Source of the DNA: a virus | Taxonomy: Duplodnaviria; Heunggongvirae; Uroviricota; Caudoviricetes | Direction: 5' to 3' (one strand) | Virus record (IMG/VR): IMGVR_UViG_2859827302_000001 | DNA length: 47,387 nt | Shown: piece after piece, positions 1 through 47,387 of the stretch | How the letters are laid out: each line of letters starts with the position of its first letter | How positions within the stretch are numbered: position 1 is the first letter of the stretch | Program-made: the position numbers and the translations under genes | The notes under the pieces: generated by a model | Told to the model about the DNA's origin: nothing | Databases searched by the model: none | The model's input: the letters and a program-made list of their open reading frames with translations, nothing else

Positions 1-11941: not shown

Positions 11942-12664
11942 AGTGATGAAGAAAAAATACGAACTGGTTGTTAAAGGGATAAATAATTACCCGGATAAGA
12001 TTACTGTTACTGTGGCACTGGAAATTGGTGGGTATCCGTCACTGTTGTTGCCATATGTGGCGATTAGTCTTGACCGTACTGAAGGTGCCACGCTGGAGTT
12101 TTACGAAGCGGAGGCGAAAAAGCAGGCGAAGCAGTTTTTCATGGATGTTGCTGCCGGGTTATGTGAAGGGAACGAACCGTTGCAGGAAAAGCGCCCCATC
12201 ATTTTAGAGGCGCAGGATGTGTTGATAACCTACAGAGGAAAACTACCGGGAATAATTACTTGTTCTCTGAAGATGCCGCCGTCAACACTGCGGTCAGAAA
12301 AAGAGGCGTCTTGTCTGCAGTCTGAGTACTCCATTACGGTTAAAAGTGCCGGAGAGGAAGGAAATAAACGTTATTTTATTGCGTCTGCACCTGATAAAGA
12401 TCAGGAATGGGAGTGTAACCGGCCATCCTTTGTTGTATACGGAGATGGCGGGAAAATAACCATCTCAGAAAATGGGAAATTAACACCGCCATCGCACCAG
12501 CATAGTGAGGCGCTCATTGAATTTGCCATTGATTACCTGAAGAACAATAAAAAGCAGGGGCTGATGAAGTGCATTGGTCGTTGCATGGGATATCTGCAGA
12601 TAGCTGCTGAGATTGAAGCGCTGGCCAGTGGTGCTGATAAGGATGCAATGGTAATGACTCCAAC

Positions 12665-13168
12665 TTACTGATAGTGTTTTATGTTCAGATAATGCCCGAT
12701 GACCTTGTCATGCAGCTCCACCGATTTTGAGAACGACAGTGACTTCCGTCCCAGCCTTGCCAGATGTTGTCTCAGATTCAGATTATGTCGCTCAATGCGC
12801 TGAGTGTAACGCTTGCTGATAACGTGCAGCTTTCCCTTCAGGCGTGATTCATACAGCGGCCAGCCATCCGTCATCCATACCACGACCTCAAAGGCCGACA
12901 GCAGGCTCAGAAGACGCTCCAGTGTGGTCAGAGTGCGTTCACCGAAGACGTGCGCCACAACCGTCCTCCGTATCCTGTCATACGCGTAAAACAGCCAGCG
13001 CTGATGTGATTTAGCACCGACGTAGCCCCACTGTTCGTCCATTTCAGCGCAGACAATCACATCACTGCCCGGTTGTATGCGCGAGGTTACCGACTGCGGC
13101 CTGAGTTTTTTAAGTGACGTAAAACCGTGTTGAGGCCAACGCCCATAATGCGTGCACTGGCGCGACAT
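12665..13168 (-). CDS. insB: IS1 InsB (expressed as InsAB' by -1 frameshift)
   Basis: 167-aa ORF overlapping insA. Confidence 0.85.
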
Positions 13169-13362
13169 CCGACGCCATTCATGGCCATATCAATGATTTT
13201 CTGGTGCGTACCGGGCTGAGAGGCGGTGTAAGTGAACTGTAGTTGCCATGTTTTACGGCAATGAGAGCAGAGATAGCGCTGATGTCCGGCAGTGCTTTTG
13301 CCGTTACGCACCACGCCTTCAGTAGCGGAGCAGGAAGGACATCTGATGGAAATGGAAGCCAC
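13087..13362 (-). CDS. insA: IS1 InsA
   Basis: [23 protein letters not shown]... zinc-finger/HTH protein. Confidence 0.9.
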
Positions 13363-13565
13363 GCAAGCACCTTAAAATCACCATCATACACTAAATCAGT
13401 AAGTTGGCAGCATTACCGGATGCAATTGTGCGGGAGGCTCTTCTTCGTGATTTTAATACTCCACCCTTTAAAAAAGTGCCGGCTTACTGGCTTCATCCGG
13501 GGCTGACTTATCTTAAAGTGCGTATTTAGTGGGCCAGGGACAGCGGCTGAATATTTAATATATCC

Positions 13566-14099
13566 ATGAACACCAAAATCAAATACGGCCTGTCGGCTGC
13601 CGTTCTGGCGCTGATTGCCGCTGGTGCGCCTGCGCCTGACATTCTCGACCAGTTTCTGGATGAAAAGGAAGGTAACCACACCACGGCATACCGTGATGGC
13701 GCGGGTATCTGGACCATCTGCCGCGGTGCCATCCTGGTGGATGGCAAACCTGTCGTTCCGGGCATGAAGTTGTCGAAGGAAAAATGCGACCGGGTTAACG
13801 CCATTGAGCGTGATAAGGCGCTGGCATGGGTGGAGAAAAACATCAGAGTGCCATTGAGCGAACCCCAGAAAGCGGGGATCGCGTCATTCTGTCCGTACAA
13901 CATTGGTCCCGGTAAGTGTTTCCCGTCGACGTTTTATAAACGAATTAATGCAGGTGATCGCAGGGGAGCGTGTGAGGCGATTCGCTGGTGGATTAAGGAC
14001 GGTGGCAGAGACTGCCGTATTCGTTCAAACAACTGCTACGGTCAGGTATCCCGTCGTGACCAGGAGAGCGCGCTGGCGTGCTGGGGTATCGACAGATAA
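13566..14099 (+). CDS. R: SAR endolysin (T4-lysozyme-like, phage-21-type R)
   Basis: N-terminal signal-anchor-release segment (LSAAVLALIAAGA) then lysozyme core. Confidence 0.8.
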   Translation: MNTKIKYGLSAAVLALIAAGAPAPDILDQFLDEKEGNHTTAYRDGAGIWTICRGAILVDGKPVVPGMKLSKEKCDRVNAIERDKALAWVEKNIRVPLSEPQKAGIASFCPYNIGPGKCFPSTFYKRINAGDRRGACEAIRWWIKDGGRDCRIRSNNCYGQVSRRDQESALACWGIDR

Positions 14100-14194
14100 G
14101 CAGAATATTTTGCTGAAAAATGCGGTTTGCTTACACGGACGGATAACACGAAATCCTGCGAACTGACAAAAACTAAGTGAATAAAAGTAAAAAA

Positions 14195-14228
14195 CCCGTT
14201 TGTTGGCTGCAAGCGGGGTTTTGTGTTT
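14195..14228 (+). terminator. terminator-like hairpin between R and Rz
   Basis: CCCGTTTG-7nt-CAAGCGGG (one GU) then GTTTTGTGTTT. Confidence 0.35.
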
Positions 14229-14297
14229 CCTGACTCTGGAAAAGTCAAAGGAGAAAGTGTGTTTGATTTTAGCAAACTGATTCGGGAGATTCGAGTG

Positions 14298-14397
14298 ATG
14301 GCTGAAAAATTATCCACCTGGAAGTTCATTCTTATCTGGCTGGTGTTTGTGATTATGGCCTCCGGTTATTTCATCGGTCAGATACGCTGGTGGTGAA
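14298..14397 (+). CDS. small hydrophobic ORF (32 aa) ahead of Rz
   Basis: [32 protein letters not shown]; stop TGA one nt before Rz ATG. Confidence 0.3.
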
Positions 14398-14865
14398 ATG
14401 AACCGCGTACTGTGCGTGGTCATCATTGCCCTGCTGGTGGCCTGTGGTGCGCTTAGTCTGGGGCTGAATCATTACCGTGATAACGCCATTACCTACAAAG
14501 CCCAGCGCGACAAAAATGTCAGAGAACTGAAGCTGGCGAACGCGGCAATTACTGACATGCAGATGCGTCAGCGTGATGTTGCTGCGCTCGATGCAAAATA
14601 CTCGAGGGAATTAGCCGATGCGAGAGCTGAAAATGAAACTCTTCGCGCTGACGTTGCCGCTGGTCGTAAGCGCCTGCGTATCAACGCCACCTGTCCAGGT
14701 CCCGTGCGTGAAGCCACCGGCACCGCCCGCGTGGATAATGCAACCGGCCCCCGACTGGCAGACACCGTTACACGGGATTATTTCACCCTCAGAGAGCGGC
14801 TGATGACGATGCAGAAGCAACTGGAAGGGGCGCAGGAATATATCCGTACTCAGTGCCTGAAATAA
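14398..14865 (+). CDS. Rz: Rz i-spanin
   Basis: N-terminal TM segment, coiled-coil periplasmic domain. Confidence 0.8.
14633..14803 (+). CDS. Rz1: Rz1 o-spanin lipoprotein embedded in +1 frame of Rz
   Basis: [15 protein letters not shown] lipobox, proline-rich mature part. Confidence 0.75.
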
Positions 14866-15058
14866 GTTTTGTTGATGCGCCGTATCGTCGCTGTATTCCC
14901 TCATTAACAGAGACCGCAGCCCGACAGGGAGACTCCTCTGCGCGAGTGTGCGGGGATAATCAAAAACGATACACACCGGGGTTTACCGCGTTAACGGAGC
15001 GCGGCGTTGTCCCCTCATAGTCGCCTGTCCGGTGCGATGGTGGAAGAAACCGGGATGT

Positions 15059-15253
15059 TTATTCATCATCACTTTGGATTGATGTATATGCTCTCTTTTC
15101 TGACGTTAGTCTCCGACGGCAGGCTTCAATGACCCAGGCTGAGAAATTCCCGGACCCTTTTTGCTCAAGAGCGATGTTAATTTGTTCAATCATTTGGTTA
15201 GGAAAGCGGATGTTGCGGGTTGTTGTTCTGCGGGTTCTGTTCTTCGTTGACAT
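15059..15253 (-). CDS. ribbon-helix-helix (Arc/CopG-like) DNA-binding protein
   Basis: RNIRFPNQMIEQINIALEQKGSGNFSAWVIEACRRRL fits beta-strand/helix/helix pattern. Confidence 0.45.
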   Translation of the reverse strand: MSTKNRTRRTTTRNIRFPNQMIEQINIALEQKGSGNFSAWVIEACRRRLTSEKRAYTSIQSDDE

Positions 15254-15452
15254 GAGGTTGCCCCGTATTCAGTGTCGCTGATTTGTATTGTCTGAAGTTG
15301 TTTTTACGTTAAGTTGATGCAGATCAATTAATACGATACCTGCGTCATAATTGATTATTTGACGTAGTTTGATGGCGTAGATGCACGTTGTGACATGTAG
15401 ATGATAATTATTATCATTTTGCGGGTCCTTTCCGGCGATCCGACAGGTTACG

Positions 15453-15464
15453 GGGCGGCGACCT
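15453..15464 (+). other. cosN (GGGCGGCGACCT, lambda 12-nt cohesive-end sequence); cosB follows to ~15640
   Basis: Exact lambda cohesive-end 12-mer followed by ...CTCGCGGTTTTTCACTATTTATGAAAATTTT, matching lambda cos context. Confidence 0.7.
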
Positions 15465-15732
15465 CGCGGTTTTTCACTATTTATGAAAATTTTTCAGGGA
15501 AAATCGTGTCGGTACTTCTCGAATATAACTTTTTGTTTTTTTTAATATTGCATCCGTAAAGGTCCGACATGAAAGTGTCCGAAAATGCCTTTTTCTGGCG
15601 TTTTCATGTCGGGCCTTGTATTTGATAATGGGTTGTTTTCATGAAGGTTAATAAAAAGAGGCTTGCCGAAATTTTCAATGAACTGCCCCGGGAATCCTGG
15701 AGACTAAACTTCCTGAGAAAGAGGTAAACAGG

Positions 15733-16059
15733 ATGACTAAAAATACTCGTTTTTCCCCTGAAGTCCGTCAACGGGCAGTCCGTATGGTTCTGGAAAGTCA
15801 GGGCGAATATGACTCACAATGGGCGACAATTTGTTCCATTGCTCCAAAGATTGGCTGTACGCCGGAGACTCTGCGTGTCTGGGTTCGCCAGCATGAGCGG
15901 GATACCGGGGGCGGTGATGGAGGGCTCACCACCGCTGAACGTCAGCGTCTGAAAGAGCTGGAGCGTGAAAATCGTGAACTGCGCCGCAGTAACGATATCC
16001 TTCGCCAGGCTTCCGCTTATTTTGCGAAGGCGGAGTTCGACCGCCTCTGGAAAAAATGA
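15733..16059 (+). CDS. IS629 OrfA
   Basis: [21 protein letters not shown]... Confidence 0.9.
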
Positions 16060-16946
16060 TGCCACTGCTGGATAAGCTGCGTGAGCAGTACGGGGTCGGA
16101 CCGCTATGCAGCGAACTGCATATTGCCCCGTCAACGTATTACCACTGTCAGCAACAGCGACATCATCCGGATAAACGCAGTGCCCGTGCGCAGCGCGATG
16201 ACTGGCTGAAGAAAGAGATACAGCGCGTATACGATGAAAATCACAAGGTATACGGTGTGCGTAAAGTCTGGCGTCAGTTGTTACGGGAAGGCATCAGAGT
16301 GGCCAGATGCACTGTGGCACGTCTCATGGCGGTTATGGGACTTGCCGGTGTTCTCCGGGGTAAAAAGGTCCGTACGACCATCAGCCGGAAAGCCGTTGCC
16401 GCAGGCGACCGCGTAAACCGTCAGTTCGTGGCAGAACGACCTGACCAGCTGTGGGTGGCTGATTTTACTTACGTCAGCACATGGCAGGGCTTCGTCTATG
16501 TGGCGTTCATCATTGATGTGTTTGCCGGATACATCGTGGGGTGGCGGGTCTCATCGTCCATGGAAACGACATTCGTGCTGGATGCTCTGGAGCAGGCGTT
16601 ATGGGCCCGTCGACCGTCCGGCACGGTCCATCACAGTGATAAAGGTTCTCAGTATGTATCGCTGGCCTACACACAGCGGCTTAAGGAAGCCGGATTACTG
16701 GCATCAACAGGAAGTACAGGCGACTCGTATGACAACGCGATGGCGGAGAGCATCAATGGTCTTTACAAAGCGGAGGTAATACACCGTAAGAGCTGGAAAA
16801 ACCGTGCAGAAGTGGAACTGGCCACACTCACGTGGGTGGACTGGTATAATAATCGACGATTGCTGGAAAGGCTGGGCCATACTCCTCCGGCAGAAGCAGA
16901 AAAAGCTTATTATGCTTCCATCGGAAACGATGATCTGGCAGCCTGA
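16056..16946 (+). CDS. IS629 OrfB transposase
   Basis: 296-aa DDE ORF overlapping orfA. Confidence 0.9.
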
Positions 16947-17473
16947 GTTCACAGATAAAACACTCTCCAGGAAACCCGGGGCGGTTCACAACGTGGACCC
17001 GCGGACGATTGAACGCTGGCAGTCTCAGGGACTCCCTTGCGCCTCCAAAGGTAGTAAGGGCATTGAATCTGTATTTGATACTGCCATGGCAATTCAGTGG
17101 TATGCGCAGAGGGAAACTGATATCGAAAACGAAAAGCTCCGCAAAGAACTGGACGATTTGCGTGCGGCAGCGGAGTCAGATTTACAACCCGGCACCATTG
17201 ACTATGAACGCTACCGGCTCACAAAAGTGCAGGCAGATGCGCAGGAACTGAAAAATGCCCGTGAAGACGGAGTAGTGCTGGAAACTGAACTGTTTACCTT
17301 CATTCTGCAACGTGTGGCACAGGAGATATCGGGGATACTTGTGCGTGTGCCGTTGACATTACAGCGTAAATATCCGGACATTTCACCATCACACCTTGAT
17401 GTGGTGAAAACTGAAATCGCGAAAGCCTCCAATGTTTCAGCTAAGGCCGGTGAAAACGTGGGCGGGTGGATCG

Positions 17474-19402
17474 ATGATTTCAGACGCGCAGAAGGCAGCT
17501 AATGCAGCCGGTGCGATAGCTACAGGGCTTTTATCTCTCATTATTCCTGTTCCACTGACGACAGTTCAGTGGGCCAATAAACATTATTACCTTCCTAAAG
17601 AGTCGTCTTATACCCCGGGGCGGTGGGAAACACTGCCGTTTCAGGTTGGCATCATGAACTGTATGGGCAACGATCTGATTCGCACGGTTAACCTGATTAA
17701 ATCTGCCCGTGTTGGTTATACAAAGATGTTGCTGGGAGTGGAGGCTTATTTTATTGAGCATAAATCACGCAACAGCCTTCTTTTTCAGCCCACGGACTCA
17801 GCTGCTGAAGATTTTATGAAATCTCATGTTGAGCCAACGATAAGGGATGTTCCTGCATTGCTGGAGCTGGCTCCATGGTTCGGAAGAAAACACCGCGATA
17901 ATACGCTCACCCTGAAGCGTTTTTCCTCCGGTGTGGGGTTCTGGTGTCTGGGTGGTGCGGCAGCAAAAAACTACCGTGAAAAATCCGTGGATGTGGTCTG
18001 TTATGACGAGCTTTCCTCGTTCGAACCGGATGTTGAAAAAGAGGGTTCGCCAACCCTGCTGGGGGATAAACGTATTGAGGGCTCTGTATGGCCAAAATCC
18101 ATTCGCGGCTCGACGCCTAAAATCAAAGGCTCCTGCCAGATCGAAAAAGCCGCTAACGAGTCGGCACACTTCATGCGTTTTTATGTGCCCTGTCCGCACT
18201 GTGGGGAGGAGCAGTATCTGAAATTTGGCGATGATGCCTCGCCTTTCGGTCTTAAGTGGGAGAAGAATAAGCCAGAAAGTGTTTTCTACCTTTGTGAGCA
18301 TCATGGCTGTGTGATCCATCAGTCTGAGCTTGACCAGAGTAACGGGCGGTGGATCTGTGAAAACACGGGCATGTGGACCCGTGACGGCCTGATGTTTTTC
18401 AGCGCCCGGGGTGATGAAATTCCGCCGCCGCGCTCCATCACTTTCCATATCTGGACGGCGTACAGTCCGTTCACCACCTGGGTACAGATTGTCTATGACT
18501 GGCTGGATGCACTGAAAGATCCCAACGGCCTGAAAACCTTTGTGAACACCACGCTGGGCGAGACCTGGGAAGAGGCTGTGGGCGAAAAACTCGATCACCA
18601 GGTACTGATGGATAAGGTTGTGCGTTACACGGCGGCGGTGCCTGCCCGGGTGGTTTATCTGACGGCGGGCATTGACTCGCAGCGAAACCGTTTTGAGATG
18701 TATGTCTGGGGATGGGCTCCGGGAGAGGAAGCCTTTCTGGTGGATAAAATCATCATTATGGGGCGTCCCGATGAGGAAGAGACGCTGTTACGTGTGGATG
18801 CGGCGATCAACAAAAAATACCGCCATGCAGACGGAACCGAAATGACCATTTCCCGTGTCTGCTGGGACATCGGGGGGATCGATGGCGAAATCGTTTATCA
18901 GAGGTCAAAAAAACACGGTGTTTTCCGGGTGCTGCCGGTAAAAGGCGCATCTGTCTATGGCAAGCCGGTGATCACCATGCCAAAAAACCGCAATCAGCGG
19001 GGCGTGTATCTGTGTGAAGTGGGGACGGACACCGCAAAAGAAATTCTCTATGCCCGTATGAAAGCCGATCCCACGCCTGTGGATGAAGCCACGTCGTATG
19101 CCATCCGTTTTCCTGATGATCCGGAGATTTTTTCGCAGACAGAGGCGCAGCAACTGGTCGCGGAAGAGCTTGTGGAGAAGTGGGAAAAAGGAAAGATGCG
19201 TCTGCTGTGGGATAACAAAAAGCGGCGTAACGAAGCGCTGGACTGCCTGGTGTATGCCTACGCGGCATTACGTGTGTCCGTGCAACGCTGGCAGCTTGAT
19301 CTGGCTGTACTGGCAAAATCCCGGGAAGAAGAGACGACCCGGCCAACCCTTAAAGAACTGGCAGCGAAGCTGTCCGGAGGAGTGAATGGTTACAGTCGCT
19401 GA
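17474..19402 (+). CDS. A: terminase large subunit (lambda gpA-like)
   Basis: Strong collinear similarity to lambda A (YYLPKESxY, KSARVGYxKMLLGV, VDVxxYDEL). Confidence 0.9.
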
Positions 19403-19592
19403 ACTGCAGGCGCTGCGTCAGGCGCGCCTTGATTTATTAACCGGTAAACGGGTGGTGTCTGTCCAGAAAGATGGTCGCAGAATTGAATATACGGCGGCTT
19501 CTCTGGATGAGCTTAACCGGGCGATCAATGATGCGGAGTCGGTACTGGGGACAACCCGGCGTCGCCGTCGTCCGCTGGGAGTGAGGTTATGA
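19386..19592 (+). CDS. W: head-tail joining protein gpW
   Basis: LTGKRVVSVQKDGRRIEYTAASL... lambda W-like. Confidence 0.8.
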   Translation: MVTVAELQALRQARLDLLTGKRVVSVQKDGRRIEYTAASLDELNRAINDAESVLGTTRRRRRPLGVRL

Positions 19593-19826
19593 AACGAACG
19601 CCTGTCCTGATTGATGTGAACGGCGTTCCGCTTCGTGAGAGTCTCAGCTACAACGGGGGCGGTGCAGGATTTGGCGGGCAAATGGCTGAGTGGTTGCCAC
19701 CGGCGCAGAGTGCCGATGCGGCCCTGCTACCCGCGTAGACTGGCCCCCTGAATCTCCAGACAACCAGTATCACTTAAATAAGTGATAGTCTTAATACTAG
19801 TTTTTAGACTAGTCATTGGAGTACAG

Positions 19827-20192
19827 ATGATTGATGTCTTAGGGCCGGAGAAACGCAGACGGCGTACCACACAGGAAAAGATCGCAATTGTTCAGCAGAG
19901 CTTTGAACCGGGGATGACGGTCTCCCTCGTTGCCCGGCAACATGGTGTAGCAGCCAGCCAGTTATTTCTCTGGCGTAAGCAATACCAGGAAGGAAGTCTT
20001 ACTGCTGTGGCCGCCGGAGAACAGGTTGTTCCTGCCTCTGAACTTGCTGCCGCCATGAAGCAGATTAAAGAACTCCAGCGCCTGCTCGGCAAGAAAACGA
20101 TGGAAAATGAACTCCTCAAAGAAGCCGTTGAATATGGACGGGCAAAAAAGTGGATAGCGCACGCGCCCTTATTGCCCGGGGATGGGGAGTAA
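19827..20192 (+). CDS. insC: IS2 InsC
   Basis: [25 protein letters not shown]... Confidence 0.9.
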
Positions 20193-21055
20193 GCTTAGTC
20201 AGCCGTTGTCTCCGGGTGTCGCGTGCGCAGTTGCACGTCATTCTCAGACGAACCGATGACTGGATGGATGGCCGCCGCAGTCGTCACACTGATGATACGG
20301 ATGTGCTTCTCCGTATACACCATGTTATCGGAGAGCTGCCCACGTATGGTTATCGTCGGGTATGGGCGCTGCTTCGCAGACAGGCAGAACTTGATGGTAT
20401 GCCTGCGATCAATGCCAAACGTGTTTACCGGATCATGCGCCAGAATGCGCTGTTGCTTGAGCGAAAACCTGCTGTACCACCATCGAAACGGGCACATACA
20501 GGCAGAGTGGCCGTGAAAGAAAGCAATCAGCGATGGTGCTCTGACGGGTTCGAGTTCTGCTGTGATAACGGAGAGAGACTGCGTGTCACGTTCGCGCTGG
20601 ACTGCTGTGATCGTGAGGCACTGCACTGGGCGGTGACTACCGGCGGCTTCAACAGTGAAACAGTACAGGACGTCATGCTGGGAGCGGTGGAACGCCGCTT
20701 CGGCAACGATCTTCCGTCGTCTCCAGTGGAGTGGCTGACGGATAATGGTTCATGCTACCGGGCTAATGAAACACGCCAGTTCGCCCGGATGTTGGGACTT
20801 GAACCGAAGAACACGGCGGTGCGGAGTCCGGAGAGTAACGGAATAGCAGAGAGCTTCGTGAAAACGATAAAGCGTGACTACATCAGTATCATGCCCAAAC
20901 CAGACGGGTTAACGGCAGCAAAGAACCTTGCAGAGGCGTTCGAGCATTATAACGAATGGCATCCGCATAGTGCGCTGGGTTATCGCTCGCCACGGGAATA
21001 TCTGCGGCAGCGGGCTTGTAATGGGTTAAGTGATAACAGATGTCTGGAAATATAG
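20150..21055 (+). CDS. insD: IS2 InsD transposase
   Basis: 301-aa DDE ORF overlapping insC. Confidence 0.9.
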
Positions 21056-22506
21056 GGGCAAATCCACCGCGTTGCGTCTGGGGAATGCCCGGGCAGATGA
21101 TCTGGTGCGCAATAACGGAATAGCGGCTAATGCGGTGGCTCTGCATAAGGATCACATTGTCGGGCATATGTTTCTGATCAGCTACCGTCCGAACTGGCGC
21201 TGGCTGGGGATGCGGGAGACCGCAGCAAAAAGCTTTGTCGATGAGGTGGAGGCGGCCTGGTCGGAATACGCCGAAGGGATGTTTGGCGAGATCGACGTGG
21301 AAGGAAAACGCACGTTCACGGAATTTATCCGTGAAGGTGTGGGCGTTCATGCGTTTAACGGCGAAATCTTTGTGCAGCCGGTCTGGGATACGGAAACCAC
21401 GCAGTTATTCCGTACGCGTTTTAAAGCCGTGAGTCCGAAACGGGTGGACACGCCTGGACACGGTATGGGGAACCGTTTTCTGCGGGCCGGTGTGGAGGTC
21501 GATCGATATGGCCGTGCCGTCGCGTACCATATTTGTGAGGATGATTTTCCGTTCTCTGGGAGTGGACGATGGGAACGGATCCCGCGTGAACTTCCCACCG
21601 GGCGTCCGGCCATGCTGCATATTTTCGAGCCGGTGGAGGACGGGCAGACCCGTGGGGCTAATCAGTTTTACAGCGTCATGGAACGGCTGAAGATGCTCGA
21701 TTCCCTGCAGGCAACACAGCTTCAGTCGGCCATAGTGAAGGCGATGTATGCAGCGACGATTGAAAGTGAACTTGATACCGAAAAGGCCTTTGAATATATC
21801 GCCGGCGCGCCACAGGAGCAGAAGGATAATCCGCTTATTAATATTCTGGAGAAGTTCTCCAGCTGGTATGACACGAATAACGTGACACTGGGCGGTGTCA
21901 AAATTCCGCACCTTTTCCCTGGTGATGATCTGAAACTACAGACTGCGCAGGATTCAGACAATGGATTTTCTGCGCTTGAACAGGCGCTGCTGCGGTATAT
22001 CGCCGCCGGTCTTGGCGTTTCCTACGAACAGTTGTCCCGTGATTACTCGAAGGTCAGTTACTCAAGTGCCCGCGCCTCCGCCAATGAGTCGTGGCGCTAT
22101 TTTATGGGGCGGCGAAAATTTATTGCGGCCCGGCTGGCCACGCAGATGTTTTCCTGCTGGCTGGAAGAGGCACTTCTTCGGGGGATTATTCGTCCGCCAC
22201 GGGCACGTTTTGATTTTTATCAGGCGCGATCAGCCTGGTCACGGGCAGAGTGGATTGGTGCCGGAAGAATGGCCATTGACGGGCTCAAGGAAGTCCAGGA
22301 ATCAGTGATGCGCATTGAGGCCGGACTGAGCACGTATGAGAAAGAGCTGGCGCTGATGGGCGAGGATTATCAGGACATTTTCCGCCAGCAGGTCAGGGAA
22401 TCTGCTGAGCGGCAAAAAGCCGGACTCTCACGTCCGGTGTGGATAGCGCAGGCGTATCAGCAGCAGATAGCGGAGAGTCGCAGGCCGGAAGAGGAGACAA
22501 CACCAC

Positions 22507-24012
22507 GTGAGACGTAATCTTTCACACATTATTGCCGCAGCATTCAATGAACCGCTGCTTCTGGAGCCCGCCTATGCGCGGGTTTTCTTTTGCGCGCTCG
22601 GGCGCGAGATGGGGGCAGCAAGTCTTTCGGTACCACAACAGCAGGTACAGTTTGATGCTCCCGGAATGCTGGCTGAAACGGATGAGTACATGGCCGGAGG
22701 TAAACGACCGGCCCGTGTTTACTGGGTGGTGAACGGTATTGCTGTACTGCCGGTGACCGGCACGCTGGTGCACCGGCTGGGTGGTATGCGGCCATTTTCT
22801 GGAATGACAGGCTATGACGGTATTGTCGCCTGTCTTCAGCAGGCAATGGCGGATAGCCAGGTGCGGGGCGTACTGCTGGACATTGACAGTCCGGGCGGGC
22901 AGGCCGCCGGCGCGTTTGACTGCGCTGACATGATTTACCGCCTCCGTCAGCAGAAGCCGGTCTGGGCACTGTGCAATGACACTGCCTGTTCTGCAGCCAT
23001 GCTGCTGGCGTCGGCCTGCTCCCGACGGCTGGTTACCCAGACATCCCGTATCGGCTCCATTGGCGTGATGATGAGCCATGTCAGCTATGCCGGTCATCTG
23101 GCGCAGGCCGGTGTGGATATCACGCTGATTTATGCCGGGGCGCACAAGGTGGATGGCAATCAGTTTGAAGCGTTGCCGGCAGAGGTTCGCCAGGATATGC
23201 AGCAGCGGATTGATGCGGCGCACCGGATGTTTGCCGAAAAAGTGGCGATGTATACCGGGTTGTCTGTGGATGCGGTCACGGGAACAGAGGCCGCCGTTTT
23301 TGAAGGTCAGTCCGGCATTGAGGCCGGGCTGGCGGATGAATTAATCAATGCGTCGGATGCCATCAGTGTGATGGCCACGGCGCTGAACAGTAATGTCAGA
23401 GGAGGCACTATGCCGCAATTAACTGCAACGGAAGCCGCCGTGCAGGAGAACCAGCGAGTGATGGGGATCCTGACATGCCAGGAAGCGAAAGGACGTGAAC
23501 AGCTTGCCACGATGCTGGCAGGGCAACAGGGCATGAGCGTTGAACAGGCCCGGGCGATTCTGGCCGCGGCGGCACCGCAGCAGCCGGTGGCATCCGCGCA
23601 GAGTGAAGCCGATCGCATTATGGCGTGTGAAGAAGCGAACGGTCGTGAACAACTGGCGGCAACGCTGGCGGCGATGCCGGAGATGACGGTGGAAAAAGCC
23701 CGCCCGATCCTGGCGGCTGCACCACTGGCGGATGCCGGGCCCTCACTTCGTGATCAGATCAGGGCCCTGGATGAGGCAAAAGGGGCAGAAGCGCAGGCTG
23801 AAAAACTGGCGGCCTGCCCGGGAATGACCGTGGAGAACGCCCGGGCTGTGCTGGCTGCGGGATCAGGTAAGGCCGAACCGGTCTCTGCATCCACAACCGC
23901 CCTGTTTGAACATTTCATGGCGAATCATTCACCGGCAGCGGTGCGGGGTGGCGTGTCACAGACGTCAGCAGACGGTGATGCGGACGTGAAAATGCTCATG
24001 GCCATGCCATGA
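22507..24012 (+). CDS. C: head protease/scaffold gpC (with in-frame Nu3-like C-terminal region)
   Basis: ClpP/SppA-like protease region similar to lambda C; GTG start overlapping B stop. Confidence 0.8.
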   Translation: MRRNLSHIIAAAFNEPLLLEPAYARVFFCALGREMGAASLSVPQQQVQFDAPGMLAETDEYMAGGKRPARVYWVVNGIAVLPVTGTLVHRLGGMRPFSGMTGYDGIVACLQQAMADSQVRGVLLDIDSPGGQAAGAFDCADMIYRLRQQKPVWALCNDTACSAAMLLASACSRRLVTQTSRIGSIGVMMSHVSYAGHLAQAGVDITLIYAGAHKVDGNQFEALPAEVRQDMQQRIDAAHRMFAEKVAMYTGLSVDAVTGTEAAVFEGQSGIEAGLADELINASDAISVMATALNSNVRGGTMPQLTATEAAVQENQRVMGILTCQEAKGREQLATMLAGQQGMSVEQARAILAAAAPQQPVASAQSEADRIMACEEANGREQLAATLAAMPEMTVEKARPILAAAPLADAGPSLRDQIRALDEAKGAEAQAEKLAACPGMTVENARAVLAAGSGKAEPVSASTTALFEHFMANHSPAAVRGGVSQTSADGDADVKMLMAMP

Positions 24013-24048
24013 AGTCAGTGCTGACCATCAATATGAGGTTTTAACAAA

Positions 24049-24396
24049 ATGGTGACGAAAACCATCACTGAACAGCGTGCGGAAGTACGTATTTTTGCTG
24101 GTAATGATCCGGCTCATACCGCCACAGGCAGCAGCGGGATTTCTTCTGCAACACCGGCTCTGACGCCCCTGATGCTGGATGAAGCCACCGGGAAACTGGT
24201 GGTCTGGGATGGACAGAAAGCCGGTAGTGCGGTTGGCATACTGGTACTGCCGCTTGAAGGCACAGAGACGGTGCTGACCTATTACAAGTCGGGGACCTTT
24301 GCGACGGAGGCAATCCGCTGGCCTGACAGTGTGGATGAACACAAAAAGGCAAATGCCTTTGCCGGCACCGCCCTGAGTCACGCGGCTCTGCCGTAA
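24049..24396 (+). CDS. D: head decoration protein gpD
   Basis: NDPAHTATGSSG...VVWDG...TYYKSGTF lambda D-like. Confidence 0.8.
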   Translation: MVTKTITEQRAEVRIFAGNDPAHTATGSSGISSATPALTPLMLDEATGKLVVWDGQKAGSAVGILVLPLEGTETVLTYYKSGTFATEAIRWPDSVDEHKKANAFAGTALSHAALP

Positions 24397-24453
24397 CACG
24401 TTATCAGGCCACCATGGTGGCCTGACTGATTTCTGAATGAAAGGAACTGATTT

Positions 24454-25482
24454 ATGGGATTGTTTACGACCCGCCAGTTACTCAGTTATACCGAACAAAA
24501 AGTTAAATTCCGTGCGCTATTTCTGGAGCTGTTTTTCCGCCGTACGGTGAATTTCCACACCGAAGAGGTGATGCTGGACAAAATTACCGGAAAAACGCCG
24601 GTGGCGGCCTATGTCTCCCCGATCGTTGAAGGAAAAGTGCTGCGCCATCGTGGTGGTGAAACCCGCGTGTTGCGTCCGGGCTACGTCAAGCCCAAACACG
24701 AATTTAATTACCAGCAGGCGGTTGAGCGCCTTCCCGGTGAAGATCCGGCTCAGCTGAACGACCCGGCCTACCGTCGTCTGCGTATCATCACTGATAACCT
24801 CAAACAGGAAGAGCACGCTATTGTGCAGGTGGAAGAAATGCAGGCGGTGAATGCCGTGCTGTATGGCAAATATACGATGGAAGGAGACCAGTTCGAGAAA
24901 ATTGAAGTCGATTTTGGCCGATCGACGAAGAATAACATCATACAAGGTAGCGGTAAGGAGTGGTCAAAACAGGATCGTGACACGTTCGACCCGACATATG
25001 ATATCGACCTTTTCTGTGATCAGGCCAGTGGTCTTGTGAATATTGCCATTATGGACGGTACCGTCTGGCGTCTGCTGAATGGCTTTAAGCTTTTCCGCGA
25101 AAAAATGGATACCCGTCGCGGTTCAAATTCACAACTCGAAACGGCAGTGAAAGATCTGGGCGCAGTGGTATCCTTCAAGGGGTATTACGGCGATCTGGCC
25201 ATTGCGGTAGCGAAAACGTCTTATGTGGCAGAGGACGGTACCGAAAAACGTTATCTGCCGGAGGGCACGCTGGTGCTGGGGAATACGGCAGCAGAGGGGA
25301 TTCGTTGCTATGGAGCCATTAAGGATGCACAGGCGTTGTCTGAAGGAGTGGTGGCTTCTTCCCGTTACCCGAAACACTGGCTGACCGTGGGCGATCCGTC
25401 CTGTGAATTCACCATGACGCAGTCCGCGCCGCTGATGGTGCTGCCGGATCCGGATGAGTTTGTGGTGGTACAGGTGAAATAA
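24454..25482 (+). CDS. E: major capsid protein gpE
   Basis: 342 aa, collinear with lambda E. Confidence 0.9.
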   Translation: MGLFTTRQLLSYTEQKVKFRALFLELFFRRTVNFHTEEVMLDKITGKTPVAAYVSPIVEGKVLRHRGGETRVLRPGYVKPKHEFNYQQAVERLPGEDPAQLNDPAYRRLRIITDNLKQEEHAIVQVEEMQAVNAVLYGKYTMEGDQFEKIEVDFGRSTKNNIIQGSGKEWSKQDRDTFDPTYDIDLFCDQASGLVNIAIMDGTVWRLLNGFKLFREKMDTRRGSNSQLETAVKDLGAVVSFKGYYGDLAIAVAKTSYVAEDGTEKRYLPEGTLVLGNTAAEGIRCYGAIKDAQALSEGVVASSRYPKHWLTVGDPSCEFTMTQSAPLMVLPDPDEFVVVQVK

Positions 25483-25533
25483 TCCGTGAGCGGGGGCGAA
25501 ATGCCCCCGTGTTTTTTTCACAGGGAGCTGGAT

Positions 25534-25902
25534 ATGGCAACAAAAGAAGAAAATCAGAAACGTCTTCGTGAACTGGCTGGTCTGCTGGGGCGCGAGGCGG
25601 ATATGTCGGGGAGTGCTGCGGATATCGCACAGCGTGTGGCAGAGTGGGAAGAGGAGATTTGCGCCTCGGAAAATGAAATCGCAGATGTTGATGATACCGT
25701 TCATGAGCAGGCATGCAGGCACACCGGTGAGGATGACGTTGGTATTCTGGAACGTATCAGGCTTCTGAAGTGTTTTTACCTGTGCGGTGTTGACGATGAA
25801 ACAGGTGAGCCTGTTGAGCATGTTGATGCTGGCAGAGTAATTCTGATGCCCCCCTCAGTGGCAAAAGACATGGTCAGGAGCGGAATGGCCGTTTATGCGT
25901 GA
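25534..25902 (+). CDS. FI: DNA packaging protein FI
   Basis: Position and size after E; acidic protein. Confidence 0.6.
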   Translation: MATKEENQKRLRELAGLLGREADMSGSAADIAQRVAEWEEEICASENEIADVDDTVHEQACRHTGEDDVGILERIRLLKCFYLCGVDDETGEPVEHVDAGRVILMPPSVAKDMVRSGMAVYA

Positions 25903-26237
25903 TTTTGAGAATTCCTTTGATGCTGCCCTTGCCAGGGTGGACAGAACGATTGTTGAAGTGATGGGGCTCTGTGCGCAGTTCACCTCGGGGGCACAGTGTG
26001 GCAGCGAAGTTCAGGGGGTTTTTGACGATCCGGAGTGCCGGTAGCGGGGTCCGTATTGAAGGAAGCAGCCCGTCATTATTTGTGCGGACGGATACGGTTC
26101 GTGCCGTGCGGCGTGGTGACACGCTGACCATTAATGGTGAGACATTCTGGGTGGATCGTGTTTCTCCGGATGACGGGGGTAGCTGTTATCTCTGGCTCAA
26201 CCGTGGGCAACCACCCGCAGTTAACCGGCGACGATAA
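25895..26237 (+). pseudogene. FII: head-tail connector FII with a frameshift near 26030..26044
   Basis: N-terminal frame stops at TAG 26042..26044; C-terminal lambda-like part (VRIEGSSPSLFVRTD...DRVSPDDGGSC) is in another frame; removing one base restores GVFDDPEAGSGVRIEG. Confidence 0.7.
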
Positions 26238-26251
26238 ACGCAGGGTGAATT

Positions 26252-26827
26252 ATGGCGATAAAAGGGCTTGATCAGGCGATTGACAATCTGAGCCGGGTTC
26301 GTAAAAACGCCATTCCGGCTGCTTCTGCAATGACCATTAACCGCGTGGCCACAACGGCGATTAATCAGTCTTCGTCACAGGTTGCCCGGGAAACCAGGGT
26401 GAGACGGAAACTGGTAAAGGAACGGTCCAGACTGAAACGGGCGACGGTCAGAAATCCGAATGCCAGAATTATCGTTAACCGCGGTGATCTCCCTGTGATT
26501 AAGCTGGGGATCAGAATGCTGGGGCGTCGTCCGAACAGCATACTCAAAGCCGGTCAGCATCGTTATCAGCGGGCATTTATCCAGCGATTAAATAATGGGC
26601 GCTGGCATGTTATGCAACGTCTTCCCCAGGCCAGATATGAGGAGGGCAATGACGACAAGGGAAGGAAAAAGCGTAATCGCCTTCCCATTCAGGTGGTGAA
26701 AATCCCGATGGCGGCCCCACTGAAACAGGCATTTGATGAGAATGTTGACCGTATCCGGCGTGAACGCCTGCCCGGAGAACTGGCATCCGCGCTGAAACAA
26801 CAACTGAGGATTGCGATAAAACGATGA
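26252..26827 (+). CDS. Z: tail completion protein gpZ
   Basis: MAIKGLDQAIDNLSR... lambda Z-like. Confidence 0.8.
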   Translation: MAIKGLDQAIDNLSRVRKNAIPAASAMTINRVATTAINQSSSQVARETRVRRKLVKERSRLKRATVRNPNARIIVNRGDLPVIKLGIRMLGRRPNSILKAGQHRYQRAFIQRLNNGRWHVMQRLPQARYEEGNDDKGRKKRNRLPIQVVKIPMAAPLKQAFDENVDRIRRERLPGELASALKQQLRIAIKR

Positions 26828-27219
26828 AACACACTGATATCCGTGCTGCAGTGCTGGATGCACTCGAGCAGCATGAACACGGGGCGACGCTGTTTGATGG
26901 TCGCCCCGTTGTTTTTGACGAAGAGGATTTTCCTGCGATCGCGGTTTATCTGACGGATGCAGAGTATACCGGTGAAGAGCTGGATGCAGATACCTGGCGG
27001 GCCACGCTGCATATTGAGGTGTTTTTACCGGCACAGGTACCGGATTCAGAGCTTGATCAGTGGATGGAAAGCCGGATTTATCCGGCGATGACTGCGATCC
27101 AGGCACTGGCAGGACTGATTACCACGATGGTTACGCAGGGCTATGAGTATCGTCGTGATGACGATATGGCGTTATGGAGCTCTGCGGATCTGACTTATTC
27201 CATTACATACGAGATGTGA
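26824..27219 (+). CDS. U: tail terminator gpU
   Basis: Near-collinear with lambda U. Confidence 0.85.
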
Positions 27220-27226
27220 GGACGAT

Positions 27227-27979
27227 ATGGCAACACCAAATCCCCTGGAGCCAGTAAAAGGTGCCGGTACCACTCTGTGGGTTTACAACGGCAAGGGTGA
27301 TGCTTATGCAAACCCGTTGTCAGACGCTGACTGGCAGCGACTGGCTAAGGTGAAGGATCTGACGCCGGGCGAGATGACGGCAGAATCCTACGATGATAAC
27401 TACCTGGATGATGAAGACGCAGACTGGACCGCGACCGGGCAGGGGCAGAAATCTGCAGGTGATACCAGTTTTACGCTGGCCTGGAAACCGGGAGAGGAAG
27501 GTCAGAAAGGGCTTATAGGCTGGTTTGAAAGCGGCGATGTCCAGGCCTATAAAATCCGTTTTCCGAATGGCACGGTGGATGTGTTTCGTGGCTGGGTCAG
27601 CAGTATCGGTAAGGCCGTGACGGCGAAAGAAGTGATCACCCGCACGGTGAAAGTCACTAACGTGGGTAAACCTTCTGTAGCGGAAGAACGCAGCAAAATT
27701 ACGCCGGTCAGTGCGATTAAGGTGACGCCGACATCCGGTACGGTGGCAAAAGGGAAAACAACCACCCTGACGGTTTCTTTTGAGCCGGAAAGTGCAACCG
27801 ACAAGACGTTCAGAGCGGTTTCCGCCGATCCGTCGAAAGCCACCATTAGTGTGAAAGATATGACAATTACGGTAAACGGCGTGGCGACAGGTAAGGTGCA
27901 GATCCCTGTGGTGAGCGGAAATGGTCAGTTCGCCGCAGTGGCTGAAGTCACCGTTACTGAAGCGGGCGCTGCAGGGTAA
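27227..27979 (+). CDS. V: major tail tube protein gpV (with C-terminal Ig-like domain)
   Basis: Lambda V-like. Confidence 0.85.
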
Positions 27980-27992
27980 ACGGAGGTAATAC

Positions 27993-28424
27993 ATGTTTCT
28001 GAAAACAGAACAATTTGAATATAACGGTGTGTCTGTCACGCTTTCCGAATTGTCTGCGCTGCAGCGTATCGAGCATCTTGCCCTCCTGAAACGGCGTGCA
28101 GAACAGGCAGAATCCTGCGGCAACCTGCAGGTAAGCGTGGAAGATCTCGTCAGAACCGGCGCGTTTCTGGTGGCGATGTCCCTGTGGCATAACCATCCAC
28201 AGAAAACGCAGTCACCGTCAATGAATGAGGCCGTGATGAAGATAGAGCAGGAAGTGCTCACCACCTGGCCTGCCGATGCCATTGCCCGGGCGGAAGACGT
28301 GGTGTTGTGCCTGTCCGGGATGATCGAAGCTGTTCGTCCGGATACTGATATTACTGAAGTGGCGAAAAATAACACGCTGACTGATGATGATTTTTCTGCG
28401 GGAAAGTCTTCGACGGCGAGCTGA
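27993..28424 (+). CDS. G: tail assembly chaperone gpG
   Basis: Lambda G-like; ends just after slippery site. Confidence 0.8.
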   Translation: MFLKTEQFEYNGVSVTLSELSALQRIEHLALLKRRAEQAESCGNLQVSVEDLVRTGAFLVAMSLWHNHPQKTQSPSMNEAVMKIEQEVLTTWPADAIARAEDVVLCLSGMIEAVRPDTDITEVAKNNTLTDDDFSAGKSSTAS

Positions 28425-28864
28425 ACTTTGCCCTCAGACTGGCGCGTGAGATGGGGAGACCCGACTGGCGCGCCATGCTTGCCGGGATGACATCCACCGA
28501 ATATGCCGACTGGCACCGTTTTTACCGCACGCATTATTTTCAGGATACCCAGCTGGATATGCATTTTTCCGGGCTGACGTACGCTGTACTCAGCCTGTTT
28601 TTTTGCGATCCGGATATGCATCCCTCTGATTTCAGTCTGCTTGTCCCCCGGCATGAGGAAGAGCAGGTGGAGAGGCCGGATGAGGACAAAATGCTGATGC
28701 AGAAAGCGGCAGGACTTGCCGGAGGCGTCCGGTTCGGTGGGGACGGAGGGCGCGATATTTTATCGTCTGCGGATGTGGCGGATGTCATGGTGGATGATGC
28801 CGCATTAATGATGGCTTCAGCGGGGATTCCGGGAGGTGTGAGATATGTCCCAGCCGGTTGGTGA
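27993..28864 (+). CDS. GT: gpGT fusion chaperone made by programmed -1 frameshift
   Basis: T-frame ORF (28451..28864 in track) is open from the slip site in the -1 frame. Confidence 0.7.
28400..28406 (+). promoter_or_regulatory. G-GGA-AAG slippery heptamer for the G/GT -1 frameshift
   Basis: Heptamer located 6 codons before G stop, as in lambda. Confidence 0.7.
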
Positions 28865-31418
28865 TCTTGTTATTGACCTGAGTCTGGATGCTGTCCGTTT
28901 CGATGAGCAGATGAGCCGGGTAAGGCGTCATTTTTCAGGTCTGGATACCGACGCCAGAAAAACCGCCAGTGCTGTTGAACAGGGCCTGAGCCGCCAGGCG
29001 CTGGCTGCACAAAAAGCCGGGATTTCCGTCGGGCAGTATAAAGCGGCCATGCGAACCCTGCCCGCACAGTTTACGGATATCGCCACGCAGCTTGCCGGTG
29101 GTCAGAATCCCTGGCTGATCCTGCTGCAACAGGGCGGTCAGGTGAAGGACTCCTTCGGCGGGATGATCCCCATGTTCAGGGGGCTCGCCGGTGCGATCAC
29201 CCTGCCGATGGTCGGAGTCACCTCGCTGGCGGTGGCGACAGGTGCGCTGGTGTACGCCTGGTACCAGGGAGATTCCACGCTTTCAGCGTTTAATAAAACC
29301 CTGGTTCTTTCCGGTAATCAGTCCGGACTGACTGCCGATCGTATGCTGACTCTCTCAAGAGCCGGGCAGGCAGCAGGGCTGACGTTTAACCAGGTGAGAG
29401 AGTCACTGGCAGCCCTGGTGAATGCCGGTGTGCGTGGTGGTGAACAGTTTGATGCCATCAACCAGAGTGTCGCGCGTTTTGCGTCTGCATCCGGTGTGGA
29501 GGTGGATAAAGTCGCTGAAGCCTTCGGGAAGCTGACCACTGACCCGACGTCGGGACTGATGGCGATGGCGCGCCAGTTCCGTAACGTGACGGCAGAGCAG
29601 ATTGCGTATGTTGCACAGCTGCAGCGTTCCGGAGACGAGGCCGGGGCATTGCAGGCGGCGAACGATATCGCCACGAAAGGCTTTGATGAGCAGACCCGTC
29701 GCCTGAAAGAAAACATGGGAACACTGGAGACCTGGGCGGATAAAACAGGGAAGGCATTCAAATCGATGTGGGATGCCATTCTGGATATCGGTCGTCCTGA
29801 ATCCTCAGCGGATATGCTCGCCAGTGCGCAGAAGGCATTTGATGAGGCGGATAAAAAATGGCAGTGGTACCAGAGCCGGAGCCAGCGCCGGGGAAAGACC
29901 TCCTCTTTTCGTGCGAACCTTCAGGGGGCATGGGATGACCGGGAAAATGCCCGTCTGGGTCTGGCAGCGGCCACGCTGCAGTCGGATATGGAAAAAGCCG
30001 GTGAACTGGCGGCAAGGGACCGGGCTGAGCGTGAGGCGTCACAGCTGAAGTATACCGGAGAGGCGCAGAAGGCGTATGAGCGCCTGCAGACGCCGCTGGA
30101 TAAATATACCGCCCGTCAGAAAGAGCTGAATAAGGCCCTGAAAGACGGAAAAATCCTGCAGGCGGATTACAACACGCTGATGGCGTCGGCAAAAAAGGAT
30201 TATGAATCGACGCTGAAAAAGCCGTCAGGTGTGAAGGTGTCTGCCGGTGAGCGCCAGGAAGACCGGGCGCATGCAGCCATGCTGGCGCTTGAAACCGAGC
30301 TCAGGACGCTGGAAAAACACAGCGGTGTGAATGAGAAAATCAGCCAGCAGCGCCGGGATTTATGGGAAGCGGAAAATCAGTATGTGGTCCTGAAAGAGGC
30401 CGCCACGAAACGGCAGTTATCTGAGCAGGAAAAATCCCTGCTGGCCCATGAGAAAGAAACGCTGGAGTACAAACGCCAGCTGGCTGAGCTGGGCGACAAG
30501 ATTGAACACCAGAAACGGCTGAATGAGCTGGCACAGCAGGCGGCGCGGTTTGAACAGCAGCAGAGCGCGAAGCAGGCGGCAATCAGCGCAAAAGCACGCG
30601 GACTCACCGACCGTCAGGCGCAGCGGGAGTCGGAAGAGCAGCGCCTTCGTGAGGTGTACGGTGATAATCCGGCTGCGCTGGCGAAGGCCACATCTGCACT
30701 GAAGAACACCTGGTCTGCGGAGGAGCAGCTTCGTGGAAGCTGGATGGCCGGGATGAAGTCCGGCTGGGGCGAGTGGGCGGAAAGTGCGACGGACAGTTTT
30801 TCGCAGGTTAAAAACGCGGCCACGCAGACCTTTGACGGTATTGTACAGAATATGGCAGCGATGCTGACCGGCAGCGAACAGAACTGGCGTGGTTTCACCC
30901 GTTCTGTGCTGTCCATGCTGACAGAGATTTTTCTGAAGCAGGCGATGGTGGGGATAGTCGGGAGTATCGGCAGCGCCATTGGCGGGGCTGTTGGTGGCGG
31001 CGCATCCGCGTCAGGCGGTACAGCCATTCAGGCTGCGGCGGCGAACTTCCATTTCGCGACCGGGGGATTTACGGGGACGGGGGGTAAATATGAACCTGCG
31101 GGGATTGTTCATCGCGGGGAGTTTGTCTTCACGAAGGAGGCGACCAGCCGGATTGGTGTCGGCAATCTGTACCGCCTGATGCGGGGCTATGCGGAAGGTG
31201 GTTATGTCGGCGGTGCCGGAAGTCCGGCGCAGATGCGGCGGGCGGAAGGCATTAATTTTAATCAGAACAATCACGTGGTGATTCAGAACGACGGCCCCAA
31301 CGGGCGGGCAGGGCCGCAGCTGATGAAAGCGGTGTATGAGATGGCCCGCAAGGGGGCACAGGATGAACTCCGGCTGCAGTTGCGTGATGGCGGTATGTTA
31401 TCAGGGAGCGGTGGATGA
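28845..31418 (+). CDS. H: tape measure protein gpH
   Basis: 857 aa, coiled-coil rich, lambda H-like. Confidence 0.85.
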   Translation: MSQPVGDLVIDLSLDAVRFDEQMSRVRRHFSGLDTDARKTASAVEQGLSRQALAAQKAGISVGQYKAAMRTLPAQFTDIATQLAGGQNPWLILLQQGGQVKDSFGGMIPMFRGLAGAITLPMVGVTSLAVATGALVYAWYQGDSTLSAFNKTLVLSGNQSGLTADRMLTLSRAGQAAGLTFNQVRESLAALVNAGVRGGEQFDAINQSVARFASASGVEVDKVAEAFGKLTTDPTSGLMAMARQFRNVTAEQIAYVAQLQRSGDEAGALQAANDIATKGFDEQTRRLKENMGTLETWADKTGKAFKSMWDAILDIGRPESSADMLASAQKAFDEADKKWQWYQSRSQRRGKTSSFRANLQGAWDDRENARLGLAAATLQSDMEKAGELAARDRAEREASQLKYTGEAQKAYERLQTPLDKYTARQKELNKALKDGKILQADYNTLMASAKKDYESTLKKPSGVKVSAGERQEDRAHAAMLALETELRTLEKHSGVNEKISQQRRDLWEAENQYVVLKEAATKRQLSEQEKSLLAHEKETLEYKRQLAELGDKIEHQKRLNELAQQAARFEQQQSAKQAAISAKARGLTDRQAQRESEEQRLREVYGDNPAALAKATSALKNTWSAEEQLRGSWMAGMKSGWGEWAESATDSFSQVKNAATQTFDGIVQNMAAMLTGSEQNWRGFTRSVLSMLTEIFLKQAMVGIVGSIGSAIGGAVGGGASASGGTAIQAAAANFHFATGGFTGTGGKYEPAGIVHRGEFVFTKEATSRIGVGNLYRLMRGYAEGGYVGGAGSPAQMRRAEGINFNQNNHVVIQNDGPNGRAGPQLMKAVYEMARKGAQDELRLQLRDGGMLSGSGG

Positions 31419-31744
31419 AAACCTTTCGCTGGAAAGTGAAGCCGGATATGGAGGTGAACTCGCAGCCATCGGTGCGTGAAGTGCGTTTTGGTGACGGGTA
31501 CTCACAGCGTATGGCGGCAGGGCTGAATGCTGACCTGAAAACATACAGGGTGACGCTTTCCGTGACCCGGGAGGAGGCCCGGCATCTGGAAGCGTTCCTG
31601 GCAGAGCACGGTGGCTGGAAGGCATTTTTGTGGAAGCCACCCTATGCATACCGGCAGATAAAGGTGACCTGTGCCGGGTGGTCTGCGCGGGTCGGGATGT
31701 TGCGCGTTGAGTTCAGCGCGGAGTTTAAGCAGGTGGTGAACTGA
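31415..31744 (+). CDS. M: minor tail protein gpM
   Basis: Lambda M-like, 109 aa. Confidence 0.8.
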   Translation: MKTFRWKVKPDMEVNSQPSVREVRFGDGYSQRMAAGLNADLKTYRVTLSVTREEARHLEAFLAEHGGWKAFLWKPPYAYRQIKVTCAGWSARVGMLRVEFSAEFKQVVN

Positions 31745-32442
31745 TGCAGGATATTCACGAAGAAAGTCTGAGCGAGTCGGTTAAATCAGAGCAGTCACCG
31801 CGGGTGGTACTCTGGGAAATCGACCTGACGGTACAGGGCGGTGAGCGGTATTTTTTCTGTAATGAGCTGAATGAAAAAGGGGAGCCGGTCACCTGGCAGG
31901 GGCGTAAGTATGAGGCATACCCGATTGACGGCAGCGGCTTTGAGATGAACGGTCGGGGCAGCAGTGCCAGACCGTCGCTGACGGTGTCCAATCTGTTCGG
32001 TCTGGTCACCGGGATGGCGGAAGACCTGCAGAGTCTGGTGGGGGCCACGGTGGTCCGCCGCCGGGTGTATGCCCGTTTTCTGGATGCGGTGAATTTCGTT
32101 GCGGGCAATCCGGAGGCGGACCCGGAGCAGGAGCTGAGTGACCGCTGGGTGGTGGAGCAGATGTCGCAGCTGACAGCCATGACGGCCTCGTTTGTGCTGG
32201 CTACACCGACCGAGACGGATGGGGCGCTGTTTCCCGGTCGCATCATGCTGGCGAACACCTGTATGTGGGATTACCGGGGAGATGAATGCGGGTATAACGG
32301 TCCTGCGGTGGCGGATGAGTTCGACAACCCCACCACGGATATCCGTAAGGACAGATGCAGCAAGTGCATGCGCGGGTGTGAACTGCGCAGGAATGTCGGC
32401 AATTTTGGCGGTTTCCTTTCCATTAATAAACTTTCGCAGTAA
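31744..32442 (+). CDS. L: minor tail protein gpL
   Basis: Lambda L-like, C-terminal cysteine cluster. Confidence 0.85.
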   Translation: MQDIHEESLSESVKSEQSPRVVLWEIDLTVQGGERYFFCNELNEKGEPVTWQGRKYEAYPIDGSGFEMNGRGSSARPSLTVSNLFGLVTGMAEDLQSLVGATVVRRRVYARFLDAVNFVAGNPEADPEQELSDRWVVEQMSQLTAMTASFVLATPTETDGALFPGRIMLANTCMWDYRGDECGYNGPAVADEFDNPTTDIRKDRCSKCMRGCELRRNVGNFGGFLSINKLSQ

Positions 32443-32452
32443 ATCCCGGTTT

Positions 32453-33196
32453 ATGACACAGACTGAATCAGCGATTCTGGCGCATGCCCGGCGGTGTGCG
32501 CCTGCGGAGTCGTGCGGCTTCGTGATAAGCACGCCGGAGGGGGAGTGGTATATCCCTTGTGTGAATATTTCTGCAGAGCCGGAGGCGTATTTTCGTATCG
32601 CACCGGAAGACTGGCTGCGGGCAGAGATGCAGGGGGATATTGTGGCACTGGTCCACAGTCATCCCGGTGGGCTGCCCTGGCTGAGCGAGGCTGACCGGCG
32701 GCTGCAGATAAAAAGCGCACTGCCCTGGTGGCTGGTCTGCCGGGGGGAAATTCATAAATTCCGCTGTGTGCCACATCTGACAGGACGGCGCTTTGAGCAC
32801 GGGGTGACGGACTGTTACACGCTGTTCCGGGATGCATACCATCTGGCGGGAATTGATATGCCGGATTTTCATCGCGAGGATGACTGGTGGCGCAACGGCC
32901 AGAACCTGTACCTGGACAATATGGCGGTCACCGGCTTTTACCGGGTGCCCCTGTCCTCTGCACAGCCGGGCGATATTCTGCTGTGCTGCTTTGGTGCTTC
33001 GGTACCGAACCATGCCACCATTTACTGCGGCAACGGTGAGCTGCTTCACCATCTGCCTGAACAACTGAGTAAACGGGAGAGGTATTCCGAAAAATGGCAA
33101 CGACGAACGCATTCTGTCTGGCGTCACCGCCACTGGCACGCATCTGCCTTCACGGGGATTTACAACGATTTGGCCGCCGCCTCAGCCTGTATGTGA
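32453..33196 (+). CDS. K: tail tip assembly protein gpK (JAB/MPN + NlpC/P60-like)
   Basis: MTQTESAILAHARRCAPAESCGF...HSHPGG; ORF-track 32192 start is an upstream extension. Confidence 0.8.
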   Translation: MTQTESAILAHARRCAPAESCGFVISTPEGEWYIPCVNISAEPEAYFRIAPEDWLRAEMQGDIVALVHSHPGGLPWLSEADRRLQIKSALPWWLVCRGEIHKFRCVPHLTGRRFEHGVTDCYTLFRDAYHLAGIDMPDFHREDDWWRNGQNLYLDNMAVTGFYRVPLSSAQPGDILLCCFGASVPNHATIYCGNGELLHHLPEQLSKRERYSEKWQRRTHSVWRHRHWHASAFTGIYNDLAAASACM

Positions 33197-33774
33197 ACAC
33201 GGCAGCGGAAGCCATCCGGGCGCTGTCGTTACAGGTGCCGGGCTTTCGCCGTCAGATGAACGAAGGCTGGTACCAGATACGTATTGCCGGTTATGACACG
33301 GCACCGGAGGCGGTGTACGCCCGTCTTCACGAACAGCTGGGTGAGGGAACGGTCATCCATATTGTGCCGCGACTGGCCGGGGCCGGAAAGGGTGGACTGC
33401 AGATTGTGTTGGGGGCGGCAGCCATCGTGGGCTCTTTCTTCACTGCCGGGGCATCAATGGCGTTATGGGGTTCAGCCCTGGCAGCCGGTGGTTTTTCTGC
33501 CACCACGATGCTGTTTTCACTTGGAGCCAGCATGATTCTGGGCGGTGTGGCCCAGATGCTGGCCCCGAAGGCAAAAACACCGGATTACCGCGCAACGGAT
33601 AACGGCAGACAGAACACGTACTTTTCCTCGCTGGATAACATGATTGCCCAGGGGAACCCGATGCCGGTGCCTTACGGGGAAATGCTGGTTGGCTCCCGCC
33701 GTATATCCCAGGACATCAGCACCCGTGATGAAGGCGGGGGCGGAACGGTCGTGGTTATCGGGCGACAGGGATAA
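33094..33774 (+). CDS. I: tail tip assembly protein gpI
   Basis: MATTNAFCLASPPLARICLHGDLQRFG... lambda I-like. Confidence 0.75.
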   Translation: MATTNAFCLASPPLARICLHGDLQRFGRRLSLYVNTAAEAIRALSLQVPGFRRQMNEGWYQIRIAGYDTAPEAVYARLHEQLGEGTVIHIVPRLAGAGKGGLQIVLGAAAIVGSFFTAGASMALWGSALAAGGFSATTMLFSLGASMILGGVAQMLAPKAKTPDYRATDNGRQNTYFSSLDNMIAQGNPMPVPYGEMLVGSRRISQDISTRDEGGGGTVVVIGRQG

Positions 33775-33775
33775 A

Positions 33776-33812
33776 ACATAAAAAAATCCCGCAGTGATCG
33801 CGGAGCTGCGGG
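33776..33812 (-). terminator. terminator-like hairpin (minus-strand sense) at left edge of I-J spacer
   Basis: CCCGCAG-11nt-CTGCGGG with A-run on plus strand. Confidence 0.4.
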
Positions 33813-33986
33813 GACAGACAAATGAAGATCAATGTTAAGGAGTTGTTTTTGTTACTCGGGCAAAAAAACACTAACGCAGCGAAATTATAAGCGCCACAGT
33901 CAGTGTGTGAAAATGTGAAGATATTCAGAATTTTTATGCCATTACCGGTTTTAACCAACAGGATTATCGGTGGGCATGAAAGAAAA

Positions 33987-34019
33987 CCCCGGTATCTGCT
34001 GATACCGGGGTTTCTCTTT
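33987..34019 (+). terminator. strong rho-independent terminator in I-J spacer
   Basis: Perfect 10-bp stem CCCCGGTATC-TGCT-GATACCGGGG then TTTCTCTTT. Confidence 0.55.
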
Positions 34020-34116
34020 AGCATGGCAGAAATGTGTTTCATGCTTTTCGGGCGAAGGATATCCGACTTCTGTACGGAATGGCAAGTGGCGGTTAATTTA
34101 TTCAGGGGAAGGCTGT

Positions 34117-37100
34117 ATGGGAAAAGGTGGCGGTAAGGCACACACTCCTCGTGAGGCGAAGGATAATCTCAAATCCACGCAGATGATGAGTGTGATTGAT
34201 GCGATAGGTGAGGGACCGATAGAAGGTCCGGTGAAGGGACTGCAGAGTATTCTGGTGAACAAAACCCCACTGACGGACACGGACGGCAATCCCGTGATAC
34301 ACGGTGTGACGGCGGTCTGGCGCGCCGGGGAGCAGGAGCAGACACCACCGGAAGGCTTTGAGTCCTCCGGCTCTGAAACCGGACTGGGCGTGGAAGTGAC
34401 GAAGGCAAAACCGGTGACGCGCACCATTACGTCCGCGAACATTGACCGCCTGCGGGTTACCTTCGGGGTGTAGTCACTGGTGCAGACCACGTCAAAGGGC
34501 GACCGTAATCCTTCCTCTGTCCGGATTCTGATTCAGTTACAGCGTAATGGCCGCTGGGTGACGGAAAAGGACGTCACCATTAACGGCAAGACCACCTCAC
34601 AGTTCCTGGCCTCGGTGATTCTGGATAATCTGCCTCCCCGGCCCTTTAACATCCGGATGGTCAGGGAGACGGCGGACAGCACCACGGACCAGCTGCAGAA
34701 TAAGACGCTGTGGTCGTCATACACCGAAATCATCGATGTGAAACAGTGCTACCCGAACACGGCCATTGTGGGGCTGCAGGTGGATGCGGAGCAGTTCGGC
34801 GGCCAGCAGATGACGGTGAACTACCATATCCGCGGTCGCATCATCCAGGTGCCGTCAAACTATGACCCGGAAAAACGCACGTACAGTGGTATCTGGGACG
34901 GCAGTCTGAAACCGGCATACAGCAACAACCCGGCCTGGTGCCTGTGGGACATGCTGACTCACCCGCGCTACGGCATGGGAAAACGTCTGGGGGCGGCGGA
35001 TGTGGACAAGTGGGCGCAGTATGCCATCGGGCAGTACTGCGACCAGACGGTCCCGGATGGTTTCGGGGGGACCGAGCCGCGGATGACCTTTAATGCGTAC
35101 CTGGCACAACAGCGTAAGGCGTGGGACGTTCTCAGTGATTTCTGCTCTGCGATGCGCTGTATGCCGGTATGGAACGGTCAGACGCTGACGTTCGTTCAGG
35201 ACCGCCCGTCGGATGTGGTGTGGCCGTACACCAACAGCGATGTGGTGGTGGATGATAACGGCGTGGGATTCCGCTACAGCTTCAGTGCCCTGAAGGACCG
35301 GCACACGGCGGTGGAGGTGAATTACACCGACCCGCAGAACGGCTGGCAGACCTCCACGGAACTGGTGGAAGACCCGGAAGCCATACTGCGCTACGGACGC
35401 AACCTGCTGAAGATGGATGCGTTTGGCTGTACCTGCCGCGGTCAGGCTCACCGTGCAGGTCTGTGGGTGATAAAGACCGGACTGCTGGAAACGCAGACGG
35501 TGGACTTCACGCTCGGGTCACAGGGGCTGCGTCACACACCGGGTGACATTATTGAAATCTGTGATAACGACTATGCCGGGACTATGACCGGCGGACGTGT
35601 CCTGTCCATTGATGCTGCCACCCGCACCCTGACGCTGGACCGTGAGGTTACCCTGCCGGAGACAGGTACATCGGCGGTGAACCTGATTAACGGCAGCGGT
35701 AAGCCGGTGAGTGTGGACATCACCGCACACCCCGCGCCGGACCGGATACAGGTCAGTACCCTGCCTGATGGTGTGGAGACATACGGGGTGTGGGGACTCT
35801 CCCTGCCGTCACTGCGCCGTCGCCTGTTCCGCTGTGTCTCCGTCCGGGAAAACACGGACGGCACCTTTGCCATCACGGCGGTGCAGCACGTACCGGAAAA
35901 AGAAGCCATCGTGGATAACGGTGCCCGCTTTGAGCCGCAGTCAGGCTCCCTGAACAGCGTCATCCCACCGGCAGTGCAGCACCTGACGGTGGAGGTGAGC
36001 GCAGCTGACGGCCAGTATCTGGCACAGGCGAAATGGGACACGCCGCGGGTGGTGAAGGGGGTGCGCTTCAGTCTGCGACTGACCAGCGGAAGCGGAGAAG
36101 ACAGCCGTCTGGTGACCACCGCTATCACTGCGGATACAGAGCATCGTTTCAGTGGCCTGCCGCTCGGGGAATACACCCTGACGGTGCGGGCGATAAACAG
36201 CTATGGCCAGCAGGGTGAACCTGCCACCACCACCTTCCGGATTGCCGCACCGGCAGCACCGTCGCGGATTGAGCTGACGCCGGGCTATTTTCAGATAACC
36301 GCCACGCCGCATCTTGCCGTTTATTACCCGACGGTACAGTTTGAGTTCTGGTTCTCGGAAAAGCGGATTGCGGATATCAGGCAGGTTGAAACCGCAGCCC
36401 GCTATCTTGGCTCGGCGCTGTACTGGATAGCTGCCAGTATCAATATCAAACCGGGCCATGATTATTATTTTTATATCCGCAGTGTGAATACTGTTGGCAA
36501 ATCGGCATTCGTGGAGGCTGTCGGTCGGGCGAGCGATGATGCGGAAGGTTACCTGGATTTCTTCAAAGGAGAAATCGGGAAAACACATCTGGCCCAGGAG
36601 CTGTGGACGCAGATTGATAACGGTCAGCTTGCGCCGGACCTGGCTGAAATCAGGACGTCCATTACGAATGTCAGCAATGAAATCACGCAGACCGTCAATA
36701 AAAAACTGGAAAATCAGAGTGCGGCAATCCAGCAGATACAGAAAGTTCAGGTTGATACAAATAATAACCTGAACAGCATGTGGGCCGTGAAACTGCAGCA
36801 GATGCAGGACGGACGCCTTTATATTGCGGGTATCGATGCCGGTATTGAGAATACGCCAGCAGGAATGCAGAGTCAGGTGCTGCTGGCGGCAGATAGGATT
36901 GCGATGATTAATCCTGCGAATGGCAACACAAAGCCGATGTTTGTTGGTCAGGGCGATCAGATATTTATGAATGAAGTGTTCCTGAAATATCTGACGGCTC
37001 CCACCATTACCAGCGGCGGTAATCCTCCGGCATTTTCCCTGACACCGGACGGGCGGCTGACGGCGAAAAATGCCGATATCAGCGGTAACGTGAATGCGAA

Positions 37101-37590
37101 CTCCGGGACGCTCAACAACGTCACGATTAACGAGAACTGTCGGGTTCTGGGAAAATTGTCCGCGAACCAGATTGAAGGCGATCTCGTTAAAACAGTGGGC
37201 AAAGCTTTCCCCCGGGACTCCCGTGCACCGGAGCGGTGGCCATCAGGAACCATTACCGTCAGGGTTTATGACGATCAGCCGTTTGACCGGCAGATTGTTA
37301 TTCCGGCGGTGGCATTCAGCGGCGCTAAACATGAGAAAGAGCATACTGATATTTACTCCTCATGCCGTCTGATAGTGCGGAAAAACGGTGCTGAAATTTA
37401 TAACCGTACCGCGCTGGATAATACGCTGATTTACAGTGGTGTTATTGATATGCCTGCCGGTCACGGTCACATGACACTGGAGTTTTCGGTGTCAGCATGG
37501 CTGGTAAATAACTGGTATCCCACAGCAAGTATCAGCGATTTGCTGGTTGTGGTGATGAAGAAAGCCACTGCAGGCATCACGATTAGCTGA
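34117..37590 (+). pseudogene. J: tail tip/host specificity protein gpJ with in-frame amber codon at 34471..34473
   Basis: ORFs 34117..34473 and 34480..37590 share one frame; TAG sits where lambda J has Gln ([22 protein letters not shown]). Confidence 0.85.
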
Positions 37591-37609
37591 ATTTTATAAC
37601 CCAGATACG

Positions 37610-37634
37610 GGCGCCAGAAATGGCGCCTTTTTTA
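37610..37634 (+). terminator. rho-independent terminator after J
   Basis: GGCGCCA-GAAA-TGGCGCC then TTTTTTATT. Confidence 0.6.
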
Positions 37635-37657
37635 TTGCAGAAAAGCGAGAGGTAATT

Positions 37658-38257
37658 ATGCGTAAATTATGTGCTGTTATTTTGTCCGCAGTAGTCTGGC
37701 AGGTCGCCGCTGCTACGCCAGCGAGTGCAGCAGAACATCAGTCCACGCTGAGCGCGGGGTATCTCCATGCCTCGACGAACGTTCCCGGTAGTGATGATCT
37801 GAACGGGATTAACGTGAAATACCGTTATGAGTTTACGGACGCGCTGGGGCTGATTACGTCCTTCAGTTATGCCAATGCTGAGGATGAGCAAAAAACGCGC
37901 TACAGCGATACCCGCTGGCATGAAGATTCCGTGCGTAACCGCTGGTTCAGTGTGATGGCGGGGCCGTCTGTACGCGTGAATGAATGGTTCAGCGCGTATG
38001 CGATGGCGGGTGTGGCTTACAGCCGTGTGTCGACTTTCTCCGGGGATTATCTCCGCGTAACTGACAACAAGGGGAAAACGCACGACGTGCTGACCGGAAG
38101 TGATGACGGTCGCCACAGCAATACCTCTCTGGCGTGGGGGGCTGGCGTGCAGTTTAACCCGACCGAATCCGTGGCCGTTGACCTTGCTTATGAAGGTTCC
38201 GGTAGTGGCGACTGGCGAACGGATGCATTTATTGTTGGTATCGGATACCGTTTCTGA
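37658..38257 (+). CDS. lom: Lom/Ail-family outer membrane beta-barrel protein
   Basis: Signal peptide; C-terminal AYEGSGSGDWRTDAFIVGIGYRF as in lambda Lom. Confidence 0.85.
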   Translation: MRKLCAVILSAVVWQVAAATPASAAEHQSTLSAGYLHASTNVPGSDDLNGINVKYRYEFTDALGLITSFSYANAEDEQKTRYSDTRWHEDSVRNRWFSVMAGPSVRVNEWFSAYAMAGVAYSRVSTFSGDYLRVTDNKGKTHDVLTGSDDGRHSNTSLAWGAGVQFNPTESVAVDLAYEGSGSGDWRTDAFIVGIGYRF

Positions 38258-38362
38258 CAACAGACGCCGATTTATCTTCTGTAAATATTGTTATGATACG
38301 CAGGTTCATCCACCTTATGGGGTGAACTGCGTTTGAGGAAACGTAAAGTTACACTGTCCTGA

Positions 38363-38394
38363 AGCCCGTGGCGTCACTGCTGCGGGCTTTTTTT
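38363..38394 (+). terminator. terminator-like hairpin after lom
   Basis: AGCCCG...CGGGCT then TTTTTTT. Confidence 0.4.
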
Positions 38395-38749
38395 ATTGGT
38401 GGAAAGTATGACAGTAAAAATTTCTGGCGTGCTTAAAGATGGCACAGGAAAACCAGTACAGAACTGCACCATTGTGCTGAAGGCCAGACGAACCAGCAGC
38501 ACGGTGGTGGTGAACACGGTGGCCTCTGAAAATCCGGATGAAGCCGGACGTTACAGCATGGATGTTGAGCATGGTCAGTACAGCGTCACCCTGCTGGTTG
38601 AAGGTTTTCCGCCTTCACATGCCGGGACCATTACCGTCTATGAAGGTTCCAGACCAGGTACGCTAAATGATTTTCTCGGTGCCATGACGGAGGATGATGT
38701 CCGACCGGAGGCACTGCGCCGCTTTGAGCAGATGGTGGAAGAGGTGTCA

Positions 38750-39820
38750 CGTAACGCCTCCGCGGTTGCACAGAATACGGCAGCCGCGAAAAAATCAGCC
38801 AGCGATGCCAGTGCATCAGCCAGCGAGGCGGCAACTCATGCAACCGATGCTGCAGCCTCAGCACGTGCCGCAAGCACGTCAGCCGGACAGGCCGCGTCGT
38901 CGGCTCAGTCAGCGTCTTCCAGCGCAGGAACGGCATCGACAAAGGCCCGTGAAGCAGCAAAAAGTGCTGCTGCTGCAGAGTCATCAAAAAGCGCGGCAGC
39001 TACCAGCGCCAGTGCCGCGAAAACGTCAGAAACGAATGCCGCAGCATCACAAAAATCGGCAGCCACTTCTGCATCCACAGCGACCACGAAGGCGTCAGAA
39101 GCTGCCACCTCGGCACGGGGTGCGGCGGCTTCAAAAGAGGCAGCGAAATCTTCAGAAACGAATGCATCATCAAGTGCCAGTAGTGCAGCTTCCTCGGCAA
39201 CGGTGGCAGGAAATTCCGCGAAGGCGGCAAAAACGTCCGAGACGAACGCTAAGTCTTCTGAAACAGCAGCGGGACAGAGCGCCTCAGCTGCGGCAGGCTC
39301 AAAAACAGCGGCTGCGTCGTCTGCCAGTGCCGCGTCAACAAGTGCCGGGCAGGCCTCAGCCAGTGCTAGCGCCGCCGGAAAATCGGCAGAAAGCGCCGCA
39401 TCATCCGCTTCAACAGCCACAACGAAGGCTGGCAAAGCCACTGAGCAAGCCACTGCAGCAGCGAGGTCTGCTTCTGCAGCAAAAACCTCTGAAACAAATG
39501 CAAAGACTTCAGCAGACAATGCTGCTTCCTCTAAGGCGGCAGCCGCATCGTCAGCCAGTTCAGCGGCGTCATCGGCATCATCTGCGTCTGCTTCAAAAGA
39601 TGAGGCGACCAGACAAGCGTCAGCAGCGAAAGGTAGTGCCACGACAGCAACAATGAAAGCATCAGAGGCAGCTGGTAGTGCGACGGCGGCAGCTCAGAGC
39701 AAAAGTACGGCGGAATCCGCGGCAACGCGCGCCGAGACAGCAGCAAAACGGGCAGAGGATATTGCATCCGCCGTGGCGCTGGAGGATGCGAGCACGACGA
39801 AAAAGGGGATAGTACAGCTC
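38750..39820 (+). repeat. Ala/Ser-rich low-complexity repeat region inside stf (AAKTSETNA-type units)
   Basis: Recurring GCnAAAACnTCnGAAACnAATGC units; generates spurious ORFs on other frames. Confidence 0.6.
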
Positions 39821-40606
39821 AGCAGTGCGACCAACAGCACTTCCGAGTCACTGGCGGCAACGCCAAAAGCGGTTAAGGTGGTAATGGGTGAAACGAACAA
39901 GAAAGCGCCCTTAAATAGTCCTGCACTGACCGGAACGCCAACAACACCAACTGCGCGACAGGGAACGAATAATACCCAAATCGCAAGCACGGCTTTCGTT
40001 ATGGCTGCGATTGCCGCCCTTGTAGATTCGTCACCTGACGCACTGAATACGCTGAACGAGTTAGCGGCGGCGCTGGGAAACGACCCGAATTTTGCGACCA
40101 CCATGACTAACGCGCTTGCGGGTAAGCAACCGAAAGATGCCACCCTGACGGCGCTGGCCGGGCTTACTACTGCGGCAGACAAGTTTCCGTATTTTACGGG
40201 GAATGATGTCGCCAGCCTGGCAACCCTGACAAAAGTCGGGCGGGATATTCTTGCGAAATCGACTGTTGCTGCCGTTATCGAATACCTCGGTTTACGAGAA
40301 CTCGGCACAAGCGGGGAGAAAATACCGTTACTCAGTACAGCGAATACCTGGACTAATCGACAAACATTCAGCGGTGGCCTTTCTGGTGAACTATCCGGCA
40401 ATGCTTCTACAGCTGCAAAATTAAAAACTGCCAGGAAAATAAGCAATGTGGCTTTTGATGGTTCCTCCGATATCACATTAAAAGCAAGTCATGTTGGTGC
40501 GTTTGCCTTAGGGAAAACAGGAAGCACCGTTGCGAATGATAAAGCAGTTGGGGTAATGCTGCCAACTTACTGATTTAGTGTATGATGGTGATTTTAAGGT
40601 GCTTGC

Positions 40607-40882
40607 GTGGCTTCCATTTCCATCAGATGCCCTTCCTGCTCCGCTACTGAAGGCGTGGTGCGTAACGGCAAAAGCACTGCCGGACATCAGCGCTATCTCT
40701 GCTCTCATTGCCGTAAAACATGGCAACTACAGTTCACTTACACCGCCTCTCAGCCCGGTACGCACCAGAAAATCATTGATATGGCCATGAATGGCGTCGG
40801 ATGTCGTGCCAGTGCACGCATTATGGGCGTTGGCCTCAACACGGTTTTACGTCACTTAAAAAACTCAGGCCGCAGTCGGTAA
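40607..40882 (+). CDS. insA: IS1 InsA
   Basis: Identical to the InsA of the 12650 copy. Confidence 0.9.
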
Positions 40883-41304
40883 CCTCGCGCATACAACCGG
40901 GCAGTGATGTGATTGTCTGCGCTGAAATGGACGAACAGTGGGGCTACGTCGGTGCTAAATCACGTCAGCGCTGGCTGTTTTACGCGTATGACAGGATACG
41001 GAGGACGGTTGTGGCGCACGTCTTCGGTGAACGCACTCTGGCCACACTGGAGCGTCTTCTGAGCCTGCTGTCGGCCTTTGAGGTCGTGGTATGGATGACG
41101 GATGGCTGGCCGCTGTATGAATCACGCCTGAAGGGAAAGCTGCACGTTATCAGCAAGCGTTACACTCAGCGCATTGAGCGACATAATCTGAATCTGAGAC
41201 AACATCTGGCAAGGCTGGGACGGAAGTCACTGTCGTTCTCAAAATCGGTGGAGCTGCATGACAAGGTCATCGGGCATTATCTGAACATAAAACACTATCA
41301 GTAA
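40801..41304 (+). CDS. insB: IS1 InsB
   Basis: 167-aa ORF. Confidence 0.85.
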
Positions 41305-41991
41305 GTTGGAGTCATTACCAGCAGTTGGATGGAACTGGAGTAGCGGAGCCTATAACGCAACTATTAGAGGTGCATCAACGTTAATTATTCATTTTTATAT
41401 GGGAGAAGGAAGTTGTCCTGCAGCTCAGTTTCGGATTAATTATAAAAATGGCGGTATTTTTTATCGTTCAGCCCGTGATGGTTATGGTTTTGAAGCCGAC
41501 TGGTCCGAATTTTACACCACCACCAGAAAACCTTCAGCAGGAGATGTTGGTGCACTGCCGTTATCTGGTGGTCAACTGAATGGTGCACTGGGTATCGGAA
41601 CAGCCAGTGCTCTTGGCGGTAATTCGATTGTATTGGGTGATAATGATACGGGCTTTAAACAAAATGGCGATGGTAATCTGGATGTTTATGCTAATAACGT
41701 CCATGTTATGCGCTTTGTCTCCGGAAGCATTCAAAGTAATAAAACCATAAATATTACGGGACGTGTTAATCCCTCGGATTACGGTAACTTTGATTCCCGC
41801 TATGTGAGAGATGTCAGACTTGGCACACGAGTTGTTCAGACCATGAAGAAAGGCGTGATGTATGAAAAATCAGGCCATGTAATCACGGGGCTTGGTATTA
41901 TCGGTGAAGTCGATGGTGATGATCCGGCAGTATTCAGACCAATACAAAAGTTAATTAACGGAACATGGTATAACGTATCGCAGGTATAATC

Positions 41992-42040
41992 ATGCAGCAT
42001 TTAAAAAACATTGTCGCAGGTAATCCAAAAACCGTTGAAC
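41992..42040 (+). pseudogene. tfa: tail fibre assembly protein Tfa, 5' fragment (16 codons) cut by IS fragment
   Basis: MQHLKNIVAGNPKTVE then IS end TGAGGTGTACTGGC. Confidence 0.5.
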
Positions 42041-42292
42041 TGAGGTGTACTGGCAATAGCGGACACTACCATTTGTTCTTTTTTAAGCAGCCATCTGATG
42101 ATATTTTTCCCTGAAGGCTGCCGGGGAGATATTCCCCAGACGAGAGTGACGACGCTGACGATTGTAGAAAATCTCAATGTATTCCCGTATTACTGAGATG
42201 GCTTCATCCCGGTTATTAAAACGATAGTGGCTCAGGCTCTCATTTTTCAGCGTTCCCCAGAAGCTTTCCATCGGAGCGTTGTCGTAACAGTT
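42041..42292 (-). mobile_element. IS3-family (IS600-like) right-end fragment, truncated by the IS66-family element
   Basis: Same sequence as 5894..6145; OrfB C-terminal 74 codons only. Confidence 0.7.
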
Positions 42293-42329
42293 GTAAGCGT
42301 GCAGCAAGAACCGTATTGACGGGGATGTG

Positions 42330-43867
42330 TTATTCAGTCGGCAGTGCTACGCGCCAGGGGAGCAGTTCGCCGACCCGGTTTATCGGCCAGTCGGCTATGA
42401 CGTCAAGGACATAGCGGAGGTAGCTTTCTGGCTCCACTCCGTTCAGTTTGCACGTCCCGATCAGGCTGTACAGCAGCGCTCCCCGCTCTCCTCCATGATC
42501 CGAACCGAAGAACAGGTAGTTTTTGCGGCCCAGACTGACCATCCGCAACGCATTTTCAGCGATGTTATTGTCCGCCTCAGCCCAGCCATCATCTGCATAG
42601 TACGTCAGCGCCGGCCACTGGTTCAGGGCGTATGCGAACGCTTTCGCCAGTTCTGAGTGTCGCGACAGGGTTTTCATCTTTTCACGCAGCCAGCTTTCCA
42701 GGGATTTCAGCAGCGGTTTCGTTTTCAACTGACGTTCGGCAAGGCGCTGCTCCGCCGTCATTCCCCTTATCTCTGCCTCGATGGCGTACAGTTCGCCGAT
42801 CCGTTTCAGCGCTTCCTCCGTCAGGGCTGACGGGGTGCGAACGTGCACATCGTGGATTTTACGGCGGGCGTGAGCCCAACAGGCGGCTTCCGTTATCCGG
42901 CCATCCCGGTACAGCTCGTTGAACCCGGCGTATGCATCCGCCTGCAGTACACCACTGAACCCCGCAAGATGGGTCTGCGGATGGATGCCTTTTCTGTCCG
43001 GGCTGTAAGCGAACCACACCGCCGGCGCCAGCGTTGACCCGGCGTTACGGTCGTCACGAACGTAGGTCCATAACCGCCCGGTCTTCGTTTTCTTATTGCC
43101 TGGCAACAGCACCGGGACAGGCGTGTCATCGCATGGAGCTTACCGTCAGTCAGCACATAATCCTGAAGCGCTTCTTCCAGCGGTGACAGTAGCCGGCAGC
43201 ATGCATCCACCCAGCCCGACAGCAGTGAACGACTCAGCTCCACGCCCTGGCGGCCGTACATTTCAGACTGGCGGTACAGCGGGGTGTGCTCTGCATACTT
43301 TGAGATCAGCACGCGGGCCAGCAGCCCCGGTCCTGCGATACCCCGCTCGATGGGCCGTGAAGGCGCGGGGGCCTGCACGATGGCATCGCACTGAGTACAG
43401 GCATGCTTTTCACGTACAGTCCGGATAACCCGGAAGACGCTGCGCATCAACTCCAGCTGTTCGGCGGCATCCTCACCCGGATAGCTCAGTGAGCCTCCAC
43501 ATTCCGGGCAGCATGACGCTGCCGGCAGCAGCCGTTTTTCATCGCGGGGGAGTGATTCGGGGAACGGTTTGCGGGTGCGGGTTTGACGCAGCGGGCGCTG
43601 CACGGCCGGGTCGTCAACCCGACCGGTAAGGGTATCACTTTCTTTCTGAAGTGCCTTCAGGTCAGCTTCCATCTGTGCGATACGACGGGAGACTTTTTCG
43701 GAGCGGCTGCCGAAGTTCATCCGGCGCAGCTTATCCAGCTGTGCCTGCAGATGGTCTATTTCGCGTTCACGCTCGTTCAGCTTTTCCAGCAGGGCACGGT
43801 TCAGCGCCTCCTGTTCGGCAAGGAGACGTTTCAGTGCATTGATATCGTCAGGAAGTGAGCTGCTCAT
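42330..43867 (-). pseudogene. IS66 family TnpC transposase, frameshifted (two overlapping ORFs)
   Basis: N-part 42893..43867 and C-part 42330..43112 are in different frames. Confidence 0.7.
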
Positions 43868-43915
43868 ACCGGGTATATTACCAGGCTCATTCAGCGTCGA
43901 CCAGGATAAAGAGGC

Positions 43916-44263
43916 TTACAACATAGTCAGGGACGTAAGCAGTCTTTTAGGCTGCCGCCAGTCGATACCTTCAAGGAGCATCGCCAGCTGTGCCGGTGTG
44001 AGGAACACTTTGCCATCCCGGGCTGACGGCCAGGCGAAGCGGCCGCGCTCCAGCCGTTTGGTCAGCAGACACAGTCCATCGCCGGTAGACCAGAGGAGCT
44101 TTACCTGACTGCCATTACGCCCACGGAAGATAAAAACGTGACCTGACATCGGAGCGTCTTTCAGCGTCGTCTGCACCTTTGCCGCCAGGCCGTTGAAGCC
44201 ATTTCTCATATCGGTGATACCGGCAACCAGCCAAATTTTGGTCCCGGAAGGTAACGGGATCAT
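43916..44263 (-). CDS. IS66 family TnpB (orf2)
   Basis: 115-aa ORF MIPLPSGTKIWLVAGITDMR... Confidence 0.75.
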   Translation of the reverse strand: MIPLPSGTKIWLVAGITDMRNGFNGLAAKVQTTLKDAPMSGHVFIFRGRNGSQVKLLWSTGDGLCLLTKRLERGRFAWPSARDGKVFLTPAQLAMLLEGIDWRQPKRLLTSLTML

Positions 44264-44661
44264 CGCTTCAGTTCCTGTATCAGCAGAGTCAGGAGCTTTT
44301 CGCTGACATTGCCATTGAAGCGGAGCGTCCCGTGCCGGAACGTTACCTCACAGCTGATACTGAGGGTTTCCGGATCCTCTGCGAGCGATTCTGGCTGTTC
44401 GGCAGCTGCATCGAGAGTCACAGGAAGTAGCTGGGGGCTCTCTGAAGAAGGTAATAGCAGCTTTCCCTCGCGCCATTGTTGTCGCCATTTGAACAACAGA
44501 TTGGCGTTAATGCCATTTTCAAGAGCAAGTTTTGAGATGGATATCCCGGGTTCACAGGAGGCAGCAACGAGCTGCTGTTTAAATTCGGGAAGATAATTAG
44601 GGCAGCCTTTTCGCCTGCCGGGATTCACATTTTTCTGCATATCTGACACTTTGGTTCCCAC
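44260..44661 (-). CDS. IS66 family TnpA (orf1)
   Basis: 133-aa ORF, first in operon. Confidence 0.7.
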   Translation of the reverse strand: MGTKVSDMQKNVNPGRRKGCPNYLPEFKQQLVAASCEPGISISKLALENGINANLLFKWRQQWREGKLLLPSSESPQLLPVTLDAAAEQPESLAEDPETLSISCEVTFRHGTLRFNGNVSEKLLTLLIQELKR

Positions 44662-45086
44662 TACTTATTTGGTGGACACCACTTTGTCTAATTCGTCAGA
44701 TTCTGACCAGACGGTTCAGGCTGTACGCTTACGCCTGCGCCGCATTGCGTATTACACAGCTTTTTGTAGATATATTTCCAGGCAGGCAGTGAAGAAGGTA
44801 AAACATGGAAATGGAATCAAATTGACCATGTAACGCCGCGGGATAAGGTTCAAAAACATCATGGCTAATTTTATGTTTAATTTTTGATTCCCCAGCCCTT
44901 GTAGATGCCGCGTTCAGACTAGCTTCGTTCAAATCCATTAAAGATATCAGACTACTCTCAGGTACGTGAGTAAGGTAAAACCCAGTTCCAACACCAATAT
45001 CCAGATGGTTGTTACCTACATGTTCCAGAAAGTGTGGAAGAAGGTGTTCCTTTGTAGGACATCCCCATGCAGGTAATGACTCCAAC

Positions 45087-45464
45087 TTATTGATAGTGTT
45101 TTATGTTCAGATAATGCCCGATGACTTTGTCATGCAGCTCCACCGATTTTGAGAACGACAGCGACTTCCGTCCCAGCCGTGCCAGGTGCTGCCTCAGATT
45201 CAGGTTATGCCGCTCAATTCGCTGCGTATATCGCTTGCTGATTACGTGCAGCTTTCCCTTCAGGCGGGATTCATACAGTGGCCAGCCATCCGTCATCCAT
45301 ATCACCACGTCAAAGGGTGACAGCAAGCTCATAAGACGCCCCAGCGTCGCCATAGTGCGTTTACCGAATACGTGCGCAACAACCGTCTTCCGGAGCCTGT
45401 CATACGCGTAAAACAGCCAGCGCTGGCGCGATTTAGCCCCGACGTATCCCCACTGTTCGTCCAT
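45087..45464 (-). CDS. insB: IS1 InsB
   Basis: ORF track gives the 125-aa part after an internal Met. Confidence 0.8.
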
Positions 45465-45508
45465 TTCCGCGCAGACGATGACGTCACTGCCCGGCTGTAT
45501 GCGCGAGG

Positions 45509-45784
45509 TTACCGACTGCGGCCTGAGTTTTTTAAGTGACGTAAAATCGTGTTGAGGCTAACGCCCATAATGCGTGCAGTTGCCCGGCATCCAACGCCAT
45601 TCATGGCCATATCAATAATTTTCTGGTGCGTACCGGGTTGAGAAGCGGTGTAAGTGAACTGCAGTTGCCATGTTTTACGGCAGTGAGAGCAGAGATAGCG
45701 CTGATGTCCGGCAGTGCTTTTGCCGTTACGCACCACCCCGTCAGTAGCTGAACAGGAGGGACAGCTGATAGAAACAGAAGCCAC
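45509..45784 (-). CDS. insA: IS1 InsA
   Basis: [23 protein letters not shown]... Confidence 0.9.
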
Positions 45785-46008
45785 TGGAGCACCTCAAAAA
45801 CACCATCATACACTAAATCAGTAAGTTGGCAGCATCACCCCCCATGCAAGCCGATTTGATACTCCCAAAACCCACCAGTCATAAAGCTTTAGGGTAAGTG
45901 GTGTGTAAATTTTAGCCCCATCATCTGTGTTTTTTTTCATTGATTTCACCATGTTATGGTTTTATTTGTGAATTAAATCAATTATGGCGATGAATTACAA
46001 GGGGTTAA

Positions 46009-46266
46009 ATGCTGCCGCAGCATAGCGATATTGAAATAGCCTGGTATGCTTCGATACAGCAGGAGCCGAATGGCTGGAAGACCGTCACCACACAGTTCTA
46101 TATCCAGGAATTCAGTGAGTATATTGCGCCACTGCAGGATGCTGTAGATCTGGAAATCGCAACGGAGGAAGAAAGATCGTTGCTGGAGGCATGGAATAAA
46201 TACCGGGTATTAGTGAGTCGGATTGATATAAATACAGCCCCGGATATCGTATGGCCTGAGCTGTGA
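46009..46266 (+). pseudogene. tfa: tail fibre assembly protein C-terminal fragment
   Basis: [48 protein letters not shown] matches lambda Tfa C-terminus; upstream sequence unrelated. Confidence 0.55.
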
Positions 46267-46276
46267 TTAAACGGAA

Positions 46277-46822
46277 TTATGTGTGAGATGAATTATAAAT
46301 AATTTCAGAGTGAAATTTGGTAATGAATGTGGAGTCATCAGGAATGTCATGCAGTACCAATGCATGAGCTCCTATTTTTACATTATTCCCTATATGCACT
46401 TTGCCACCAAGGATGGTGGCGTTACAGCCAATGGTTACATTATTTCCTATGACAATATCCATATCATTAAATTCACCGCGAAGTCCAATAGTTACCCCAG
46501 GCTTAATTGAACAATTTTCACCTATTGTAACTTTGTGACCGATAACAACGCCATTGAGATAAGATATGTCGAACCCTTTACCAATATTTACAGTTAAGGG
46601 AACGGTTACATTGTATTTATCAAGAATGAAGCGTTCTATTTTTCCTGCAATCTTTCGCCGGTATCCGCCTTTATCAAAAAGATATTTTGCTATGCGCCAC
46701 CAAAATAAATAACGTGATCTTCTGTGTTTTATTGCGCGAACAATTGCTTTTCGCCAGGAGAAAGGGCGTTTACAACCTATTACTTCATAGTGTATACACT
46801 TTTTAAGTTCACTAATATTCAT
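46277..46822 (-). CDS. hexapeptide-repeat (left-handed beta-helix) acetyltransferase, AT-rich cargo gene
   Basis: Repeated [LIV]GxxxxIGxN hexapeptide pattern (VVIGHKVTIGENCSIKPGVTIG...VIGNNVTIGCNATILGGKVHIGNNVKIGAHALV). Confidence 0.7.
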   Translation of the reverse strand: MNISELKKCIHYEVIGCKRPFSWRKAIVRAIKHRRSRYLFWWRIAKYLFDKGGYRRKIAGKIERFILDKYNVTVPLTVNIGKGFDISYLNGVVIGHKVTIGENCSIKPGVTIGLRGEFNDMDIVIGNNVTIGCNATILGGKVHIGNNVKIGAHALVLHDIPDDSTFITKFHSEIIYNSSHT

Positions 46823-47138
46823 ATATCTATTATTCAGTAAAGATAATTCTGTAACTTATTATTATATTAGGTTTAATGGGCTTTTTCTACAGTTTACTGT
46901 ATTACTCTCACGCCGGAGCAATAGGCACAGGCCGGACGACAAATTGCATCAGGAGTTTCTCGCCAGAAGGTGGTGATCATCTATGATGTTGGCGTATCGA
47001 CTTTGTATAAGAAGTTTCCGGTCGGAGATGAATGAAACCGTAGCACGTCGTATGCAAGAACGTGCCACGGCTGGCTGGCGAACTTTCGATAGTGCGAGTA
47101 TTGAATGATTTCCAGCCGTTACCGATTTTACGTGTTAA

Positions 47139-47387
47139 TTAGTGAAAAAACCACTCGTCAGCAGACTTCCAGGTATCTTTCAGAGTCTCCTGAACAAAAG
47201 TTTTAGCTGAATCTTTATCGGCGGTGCGCGTAACAGAAAGGCCATCGTTGCTGGTGGCTTTTACGATCACCTCTACATCGTCATAACGTTTACTGATGCG
47301 TCGGGTTAATTCTTCCTTTAACGCATCCACAGCACCGTTTGGCATTTTAGTGATTTTTTCTTTAGCGATACAGATCTCAACACGCAT
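47139..47387 (-). CDS. DinI-family protein
   Basis: 82 aa, ends with ...TWKSADEWF like DinI (...TWESADDWF); start codon is the last triplet of the window. Confidence 0.7.

Follow-up and report, generated by a model that had tools for sequence, protein, structure and literature searches.

The open reading frame (ORF) between the holin and lysozyme genes of a Shigella dysenteriae prophage is, as we hold with great confidence, a pseudogene of the long-form, two-domain YdfR/DUF1327 family. The best overall explanation, and in our judgement a likely one, is that of a YdfR-family gene broken by IS1; more tentatively, its intact form would act as a late modulator of RNA decay. The family is already known and publicly annotated: in the P21/Stx-type lambdoid lysis cassettes of Escherichia and Shigella, the additional gene that separates the class II holin from the R21-type lysozyme is usually of the YdfR/DUF1327 type. 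The window (the whole stretch of DNA that was analysed, 47,387 nucleotides) is a segment of an S. dysenteriae chromosome with a decayed, IS-ridden prophage, whose Q gene and immunity region have been lost to elements of the IS3 family. The cassette and the insertion consist of the following features.

11726..11941, plus strand: class II (P21 S-type, pinholin-like) holin, 71 codons (Pfam PF04971 Phage_holin_2_1, E 2.3e-32)
11931..11938, plus strand: Shine-Dalgarno-like GGGGAGAG inside the holin 3' end (direct reading)
11946..12649, plus strand: YdfR-family gene, 5' part, codons 1-234 and 2 nt (Pfam PF07041, phrog_1085, AF2 model)
12641..12649, no strand: target-site duplication, left copy, GGATGCAAT (script)
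12650..13417, minus strand: IS1 element, 768 bp (insA and insB, 9-bp target duplication, self-BLAST)
12665-13168, minus strand: insB of IS1 (translated ORF list)
13087-13362, minus strand: insA of IS1 (translated ORF list)
13418..13426, no strand: target-site duplication, right copy, GGATGCAAT (script)
13427..13529, plus strand: YdfR-family gene, 3' part, last base of codon 235, codons 236-268 and TAG (stop-free restored frame)
13566..14099, plus strand: R21-like lysozyme, N-terminus MNTKIKYGLSAAVLALIAAGAPAP (Pfam PF00959, E 1.3e-23)
14398..14865, plus strand: Rz i-spanin (Pfam PF03245, E 3.8e-50)
14618-14803, plus strand: Rz1 lipoprotein ORF embedded in Rz (translation)

The window includes the exact sequence of locus L004 (CP026828.1), and the holin length of 71 residues is that given by gene callers on this identical locus; the mechanical ORF reaches upstream to 11648. 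With matches to PF04971, PF00959 and PF03245 and an Rz1 frame embedded in Rz, the cassette is of the phage 21 pinholin/SAR-endolysin type, the signal-anchor-release (SAR) behaviour being predicted from the N-terminus of the lysozyme. This stretch is hydrophobic, rich in Ala and Gly, and resembles a SAR domain, which, by its composition, it probably is. No stx gene was found between the tRNAs and nanS-p in the window. A candidate stxA at 7921-8877 is actually a truncated N6/N4 DNA methyltransferase.

The junction between the holin and the YdfR-family gene reads GGGGAGAG TAA A GTG ATG: the holin TAA (11939-11941) is followed by one spacer base, a GTG at 11943 and an ATG at 11946, instead of the "ATGATG overlap" with the holin stop codon described in an earlier note on this DNA. 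The GGAGAG core of the Shine-Dalgarno-like sequence ends 7 nt before ATG 11946, which is assigned as the start of the gene because its homologues begin with MKKKYEL. At the other end, 36 nt, and not the 37 nt reported previously, separate the TAG from the start codon of R (13566). A promoter scan upstream of the YdfR-family gene found nothing.

The IS1 element shares all hallmarks of known IS1 sequences and displays nothing unusual. It is 768 bp long, has imperfect terminal inverted repeats of ~23 bp (GGTAATGACTCCAACTTACTGAT / GGTAATGCTGCCAACTTACTGAT), encodes insA and insB, and lies between two identical 9-bp copies of GGATGCAAT in direct orientation, as found by reading the sequence and with a script; in locus L004, the IS1 gene that was called carries a Pfam DDE_Tnp_IS1 annotation. 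According to self-BLAST, the window carries three IS1 copies, namely 12650-13417, 40552-41319 (99.5% identity) and 45072-45839 (90.8% identity). The 768-bp element and its 9-bp repeat bear out the earlier description of a clean IS1 insertion that splits the ORF. The restored frame, which had been said to be free of stops and to encode ~269 residues, behaves as described: excision of 12650-13426 yields 810 nt with zero internal stops, which end in the TAG at 13527-13529 and contain 269 codons counted from GTG 11943 or encode 268 residues from ATG 11946. The element sits at codon 235 of the YdfR-family gene, and the disrupted product is 241 residues long (234 native residues plus MVMTPTY), with residues 235-268 lost. 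The same disrupted allele is found on eight contigs, four of which are chromosomes, and the NCBI entry WP_047204768.1, "YdfR family protein [Shigella]", is exactly this truncated product. An intact ORF of the long-form YdfR (phrog_1085) type is thus lacking in the window genome. The severed 3' part, 13427..13529, encodes the conserved tail DNPPFK...W..PG..YLK.R, and the invariant residues P248 and K250 as well as the near-invariant W256, P259, G260, Y263 and L264 are all located there. Because this tail with its family-invariant positions is lost and the prophage is deprived of Q and its immunity region, the YdfR-family gene of the window prophage is almost certainly non-functional. With Q missing, no transcript of the locus would be expected either.

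Several annotations agree on the identity of the gene. Its N-terminus (residues 1-100) matches Pfam PF07041, DUF1327, with 147.3 bits (E 1.6e-43) against a gathering cut-off of 25, and the restored full-length sequence matches phrog_1085 with an E-value of 2e-159. The restored sequence contains both the GRCMGYLQ and the D/N-x-PPFK motifs of long-form YdfR proteins, is 91-92% identical to P0001 and to orf5 of phage 86, and its homologues are named "YdfR family protein" by PGAP. NCBIfam has zero matches for the protein, the PADLOC-DB defence-protein HMMs return no family at E <= 0.1, and lenient Pfam scans with the C-terminal domain alone gave nothing credible. The same reading frame is conserved across hundreds of genomes, so the ORF is not a chance frame, and the earlier note was right in taking it for a real protein-coding gene. 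Its view that the gene is unrecognised does not hold, given the Pfam DUF1327, PGAP and WP_047204768.1 assignments; as the YdfR (DUF1327) passenger is common and already annotated, the ORF is ordinary rather than new. The note had named a routine, characterised lysis-cassette gene as the outcome that would speak against it: routine the gene is, but it is still largely uncharacterised.

Homologues in other prophage lysis cassettes, a search for which had been proposed, were found in, e.g., K-12 Qin, phage 86 and IMG/VR loci. With contig ends allowed for, the order S-YdfR-R (-Rz), or S-N-C-R(-Rz) when the two YdfR domains are written separately, fits all of the IMG/VR loci examined (80/80), and the 7-nt spacing from holin to ydfR seen in the window is present in 69 of 74 IMG/VR loci. 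The S-ydfR-R arrangement also occurs in H-19B, BP-4795 and many Stx1a and Stx2c phages, and 2,936 of 5,426 complete E. coli genomes contain a match. Thus, S-ydfR-R-Rz is a stereotyped P21/Stx-type arrangement and not, as had been suggested, an otherwise uninterrupted S-R-Rz cassette into which a gene was inserted. In the Qin prophage of E. coli K-12 (essQ-ydfR-rrrQ-rzpQ), YdfR (b1555, P76160) occupies the same slot as the window gene, from the class II holin essQ to the lysozyme rrrQ, and the N-domains of the two are homologous (45% identity over residues 1-77), but K-12 YdfR has only 103 residues and carries neither the conserved C-terminal domain nor the middle modules, whereas the window gene is a 268-residue long form split by IS1. 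The product of phage 86 orf5 (BAF34037.1, "YdfR family protein" in RefSeq, phrog_1085) is a full-length, 268-residue orthologue that is 92% identical and shares both the start context after S and the two-domain architecture. Unlike the window gene, which is split by IS1 and followed by 36 nt to R, orf5 is uninterrupted, and a convergent 104-residue orf6 comes between it and R, so that the order in this Stx2 phage is S-orf5-(orf6)-R-ant-Rz. The carrier of orf5 is a deposited complete Stx2-converting phage genome.

The intact protein could be a cytoplasmic regulator of pinholin/SAR-endolysin lysis that acts on timing, holin triggering or endolysin supply, a role that we consider unlikely. It would account for the place of the gene inside the cassette, and the order found in 80 of 80 viral loci, the 7-nt coupling in 69 of 74, and the like arrangements in K-12 Qin and phage 86 all agree with it, as does a genetic screen in which ydfR was listed as important for envelope integrity (PMC13232886). 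Against this role, the protein has neither a transmembrane segment (the maximum of a 19-residue Kyte-Doolittle window is 1.29) nor a signal peptide, which makes membrane action like that of known antiholins impossible, and short, long, split and permuted forms of it all persist. Phages 21 and 933W lyse with cassettes that are not known to contain such a gene. A membrane protein or antiholin was rejected as an identity for the product, which has no hydrophobic segment and is predicted to be soluble.

Distant homologues in Salmonella enterica prophages bear on the same question from both sides. These "hypothetical proteins" of 250-320 residues (e.g. P0199 and P0213) have the same two-domain layout as the window gene, and their C-domain carries the motifs GR[CAS]MG[LY]LQVAAEIE and DNPPFK..W..PG..YLK.R, although they are ~30% identical and their N-domain falls below the Pfam threshold for DUF1327. 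Their genes adjoin a cassette of class II holin, lysozyme and Rz in which the lysozyme N-terminus is SAR-like, which favours a lysis regulator. They are, however, found on the upstream side of the holin, where they follow Q and a HicAB pair, with a convergent ORF between them and the holin, whereas the window gene lies between holin and lysozyme, and this argues against such a regulator. The conserved feature is adjacency to lysis genes, not a fixed place within the cassette.

The small convergent ORF (phrog_1853, orf6 of phage 86), which comes after the YdfR-family gene in many phages, is a conserved partner, with 44% identity of the phage 86 version to that of a Salmonella prophage. It brings in the explanation that the YdfR-family gene is an accessory or conflict gene of the moron type that, for example, excludes other phages or mobile elements, and that it occupies a permissive late-operon slot, maybe together with this partner. 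The neighbourhood is a known cargo hotspot (nanS-p, tRNAs, ant and bor, with HicAB in Salmonella), and the domains of the family are shuffled to an extreme degree, giving many length classes (103 to 333 residues). We nevertheless regard a moron as very unlikely. The partner is absent from the window and from E. coli N32, whose long gene is otherwise intact, and PADLOC gives no match. Furthermore, the gene starts 7 nt after the last sense codon of the holin and has no promoter of its own, so no expression is expected in a repressed lysogen.

The DUF1327 domain comprises residues 1 to ~75 and is followed by a variable middle segment that is predicted to be disordered (~76-153) and then by the conserved C-terminal domain, most of which is still encoded by the 5' part of the gene before IS1. 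The N- and C-domains are fused in the window gene, and loci L014 and L015 carry them split and permuted, which suggests that they work together. An internal duplication, in which the N-domain would be homologous to the C-domain, was rejected (hhalign probability 0.2%). The highly mosaic architecture with its frequent fragments, the ease with which the gene is lost, as in the window, and a dN/dS of close alleles that is only moderately below 1 (0.50 overall in comparison with phage 86) would suit a piece of evolutionary filler, i.e. a recombination linker from S to R without a protein function. This explanation is scarcely credible, as the N-domain has a dN/dS of 0.14 in the comparison with phage 86, Escherichia and Salmonella homologues with ~30% identity share both domains and the invariant residues, AF2 predicts folded domains when the alignment is diverse, and the K-12 protein is stable and interacts specifically (PMC13232886).

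Structure models were made on P0001, an intact orthologue with 91% identity, as a stand-in for the restored protein. The first AF2 model, built from 15 close homologues, has a pLDDT of 48. The second, built from 59 sequences that include the Salmonella relatives, has a pLDDT of 60 overall and of 66-89 in most of both domains, which are small and folded; the linker that connects them has a pLDDT below 50. Both domains are predicted to have a beta-beta-beta-alpha arrangement. Foldseek searches gave no significant match in either the PDB (best E 0.29) or BFVD (best E 5.8e-3, to uncharacterised proteins), and comparison with solved structures by sequence and by profile returned noise only (E >= 0.2). 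No structural or profile similarity to RNA-binding or RNase-regulating proteins was found in these searches.

The lead towards a function comes from the K-12 protein. In a paper from 2026, a bacterial two-hybrid (BACTH) assay detected an interaction of residues 1-72 of K-12 YdfR with RNase E 1-597, and RNase E 1-598 co-purified with Strep-YdfR (PMC13232886). DNase-resistant nucleic acid also co-purified with K-12 YdfR, with a contaminant as the source of RNA not excluded by the authors, and few transcripts were altered by YdfR overproduction (PMC13232886). These RNase E data (PMC13232886) concern the short allele of 103 residues, and in our alignment this allele is only 45% identical to the N-domain of the window gene. 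The literature gave no other functional study of ydfR/DUF1327 or essQ/rrrQ; in one overexpression screen, a 3-fold increase of the streptomycin MIC is listed for ydfR. RapZ, a host RNase E adaptor, is similar to YdfR by functional analogy only: like K-12 YdfR, it gives a BACTH signal with RNase E 1-597 and co-purifies with RNase E 1-598 and RNA, but its signal with the shorter RNase E 1-415 is not reproduced by K-12 YdfR (PMC13232886). No sequence or fold similarity was found between YdfR and host RNase E-binding proteins, and YdfR differs from them in being phage-encoded, in a late operon. Other host-encoded proteins that bind RNase E are the inhibitors RraA and RraB, for which the comparison is likewise one of function alone.

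The intact protein would be a soluble, cytoplasmic one, translated from the late pR' transcript right after the holin, with its start 7 nt past the last holin sense codon. Late co-expression with the lysis genes, which the earlier note had read from the position of the gene, is supported by this tight coupling to the holin, the timing itself being presumed. If the RNase E interaction can be transferred from the 45%-identical K-12 homologue to the family member in the window, the N-terminal beta-beta-beta-alpha DUF1327 domain would bind RNA, the N-terminal, catalytic half of the host's RNase E, or both; direct RNA binding by this domain is not favoured because it is acidic (pI 5.3). The separately conserved C-terminal domain would add a second activity or specificity, and with both domains the phage protein would modulate RNA decay, or serve as an adaptor for it, in late infection and would not be a part of the lysis machinery. 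We propose this mechanism tentatively, as a possible one. Against the RNase E model stand the strict linkage to lysis genes, which would suit a lysis-related role equally well, the small number of transcripts altered by YdfR overproduction, and the searches that found no similarity to RNA-binding or RNase-regulating proteins. A more specific version, in which long-form YdfR is a late RNase E adaptor whose C-domain picks RNA or protein targets, so that the decay of the long late transcript with the stx, lysis and morphogenesis genes of Stx-type phages is controlled, is quite unlikely. Should YdfR be an RNase E adaptor, its fused and split domain forms would mark a two-component module.

In the window, the gene is one more IS-inactivated, publicly annotated gene of a decayed Shigella prophage and as such is of little import. 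Over half of the complete E. coli genomes that were searched have a match to the YdfR family, and in many phages of the Stx1a and Stx2c types, as well as in some of the Stx2a type, its gene is found downstream of stx at a distance of a few hundred bases. If the RNase E binding of the K-12 protein extends to the phage-borne long forms, the stability of late transcripts could be influenced, and the expression of toxin and lysis genes could in turn be affected.

The ydfR reading frame of the window lies between the holin (S) and lysozyme (R) genes of a prophage lysis cassette and is split by an IS1 element. The features of this region are as follows.

Features of the lysis region of the window
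7921-8877, plus: truncated DNA methyltransferase
8927-9176, plus: three tRNAs (Met-CAT, Arg-TCG, Arg-TCT)
9252-9457, plus: STnc100 sRNA (full-length RF02076 match, 143 bits)
9680-11575, plus: NanS-p-type sialate O-acetylesterase, split by an in-frame TAA
11726-11941, plus: P21 S-type class II holin
11946-13529, plus: ydfR with IS1 inside
12650-13417: IS1, 768 bp exactly (from sequence reading of 11500-14300, ORF list and script)
12665-13168, minus: insB of IS1
13087-13362, minus: insA of IS1
13566-14099, plus: lysozyme with a hydrophobic, SAR-like N-terminus
14223-14396, plus: 57-aa ORF (phrog_6632) with a hydrophobic C-terminal half
14398-14865, plus: Rz with embedded Rz1

The IS1 termini are GGTAATGACTCCAACTTACTGAT at one end and the reverse complement of GGTAATGCTGCCAACTTACTGAT at the other, and the element is flanked by a perfect 9-bp target-site duplication, GGATGCAAT, at 12641-12649 and 13418-13426. 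Deletion of 12650-13426 fuses 11943-12649 with 13427-13529, and the resulting frame of 810 nt is free of internal stops, which bears out the reconstruction in the earlier note of a real ORF hit by a clean IS1 insertion. That note described a gene of ~269 aa ending in a TAG 37 nt before R. The ORF stands, but its start is taken as the ATG at 11946 because all homologues start with MKKKYEL, so that the restored protein has 268 aa; 36 nt separate the TAG from the start codon of R. The proposed ATGATG overlap with the holin stop codon is absent: the junction reads GGGGAGAG-TAA-A-GTG-ATG, with no stop overlap, and a GGAGAG motif is found 7 nt upstream of the ydfR start. The disrupted product is 241 residues long and consists of 234 native residues followed by MVMTPTY. 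IS1 removes residues 235-268, i.e. the entire DNPPFK...W..PG..YLK.R tail. The interrupted allele is carried by eight contigs, four of which are chromosome-sized and come from different assemblies, and the insertion site is shared by none of 5,426 complete E. coli genomes. Self-comparison of the window reveals three IS1 copies, of which one (40552-41319) is 99.5% identical to the copy in ydfR and has the opposite orientation, and another (45072-45839) is a diverged isoform with 90.8% identity to it.

The gene had been considered unrecognised, but Pfam and RefSeq already place it in the DUF1327/YdfR family. The Pfam DUF1327 model (PF07041) matches residues 1-100 of the restored protein with 147 bits (the gathering score is 25), PHROG family 1085 matches it over the full length (E 2e-159), and homologues carry the RefSeq name 'YdfR family protein'. 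NCBIfam and PADLOC searches of the restored protein gave no match. The truncated 241-aa product is exactly NCBI WP_047204768.1, 'MULTISPECIES: YdfR family protein [Shigella]' (UniRef taxon Shigella dysenteriae), and one of the compared loci (CP026828.1, assembly GCA_002950015.1) is contained exactly in the window. With its identity, architecture, synteny and inactivation documented, the feature is an IS1-inactivated copy of a named and widely annotated family, sitting where the family is usually found, in a Shigella dysenteriae prophage that has decayed. The gene is already known and not new.

The decay extends beyond ydfR, among others to 657-3195 and 5937-8000. An IS3-family element splits the integrase into a C-terminal part (657-1337) and an N-terminal part (2416-3195), and an inverted second copy of this element (1258-2464 vs 6794-8000, 99.9% identical) abuts the truncated methyltransferase. 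The genes for a DnaB-like protein, DUF968 and the Q antiterminator, found upstream of the methyltransferase in related genomes (L001-L003), are missing in the window. The split integrase and the loss of this region make the prophage defective. Without Q, the late operon lacks normal expression, and the ydfR of the window is therefore dead twice over, split by IS1 and part of a Q-less late operon. The TAA near 9911 breaks nanS-p, ~650 aa long in intact relatives, into two pieces, one of 77 aa with DUF1737 and one of 542 aa with SASA+DUF6645. There is no stx gene at the tRNA trio and STnc100 (8927-9457), where Stx phages carry stxAB. The terminase, portal and head genes downstream of Rz are also interrupted by IS3-family elements. 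One such element (15733-16946), with an ALIL frameshift pseudoknot (RF01497) at 16014-16130, immediately precedes the small terminase gene, and another (~19827-21055) sits within the portal gene at its 5' end. The 57-aa ORF between R and Rz is another small conserved gene of the lysis cassette.

A gene between S and R is not unusual. The view that S-R-Rz cassettes normally run uninterrupted fails for P21/Stx-type cassettes. In the Qin prophage of E. coli K-12, the order is essQ-ydfR-rrrQ-rzpQ/rzoQ, with ydfR beginning 4 nt past essQ and overlapping rrrQ by 4 nt. Stx2-converting phage 86 has S-orf5-(orf6, convergent)-R-ant-Rz/Rz1-bor, and its 268-aa orf5 product is 92% identical to the restored protein. 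Short or long forms are present in H-19B, BP-4795, mEp460 and dozens of Stx1a, Stx2c and Stx2a phages. A relative is encoded by 186 IMG/VR contigs, and all 80 loci retrieved are consistent with the arrangement holin, YdfR N-domain, C-domain, lysozyme, Rz. The holin-to-ydfR spacing is 7 nt, as in the window, in 69 of 74 of these loci, and the ydfR-to-R gap is 39 nt (stop codon counted, equal to that of the window), 45 nt or, with a convergent ORF, ~455 nt. Overall, 101-103 of 50,697 phage records carry a family gene. In a megablast search, the 5' 707 nt matched 2,936 of 5,426 complete E. coli genomes (query coverage of at least 80% in 553 of them), with up to nine copies per genome.

The family is narrow, with only 71 matching clusters at 50% identity among 1.84 billion representatives. 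Among species-representative genomes, matches are confined to three, each an Escherichia or Shigella, and distant members reside in Salmonella enterica prophages. The alignment resolves four modules: (a) the DUF1327 domain (approximately residues 1-75), (b) a short run of conserved residues, RPIILEAQDVLITYKGKLPG, (c) a hypervariable central segment, coiled-coil-like in many alleles and reading EASCLQSEYSITVKSAGEEGNKRYFIASAPDKDQ in the window, and (d) a C-terminal domain of ~115 residues. The latter is the best-conserved part across Escherichia and Salmonella, with H186, L198, G211, G215, L217, Q218, A221, P248 and K250 invariant and R212, W256, P259, G260, Y263 and L264 among the near-invariant residues. 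Long forms have 268, 287, 296 or 325-333 aa. Short forms (103-115 aa) are devoid of module (d), and K-12 YdfR (103 aa) also of (b) and (c), while other proteins (185 or 213 aa) contain the C-domain only. In two loci (L014 and L015, 4001-4897) the gene is split and permuted: after the holin come a protein of 213 aa that combines a coiled coil with the YdfR C-domain, a DUF1327 protein of 75 aa, a convergent ORF and lysozyme. That the two domains are fused in some genomes and apart in others, a Rosetta-stone type of evidence, suggests that they act together. The E. coli N32 homologue (4002-4808 of its locus, 99.3% identical) is labelled by PGAP as a pseudogene 'missing C-terminus'. Its 268-codon frame is intact with the normal ...TYLKGRI stop, and the label is probably an annotation artefact of comparison with longer family members.

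The Salmonella homologues retain both domains at ~30% identity. Pfam does not annotate them, and their N-domain escapes the DUF1327 model (E 0.043). Their genes lie just upstream of an HP1-type holin, downstream of Q and a HicA/HicB toxin-antitoxin pair, and precede a convergent ORF of ~100 aa. Many intact relatives have such an ORF (95-105 aa) after long ydfR.

Convergent ORFs in compared loci
L007, 4809-5123, minus
L010 (Salmonella prophage), 5849-6145, minus
L012 (Salmonella prophage), 5809-6126, minus
L014, 4902-5189, minus, phrog_10490

The phage 86 orf6 product is 44% identical to that of L012 (phrog_1853). The convergent ORF, absent from the window and from E. coli N32, may be a functional partner of long YdfR. 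That ydfR is itself a moron or conflict gene, perhaps acting as a pair with this ORF, is improbable.

No transmembrane segment is predicted in the protein (19-residue hydropathy maximum of 1.29, overall GRAVY of -0.28), and the N- and C-domains have pIs of 5.3 and 8.5. The AlphaFold2 model of an intact orthologue (59-sequence alignment, mean pLDDT of 60) consists of a β-β-β-α N-domain (strands 5-14, 18-27 and 37-43, helix 50-73; pLDDT 66-88), a linker (73-152, pLDDT below 50) and a C-domain in which three short strands (162-180) precede helices 184-200, 206-227 and 234-244 (domain pLDDT 63-89). No match emerged from profile searches against PDB sequences, and homology between the two domains is not detectable. 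Relative to phage 86 orf5, the dN/dS ratio amounts to 0.50 for the gene as a whole and to 0.14 for the N-domain. Filler without function is a very improbable reading of the gene.

Experimental information on any family member is limited to a 2026 paper on proteins that interact with RNase E (PMC13232886). Its bacterial two-hybrid (BACTH) screen, with the RNase E paralogue RNase G (Rng) as bait, yielded a K-12 ydfR fragment (codons 1-72) three times, and full-length YdfR gave BACTH signals with RNase E 1-597 (PMC13232886). FLAG-tagged RNase E 1-598 co-purified with Strep-YdfR, the eluate of which contained abundant DNase-resistant nucleic acid (PMC13232886). YdfR overproduction changed few transcripts, and toxicity was not reported (PMC13232886). 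The N-domain of the window is 45% identical to residues 1-77 of K-12 YdfR. Judging from its position, the intact gene would be transcribed from the late promoter and its translation coupled to that of the holin gene. A cytoplasmic regulator of lysis timing, encoded between holin and lysozyme, is a rather doubtful alternative. The preferred, still tentative, reading is that the intact phage protein may be a cytoplasmic accessory factor, expressed late, that binds RNase E/RNA and to which the C-domain would add a second function; part of the probability falls to none of the readings named. The remaining interest is not in the broken copy of the window but in the family, which is very common and lies near stx.

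Follow-up and report, generated by a model that had tools for sequence, protein, structure and literature searches.

The portal gene B of a lambdoid prophage of Shigella dysenteriae lies in two pieces separated by an insertion sequence (IS). This raises the question of whether a single transposition broke an otherwise sound gene, and of what such a hit means for the prophage that carries it. The window analyzed here, a whole stretch of 47,387 nucleotides, is the viral record IMGVR_UViG_2859827302_000001, and all coordinates refer to it. Its positions 9589-29738 are identical to the chromosome CP026828.1, for which the source protein names give S. dysenteriae, and the prophage adjoins mlrA in that chromosome.

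An IS2 element interrupts gene B after codon 49

Gene B starts with the ATG at 19589, and its codon 49 (GCG) ends at 19735. The base that follows is the first of an IS2 element of 1,331 bp (19736..21066, plus strand), whose transposase genes are co-directional with B. Over its full length, the element was 99.9% identical to E. coli RefSeq copies annotated "IS3-like element IS2 family transposase," with one mismatch against the closest of them. It is flanked by a direct repeat of CCGCG at 19731..19735 and 21067..21071; in sister genomes, the site has a single copy. The repeat is exactly 5 bp, and a comparison at 6 bp or more fails. The boundaries and the identity thus bear out the original prediction that an IS2 of 1,331 bp had inserted after codon 49 with an exact 5-bp target duplication.

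The coding content and the ends of the element were also examined. The orfA gene (insC-type; 19827..20192, plus strand) encodes 121 amino acids (aa) with an HTH_Tnp_1 domain (PF01527), and orfB (insD-type; 20150..21055, plus strand), in the -1 frame relative to orfA, encodes 301 aa with an rve integrase core (PF00665 and PF13683). A slippery heptamer of the A6G type, AAAAAAG, is located at 20144..20150 (plus strand) within the overlap of the two genes. In direct reading, the orfA-proximal end is TAGACTGGCCCCC... and the distal end is ...GGGGCAAATCCA. The terminal inverted repeats, aligned by eye with a 1-nt offset, are imperfect, one end being TAGACTGGCCCCCTGAATCTCCAGACA... and the reverse complement of the other end being TGGATTTGCCCCTATATTTCCAGACA.... 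A 5'-TG/CA-3' terminus occurs at one end only, which we take to agree with the literature on IS2. The length and identity, the two overlapping reading frames with the A6G motif, the imperfect terminal inverted repeats, and the 5-bp duplication all identify the element as IS2. It agrees in everything of substance with IS2 of Escherichia coli and Shigella (IS3 family), and, judged from the sequence, both open reading frames (ORFs) and both ends are intact.

Nothing in the analysis speaks against the insertion itself. Genomes of this kind carry IS2 in multiple copies, and the full junction was found in one complete genome only, as might be the case if a multi-copy IS had been misplaced in the assembly of CP026828.1. 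However, both junctions are base-perfect and carry the canonical 5-bp duplication, a feature that would not arise from misassembly. In four samples, a draft contig whose protein is named Shigella dysenteriae in the source has its first base at position 21068, within the right copy of the repeat, and contigs at the junction of the IS1 element in stf (described below) break likewise in at least 15 samples. Misassembly was ruled out on the target duplication and the independent contig break within the repeat, and we regard an artefact as extremely improbable.

Restored gene B is a phage 21-type portal gene

When the phage 21 portal protein was used as a tblastn query, its residues 1-49 matched the 5' fragment of B (codons 1-49; 19589..19735, plus strand) at 100%, and residues 49-530 matched the 3' fragment (codons 50-530 and TAA; 21072..22517, plus strand) at 99.8% without gaps. 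The locus split by IS2 spans 19589-22517. In silico excision of IS2 together with one repeat yielded 1,593 nt encoding 530 aa, without any stop codon or frameshift. The restored gene differed from that of the phage 21 portal (gene 4, UMO75419.1) at 6 of 1,593 nt, and the products were identical at 529 of 530 aa. Numerous intact portals of E. coli prophages likewise differed from restored B by no more than 1-2 aa, and the restored ORF showed no private damage. The excision and alignment that had been proposed for this gene therefore revealed no further inactivating lesion in it. The part of B downstream of IS2 had been described as 480 intact, lambda-like codons. It is indeed intact, but it comprises 481 sense codons plus TAA. 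As for its likeness to lambda, the assignment to the portal family holds, since restored B matched PF05136 (E = 4.7e-100) over residues 29-397 and model positions 2-354 of 354. The closeness to lambda itself does not hold, because only 61% of the residues are identical to those of lambda gpB.

The gene neighborhood was consistent with this assignment. B is located between W (gpW head-tail adaptor; 19386..19592, plus strand) upstream and C (S49 protease/scaffold, 501 aa; 22507..24012, plus strand) downstream, both intact, and follows the terminase genes nu1 and A, which is the position of a lambda-family portal gene in the head operon. Restored B shares with the phage 21 portal the length of 530 aa, the gene order nu1-A-W-B-C-D-E, and the PF05136 match, and the upstream cos and cosB region shows 100% identity to bases 1-226 of phage 21. 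These results show that restored B belongs to the lambda portal family and is the phage 21 allele. Whereas the genes for lambda gpB and the phage 21 portal are both unsplit, B in the window is no longer an uninterrupted, expressible portal gene.

Interrupted gene B is not expected to yield a functional portal

The first triplet of IS2 (19736-19738) is an in-frame TAG that closes the 5' fragment and ends translation immediately behind residue 49. The 481 codons downstream of IS2 are cut off from their start codon, and the Pfam portal domain (residues 29-397) is split. With the gene truncated and the domain split, no functional portal and hence no proheads would be expected; the truncation by itself leads to this expectation.

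An ORF of 495 codons (21030-22517) spans the 3' fragment. It starts with a GTG at 21030, within the end of IS2, is listed in the source record as a gene of 495 aa, and matches PF05136. Its product would begin with 14 residues encoded by IS2, followed by portal residues 50-530, and this N-terminally truncated portal might keep some function. According to the lambda record, gpB loses an N-terminal leader peptide when it matures; the mature protein can therefore do without part of the N terminus that is missing here. By contrast, the first 21 positions of the Pfam portal model are lost in this ORF, the late promoter and the Q region are deleted from the prophage, and no particle would be possible because nu1, FII, and J are broken as well. 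A promoter scan detected neither a promoter-like site nor a hybrid outward promoter at or near the IS2/B junction, and no Shine-Dalgarno-like sequence was seen among the 18 bases that precede the GTG. We consider a truncated portal with residual function highly improbable.

The insertion is specific to one lineage

The prophage is collinear, at 99.8-99.96% identity, in two sister genomes (L018 and L019). Both have an empty site in B with a single CCGCG, a 530-aa B, and a 182-aa Nu1, and both lack the IS2 in B and the IS629-like element that is present in nu1 of the window. Because the exact empty-site string occurs in two sister genomes, a chance repeat at the ends of IS2 is excluded. In L018 and L019, the interval from Q to the methylase gene contains nested copies of IS2. 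In a third sister, L020 (CP026840.1), the IS-ridden right end is shared and the whole lysis-head-tail block is deleted. The IS1 element in ydfR (DUF1327; 12650..13417, minus strand; duplication GGATGCAAT) was common to all sister genomes found. Since the sisters with the empty site in B share this IS1, the IS2 insertion in B is lineage-specific and later. A comparison of sister strains had been proposed to distinguish shared from differing insertions, and its outcome was mixed: the IS1 in ydfR is common to all sisters, and the insertions in B and nu1 are missing from two of them. As means of finding sisters, the exact C protein was too rare (one extra short contig) and the exact Z protein too common; the ten places shown for the latter all had intact B, FII, and J and did not belong to the sister lineage.

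In numerous unrelated assemblies, from E. coli as well as from metagenomes, the sequence breaks within codons 48-54 of this portal gene, as it might if the region around codon 49 were a recurrent target of IS2 or other elements, a hotspot of portal inactivation in phage 21-type prophages. Apart from the source genome, nine contigs with the exact 49-aa N-terminal fragment of B were examined as candidates for a shared or recurrent IS2 insertion, and none of them reached IS2, so they were discarded as evidence for such an insertion. They end with ...CCCGCG, ...CCCGCGT, or ...CCCGCGTT; three, ending in TT, continue into uninterrupted sequence, and six are too short to tell. The ending ...CCCGCGT would be given alike by an IS2 junction (TAGACT...) and by an intact copy. 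No IS2/B left junction was present in 5,426 complete E. coli genomes, in which the matches stopped at the IS2 boundary or covered IS2 alone, and the exact left-junction 43-mer had no match when one genome per GTDB species was scanned. The lack of a second IS2 junction among the complete genomes and the uninterrupted contig ends both argue against a hotspot, which we judge very unlikely.

Gene B is one of many damaged loci in the prophage

The prophage is a phage 21-headed, Stx-phage-like lambdoid prophage. Its tail genes are ~77% identical to those of phage 21, and it is otherwise mosaic, with an early-left arm and a late regulatory region resembling those of Stx phages. It is not a functional lambdoid prophage, as its early region is absent in comparison with LC567835.1 and int, nu1, B, FII, J, stf, and tfa are all disrupted.

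According to the original prediction, ISs in int, nu1, and stf, together with that in B, had each disabled an essential function and left the coding sequences otherwise pristine. The three additional insertions are real, each has its own target duplication, and each gene can be restored to a full-length ORF. The IS911 in int (1259..2507, minus strand) is flanked by TGT, and its excision restores 428 aa. The IS3-family element in nu1, an IS629-like element of 1,310 bp located after codon 12 (15679..16988, plus strand), is flanked by CAA, and its excision restores 182 aa identical to Nu1 of a sister strain. The IS1 in the side tail fiber gene stf (40552..41319, plus strand) is flanked by AGCAGTTGG, and its excision restores 934 aa. 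For the lytic growth of lambda, neither stf nor int is known to be essential.

The picture of four ISs in otherwise pristine coding sequences did not survive inspection of the window, which contains at least nine IS copies or fragments. An early region of ~11.5 kb (cI, cro, O, P, and Q) has been lost, and an IS911/IS600 composite is found in its place. This composite consists of a second IS911 copy without a target duplication (5848..7999, plus strand) and, inside it, an internally deleted element (5894-6793; duplication GCT) that, from its termini, we take to be IS600. The DNA methylase gene is truncated at the junction with the second IS911. Besides the IS1 in ydfR, an 11-bp deletion in FII (26035..26036, plus strand) causes a frameshift and leaves a product of 49 aa compared with 117 aa, the tail-tip gene J has an in-frame TAG at codon 119 (34471..34473, plus strand), and tfa is cut by an IS600 fragment.

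The lambdoid prophages DLP12, Rac, Qin, and e14 of E. coli K-12 have been immobilized by IS insertions, deletions, and point mutations. Unlike these cryptic prophages, the prophage described here has kept an almost complete late operon (~30 kb), and its decay is thus less advanced.

The insertion is best explained as neutral decay during IS expansion

The IS hits, including that in B, might have been selected individually as steps of adaptive domestication that locked the prophage in or removed the risk of lethal induction. The same prophage has been disabled in a different way in each of three sister lineages: int, nu1, B, and stf were hit and the early region was deleted in the lineage of the window, nested IS2 copies lie between Q and the methylase gene in L018 and L019, and the lysis-to-tail block was deleted in L020. 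Different inactivation of the same prophage in sisters is a pattern that selection against a functional prophage would also give. However, in the absence of cI, cro, O, P, and Q, extra hits such as that in B disable nothing further, and the prophage also carries lesions other than ISs (the FII deletion and the J amber codon), as relaxed constraint predicts. Furthermore, Shigella genomes contain hundreds of ISs with high strain-to-strain turnover (PMC7373316). Chance alone would therefore be expected to place several hits in a non-essential region of 45 kb. Individual selection of these insertions is unlikely.

The window contains at least nine IS-related lesions and two point lesions, and immunity, replication, and the Q region have been lost. 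We therefore read the IS2 in B as a single ordinary transposition, a redundant step in neutral decay of the prophage during the Shigella IS expansion, with a probability of roughly 0.93. An intact IS2 copy transposed into B and yielded the characteristic 5-bp duplication CCGCG. The event is recent and confined to this lineage, postdating the IS1 in ydfR that is shared with the sisters. We infer both its neutrality and its order relative to the lesions other than that IS1.

This reading is in line with what has been described for Shigella chromosomes. Five ISs, IS2 included, have expanded in Shigella to 229-348 insertions per chromosome with strong strain-to-strain variation (PMC7373316). The study, which dealt with S. 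dysenteriae serotype 1, S. sonnei, and S. flexneri, left phage regions out of its SNV phylogenies (Hawkey et al. 2020; PMC7373316). IS1, IS2, IS600, and IS911, which take part in the degradation described there, all occur in the window, and the two cases are alike in having lineage-specific insertions that differ between close strains and IS-bounded deletions without target duplications; the B locus simply adds the case of a prophage from a different S. dysenteriae genome. The insertion in B is thus known biology, an ordinary outcome of the Shigella IS expansion.

By itself, the IS2 in B matters little beyond correct annotation, and ORFs that can be restored in silico do not amount to a prophage that can be restored. 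The insertion could serve as a lineage marker for its S. dysenteriae clade. The prophage as a whole is a clean, well-dated case of stepwise dismantling by the Shigella IS expansion, in which the ancestral IS1 in ydfR came first and was followed by lineage-specific lesions: IS2 in B and the IS629-like element in nu1 in one lineage, nested IS2 near Q in another, and wholesale loss of the late genes in a third lineage.

IS2 splits the portal gene B

The interval 19300-22700 was read, and the coordinates within it were checked by script. IS2 occupies 19736-21066 (exactly 1331 bp), with its transposase genes in the same direction as B. CCGCG stands on either side, at 19731-19735 and 21067-21071; this duplication is exactly 5 bp, with no match at 6 bp or longer. 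A 5-bp duplication is what IS2, a member of the IS3 family, generates on insertion. The full-length element was 99.9% identical to E. coli RefSeq copies annotated "IS3-like element IS2 family transposase". Both orfA (19827-20192; 121 aa, HTH_Tnp_1) and orfB in the -1 frame (20150-21055; 301 aa, rve) were intact, and a slippery motif, AAAAAAG, was found at 20144-20150. The coordinates and the 99.9% identity bear out the original prediction of a 1331-bp IS2 with an exact 5-bp CCGCG duplication.

The start codon of gene B (19589-22517) is the ATG at 19589, and the last base of codon 49 is 19735, directly before IS2, as had been claimed. TAG, the first three bases of IS2, is in frame with B, giving an N-terminal product of exactly 49 aa without an IS-encoded tail. 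The 3′ part of B (21072-22517) contains 481 sense codons and TAA. When IS2 and one repeat copy were removed in silico, a 1593-nt ORF encoding 530 aa was obtained, with no stop and no frameshift. Restored B covered the whole model of PF05136 (lambda-family portal) at residues 29-397 (E = 4.7e-100), and the portal domain is therefore split by the insertion. The restored protein matched the phage 21 portal at 529/530 aa (6 of 1593 nt differ, without indels), but its identity to lambda gpB was only 61%. Restored B shared 99.9% DNA identity with uninterrupted prophage portal genes of many E. coli genomes and 99.6-99.7% with several sequenced phages; alongside a set of intact homologues of 530 aa, it differed by 1-2 residues, with no private substitution. 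Thus, the restored gene was free of further lesions and belongs to the lambda family as predicted, but its close relative is the phage 21 portal rather than lambda gpB.

Many unrelated assemblies (E. coli, metagenome, and Logan) yielded contigs, retrieved with the 49-aa N-terminal fragment of B, that break off within codons 48-54 of this allele of the portal gene, with the terminal bases "...CCCGCG", "...CCCGCGT" or "...CCCGCGTT", coinciding with the IS2 target site (window 19730-19740). None of these contigs extended into IS2. A probable cause of the breaks is forking of the assembly where co-resident prophages differ in a polymorphic or mosaic stretch.

A single transposition of IS2 into B is the most likely event; it would have truncated the portal at residue 49 and deprived the rest of B of a start. 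No promoter-like site was found at the IS2/B junction in a promoter scan, and, compared with the related phage LC567835.1, Q and the late-promoter region are missing from the window. From the split domain, the junction scan, and the loss of Q and the late promoter, we infer that portal function has been lost.

The insertion is lineage-specific

By exact-protein look-ups and contig retrieval, CP026828.1 (GCA_002950015.1; 4,642,274 bp), Shigella dysenteriae by its source protein names, was found to be base-for-base identical to window 9589-29738. Among 5,426 complete E. coli genomes, no B/IS2 junction was found. Three further long assemblies were found via the junction protein of an IS1 insertion in ydfR (DUF1327; 12650-13417). 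Two of these, L018 (GCA_002968215.1) and L019 (GCA_002968235.1), carry ydfR::IS1 and align collinearly with window 7999-25320 (99.8-99.96% identity). In both, the IS2 site is exactly empty (one CCGCG; B of 530 aa), as is the nu1 insertion site (the 182-aa Nu1 is the same as the window's restored protein), and both retain Q, a gene for a DnaB-type helicase, and a methylase gene of full length. The third, L020 (CP026840.1), has ydfR::IS1 and the IS600/IS66/IS1 right end in common with the window (42041-47387, 99.8% identity), and its lysozyme gene through stf is entirely lost. The sister-strain check of the predicted insertions, run on all three assemblies, thus found those in B and nu1 absent from two. 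Because L018 and L019 share ydfR::IS1 yet keep an empty IS2 site, this comparison indicates that B::IS2 is lineage-specific and younger than ydfR::IS1.

A draft contig in four samples begins at window 21068, inside the right CCGCG copy, and contigs in at least 15 samples run from within the right-hand stf::IS1 duplication to the IS600 boundary; for the protein on these contigs, the source name is Shigella dysenteriae. These draft assemblies suggest that the insertion is common to the window's own clade, being consistent with shared insertions, short of proof.

In the sisters, IS2 also lies between Q and the methylase gene (2425-5091 in L018 and L019, where another IS2 interrupts it; 3761-5091 in L020). 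The matching region is deleted in the window, and a nearby IS2 copy would therefore have been present in the ancestral prophage; the insertion in B may have come from that copy.

Other insertions and lesions in the mosaic prophage

The prophage, flanked on the left by mlrA, is mosaic. Its int-xis-ea22 arm and methylase-tRNA-nanS-like late regulatory region resemble those of Stx-type phages, although stx itself is absent. The latter (8927-11575) has the Stx-phage layout of three tRNAs (Met-CAT, Arg-TCG, and Arg-TCT), a DUF1737 gene, and a gene for a 542-aa SASA/NanS-like esterase, with no stx between. Across cos, nu1, A, W, and B, the window shows 99.7-100% identity to phage 21, and across the tail genes ~77%. 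The cos region (15453-15678) matches phage 21 bases 1-226 at 100%, including the cosB R3, I1, R2, and R1 sites annotated there.

The insertions claimed in int, nu1, and stf were all real and clean, each with a target duplication: IS911 in int (1259-2507; TGT; restored Int, 428 aa), an IS629-like IS3-family element after codon 12 of nu1, directly downstream of the cos region (15679-16988, 1310 bp; CAA), and IS1 in stf (40552-41319; AGCAGTTGG; restored Stf, 934 aa). The accompanying view that coding was otherwise pristine holds for int, nu1, B, and stf but not for the prophage. A second IS911 (5848-7999), which lacks a target duplication and into which an IS600 has inserted (5894-6793, 900 bp; internally deleted; duplication GCT), joins the ea22 region straight to the middle of the DNA methylase gene, which is truncated. 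In LC567835.1, the two join points are ~11.5 kb apart, with cI, cro, replication genes (O, P-type), and Q between them, indicating that an early region of ~11.5 kb has been replaced by this IS911 in the window.

FII (head-tail joining gene; 25895-26250) has an 11-bp deletion between 26035 and 26036 relative to E. coli Z1323HEC0108, which is identical at all but one other aligned position, and the frameshifted product is 49 aa versus 117 aa. J (tail-tip gene; 34117-37590) is interrupted at codon 119 by an in-frame TAG (34471-34473); J-amber DNA 100% identical to the window was found in Logan contigs from ~30 or more samples. A second, different prophage ~360 kb away on the same chromosome (CP026828.1 2797665-2818021) likewise has J as a 118-aa fragment and then a remainder of 1036 aa, with 94.4% nt identity to the window over L-K-I-J-lom. 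These occurrences point to an amber allele that is old or gene-converted. At the right end, IS debris (42041-45841) comprises an IS600 fragment that cuts tfa at ~codon 17, an IS66-family element that is truncated (42893-44661), and an IS1 that has diverged to ~91% identity with the other two IS1 copies (duplication CCCCATGCA), followed by a hexapeptide acetyltransferase gene and dinI.

Significance of the B insertion

Overall, the predicted observation was confirmed, and its interpretation was supported only in part. Parallel but different decay of the same prophage in sister lineages would fit selection for prophage inactivation; however, selection need not be invoked, since IS1, IS2, IS4, IS600, and IS911 are documented to have expanded in Shigella, where each chromosome carries 229-348 insertions and strains vary greatly (PMC7373316). 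An IS2 insertion that pseudogenizes a prophage gene in Shigella is an event of a kind already known. Because several other essential functions are independently broken, B::IS2 would be redundant and, most simply, neutral.

What the first reader, a model, noticed from the sequence alone, without database searches (positions are those of the whole stretch)
33775..34116. 340-bp non-coding insert between tail genes I and J, bounded by opposing terminators
In lambda, I and J abut; here a spacer with no credible ORF separates them. Its left edge has a minus-sense terminator hairpin and its right edge a perfect 10-bp-stem plus-sense terminator, leaving about 170 bp between that could be an independently transcribed small RNA, or a moron remnant. 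Prophage-encoded sRNAs are known in E. coli, so this is a plausible candidate.
Basis: partly seen in the sequence, partly recalled or inferred. Interest (0 to 1): 0.5.

Follow-up and report, generated by a model that had tools for sequence, protein, structure and literature searches.

The report
Known prophage small RNA gene pasB

Summary
The 342-bp non-coding spacer (33775-34116) is real. Its left half is the sRNA gene pasB on the minus strand. The published PasB Northern probe matches 33785-33807 exactly. The 83-nt PasB of EPEC E2348/69 maps to 33862->33780 with one mismatch, at position 27. In E2348/69, PasB was shown by Northern blot, Hfq-dependent stability and RIL-seq. I also find that EcOnc22/23/24 of O157 Sakai (about 85 nt, Hfq-dependent) are alleles of the same gene at the same I-J position. 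The right half (33938-34116, "module A") is a nearly invariant block. It contains a perfect 13-bp hairpin (33984-34013) with A/T tracts on both sides, which makes it a bidirectional terminator. It sits in the middle of the spacer, not at its right edge. Other spacer variants carry a plus-strand terminator hairpin at this position, and lambda has a weaker hairpin with a T-rich tail there, so the hairpin looks like an ancestral I-J element rather than the end of an sRNA. A second minus-strand sRNA in module A is possible but unsupported. Verdict: already known, low novelty.

The parts
33780..33862 (-). pasB sRNA with the published ends (83 nt). It differs from E2348/69 PasB by one base: A instead of C at RNA position 27 (window 33836).
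   Evidence: E2348/69 PasB (NC_011601.1, 1466343->1466261, minus strand; Table S6 of PMC8550237) maps here, with record coordinate = window + 1432481. Identity is 82/83. The Northern probe AATCCCGCAGTGATCGCGGAGCT matches 33785-33807 exactly.
33863..33877 (-). Predicted 5' extension of the primary transcript (GCGUUAGUGUUUUUU). With a start near 33877 the RNA would be about 98 nt.
   Evidence: The position is 7 nt downstream of the -10 hexamer. CTGCGTTA followed by a U-run is conserved in 41 alleles. This is an inference; no 5'-end mapping is available.
33788..33812 (-). PasB intrinsic terminator: stem CCCGCAG/CUGCGGG with an 11-nt loop, followed by A and seven U at 33780-33787.
   Evidence: Found by the terminator scan and by folding. 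RNAalifold on 14 alleles keeps only this stem. The stem is invariant and the loop varies from 4 to 16 nt.
33884..33911 (-). pasB promoter: -35 TTCACA (33911-33906), 16-nt spacer, -10 TATAAT (33889-33884).
   Evidence: It matches the sigma-70 consensus at 11 of 12 positions. It is identical in E2348/69. In E2348/69, pasB RNA-seq baseMean is 482-1082 against 3-15 for the flanking tail genes.
33914..33929 (-). CRP/FNR-like palindrome TCTGA-N6-TCACA upstream of and overlapping the promoter. Its centre lies near -44.5 from the predicted start.
   Evidence: Read from the sequence. The half-sites are kept in the diverged Sakai alleles although the spacer and the -35 hexamer change. This is a lead only; the position is not the canonical -41.5.
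33938..34116 (.). Module A: a 179-nt non-coding block between the pasB promoter and J. It is absent from E2348/69 and Sakai, which carry an unrelated module B of about 95 nt.
   Evidence: Alignments. It is at least 99% identical in 1442 of 1451 matching E. coli records. Nucleotide diversity is 0.0022, against 0.028-0.049 in the adjacent coding DNA. It is always found in this context.
33979..34018 (.). Bidirectional intrinsic terminator: a perfect 13-bp stem (33984-33996 and 34001-34013), a 4-nt loop, and flanking A and T tracts that pair with each other.
   Evidence: -27 kcal/mol (z = -5.4) for the hairpin alone; -32 to -40 kcal/mol (z = -6.3 to -7.3) for longer stretches that also include a second hairpin.
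34056..34085 (-). Weak promoter-like site (TTGCCA-18-TATCCT). Together with the hairpin it could define a minus-strand RNA of about 74 nt (about 34049->33976).
   Evidence: It matches at 9 of 12 positions, and 0.7 sites of this quality are expected by chance in the scanned region. There is no expression evidence.
34100..34119 (+). Ribosome-binding site of J (GGGGAAGG) and its ATG at 34117.
   Evidence: J is annotated at the same position in LC567822.

Best explanation
The spacer consists of two elements.

1. At 33780-33911 on the minus strand lies pasB. It is a self-contained sRNA gene (sigma-70 promoter, RNA of about 83-98 nt, intrinsic terminator with a U7 tail), inserted as a moron antisense to the late tail operon, 5 nt after the stop codon of I. 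In the lysogen it is transcribed on its own while the tail genes are silent. The RNA is bound and stabilised by Hfq and base-pairs in trans with host and accessory-genome mRNAs. These points were shown for the E2348/69 allele, which differs by 1 nt. The RNA body is unstructured. It carries an (ARN)5 block (AGUAACAAAAACAAC), an anti-Shine-Dalgarno-like CUCCUUA, and the family-wide core AUCUU just upstream of the terminator. From these I infer pairing at ribosome-binding sites and class-II-like Hfq binding.

2. At 33938-34116 lies a fixed block whose main feature is a very stable bidirectional terminator hairpin upstream of the J ribosome-binding site. The other spacer variants carry a plus-strand terminator hairpin at the same position, and lambda has a weaker hairpin with a T-rich tail there. 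I infer that this is the ancestral I-J intergenic hairpin. It would stop stray transcription in either direction in the lysogen, shielding the pasB promoter from antisense read-in, and it would be read through by Q-modified polymerase during lytic growth.
For: Identity with PasB:
- The Northern probe matches exactly.
- Identity to E2348/69 PasB is 82/83 and the promoter is identical.
- Synteny is the same: antisense in the I-J spacer.

Experimental basis, from PMC8550237:
- Northern band of the predicted size.
- log2 fold change in the hfq deletion of -6.8 and -2.4.
- 37 RIL-seq interactions.
- Expression 30-300 times that of the neighbouring tail genes.

Same family in O157 Sakai:
- EcOnc22/23/24 are about 85 nt and destabilised without hfq (Table S2 of PMC4104026).
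- They lie in the I-J spacers of Sp15, Sp14 and Sp11, antisense to the tail genes.
- They align with PasB. I estimated the coordinate offset between genome versions with AgvB.

Promoter and terminator. The conserved blocks across 41 alleles are.

Hairpin element:
-.
- Module B has a plus-strand terminator found by the scan, with a C-G to T-A compensatory change among its variants.
Against: - No expression data exist for this window's strain.
- The published 5' end (33862) lies 15 nt downstream of the start predicted from the only good promoter. Either the RNA is processed or the published end is approximate.
- PasB's targets did not yield a common motif in the original study, so the seed and the anti-SD idea are inference.
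- No covariation supports any structure, because the terminator stem never varies.
- The role of the hairpin in module A is inferred from sequence only. Its T-tracts are interrupted on both strands, and the terminator scan did not call it.
Confidence: 0.93

Rival explanations
1. Module A encodes a second minus-strand sRNA of about 74 nt (about 34049->33976). It would start at the weak TTGCCA-18-TATCCT promoter and end at the 13-bp hairpin, in tandem with pasB.
For: There is a promoter-like site at 34085-34056. The predicted RNA has a 5' hairpin, an A/U-rich linker and a terminator with a UUUUCUUUC tail, at -31.9 kcal/mol and z = -7.3. Module A is more than 10 times less diverse than the flanking coding DNA, which would fit a functional RNA gene.
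Against: The promoter matches only 9 of 12 positions, and about 0.7 such sites are expected by chance in the scanned region. There is no Rfam match and no transcript evidence. The strains with Hfq data (E2348/69, Sakai) lack module A. The low diversity is equally explained by a young block inherited as a unit while its flanks recombine. The z-score comes mostly from the hairpin alone.
Confidence: 0.15
2. The spacer, or module A, is a decayed remnant of a protein-coding moron such as sodC, and apart from pasB it has no present function.
For: The same junction holds a sodC gene between a pasB-like gene and J in strain CFSAN004176, so it is a site where morons insert. Natural variants have lost the hairpin (L071) or carry a ~1.3-kb insertion, probably an IS, inside module A (L026).
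Against: Module A shares no similarity with the sodC region, with any Pfam or PHROG family, or with any other phage DNA context. A decaying remnant should be variable, but module A is nearly invariant.
Confidence: 0.1
3. The region encodes a small protein, either the 128-aa minus-strand ORF or the 77-aa plus-strand ORF, rather than RNA elements.
For: Both ORFs exist. One phage record annotates a hypothetical protein over the region (H12).
Against: Neither ORF hits a protein family. In other alleles the open frame shrinks to 95, 81, 78 and 47 codons because indels are not multiples of three. The ORFs run through a promoter and two terminators and have no Shine-Dalgarno sequence.
Confidence: 0.02

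Closest known systems
PasB (pathogenicity-associated sRNA B) of EPEC E2348/69, prophage PP6. Sources: Pearl Mizrahi et al. 2021, PMC8550237; Zhu, Shabalina and Storz 2026, bioRxiv 10.64898/2026.05.13.724894.
   Same: 82 of 83 nt are identical, and the promoter, the terminator and the position (antisense, 5 nt after I, upstream of J) are the same. The single difference falls at position 27, where the preprint places the PasB/PasB-2 difference.
   Different: The DNA between the pasB promoter and J differs: the 179-nt module A here against about 95 nt of unrelated sequence in E2348/69. The window's allele has not itself been assayed.
EcOnc22/EcOnc23/EcOnc24 of E. coli O157:H7 Sakai, prophages Sp15, Sp14 and Sp11 (Tree et al. 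2014, PMC4104026).
   Same: Same I-J position and strand, same terminator stem and U7 tail, same AAUCUUC core, about 85 nt, and destabilised without Hfq.
   Different: The body and promoter are diverged: the -35 is TTCCGG, the -10 is AATAAT, and the 5' half differs. They carry module B. The Pas papers I read do not list them as PasB homologues; the equivalence is my inference from position and alignment, after correcting for a coordinate offset of about 140 nt.
Other prophage sRNAs placed at moron sites (AgvB, AsxR, PasA/C/D, STnc100, Esr41).
   Same: These are short Hfq-binding RNAs with their own promoter and terminator, inserted in lambdoid prophages and expressed in the lysogen.
   Different: There is no sequence or Rfam-model similarity. 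They sit near Q, the stx genes or the lysis genes, not in the tail operon.
The I-J intergenic hairpin of phage lambda (15445-15504).
   Same: A GC-rich hairpin followed by T's lies just upstream of the J ribosome-binding site, on the plus strand.
   Different: The lambda spacer is 60 nt with no sRNA gene. Its hairpin is shorter (8 bp) and has no sequence identity with module A. I know of no established function for it.

Membership tests
PasB / EcOnc22-24 sRNA family | Sequence identity to the experimentally defined 83-nt PasB of E2348/69 | tested here: met
   82/83 identical. The 23-nt Northern probe matches exactly at 33785-33807.
PasB / EcOnc22-24 sRNA family | Position: antisense in the spacer between tail assembly gene I and tail tip gene J of a lambdoid prophage | tested here: met
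   The arrangement is the same in Sakai Sp11, Sp14 and Sp15.
PasB / EcOnc22-24 sRNA family | Rho-independent terminator with a long U tail (Hfq-binding module) | tested here: met
   Stem CCCGCAG/CUGCGGG followed by A and U7. It is invariant in 14 of 14 representative alleles.
PasB / EcOnc22-24 sRNA family | Own promoter giving expression independent of the late operon | tested here: met
   Sequence prediction only: TTCACA-16-TATAAT, 11 of 12 positions. Independent expression was shown in E2348/69, not in this strain.
PasB / EcOnc22-24 sRNA family | Transcript detectable, Hfq-dependent, and forming RIL-seq chimeras with mRNAs | not testable with these tools
   Shown for the E2348/69 allele (PMC8550237) and, for Hfq dependence, for the Sakai alleles (PMC4104026). 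There are no data for this window.
Rfam families of prophage sRNAs (AgvB RF02702, AsxR RF02703, Esr41 RF02676, STnc100 RF02076) | Covariance-model score at or above the gathering threshold | tested here: not met
   No Rfam 15 family reaches its threshold in 33700-34200. The weak matches (E from 0.02 to 10) are all driven by the terminators. PasB matched no family in this Rfam 15 copy.
Moron (Juhala/Hendrix sense) | Extra DNA between two genes that lie closer together in related phages, carrying its own promoter and terminator | tested here: met
   The lambda I-J spacer is 60 nt against 342 nt here. The promoter and terminator are predicted. A sodC moron occupies the same junction elsewhere.
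Class II Hfq-dependent sRNA (ChiX/MgrR type) | (ARN)n motif for the distal face of Hfq plus a U-rich 3' end | tested here: inconclusive
   There is an (ARN)5 run, AGUAACAAAAACAAC. Other alleles keep only AAGAAUAAU. No binding data are available.
Intrinsic (bidirectional) terminator | GC-rich stem-loop flanked by an A-tract and a T-tract | tested here: inconclusive
   A perfect 13-bp stem with GAAAGAAAA upstream and TTTCTCTTT downstream. The scan tool did not call it, because the stem extends into the T-tract and both tracts are interrupted.

The most novel reading that the evidence does not exclude
Two readings remain open. In the first, module A, the almost invariant 179-nt block next to pasB, is itself a functional RNA gene: a second minus-strand sRNA of about 74 nt ending at the 13-bp hairpin. 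In the second, PasB also acts in cis. Because it is perfectly complementary to the I-J junction of the late polycistronic mRNA, it could direct cleavage there or be titrated by late mRNA on induction. That would link the lysogen's sRNA regulon to the lytic switch.
Probability: 0.15. Interest if true: 0.45.

Novelty: already known. Interest (0 to 1): 0.2.

Why it matters
It matters mainly as a correct call. A tool-free reading of raw sequence picked out a real sRNA gene that genome annotation misses: RefSeq records show no feature here, and no Rfam 15 family matched it.

PasB's function is still unknown, although the locus is present in about 30% of complete E. coli genomes, including ST131 and O157:H7.

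The work adds four modest points:
- The O157 sRNAs EcOnc22/23/24 and PasB are one family sitting at a fixed moron site in the tail operon.
- The family has deeply diverged alleles that share a promoter and a terminator.
- There is a possible CRP-type site upstream of the promoter.
- The neighbouring block is unusually conserved and contains a bidirectional terminator.

These points make promoter, target and cis-antisense experiments easy to design.

Tried and rejected
- Rfam at gathering and at permissive thresholds gave nothing meaningful in the spacer.
- AgvB/AsxR identity, my first guess, was rejected. The published sequences differ and no Rfam family, including AgvB and AsxR, hit the spacer.
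- Probes for PasA, PasC and PasD are absent from the window.
- Protein-coding readings of the three spacer ORFs were rejected.
- Module A as a remnant of the sodC moron was rejected: there is no similarity.
- Module A as a mobile or repeated element was rejected. It is found only between the pasB promoter and J.
- A plus-strand promoter that could make an sRNA ending at the hairpin was not found by the scan or by eye.
- Covariation support for a PasB structure is not obtainable, because the stem is invariant.
- I looked in the RIL-seq tables for intergenic features between pasB and J and found none. I could not extract the PasB target list within the look-up cap.
- A scan of one genome per species found the locus only in E. 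albertii, plus two short contigs in Asaia and Streptomyces assemblies that are probably contamination.

Full report
**Observation.** The window is a lambdoid prophage. Tail assembly gene I ends at 33774 and tail tip gene J starts at 34117, so the spacer of 342 bp is real.
- The three ORFs that cross the spacer have no Pfam or PHROG family.
- The longest ORF (128 codons, minus strand) is broken in other alleles.
- The left hairpin is a minus-strand intrinsic terminator.
- The right hairpin is a perfect 13-bp stem at 33984-33996 and 34001-34013. It lies 103 bp before J, not at the edge, and it has A and T tracts on both sides.
- In lambda, I and J are separated by 60 nt rather than abutting, and that spacer also holds a hairpin followed by T's.

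**Identification of the left half.** Rfam gave nothing. A literature search led to the Pas sRNAs of EPEC E2348/69.
- Table S6 of Pearl Mizrahi et al. 2021 (PMC8550237) lists PasB as an 83-nt minus-strand RNA of prophage PP6, between E2348C_1436 and E2348C_1437, with Northern probe AATCCCGCAGTGATCGCGGAGCT.
- That probe matches window 33785-33807 exactly on the plus strand, so the RNA is on the minus strand.
- In E2348/69 the two flanking genes are I and J.
- Alignment places PasB at window 33862->33780 with a single difference, A for C at RNA position 27.
- Zhu et al. 2026 report the PasB/PasB-2 difference at that same position. I could not see the variant's sequence, so the PasB-2 label is probable, not proven.
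- A promoter matching the sigma-70 consensus at 11 of 12 positions (TTCACA-16-TATAAT, 33911-33884) lies upstream and is identical in E2348/69.
- It predicts a start near 33877 and an RNA of about 98 nt. The published 5' end, taken from read coverage and approximate band size, is 15 nt further in. The difference is unexplained; it could reflect processing or an imprecise estimate.

**What is known experimentally (from the papers, not tested here).**
- PasB gives a Northern band of the expected size.
- It drops by log2 6.8 and 2.4 in an hfq deletion under the two growth conditions.
- It has 37 RIL-seq partners.
- It is more abundant in overnight static LB than in DMEM.
- Its RNA-seq level (baseMean 482-1082) far exceeds that of the flanking tail genes (3-15), so it is expressed independently in the lysogen.
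- No target motif was found for it, and its function is unknown.

**Extension: the same gene in O157 Sakai.**
- Table S2 of Tree et al. 2014 (PMC4104026) lists EcOnc22 (Sp15), EcOnc23 (Sp14) and EcOnc24 (Sp11) as homologous Hfq-bound RNAs. EcOnc22 is about 85 nt and is destabilised without hfq.
- All three coordinates fall in I-J spacers, on the strand antisense to the tail genes.
- The paper's coordinates are about 140 nt lower than those of the current RefSeq version. I estimated this offset with AgvB, at about 1.94 Mb only.
- After that correction the Hfq peak falls on a PasB-like gene that aligns with PasB. It has the same terminator and AAUCUUC core, with a diverged 5' half and promoter.
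- The Pas papers list EcOnc homologues for PasA and PasD but not for PasB. A 2021 review still lists EcOnc22-24 with unknown targets.

- Together with the other loci fetched, this gave 129 loci and 41 distinct pasB alleles.
- Conserved elements are the -35 and -10 hexamers, the first transcribed bases (CTGCGTTA followed by a U-run), an A-rich block, UCCUUA, AUCUU, and the terminator stem with its U tail. The 24 bases at and upstream of the -35 (33907-33930) were the search key, so their invariance is by construction.
- The A-rich block here is (ARN)5, AGUAACAAAAACAAC.
- The rest of the body falls into deeply diverged allele classes.
- RNAalifold finds only the terminator. Its stem never varies, so there is no covariation evidence for or against it.
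- The RNA therefore looks like a typical Hfq sRNA: an open body and a terminator that doubles as the Hfq-binding module.
- The CUCCUUA stretch resembles the anti-Shine-Dalgarno sequence. Pairing with ribosome-binding sites is my inference.
- Upstream of the promoter lies TCTGA-N6-TCACA, a CRP/FNR-type palindrome. Its half-sites persist in the Sakai alleles although the spacer and the -35 change.
- Higher expression in LB than in DMEM, a glucose-containing medium (composition from my own knowledge), would fit CRP. However, the centre at about -44.5 is off the canonical position and the two conditions differ in many respects. I treat this as a lead.

**The right half.** E2348/69, O55:H7 and Sakai have about 95 nt of unrelated sequence (module B) between the pasB promoter and J. 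The window and most other genomes have the 179-nt module A.
- Module A is at least 99% identical in 1442 of 1451 matching E. coli records, and it is 100% identical in the E. albertii locus.
- It is always found between the pasB promoter and J.
- Among 59 loci, its nucleotide diversity is 0.0022. The corresponding values are 0.049 for the last 300 nt of I, 0.028 for the first 300 nt of J, and 0.155 for the pasB body.
- Either the block is young and inherited as a unit while its flanks recombine, or it is under strong constraint. I cannot tell which.
- Its dominant feature is the 13-bp hairpin, which extends through A:U pairs. The hairpin alone folds at -27 kcal/mol; longer stretches that include a neighbouring hairpin reach -32 to -40 kcal/mol, with z between -5.4 and -7.3.
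- Module B also has a plus-strand terminator just upstream of J, which the scan tool found. Its variants show a C-G to T-A compensatory change.
- Lambda has a weaker hairpin with a T-rich tail at the same place (z = -2.8).
- I therefore read the hairpin as the ancestral I-J intergenic element, with pasB inserted between the end of I and this hairpin.
- The 103 nt after the hairpin are unstructured (z = +1.2) and end in the J ribosome-binding site.
- A weak minus-strand promoter-like site at 34085-34056 could, with the hairpin, define a second sRNA of about 74 nt. The site is no better than chance expectation and there is no transcript evidence, so I give this reading about 15%.

**The junction as a moron site.** In strain CFSAN004176 the order is I, a pasB-like gene (minus strand), sodC (minus strand), then J. 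Module A is unrelated to the sodC segment. Natural variants have lost the hairpin (L071), carry a ~1.3-kb insertion, probably an IS, in module A (L026), or have lost pasB together with the end of I (NZRM4165).

**Verdict.** The left half of the finding is the known sRNA gene pasB, equivalent to the EcOnc22 family. It has no annotated feature in any of the RefSeq records listed. Novelty is low: already known.

Noticed in passing
window 34471-34473: J carries an in-frame TAG where the related phage PPompW_132418 (LC567822; identical across the spacer, 148 differences in J) has CAG (Gln119). J is thereby split into 34117-34473 and 34480-37590. The tail tip gene is probably a pseudogene and the prophage is likely defective.
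   Followed up: partly
window 33938-34116 versus flanks: Among 59 loci, module A has a nucleotide diversity of 0.0022. The adjacent I and J coding DNA shows 0.028-0.049 and the pasB body 0.155. The cause is unexplained: recent origin with recombining flanks, or strong constraint.
   Followed up: partly
L130 1270-1441, L132 401-572, L133 451-622 (O157 Sakai Sp15, Sp14, Sp11): EcOnc22/23/24 of Tree et al. 2014 are alleles of PasB at the same I-J position. The Pas papers I read do not list this equivalence. The paper's coordinates are about 140 nt lower than those of NC_002695.2.
   Followed up: yes
window 33914-33929 (minus strand): There is a CRP/FNR-like palindrome, TCTGA-N6-TCACA, upstream of the pasB promoter. 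Its half-sites are kept in the diverged Sakai alleles. PasB is reported to be higher in overnight LB than in DMEM.
   Followed up: partly
L136 3414-4342 (E. coli CFSAN004176): The same I-J junction holds a pasB-like gene followed by a sodC (Cu/Zn superoxide dismutase) moron on the same strand. Stx2c phages match only the pasB promoter segment.
   Followed up: partly
L134 146-205 (lambda 15445-15504): The lambda I-J spacer has a hairpin, AAACCGCC-TGCG-GGCGGTTT, followed by TTGTCATTT. The 13-mer AAAATGTTTTATG upstream of it equals the window's AAAATGT...TTTATG with 16 nt removed. This may be a trace of shared ancestry or may be chance.
   Followed up: no
window 9252-9457 and 8927-9173: There is an STnc100 sRNA (143 bits) just downstream of three tRNA genes. 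STnc100 is the family that Zhu et al. relate to PasD. No PasA, PasC or PasD probe matches the window.
   Followed up: partly
window 16014-16130: There is an ALIL pseudoknot (120 bits), the frameshift signal of an IS3-family transposase. An insertion sequence therefore sits inside the prophage.
   Followed up: no
L007 (Asaia platycodi contig, 546 bp), L009 (Streptomyces flavalbus contig, 3408 bp): Short contigs in assemblies of unrelated bacteria carry this E. coli prophage locus, most likely through contamination. In L007 and a few viral contigs the DNA left of the -35 region is replaced by unrelated sequence that looks like an IS end, which cuts off the pasB -10 hexamer.
   Followed up: no
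L137 (E. coli NZRM4165); L071 and L026 (IMG/VR): Natural decay variants exist. One has a deletion that removes the 3' end of I, pasB and half of the hairpin. One has a precise loss of the hairpin between AGAAA repeats. One has an insertion of about 1.3 kb inside module A.
   Followed up: partly

What the first reader, a model, noticed from the sequence alone, without database searches (positions are those of the whole stretch)
34117..37590. In-frame amber codon at codon 119 of tail tip gene J
J is a single frame across 3.4 kb except for a TAG at 34471..34473 where lambda J has Gln (CAG). A single C-to-T change in an otherwise intact 1150-codon gene indicates very recent inactivation, and the gene could be read through in an amber-suppressor background.
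Basis: partly seen in the sequence, partly recalled or inferred. Interest (0 to 1): 0.45.

Follow-up and report, generated by a model that had tools for sequence, protein, structure and literature searches.

The report
Nonsense-killed tail gene in dead prophage
A real stop-codon mutation truncates the tail-tip gene J of a Shigella prophage that insertion sequences and deletions had already wrecked, so it is ordinary gene decay; the one notable point is that the same mutation was copied into a second prophage in the same genome.

Summary
TAG at 34471-34473 is codon 119 of a lambda-type J gene (34117-37590) and is its only internal stop. Lambda and the closest relatives have CAG (Gln) there. All 118 full-length homologues examined have Gln, and none of 5,426 complete E. 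coli genomes carries the TAG allele.

The window is from Shigella dysenteriae CP026828.1, a prophage inserted in mlrA/yehV. The T is not a sequencing error: the exact 118-aa truncated product occurs on contigs from at least 32 independent sequencing runs. Sister strains carry the same prophage at 99.9% identity with CAG, so the mutation is young.

Suppressor read-through has no practical consequence, because the prophage is already dead:
- integrase, nu1, portal and tail-fibre genes are split by insertion sequences;
- FII is frameshifted;
- the immunity and replication region is missing.

J also carries a private L301Q change at an otherwise invariant residue.

The same TAG and L301Q sit in a second, different prophage 360 kb away, inside a 3,827-bp tract identical between the two. 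This indicates gene conversion. A sister lineage shows the same behaviour with a different lesion, a 1-bp deletion in L. This is ordinary pseudogene decay and of low interest.

The parts
34117..34473 (+). 5' fragment of tail-tip gene J: 118 sense codons ending in the amber codon
   Evidence: ORF list and translation. Weak Pfam FNIII-A_GpJ hit covering only profile positions 3-35 of 126. Residues align 1:1 with lambda gpJ in PDB 8IYK.
34471..34473 (+). Amber codon TAG replacing CAG (Gln119), a C-to-T transition at 34471
   Evidence: Sequence. CAG in lambda, in NZ_CP062871.1 and in sister Shigella strains. Gln in 118 of 118 homologues. No exact match among 5,426 E. coli genomes.
34474..37590 (+). 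Remainder of J (codons 120-1157 plus stop), still open. ORF callers restart it at GTG 34480 as a 1036-aa product.
   Evidence: Pfam domains FNIII-A (C-terminal two thirds), Phage-tail_3, Ig_J, Ig_J_second, Phage_Tail_Tip and Ig_GpJ_C are all present.
35017..35019 (+). Codon 301 CAG (Gln): a private missense change from CTG (Leu), by T-to-A at 35018
   Evidence: Leu in 118 of 118 homologues and in lambda gpJ.
32329..36155 (+). 3,827-bp tract (3' end of L, K, I, J codons 1-680) that is 100% identical to a second prophage of the same chromosome (CP026828.1, about 2.80 Mb). It carries the amber codon and L301Q.
   Evidence: The flanks diverge, with about 30 differences in the 600 bp to the left and about 25-30% divergence to the right.
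31744..33774 (+). Tail-tip genes L (31744-32442), K (32453-33196) and I (33094-33774), all intact in this window
   Evidence: Pfam labels for the called genes; for I.
37658..38257 (+). lom-like outer-membrane protein gene downstream of J
   Evidence: Pfam Ail_Lom; synteny with VT1-Sakai and E. coli prophages.
1258..2464 (-). IS3-family element splitting the prophage integrase gene (C-terminal part 657-1337, N-terminal part 2416-3195)
   Evidence: Pfam. An inverted second copy lies at 6794-8000.
15679..16988 (+). 1,310-bp IS3-family element interrupting terminase small-subunit gene nu1 at about codon 12
   Evidence: Alignment to phage 21 OL657228.1; Pfam.
19737..21066 (+). 1,330-bp IS3-family (IS2-like) element interrupting the portal gene at about codon 49
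   Evidence: Alignment to phage 21; Pfam.
25895..26044 (+). Truncated head-tail joining gene FII (49 aa instead of 117), caused by an 11-bp deletion after 26035
   Evidence: Alignment with CP026834.1; gene lists.
40552..41320 (-). IS1 inserted in the side tail fibre gene, which is 934 aa when intact in sister strains

Best explanation
This is a plain nonsense pseudogene. A spontaneous C-to-T transition changed Gln119 (CAG) of the lambda-type tip attachment protein J to UAG. Translation therefore stops after Val118, inside the first Pfam-defined domain (FNIII-A, residues 86-207). The hub, fibre and receptor-binding domains are not made.

The mutation arose in a Shigella dysenteriae lineage, in a prophage inserted in mlrA/yehV that IS insertions and deletions had already made non-viable. 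It was therefore selectively neutral. It was then copied by homologous recombination (gene conversion) between the two co-resident lambdoid prophage remnants, so both J genes in this chromosome now carry the same TAG. The allele became fixed in the lineage.

Shown by tool results: the mutation, its uniqueness, its presence in both copies, and the other lesions. Inferred: neutrality, gene conversion as the copying mechanism, and loss of J function.
For: - **Mutation and reference state:** TAG is at codon 119 and is the sole internal stop. The codon is CAG in lambda, in the closest E. coli J and in sister Shigella strains. Gln is present in 118 of 118 full-length homologues, and no exact match to the 71-mer exists in 5,426 E. 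coli genomes.
- **Source:** window 24117-44473 is identical to CP026828.1 2437543-2457899. That assembly is labelled S. dysenteriae.
- **The base is real:** the exact truncated product is found in at least 32 run assemblies.
- **Dead prophage:** int is split by an IS. Between xis and the methylase/tRNA cluster lie only accessory genes and IS copies. nu1 and portal are IS-interrupted relative to phage 21. FII carries an 11-bp deletion. IS1 sits in the tail fibre gene.
- **Copying between prophages:** a 3,827-bp run (32329-36155) is 100% identical to a second prophage with different flanks in the same chromosome.
- **Lineage-private alleles are shared by both copies within each genome:** ATA30, TAG119, CAG301 and TAC426 here; ATT30, CAG119, CTG301 and GAC426 in the sister strains.
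- **Independent parallel case:** the sister lineage carries a 1-bp deletion in L in both of its prophages, inside a 4,487-bp identical run with different boundaries.
- **No local suppressor:** no tRNA with a CUA anticodon lies in the window.
Against: - The rest of J is still open, and a GTG lies two codons after the stop (34480). Low-level reinitiation or read-through cannot be excluded from sequence alone.
- The host's tRNA-Gln genes were not inspected.
- That both copies in CP026828.1 carry TAG rests on one finished assembly. Short-read contigs cannot separate the copies, so homogenisation of the two repeats during assembly polishing is not formally excluded. However, the sister genome shows the same kind of identical tract with different boundaries.
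Confidence: 0.9

Rival explanations
1. The T is a sequencing or assembly error and the gene is really intact.
For: It is a single-base difference from all relatives.
Against: The exact 118-aa truncated product is encoded on contigs assembled independently from at least 32 sequencing runs with different accession prefixes, and in the finished genome. Five of the six representative contigs match the window exactly across the site. The sixth differs only at two bases near its end.
Confidence: 0.02
2. The gene is functionally split or conditionally expressed. Either the ribosome reinitiates at GTG 34480 and the two fragments assemble, or a host amber suppressor reads through to give full-length J, as with classical lambda J amber mutants.
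For: GTG lies 6 nt after the stop, with a G-rich stretch (GGGG, 34463-34466) upstream. The downstream 1,036 codons are open. A supE suppressor would restore the native Gln.
Against: - The break falls inside one Pfam domain (FNIII-A: profile 3-35 on one side, 40-125 on the other).
- None of 118 homologues is split here.
- The G-rich stretch lies 13 nt from the GTG, which is far for a Shine-Dalgarno site (sequence).
- The prophage lacks functional int, nu1, portal, FII and tail fibre genes and its regulatory region, so there is no particle for J to join.
- No suppressor tRNA lies in the window.
- From my own knowledge, UAG followed by U is an efficient termination context.
Confidence: 0.04
3. 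Loss of J was selected rather than neutral. For example, silencing a costly or harmful tail protein, or preventing defective prophages from supplying tail tips to other phages. This would explain fixation in both copies.
For: The null allele is present in both J copies and in many isolates. The sister lineage independently lost L in both copies.
Against: - Gene conversion combined with drift in a clonal pathogen explains the same pattern.
- Synonymous (I30) and missense (L301Q, and Y426D in the sisters) changes were homogenised along with the null alleles. Copying is therefore indiscriminate.
- Late genes of this remnant have no Q antiterminator or intact regulatory region to drive expression.
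Confidence: 0.04

Closest known systems
Bacteriophage lambda tip attachment protein gpJ (PDB 8IYK/8XCG; Pfam PF24801, PF13550, PF24421, PF24489, PF09327, PF12421)
   Same: Residues 1-834 align essentially 1:1 with lambda gpJ (1,491 bits). The domain set and the gene order M-L-K-I-J-lom-tail fibre are the same. Gln119 and Leu301 are conserved in lambda.
   Different: This copy has UAG at codon 119 and Gln at 301. It has 1,157 codons against 1,132, and the fibre and receptor-binding part is more diverged (313 bits over residues 865-1156).
Classical lambda J amber (sus) conditional-lethal mutants (my own knowledge of lambda genetics)
   Same: An amber codon in J that a Gln-inserting suppressor would correct to the wild-type residue.
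   Different: Those are laboratory mutants of a viable phage maintained on suppressor hosts. This is a natural allele in a wild Shigella lineage, inside a prophage that cannot excise, replicate or package.
Sp15 / VT1-Sakai, the prophage at yehV (mlrA) of E. coli O157:H7 Sakai, whose J is annotated as two CDSs 'truncated by a mutation' (AP000400.1). It is described as having multiple morphogenetic defects in PMC2669165.
   Same: Same integration gene, a 96% identical J, and J disrupted by a point lesion in a multiply defective lambdoid prophage.
   Different: The lesion is independent and at a different site. The break is near codon 390 and the locus is 1 nt shorter, which indicates a frameshift rather than an amber codon.
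Recombination among co-resident lambdoid prophages (the 'defective prophage pool', PMC2669165)
   Same: Highly similar segments shared by prophages in one cell recombine. Here a 3.8-kb tract is identical between two prophages and lineage-private SNPs are shared by both.
   Different: That work stresses rescue and the creation of new viable phages. Here the exchange spreads null alleles between two remnants.

Membership tests
Lambda-type tail tip protein J (TipJ/gpJ) | Full set of gpJ domains in the canonical order | tested here: met
   FNIII-A_GpJ, Phage-tail_3, Ig_J, Ig_J_second, Phage_Tail_Tip and Ig_GpJ_C all score above their curated cut-offs across the read-through protein.
Lambda-type tail tip protein J (TipJ/gpJ) | Sequence homology to the structurally solved lambda gpJ | tested here: met
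   phmmer E = 0 (1,800 bits) to 8iyk_J, collinear from residue 1.
Lambda-type tail tip protein J (TipJ/gpJ) | Position in the tail module (H-M-L-K-I-J-lom-stf) | tested here: met
   Called genes and Pfam labels around the gene; annotated relatives.
Nonsense pseudogene | In-frame stop at a position that is a sense codon in orthologues | tested here: met
   Gln in 118 of 118 homologues. CAG in lambda, E. coli and sister Shigella strains.
Nonsense pseudogene | The stop is a real base and not an error | tested here: met
   Independent assemblies from at least 32 runs encode the identical truncated product.
Nonsense pseudogene | No full-length product is made | not testable with these tools
   This needs protein or ribosome-profiling data. 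The sequence shows only a weak restart context at GTG 34480.
Programmed stop-codon read-through or recoding | The stop codon is conserved among homologues | tested here: not met
   No homologue among 118, and no E. coli genome among 5,426, has the stop.
Suppressor-dependent (amber conditional) phage gene | A cognate suppressor tRNA (CUA anticodon) is available | tested here: inconclusive
   The window's three tRNAs are Met-CAT, Arg-TCG and Arg-TCT. The rest of the host genome could not be read.
Suppressor-dependent (amber conditional) phage gene | An otherwise viable phage, so that suppression restores growth | tested here: not met
   int, nu1, portal, FII and the tail fibre gene are disrupted, and no immunity, replication or Q genes were found.
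Gene conversion / concerted evolution of paralogous prophage segments | An identical tract flanked by diverged homologous sequence in the same genome | tested here: met
   3,827 bp are identical (32329-36155). The flanks differ by about 5% on the left and about 25-30% on the right.
Gene conversion / concerted evolution of paralogous prophage segments | Lineage-specific substitutions are shared by both paralogues within a genome but differ between genomes | tested here: met
   Codons 30, 119, 301 and 426 are the same in both copies within each genome and differ between this genome and the sister strains. The 1-bp deletion in L is present in both copies of the sister genome.

The most novel reading that the evidence does not exclude
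Gene conversion between co-resident defective lambdoid prophages spreads inactivating mutations from one remnant to another, so their tail modules decay together rather than backing each other up. Two independent instances appear in closely related Shigella dysenteriae genomes. The J amber codon (with L301Q) is in both prophages of CP026828.1. A 1-bp deletion in L is in both prophages of GCA_002968235.1. The tract boundaries differ between the two genomes (32329-36155 against about 31729-36215).
Probability: 0.7. Interest if true: 0.3.

Novelty: already known. Interest (0 to 1): 0.1.

Why it matters
It matters little. It is one more pseudogene in a Shigella prophage remnant, consistent with the well-known IS-driven genome decay of Shigella. 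There are two minor practical points. The TAG is a clean lineage marker, absent from 5,426 complete E. coli genomes. And the pair of shared null alleles is a tidy small example of recombination between resident prophages propagating damage as well as repairing it. That second point bears on how long a 'defective prophage pool' can keep supplying working tail genes.

Tried and rejected
- **Exact allele in complete E. coli genomes.** A 71-mer search found none.
- **Exact allele in GTDB species representatives.** A 32-mer scan found none.
- **Laboratory amber mutant of a known phage.** No phage record matches the J region beyond 98.1%, and no record covers the left 24 kb. The window turned out to be a natural Shigella chromosome. 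Rejected.
- **Phage-encoded suppressor tRNA.** The window's tRNA cluster contains no CUA anticodon. Rejected.
- **Many private substitutions in J as a sign of long relaxed selection.** Most differences from the E. coli relative are shared with other S. dysenteriae J alleles. Only Q119* and L301Q are private at the protein level.
- **Host supE status.** Not pursued. The tools reach CP026828.1 only through exact-protein look-ups, so the glnV/glnX region could not be fetched.
- **Structure prediction and fold search.** Judged unnecessary, because the protein aligns 1:1 with solved lambda gpJ.

Full report
**1. The observation**

The sequence at 34471-34473 is TAG, in frame with the ATG at 34117 (codon 119). 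Translating 34117-37590 gives 1,157 sense positions with exactly one internal stop, plus the terminal stop. The ORF list shows the two halves as 34117..34473 (118 aa) and 34480..37590 (1036 aa, restarted by the tool at a GTG two codons after the stop). The gene has 1,157 codons rather than 1,150.

**2. What the gene is**

The read-through protein carries the full gpJ domain series: FNIII-A_GpJ, Phage-tail_3, Ig_J, Ig_J_second, Phage_Tail_Tip and Ig_GpJ_C. It aligns collinearly from residue 1 with lambda gpJ in PDB 8IYK at 1,800 bits. It sits in the usual order H-M-L-K-I-J-lom-tail fibre. Lambda has Gln at residue 119, encoded by CAG. The stop falls inside the FNIII-A domain. The 118-aa fragment matches only profile positions 3-35 of 126, and the downstream piece matches positions 40-125.

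**3. Is the stop unusual among relatives?**

- The closest J in 5,426 complete E. coli genomes (NZ_CP062871.1, 98.6% identical, no gaps) has CAG.
- A 71-mer centred on the stop has no exact match in that collection, while 545 records match at 95-99% identity, about 1-3 mismatches.
- Among 118 full-length (1,157 aa) homologues from the protein search, all have Gln119.
- No GTDB species representative contains the 32-mer with TAG.

The stop is therefore a derived, private allele and not a conserved recoding site.

**4. Where the window comes from and whether the base is real**

An exact look-up of the 118-aa product found it in NCBI assembly GCA_002950015.1 (CP026828.1). It also found six groups of short contigs assembled from independent sequencing runs, covering at least 32 samples. 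Window 24117-44473 is identical to CP026828.1 2437543-2457899. The assembly is labelled Shigella dysenteriae and groups with S. boydii by ANI. Five of the six representative short contigs match the window exactly across the stop. The sixth differs only at two bases near its end. A sequencing error is excluded.

**5. How recent it is**

Sister S. dysenteriae assemblies (GCA_002968215.1, GCA_002968235.1, and CP026834.1 of GCA_002950095.1) carry the same prophage at about 99.7-99.9% identity with an intact J. Against the first two, J differs at only six positions. These include C/T at 34471 (the amber codon), T/A at 35018 (L301Q in the window) and a sister-private Y426D. Leu301 is invariant in 118 of 118 homologues and in lambda.

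The window's J therefore has two private protein-level changes, not one. The inactivation post-dates the split of very close strains. It is nonetheless old enough to be fixed in many sequenced isolates.

**6. State of the surrounding prophage**

The window starts in host gene mlrA (yehV). The prophage is a wreck:

| Gene or region | Lesion |
|---|---|
| Integrase | Split by an IS3-family element at 1258-2464 |
| Region between xis and the methylase/tRNA cluster | Only accessory genes and IS copies; no repressor, replication or Q genes found |
| Between the holin-adjacent gene and the lysozyme gene | IS1 at 12649-13417 |
| nu1 | Interrupted at about codon 12 by a 1,310-bp IS (15679-16988), relative to phage 21 |
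| Portal | Interrupted at about codon 49 by a 1,330-bp IS (19737-21066) |
| FII | 11-bp deletion after 26035, giving 49 aa instead of 117 |
| Side tail fibre gene | IS1 at 40552-41320 |
| IS66 element | Transposase gene split |

Selection for J function must already have lapsed, and suppressor read-through could not restore a phage. The three tRNAs in the window (Met-CAT, Arg-TCG, Arg-TCT) are not suppressors.

**7. The twist: two prophages, one mutation**

CP026828.1 encodes the same 118 + 1036 aa split J a second time, about 360 kb away. That copy is in a different prophage remnant, with an HK97-type tape measure gene interrupted by IS66 and different tail fibre genes and flanks.

The two loci are 100% identical for 3,827 bp (window 32329-36155: the 3' end of L, K, I and J codons 1-680). 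On either side they diverge. Both copies carry ATA30, TAG119, CAG301 and TAC426. In the sister strains both copies carry ATT30, CAG119, CTG301 and GAC426. Substitutions private to a lineage but shared by both paralogues within a genome are the signature of gene conversion continuing after the lineages split.

The sister lineage provides an independent second case. A 1-bp deletion in L (window position 31939) is present in both of its prophages, inside a 4,487-bp identical run (about 31729-36215) with different boundaries. There the second prophage has acquired mlrA-prophage-type L sequence, which the window genome's second prophage lacks. A third strain (CP026834.1) has a patch at 36156-36273 in its mlrA-prophage J. 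At the protein level (FRINAPAKPATIELTPGY) this patch matches the second prophage's J.

**8. Mechanism**

- **Shown:** a C-to-T transition creates UAG at codon 119.
- **Inferred from established lambda biology:** release factor terminates after Val118, no hub, fibre or receptor-binding domains are made, and tail-tip assembly, which starts with J, cannot begin.
- **Inferred from the shared private SNPs:** the allele moved between the two remnants by homologous recombination, then drifted to fixation.
- **Cannot be excluded from sequence:** rare reinitiation at GTG 34480. A G-rich stretch lies 13 nt upstream. This would yield two pieces of a single domain and has no plausible function here.

**9. 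Comparison with what is known**

This is a member of the lambda gpJ family carrying an ordinary nonsense lesion. It resembles laboratory lambda J amber mutants only formally.

The closest natural parallel is Sp15/VT1-Sakai, at the same yehV site in E. coli O157. Its 96% identical J is independently broken at another position. Its defects, and recombination among resident prophages, are described in PMC2669165.

**10. Verdict**

The finding is ordinary and already of a known kind, with low interest. The only mildly noteworthy element is the concerted spread of null alleles between two prophage remnants.

Noticed in passing
outside the window: CP026828.1 2797665-2818021 (L004/L019); J at L004 10001-13474: A second lambdoid prophage remnant in the same chromosome carries the identical TAG119 and L301Q in its own J. 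Its J C-terminal part differs from the window's J at 100 residues, all between 710 and 1155.
   Followed up: yes
L012, L016, L017 (sister S. dysenteriae assemblies); corresponds to window position 31939: A 1-bp deletion splitting tail gene L (67 + 165 aa) is present in both prophages of the sister lineage, inside a 4,487-bp identical run. This is an independent example of a null allele shared by two prophages.
   Followed up: yes
window 15679-16988 and 19737-21066: IS3-family elements interrupt nu1 (about codon 12) and the portal gene (about codon 49) relative to phage 21. The phage-21-type cos region upstream (15453-15678) is 100% identical to phage 21.
   Followed up: yes
window 26035/26036: An 11-bp deletion frameshifts the head-tail joining gene FII (49 aa against 117 aa in CP026834.1).
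   Followed up: yes
window 8927-11575: A tRNA cluster (Met-CAT, Arg-TCG, Arg-TCT) of the kind found upstream of stx in Shiga-toxin phages. Here it is followed by DUF1737 and a 542-aa sialate O-acetylesterase-like gene, with no toxin genes. A DNA methylase gene abuts an IS copy directly upstream.
   Followed up: partly
window 1258-2464 and 6794-8000: Two 99.9% identical inverted copies of one IS3-family element. One splits the integrase gene. The other borders the region where the immunity and replication genes are missing, which suggests an IS-mediated deletion.
   Followed up: partly
window 5894-6146 and 42041-42292: A 253-bp direct repeat (99.6% identical). One copy is next to a partial IS3-family transposase and the other is next to the IS66 element. 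Its origin was not resolved.
   Followed up: no
window 42330-44661: An IS66-family element whose transposase (tnpC) is split into two ORFs (143/260 aa and 324 aa), whereas sister strains have 494-512 aa. This is another strain-specific lesion.
   Followed up: partly
L013 (CP026834.1), corresponding to window 36156-36273: In a third strain the mlrA-prophage J carries a short patch that at the protein level matches the second prophage's J. It starts exactly where the identical tract ends in the window genome, suggesting a recombination breakpoint that has been used more than once.
   Followed up: partly
L001 (AP000400.1, VT1-Sakai) 3000-6472: The yehV-integrated Stx1 prophage of E. coli O157 Sakai has a 96% identical J that is independently broken near codon 390. 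The locus is 1 nt shorter, which indicates a frameshift.
   Followed up: partly
protein P0001: The top-scoring hit is a 1,882-aa J-like protein attributed to Bacillus thuringiensis Sbt003 on a 13.8-kb contig. It is probably contamination or a fused gene call in that assembly.
   Followed up: no

Follow-up and report, generated by a model that had tools for sequence, protein, structure and literature searches.

Gene content of the prophage end

The window, by which we mean the whole 47,387-nucleotide stretch of viral DNA analyzed here, ends with two genes on the minus strand. The acetyltransferase gene (46277–46822) is intact, starts with ATG, and encodes a protein of 181 aa assigned by Pfam Hexapep, PHROG 2154, and an AF2 fold. 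The dinI-like gene (47139–47387; 82 aa), assigned by Pfam DinI, PHROG 189, and alignment with the solved structure 1GHH, lies 5′ of it. The window stops exactly at the ATG of dinI, which occupies its final three bases; dinI is thus complete, but the window does not include its promoter. The final 1.4 kb represents the attR-proximal (right) end of a defective lambdoid prophage that is riddled with IS elements.

Within the 316-bp gap between these genes, the opposite strand carries an invertase pseudogene (46907–47108, plus strand). It derives from a pin-type (pinE-like) gene, of which only a 3′ stump encoding the C-terminal helix-turn-helix part survives, with no catalytic N-terminal resolvase domain. 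These last ~200 nt are ~90% identical to the 3′ terminus of intact pinE at the nucleotide level. The translation, LTPEQ*AQAGRQIASGVSRQKVVIIYDVGVSTLYKKFPVGDE*, includes an internal stop, and in RefSeq relatives the stump is annotated as a partial HTH pseudogene. The intact arrangement is exemplified by the L014 locus, with the order tfa (tail-fibre assembly gene), inverted tfa′, inverted fibre′, and pinE. The search for a Gifsy-type antirepressor gene downstream of dinI yielded only a 39-aa ORF with a GTG start, antisense to the stump, which was rejected as not credible.

On its other side, the acetyltransferase gene is convergent with a tfa-like ORF of 85 aa (46009–46266, plus strand), 10 bp away. 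This ORF carries a Caudo_TAP C-terminal domain (Pfam profile positions 75–128 of 131) on an unrelated N-terminus; it is a full-length match to PHROG 2341, and L050, a locus of the same prophage lineage, contains an identical copy. Further to the left lies another cargo gene, encoding a Class I SAM-dependent methyltransferase (44729–45952, minus strand; Pfam Methyltransf_12/25/11). It is also AT-rich (~40–42% GC) and is split into 44729–45071 and 45840–45952 by an IS1 copy (45072–45839, minus strand) that contains the InsA and InsB ORFs and has produced a 9-bp target duplication (CCCCATGCA). Removal of IS1 and one copy of the duplication restores the methyltransferase frame. The load of IS1, IS600-like, and IS66 elements in the prophage hints at a Shigella-like host. 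Among complete RefSeq E. coli genomes, no record contains the whole end region contiguously at ≥80% coverage.

The marked AT-richness of the acetyltransferase gene, noted in the initial annotation, was borne out. Its GC content is 36.1% (GC3 28%), compared with a mean of 52.8% (sd 5.1%) for 546-bp segments of the window; only 0.2% of such segments are equally AT-rich, and the ten most AT-rich ones all lie at 46101–46601, over or adjoining this gene. This composition is of the "moron" type. The gene evolves under purifying selection (dN/dS 0.07–0.12) and runs opposite to the late tail genes. The top promoter match of the region is a sigma-70-like candidate upstream of it (46861–46889, minus strand; TAGAAA, a 17-nt spacer, and TATAAT), which agrees with the consensus in 10 of 12 positions and ends 38 bp from the ATG. 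This promoter-like site and the invertase pseudogene in the gap had both been missed initially.

A hairpin at 46347–46367 (plus strand), 80 bp past the tfa stop codon and within the 3′-terminal part of the acetyltransferase gene, is the sole terminator-like site in 45841–47387, which is no more than shuffled sequence yields; it might conceivably terminate the late tail transcript. In the same interval, we found no tandem repeats of the kind involved in NeuO-like phase variation. An Rfam scan of it returned nothing beyond a match to IS009 under the threshold, located over the tfa remnant, and a partial, very weak one to CssrB; an RNA element was accordingly rejected as an explanation of this region.

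Fold and catalytic residues of the acetyltransferase

The initial assignment of the protein to hexapeptide acetyltransferases is confirmed by Pfam Hexapep (PF00132; 50.6 bits, cut-off 27). Residues 1–180 match positions 4–184 of the 185-position profile of PHROG 2154 (E 2.8e-77). PHROG 2154 is a phage protein family with no assigned function; its members carry the RefSeq label "serine acetyltransferase." The best NCBIfam matches are to EpsC (85.1, cut-off 150), CysE (TIGR01172, 76.9 bits, cut-off 210.65; NF008349, 52.9, cut-off 397), and WcaB (60.4, cut-off 196; 59.4, cut-off 194.65), each far under its own cut-off. Similarity to Vat, CatB, LacA, and Maa is weak and confined to generic β-helix coils.

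The AF2 model built from 75 sequences (pLDDT 91.1) consists of four helices followed by short β-strand coils; it replaced a model from 31 sequences (pLDDT 68.8), in which the β-helix was too uncertain. In Foldseek, all top matches are β-helix acetyltransferases, headed by CysE structures (TM 0.70–0.77). As modeled, the protein is a left-handed β-helix of the CysE/WcaB/EpsC clade with a CysE-like fold. The layout with a few N-terminal helices preceding the β-helix is shared with CysE and with the colanic-acid acetyltransferase WcaB and EpsC, the last two being short sugar O-acetyltransferases. The β-helix and the acetyl-CoA-binding coils keep their pattern of glycines and hydrophobic residues.

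The nearest solved structures and the best curated-family similarity are those of serine acetyltransferases, in agreement with the RefSeq name. Nevertheless, it is highly improbable that the protein is a genuine serine O-acetyltransferase, that is, a CysE isozyme (EC 2.3.1.30) boosting cysteine synthesis. The TIGR01172 score is far too low for that, and the alignment covers only CysE residues ~110 to 250. Neither the first ~90 residues nor the C-terminal tail of CysE has a counterpart in the protein, and its gene is phage-borne and syntenic with tfa. Its length of 181 aa is to be compared with 242–336 aa in solved serine acetyltransferases. No Pfam match to SATase_N (PF06426) was obtained. The C-terminal tail of CysE ends in Ile and binds CysK, whereas the protein considered here ends in …YNSSHT. 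Published CysE structures assign the Asp-His pair to catalysis and the Arg-His pair to serine binding. The former (DHATG; His158 in E. coli) is replaced by Ser-Tyr (…DISYLNG…) and the latter (GDRHPK) by Met-Asp (…NDMDIV…).

Thus Tyr88 aligns with the catalytic His of CysE. Tyr is found in the subclade of the window protein (lambdoid and P1-like phages and P0006–P0015), whereas His is retained in every other family member examined and in remote relatives. Because of this replacement, the activity or the chemistry of the protein may differ. The same pattern would suit a subclade that is catalytically dead or re-purposed and retained for some function other than catalysis, e.g., binding, but we consider this very unlikely in view of the strong purifying selection and the conserved β-helix and acetyl-CoA-binding coils. 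Some β-helix N-acetyltransferases function without a catalytic base; hence, the loss of His is no proof of lost activity. In an active enzyme, catalysis might be supported by Tyr88.

The dinI gene and the tail-fibre cassette

The description of the terminal gene as a complete member of the DinI family, made in the initial annotation, is upheld by family profiles and by alignment with a solved structure. The protein scores 67.7 bits with Pfam DinI (PF06183; cut-off 24.2), matches PHROG 189 (3e-30), and aligns end to end with E. coli DinI (1GHH; E 1e-11, residues 1–81). The WxSADxWF motif of the acidic C-terminal helix is kept (tWeSADdWF, compared with tWkSADeWF in 1GHH). The score with the NCBIfam equivalog PRK10597 is 68 bits at a cut-off of 111, and judging by these comparisons, the protein is a paralogue rather than an orthologue of the product of chromosomal dinI. 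Its RefSeq name is "DinI-like family protein."

Near the window end no LexA box was found, and the single site in the window, at 30909, is within chance expectation. Such boxes are present upstream of dinI in relatives. In L001, L002, and L050, boxes of the form CTGT-N8-ACAG flank a TTGACA promoter, with two perfect boxes in L001. The dinI and acetyltransferase proteins of L050 are identical to those of the window; there, TTGACA is overlapped by CTGG-N8-ACAG, and a perfect CTGT-N8-ACAG precedes the ribosome-binding site. The terminal position also proved correct: in close relatives, dinI is directly followed by host genes, prfC in ETEC H10407 and mlrA/btsS in B19374 and L050. By this gene order, dinI is the last gene before the right attachment site, and relatives use two different integration sites. 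LexA control of dinI operons has been experimentally established in Gifsy prophages (PMC3121763). Judging by these relatives, the dinI of the window is probably the usual LexA-controlled lambdoid terminal gene, and this part of the locus is nothing new.

The acetyltransferase gene has another history. A 2.2-kb cassette with 86% nucleotide identity is shared by a lambdoid prophage (L002, 6550–8765) and a P1-like phage-plasmid (L003, 5373–7599). It comprises the fibre tip (80% amino acid identity), tfa (84%), the acetyltransferase gene, and the gene's own promoter, while the N-terminal parts of the two fibres are unrelated. The homology extends ~75 bp beyond the start codon of the acetyltransferase gene on its upstream side, to a point equivalent to 46896 in the window, so the promoter candidate falls within the conserved cassette. 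The cassette has been exchanged among phages of unrelated types, as its sequence distribution indicates. Its surviving part in the window spans 46132–46896 and consists of the last 45 tfa codons, the acetyltransferase gene, and the promoter; the fibre tip and the greater part of tfa have given way to other sequence, and the match to ETEC H10407 and B19374 begins at the same position, 46132.

Among 5426 complete E. coli genomes, 91 have the acetyltransferase gene, and its location is in every case a prophage or phage-plasmid. It is therefore not a chromosomal housekeeping gene, a finding of which would have spoken against the initial account. In 54 of 72 viral contigs, a convergent tfa lies within 40 bp of the family member, and this arrangement is also seen for members with only 36–45% identity to the window protein. 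The synteny extends to P2/Mu-type tail modules, Hafnia phage yong2, and Citrobacter phage phiNP, and in two further loci the acetyltransferase gene directly adjoins a fibre gene. Pairwise identities of acetyltransferases and of the adjacent tfa products are correlated (Spearman 0.545, Mantel p ≤ 0.0005). Types of fibres and enzymes have also been shuffled, as some pairs show 61% identity for the acetyltransferase and 34% for tfa. Going by gene neighborhoods, the conserved partner of the acetyltransferase is the tail-fibre tip with tfa, not dinI.

In P1-like plasmids, tfa and the acetyltransferase gene are followed by ~1 kb with no annotation and then by holin/darA genes; neither an invertase nor any alternative fibre gene is annotated there. 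In P1, this position is occupied by cin/Sv′/U′. A search for an invertase remnant beside the acetyltransferase gene of these plasmids gave no nucleotide match to the pin stump, and their GC-rich 1-kb spacer contains no convincing ORF. The same genomic position is occupied by the invertible fibre segments with Pin/Cin/Gin in e14, P1, and Mu, and in the window the acetyltransferase gene adjoins the pin stump. In the window, the acetyltransferase gene has taken the place of the alternative fibre genes and of most of the invertase gene, so that no inversion switch is left. Most probably, this happened in an ancestor, where the incoming cassette displaced the alternative (invertible) fibre segment together with the 5′ two-thirds of the pin gene.

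This history bears on the suggestion that dinI and the acetyltransferase gene work as a pair. One form of it would be a single SOS-induced transcription unit, switched on by LexA cleavage at prophage induction. The two share a strand, with dinI upstream, and as no terminator was found between them, SOS read-through is possible. The order of dinI, other cargo, and a diverged acetyltransferase gene recurs in phiNP (ddi-hicA-hicB-sat, closely spaced), L099, L100, L102, and L105, and in Gifsy prophages dinI heads a LexA-controlled operon, the one encoding the antirepressor, whereas the dinI of the window is a terminal gene at attR (PMC3121763). However, the 316-bp spacer holds the oppositely oriented invertase pseudogene, which marks the juxtaposition as a replacement scar; the acetyltransferase gene has its own promoter in the cassette; and in P1-like plasmids and P2/Mu-type phages it occurs with no neighboring dinI. 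In addition, dinI is far commoner, being present in 1732 of the 5426 genomes, i.e., ~19 times more often. We thus regard a common SOS-induced unit as unlikely. Of the initial account, the gene annotations and the AT-richness stand, while the dedicated functional pair does not.

Proposed functions

The function best supported at the level of the family is the modification of surface polysaccharide, one of the options raised initially, and it is suggested by the loci of chromosomal relatives. These full-length proteins have 36–40% identity to the window protein (E ~1e-35). In L130 and L131, they are encoded directly upstream of waaQ-waaG-waaP-GT8-waaY-waaZ-waaL, and the L024 relative precedes the same waa operon as far as a waaY-like kinase gene, where the locus ends. 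Another relative is located within a nonulosonic-acid polysaccharide cluster. The waa-locus relatives form one clade only, and the other chromosomal relatives are orphans beside unrelated genes. From these contexts, the acetyltransferase probably alters cell-surface sugars bound by phages, and it may be a lysogenic-conversion enzyme that acetylates LPS or another surface glycan and masks a phage receptor. The papers found to mention the gene list it with no role given (PMC9603915; PMC6456863); we found no description of a function and nothing linking the gene to superinfection exclusion, a P2 hotspot, or defense.

Based on these observations, we propose that the window end carries two independent, intact accessory genes, a glycan acetyltransferase brought by a mobile cassette that masks a phage receptor and a LexA-controlled dinI; we give this proposal about an even chance of being correct. 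The acetyltransferase would be a trimeric-type, acetyl-CoA-dependent enzyme with a substrate other than serine, and its synthesis in the lysogen would most likely be driven by its own promoter. Its target would be an LPS sugar, in the core or the O-unit, or another envelope polysaccharide, acetylated during assembly on the cytoplasmic side, and the receptor for phages with a matching fibre would thereby be masked. The expected result is lysogenic conversion, with superinfection exclusion and reduced re-adsorption of progeny phage. DinI, in turn, would act as a RecA-filament-binding modulator expressed from a LexA-repressed promoter just beyond the window, as in many lambdoid prophages.

Another explanation is that the acetyltransferase is cargo with an intracellular target, serving anti-phage defense, counter-defense, or acetylation of a small molecule (a xenobiotic, an antibiotic, or a metabolite), and that the position beside tfa is a permissive slot. 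The linkage to tfa could indeed reflect such a slot instead of a functional tie: the gene has moron-like AT-richness and its own promoter, it sits at the end of a late operon or prophage, and in some prophages it is placed by integrase, hicAB, or DUF4760 genes and not by tfa. Remote NCBIfam similarity to xenobiotic acetyltransferases of the Vat and CatB type points in the same direction, but these matches, like those to LacA and Maa, are weak and involve generic coils, the best ones being to the CysE, EpsC, and WcaB clade. The chromosomal relatives reside in LPS-core and polysaccharide clusters rather than in defense islands, and the tfa synteny holds across very different tfa types. Neither the acetyltransferase nor the DinI-like protein matched any family in PADLOC-DB v2 (E ≤ 0.01), so no known defense system is involved. 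An intracellular target therefore appears doubtful, and the glycan acetyltransferase remains our preferred reading.

A broader scenario, which we offer tentatively as less than an even prospect, is that the host-range cassettes found in temperate enterobacterial phages of the lambdoid, P1-like, and P2/Mu types include a receptor-editing enzyme matched to the fibre, a CysE-like acetyltransferase acting on the LPS core or another glycan recognized by the co-transferred fibre tip. Specificity and self-exclusion would then move together, and the replacement of His by Tyr, under persisting purifying selection, would reflect a change of the acceptor or of the chemistry, e.g., N-acetylation or base-independent catalysis. 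If the proposed glycan-acetylating function is right, PHROG 2154 would be a new class of lysogenic-conversion enzymes, common but unstudied, traveling with fibre tips. This would bear on the prediction of phage host range and resistance, as in phage therapy and P1-like resistance plasmids, and on how heterogeneous serotypes and LPS are among E. coli and Shigella, and the systematic "serine acetyltransferase" mislabel of PHROG 2154 in RefSeq would be corrected. The window itself contains a defective prophage that has lost the cognate fibre tip, and so the logic of receptor matching no longer applies there; with the cassette broken as well, the local biological impact is probably small. The acetyltransferase family is of modest interest, being uncharacterized yet recurrent in phages.

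Comparable systems are known in other temperate phages. In the E. coli K1 prophage CUS-3, neuO is close to the receptor-binding tail genes, as is the acetyltransferase gene in its phages. NeuO belongs to the LacA/Maa-like β-helix subfamily, unlike the window protein, and no NeuO chain is present among the 55 PDB sequence matches to the latter (E ≤ 1e-3). The neuO gene is phase-variable via a 5′ heptanucleotide repeat, whereas the window gene has no tandem repeat. Both proteins are prophage-encoded, soluble hexapeptide-repeat acetyltransferases, and NeuO, a polysialic-acid O-acetyltransferase, modifies the surface polysaccharide of the lysogen (PMC3046976). The DinI fold family of the second gene is likewise shared with E. 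coli DinI and with homologues from lambdoid, Gifsy, and 186-type phages.

The same logic as proposed here, in which a temperate phage acetylates LPS and thereby changes adsorption or serotype, applies to Oac of Sf6 and OafA and OafB of Salmonella. These are integral-membrane AT3 acyltransferases acting on the periplasmic side (family described in PMC7448272), whereas the window protein is predicted to be soluble and cytoplasmic. Their genes lie near int/att, and the acetyltransferase gene of the window lies in a tail-fibre cassette.

Enzyme class and selection

The acetyltransferase proposed in the initial annotation (46277-46822, minus strand) is an intact ORF of 181 aa with Pfam hexapeptide repeats (50.6 bits; cut-off 27). 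At 36.1% GC (GC3 28%), compared with the window mean of 52.8%, it has the highest AT content among all 546-bp stretches of the window, which bears out its description as AT-rich. Across strains, the gene was found in only 91 of 5426 complete E. coli genomes, at 65 chromosomal places and in 27 cases on plasmids of ~90-370 kb.

In the confident AlphaFold model (75-sequence alignment, pLDDT 91.1), a left-handed beta-helix comes after four N-terminal helices. Among solved structures, the model most closely resembles serine acetyltransferases (query-normalised TM-score 0.70-0.77, 26-30% identity), and sequence searches agree. RefSeq likewise names the protein 'serine acetyltransferase'. That it is a true serine acetyltransferase is very unlikely: it scores 76.9 bits against the CysE equivalog cut-off of 210.65, Pfam finds no SATase_N domain, the CysE-type C-terminal tail is missing, and the Asp-His and Arg-His of CysE align with Ser-Tyr and Met-Asp, respectively. 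The sugar O-acetyltransferases WcaB and EpsC were also rejected, as the protein scores under both cut-offs. The profile search intended to place the subfamily gave a single full-length family match, PHROG 2154 (function unknown). This phage family is uncharacterised and mis-annotated, and the window encodes an intact member of it.

The His aligned with the general base of CysE is kept in every other phage-family member examined and is replaced by Tyr in the subclade of the window protein, which contains the lambdoid and P1-like copies and relatives down to 53% identity. A pseudo-enzyme is decidedly improbable. Between lambdoid and P1-like copies dN/dS is 0.07-0.12, at dS 0.4-0.7. The subclade is under strong purifying selection and, thus, the acetyltransferase does something that is selected for.

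dinI and the decayed prophage end

The second gene, dinI (47139-47387, minus strand), is an intact ORF of 82 aa whose ATG is the final codon of the window. It had been described as a complete DinI-family gene, and this holds, including the fold: the protein scores 67.7 bits with Pfam DinI (cut-off 24.2), matches PHROG 189 ('RecA filament binding protein DinI'), aligns end to end with the solved E. coli DinI (1GHH, E 1e-11), and keeps the C-terminal WxSADxWF helix. Its score is under the equivalog cut-off for chromosomal dinI; it is a typical prophage DinI paralogue, an ordinary gene. LexA boxes upstream of dinI, a suggested check, are present in relatives. In ETEC H10407 two perfect CTGT-N8-ACAG boxes flank a TTGACA promoter at most 70 bp from the dinI ATG, and in B19374 and the IMG/VR contig L050 a one-mismatch box lies over the dinI -35 element, with a perfect box 5' of the ribosome-binding site. 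LexA control of dinI operons has been proven by experiment in Gifsy prophages (PMC3121763), and a LexA-controlled prophage dinI is already known biology. In several genomes, RefSeq places a 31-aa 'capsid protein' antisense over the dinI 3' end (8916-9011 in the B19374 locus, ~47047-47142 in the window); this looks like a spurious call.

The 3' end of the window corresponds to the right end of a lambdoid prophage that has decayed. In relatives, host genes directly follow dinI at two integration sites, prfC in ETEC H10407 and mlrA/btsS in B19374 and L050; hence the acetyltransferase and dinI are both terminal prophage cargo. Upstream, the prophage encodes Lom as well as a side tail fibre of lambda type, whose gene is interrupted by IS1 (40552-41319, target duplication AGCAGTTGG). 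The fibre is uninterrupted at this site in L050, so the window prophage is the more decayed relative. In the stretch 41993-44661, the tfa (tail-fibre assembly) gene after the side tail fibre is severed at ~16 codons by part of an IS3-family (IS600-like) transposase gene, and an IS66-family element (42330-44661) comes next, its transposase split in two ORFs; in L050 the transposase is intact (512 aa). A second IS1 copy (45072-45839), with a perfect 9-bp target duplication CCCCATGCA, cuts in two an AT-rich class I SAM-methyltransferase gene (44729-45071 and 45840-45952, minus strand), which is one more prophage cargo gene, of unknown role. The IS load of this end suggests a Shigella-like host. 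The methyltransferase IS1 and the IS66 element are both present in L050; its proteins for the acetyltransferase, dinI and the short tfa match the window's exactly, and the two are one prophage lineage.

The acetyltransferase and dinI do not form a dedicated pair. Of the 5426 genomes, 1732 contain the dinI sequence, at up to five copies each, against 91 with the acetyltransferase, and the 316-bp gap between the genes holds the 3' stump of a pinE-type DNA invertase (from 46907, plus strand), consisting of the last ~200 nt with an internal stop and labelled in RefSeq records of relatives as a partial HTH pseudogene. In the intact arrangement (locus L014) the order is tfa, inverted tfa', inverted fibre' and pinE. 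The stump shows how the acetyltransferase came to adjoin dinI: its segment took the place of the alternative fibre genes and of the 5' two-thirds of pin. Thus, the initial interpretation stands for the terminal cargo and both gene annotations, and fails for the pairing.

A mobile tail-fibre cassette

The real partner of the acetyltransferase appears to be the tail fibre. Of the two plasmid-type loci examined, one is on a plasmid and the other on a chromosome; both are P1-like and carry darA and holin genes of the lydA type. In both, the acetyltransferase is convergent to and overlaps tfa (U); its presence in a P1-like phage-plasmid has been described as unexplained (PMC9603915). The lambdoid prophage of B19374 and the P1-like plasmid pTA13-2 have in common one contiguous 2.2-kb block with 86% nucleotide identity, containing the last ~340 fibre residues, tfa, the acetyltransferase and ~75 bp 5' of its ATG. 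At the protein level, the fibres are 80% identical (420-residue alignment) and the tfa products 84%; the N-terminal parts of the fibres are unrelated. In window coordinates the block boundary is at ~46896, next to the start of the pin stump at 46907. Inside the block is the region's best promoter-like site (46889-46861, minus strand; TAGAAA, 17-nt spacer, TATAAT), so that the acetyltransferase takes its own candidate promoter wherever the cassette moves. Co-transcription with dinI under SOS control is quite unlikely; in its favor, there is no terminator-like site between the two genes, and the order dinI, cargo, acetyltransferase recurs in three acetyltransferase lineages.

In the two P1-like loci, the annotation shows neither an invertase nor alternative fibre genes from the acetyltransferase to holin/darA, the interval that is occupied by U', Sv' and cin on the P1 map. 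In pTA13-2 (locus L003, ~7600-8548) and in locus L004, ~1 kb of GC-rich unannotated DNA extends from the acetyltransferase promoter to the holin gene, where P1 has cin; it contains no convincing ORF and does not match the pin stump at the nucleotide level.

The window retains just 45 codons of the cassette's tfa, those at its 3' end, with H10407 homology beginning at 46132, and the copy therefore has no cognate fibre tip. The cassette is broken and the prophage defective. The tfa remnant ORF (46009-46266, plus strand, 85 aa) retains only the C-terminal tail-fibre-assembly domain. A sub-threshold Rfam IS009 match over it (46032-46235, plus strand; 101.5 bits against a gathering score of 117, E 9e-24) is probably conserved prophage tfa sequence, not a separate RNA gene.

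Family members were collected at 104 loci in RefSeq, species-representative genomes, IMG/VR and public assemblies, and their neighboring genes were scored by profile searches. A convergent tfa lies within 40 bp of the acetyltransferase stop in 54 of the 72 viral-contig loci with enough flank, including those with proteins merely 36-45% identical to the window protein; the acetyltransferase directly abuts the fibre gene at two more loci. The tail modules of phages with family members are lambdoid, P1-like or P2/Mu-type. Sequenced phages share this arrangement: in Hafnia phage yong2 the acetyltransferase gene (sat) is convergent to tfa, followed by the fibre, and phage vB_EcoM-613R2 carries sat, tfa and Stf together. 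In Citrobacter phage phiNP, where the acetyltransferase was given as a putative 'fitness' gene (PMC6456863), ddi (DinI-like), hicA, hicB and sat lie close together on one strand, and a convergent tfa comes next (L128 241-1835); the four genes may be a cargo operon under SOS control, with a toxin-antitoxin pair among them. The pairwise identity of the enzymes correlates with that of the adjacent tfa (Spearman 0.545, Mantel p<=0.0005, 18 non-redundant pairs), and shuffling of enzyme and tfa types is also seen among these pairs.

Possible role in glycan modification

Full-length chromosomal relatives are 36-40% identical to the window protein (E ~1e-35) and have the N-terminal FSW…FWWR motifs in common with it. 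In two Pantoea-type loci (L130 7001-7624 and L131 7001-7618), the family gene is directly 5' of the LPS core operon waaQ-waaG-waaP-GT8-waaY-waaZ-waaL. A third Pantoea-type locus, L024, has the same operon up to a waaY-like kinase, where the locus ends, and the family gene as a divergent pair of paralogues (2556-4116). This position is the strongest contextual clue to the function of the family. Another relative resides among the NeuB, PseB/C/F/G-like and pyruvyl transferase genes of a nonulosonic-acid polysaccharide cluster. These contexts, the kinship to WcaB and EpsC, the gene orientation against the late genes and the candidate promoter together point to a cytoplasmic acetyltransferase whose target in the lysogen would be LPS or a different envelope glycan.

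The LPS core is a common receptor of the tail-fibre types that accompany the acetyltransferase, and receptor masking is thus the simplest model. Acetylation of the glycan in the lysogen would mask the phage receptor, leading to superinfection exclusion and sparing progeny phage from re-adsorption. We place middling confidence in this model, built mainly on genomic context. The same role is played by NeuO of prophage CUS-3, for which the glycan is the K1 capsule (PMC3046976). An intracellular target other than a glycan, for example in defence or in the acetylation of small molecules, is unlikely, and for defence there was no PADLOC match. For glycan decoration, the tail-fibre linkage and the relatives at LPS loci make a testable case for a variant of lysogenic conversion.

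In P2/186-like prophages, further family members are found at the integrase end; others are orphans in enterobacterial chromosomes. In six loci from Citrobacter, Pluralibacter, Pseudocitrobacter, Enterobacter and Intestinirhabdus (L015-L020), proteins 48-51% identical to the window protein, with the catalytic His kept, are encoded by single orphan genes with no phage genes nearby. The chromosomal sites vary, and one of these genes adjoins copA and cueR.
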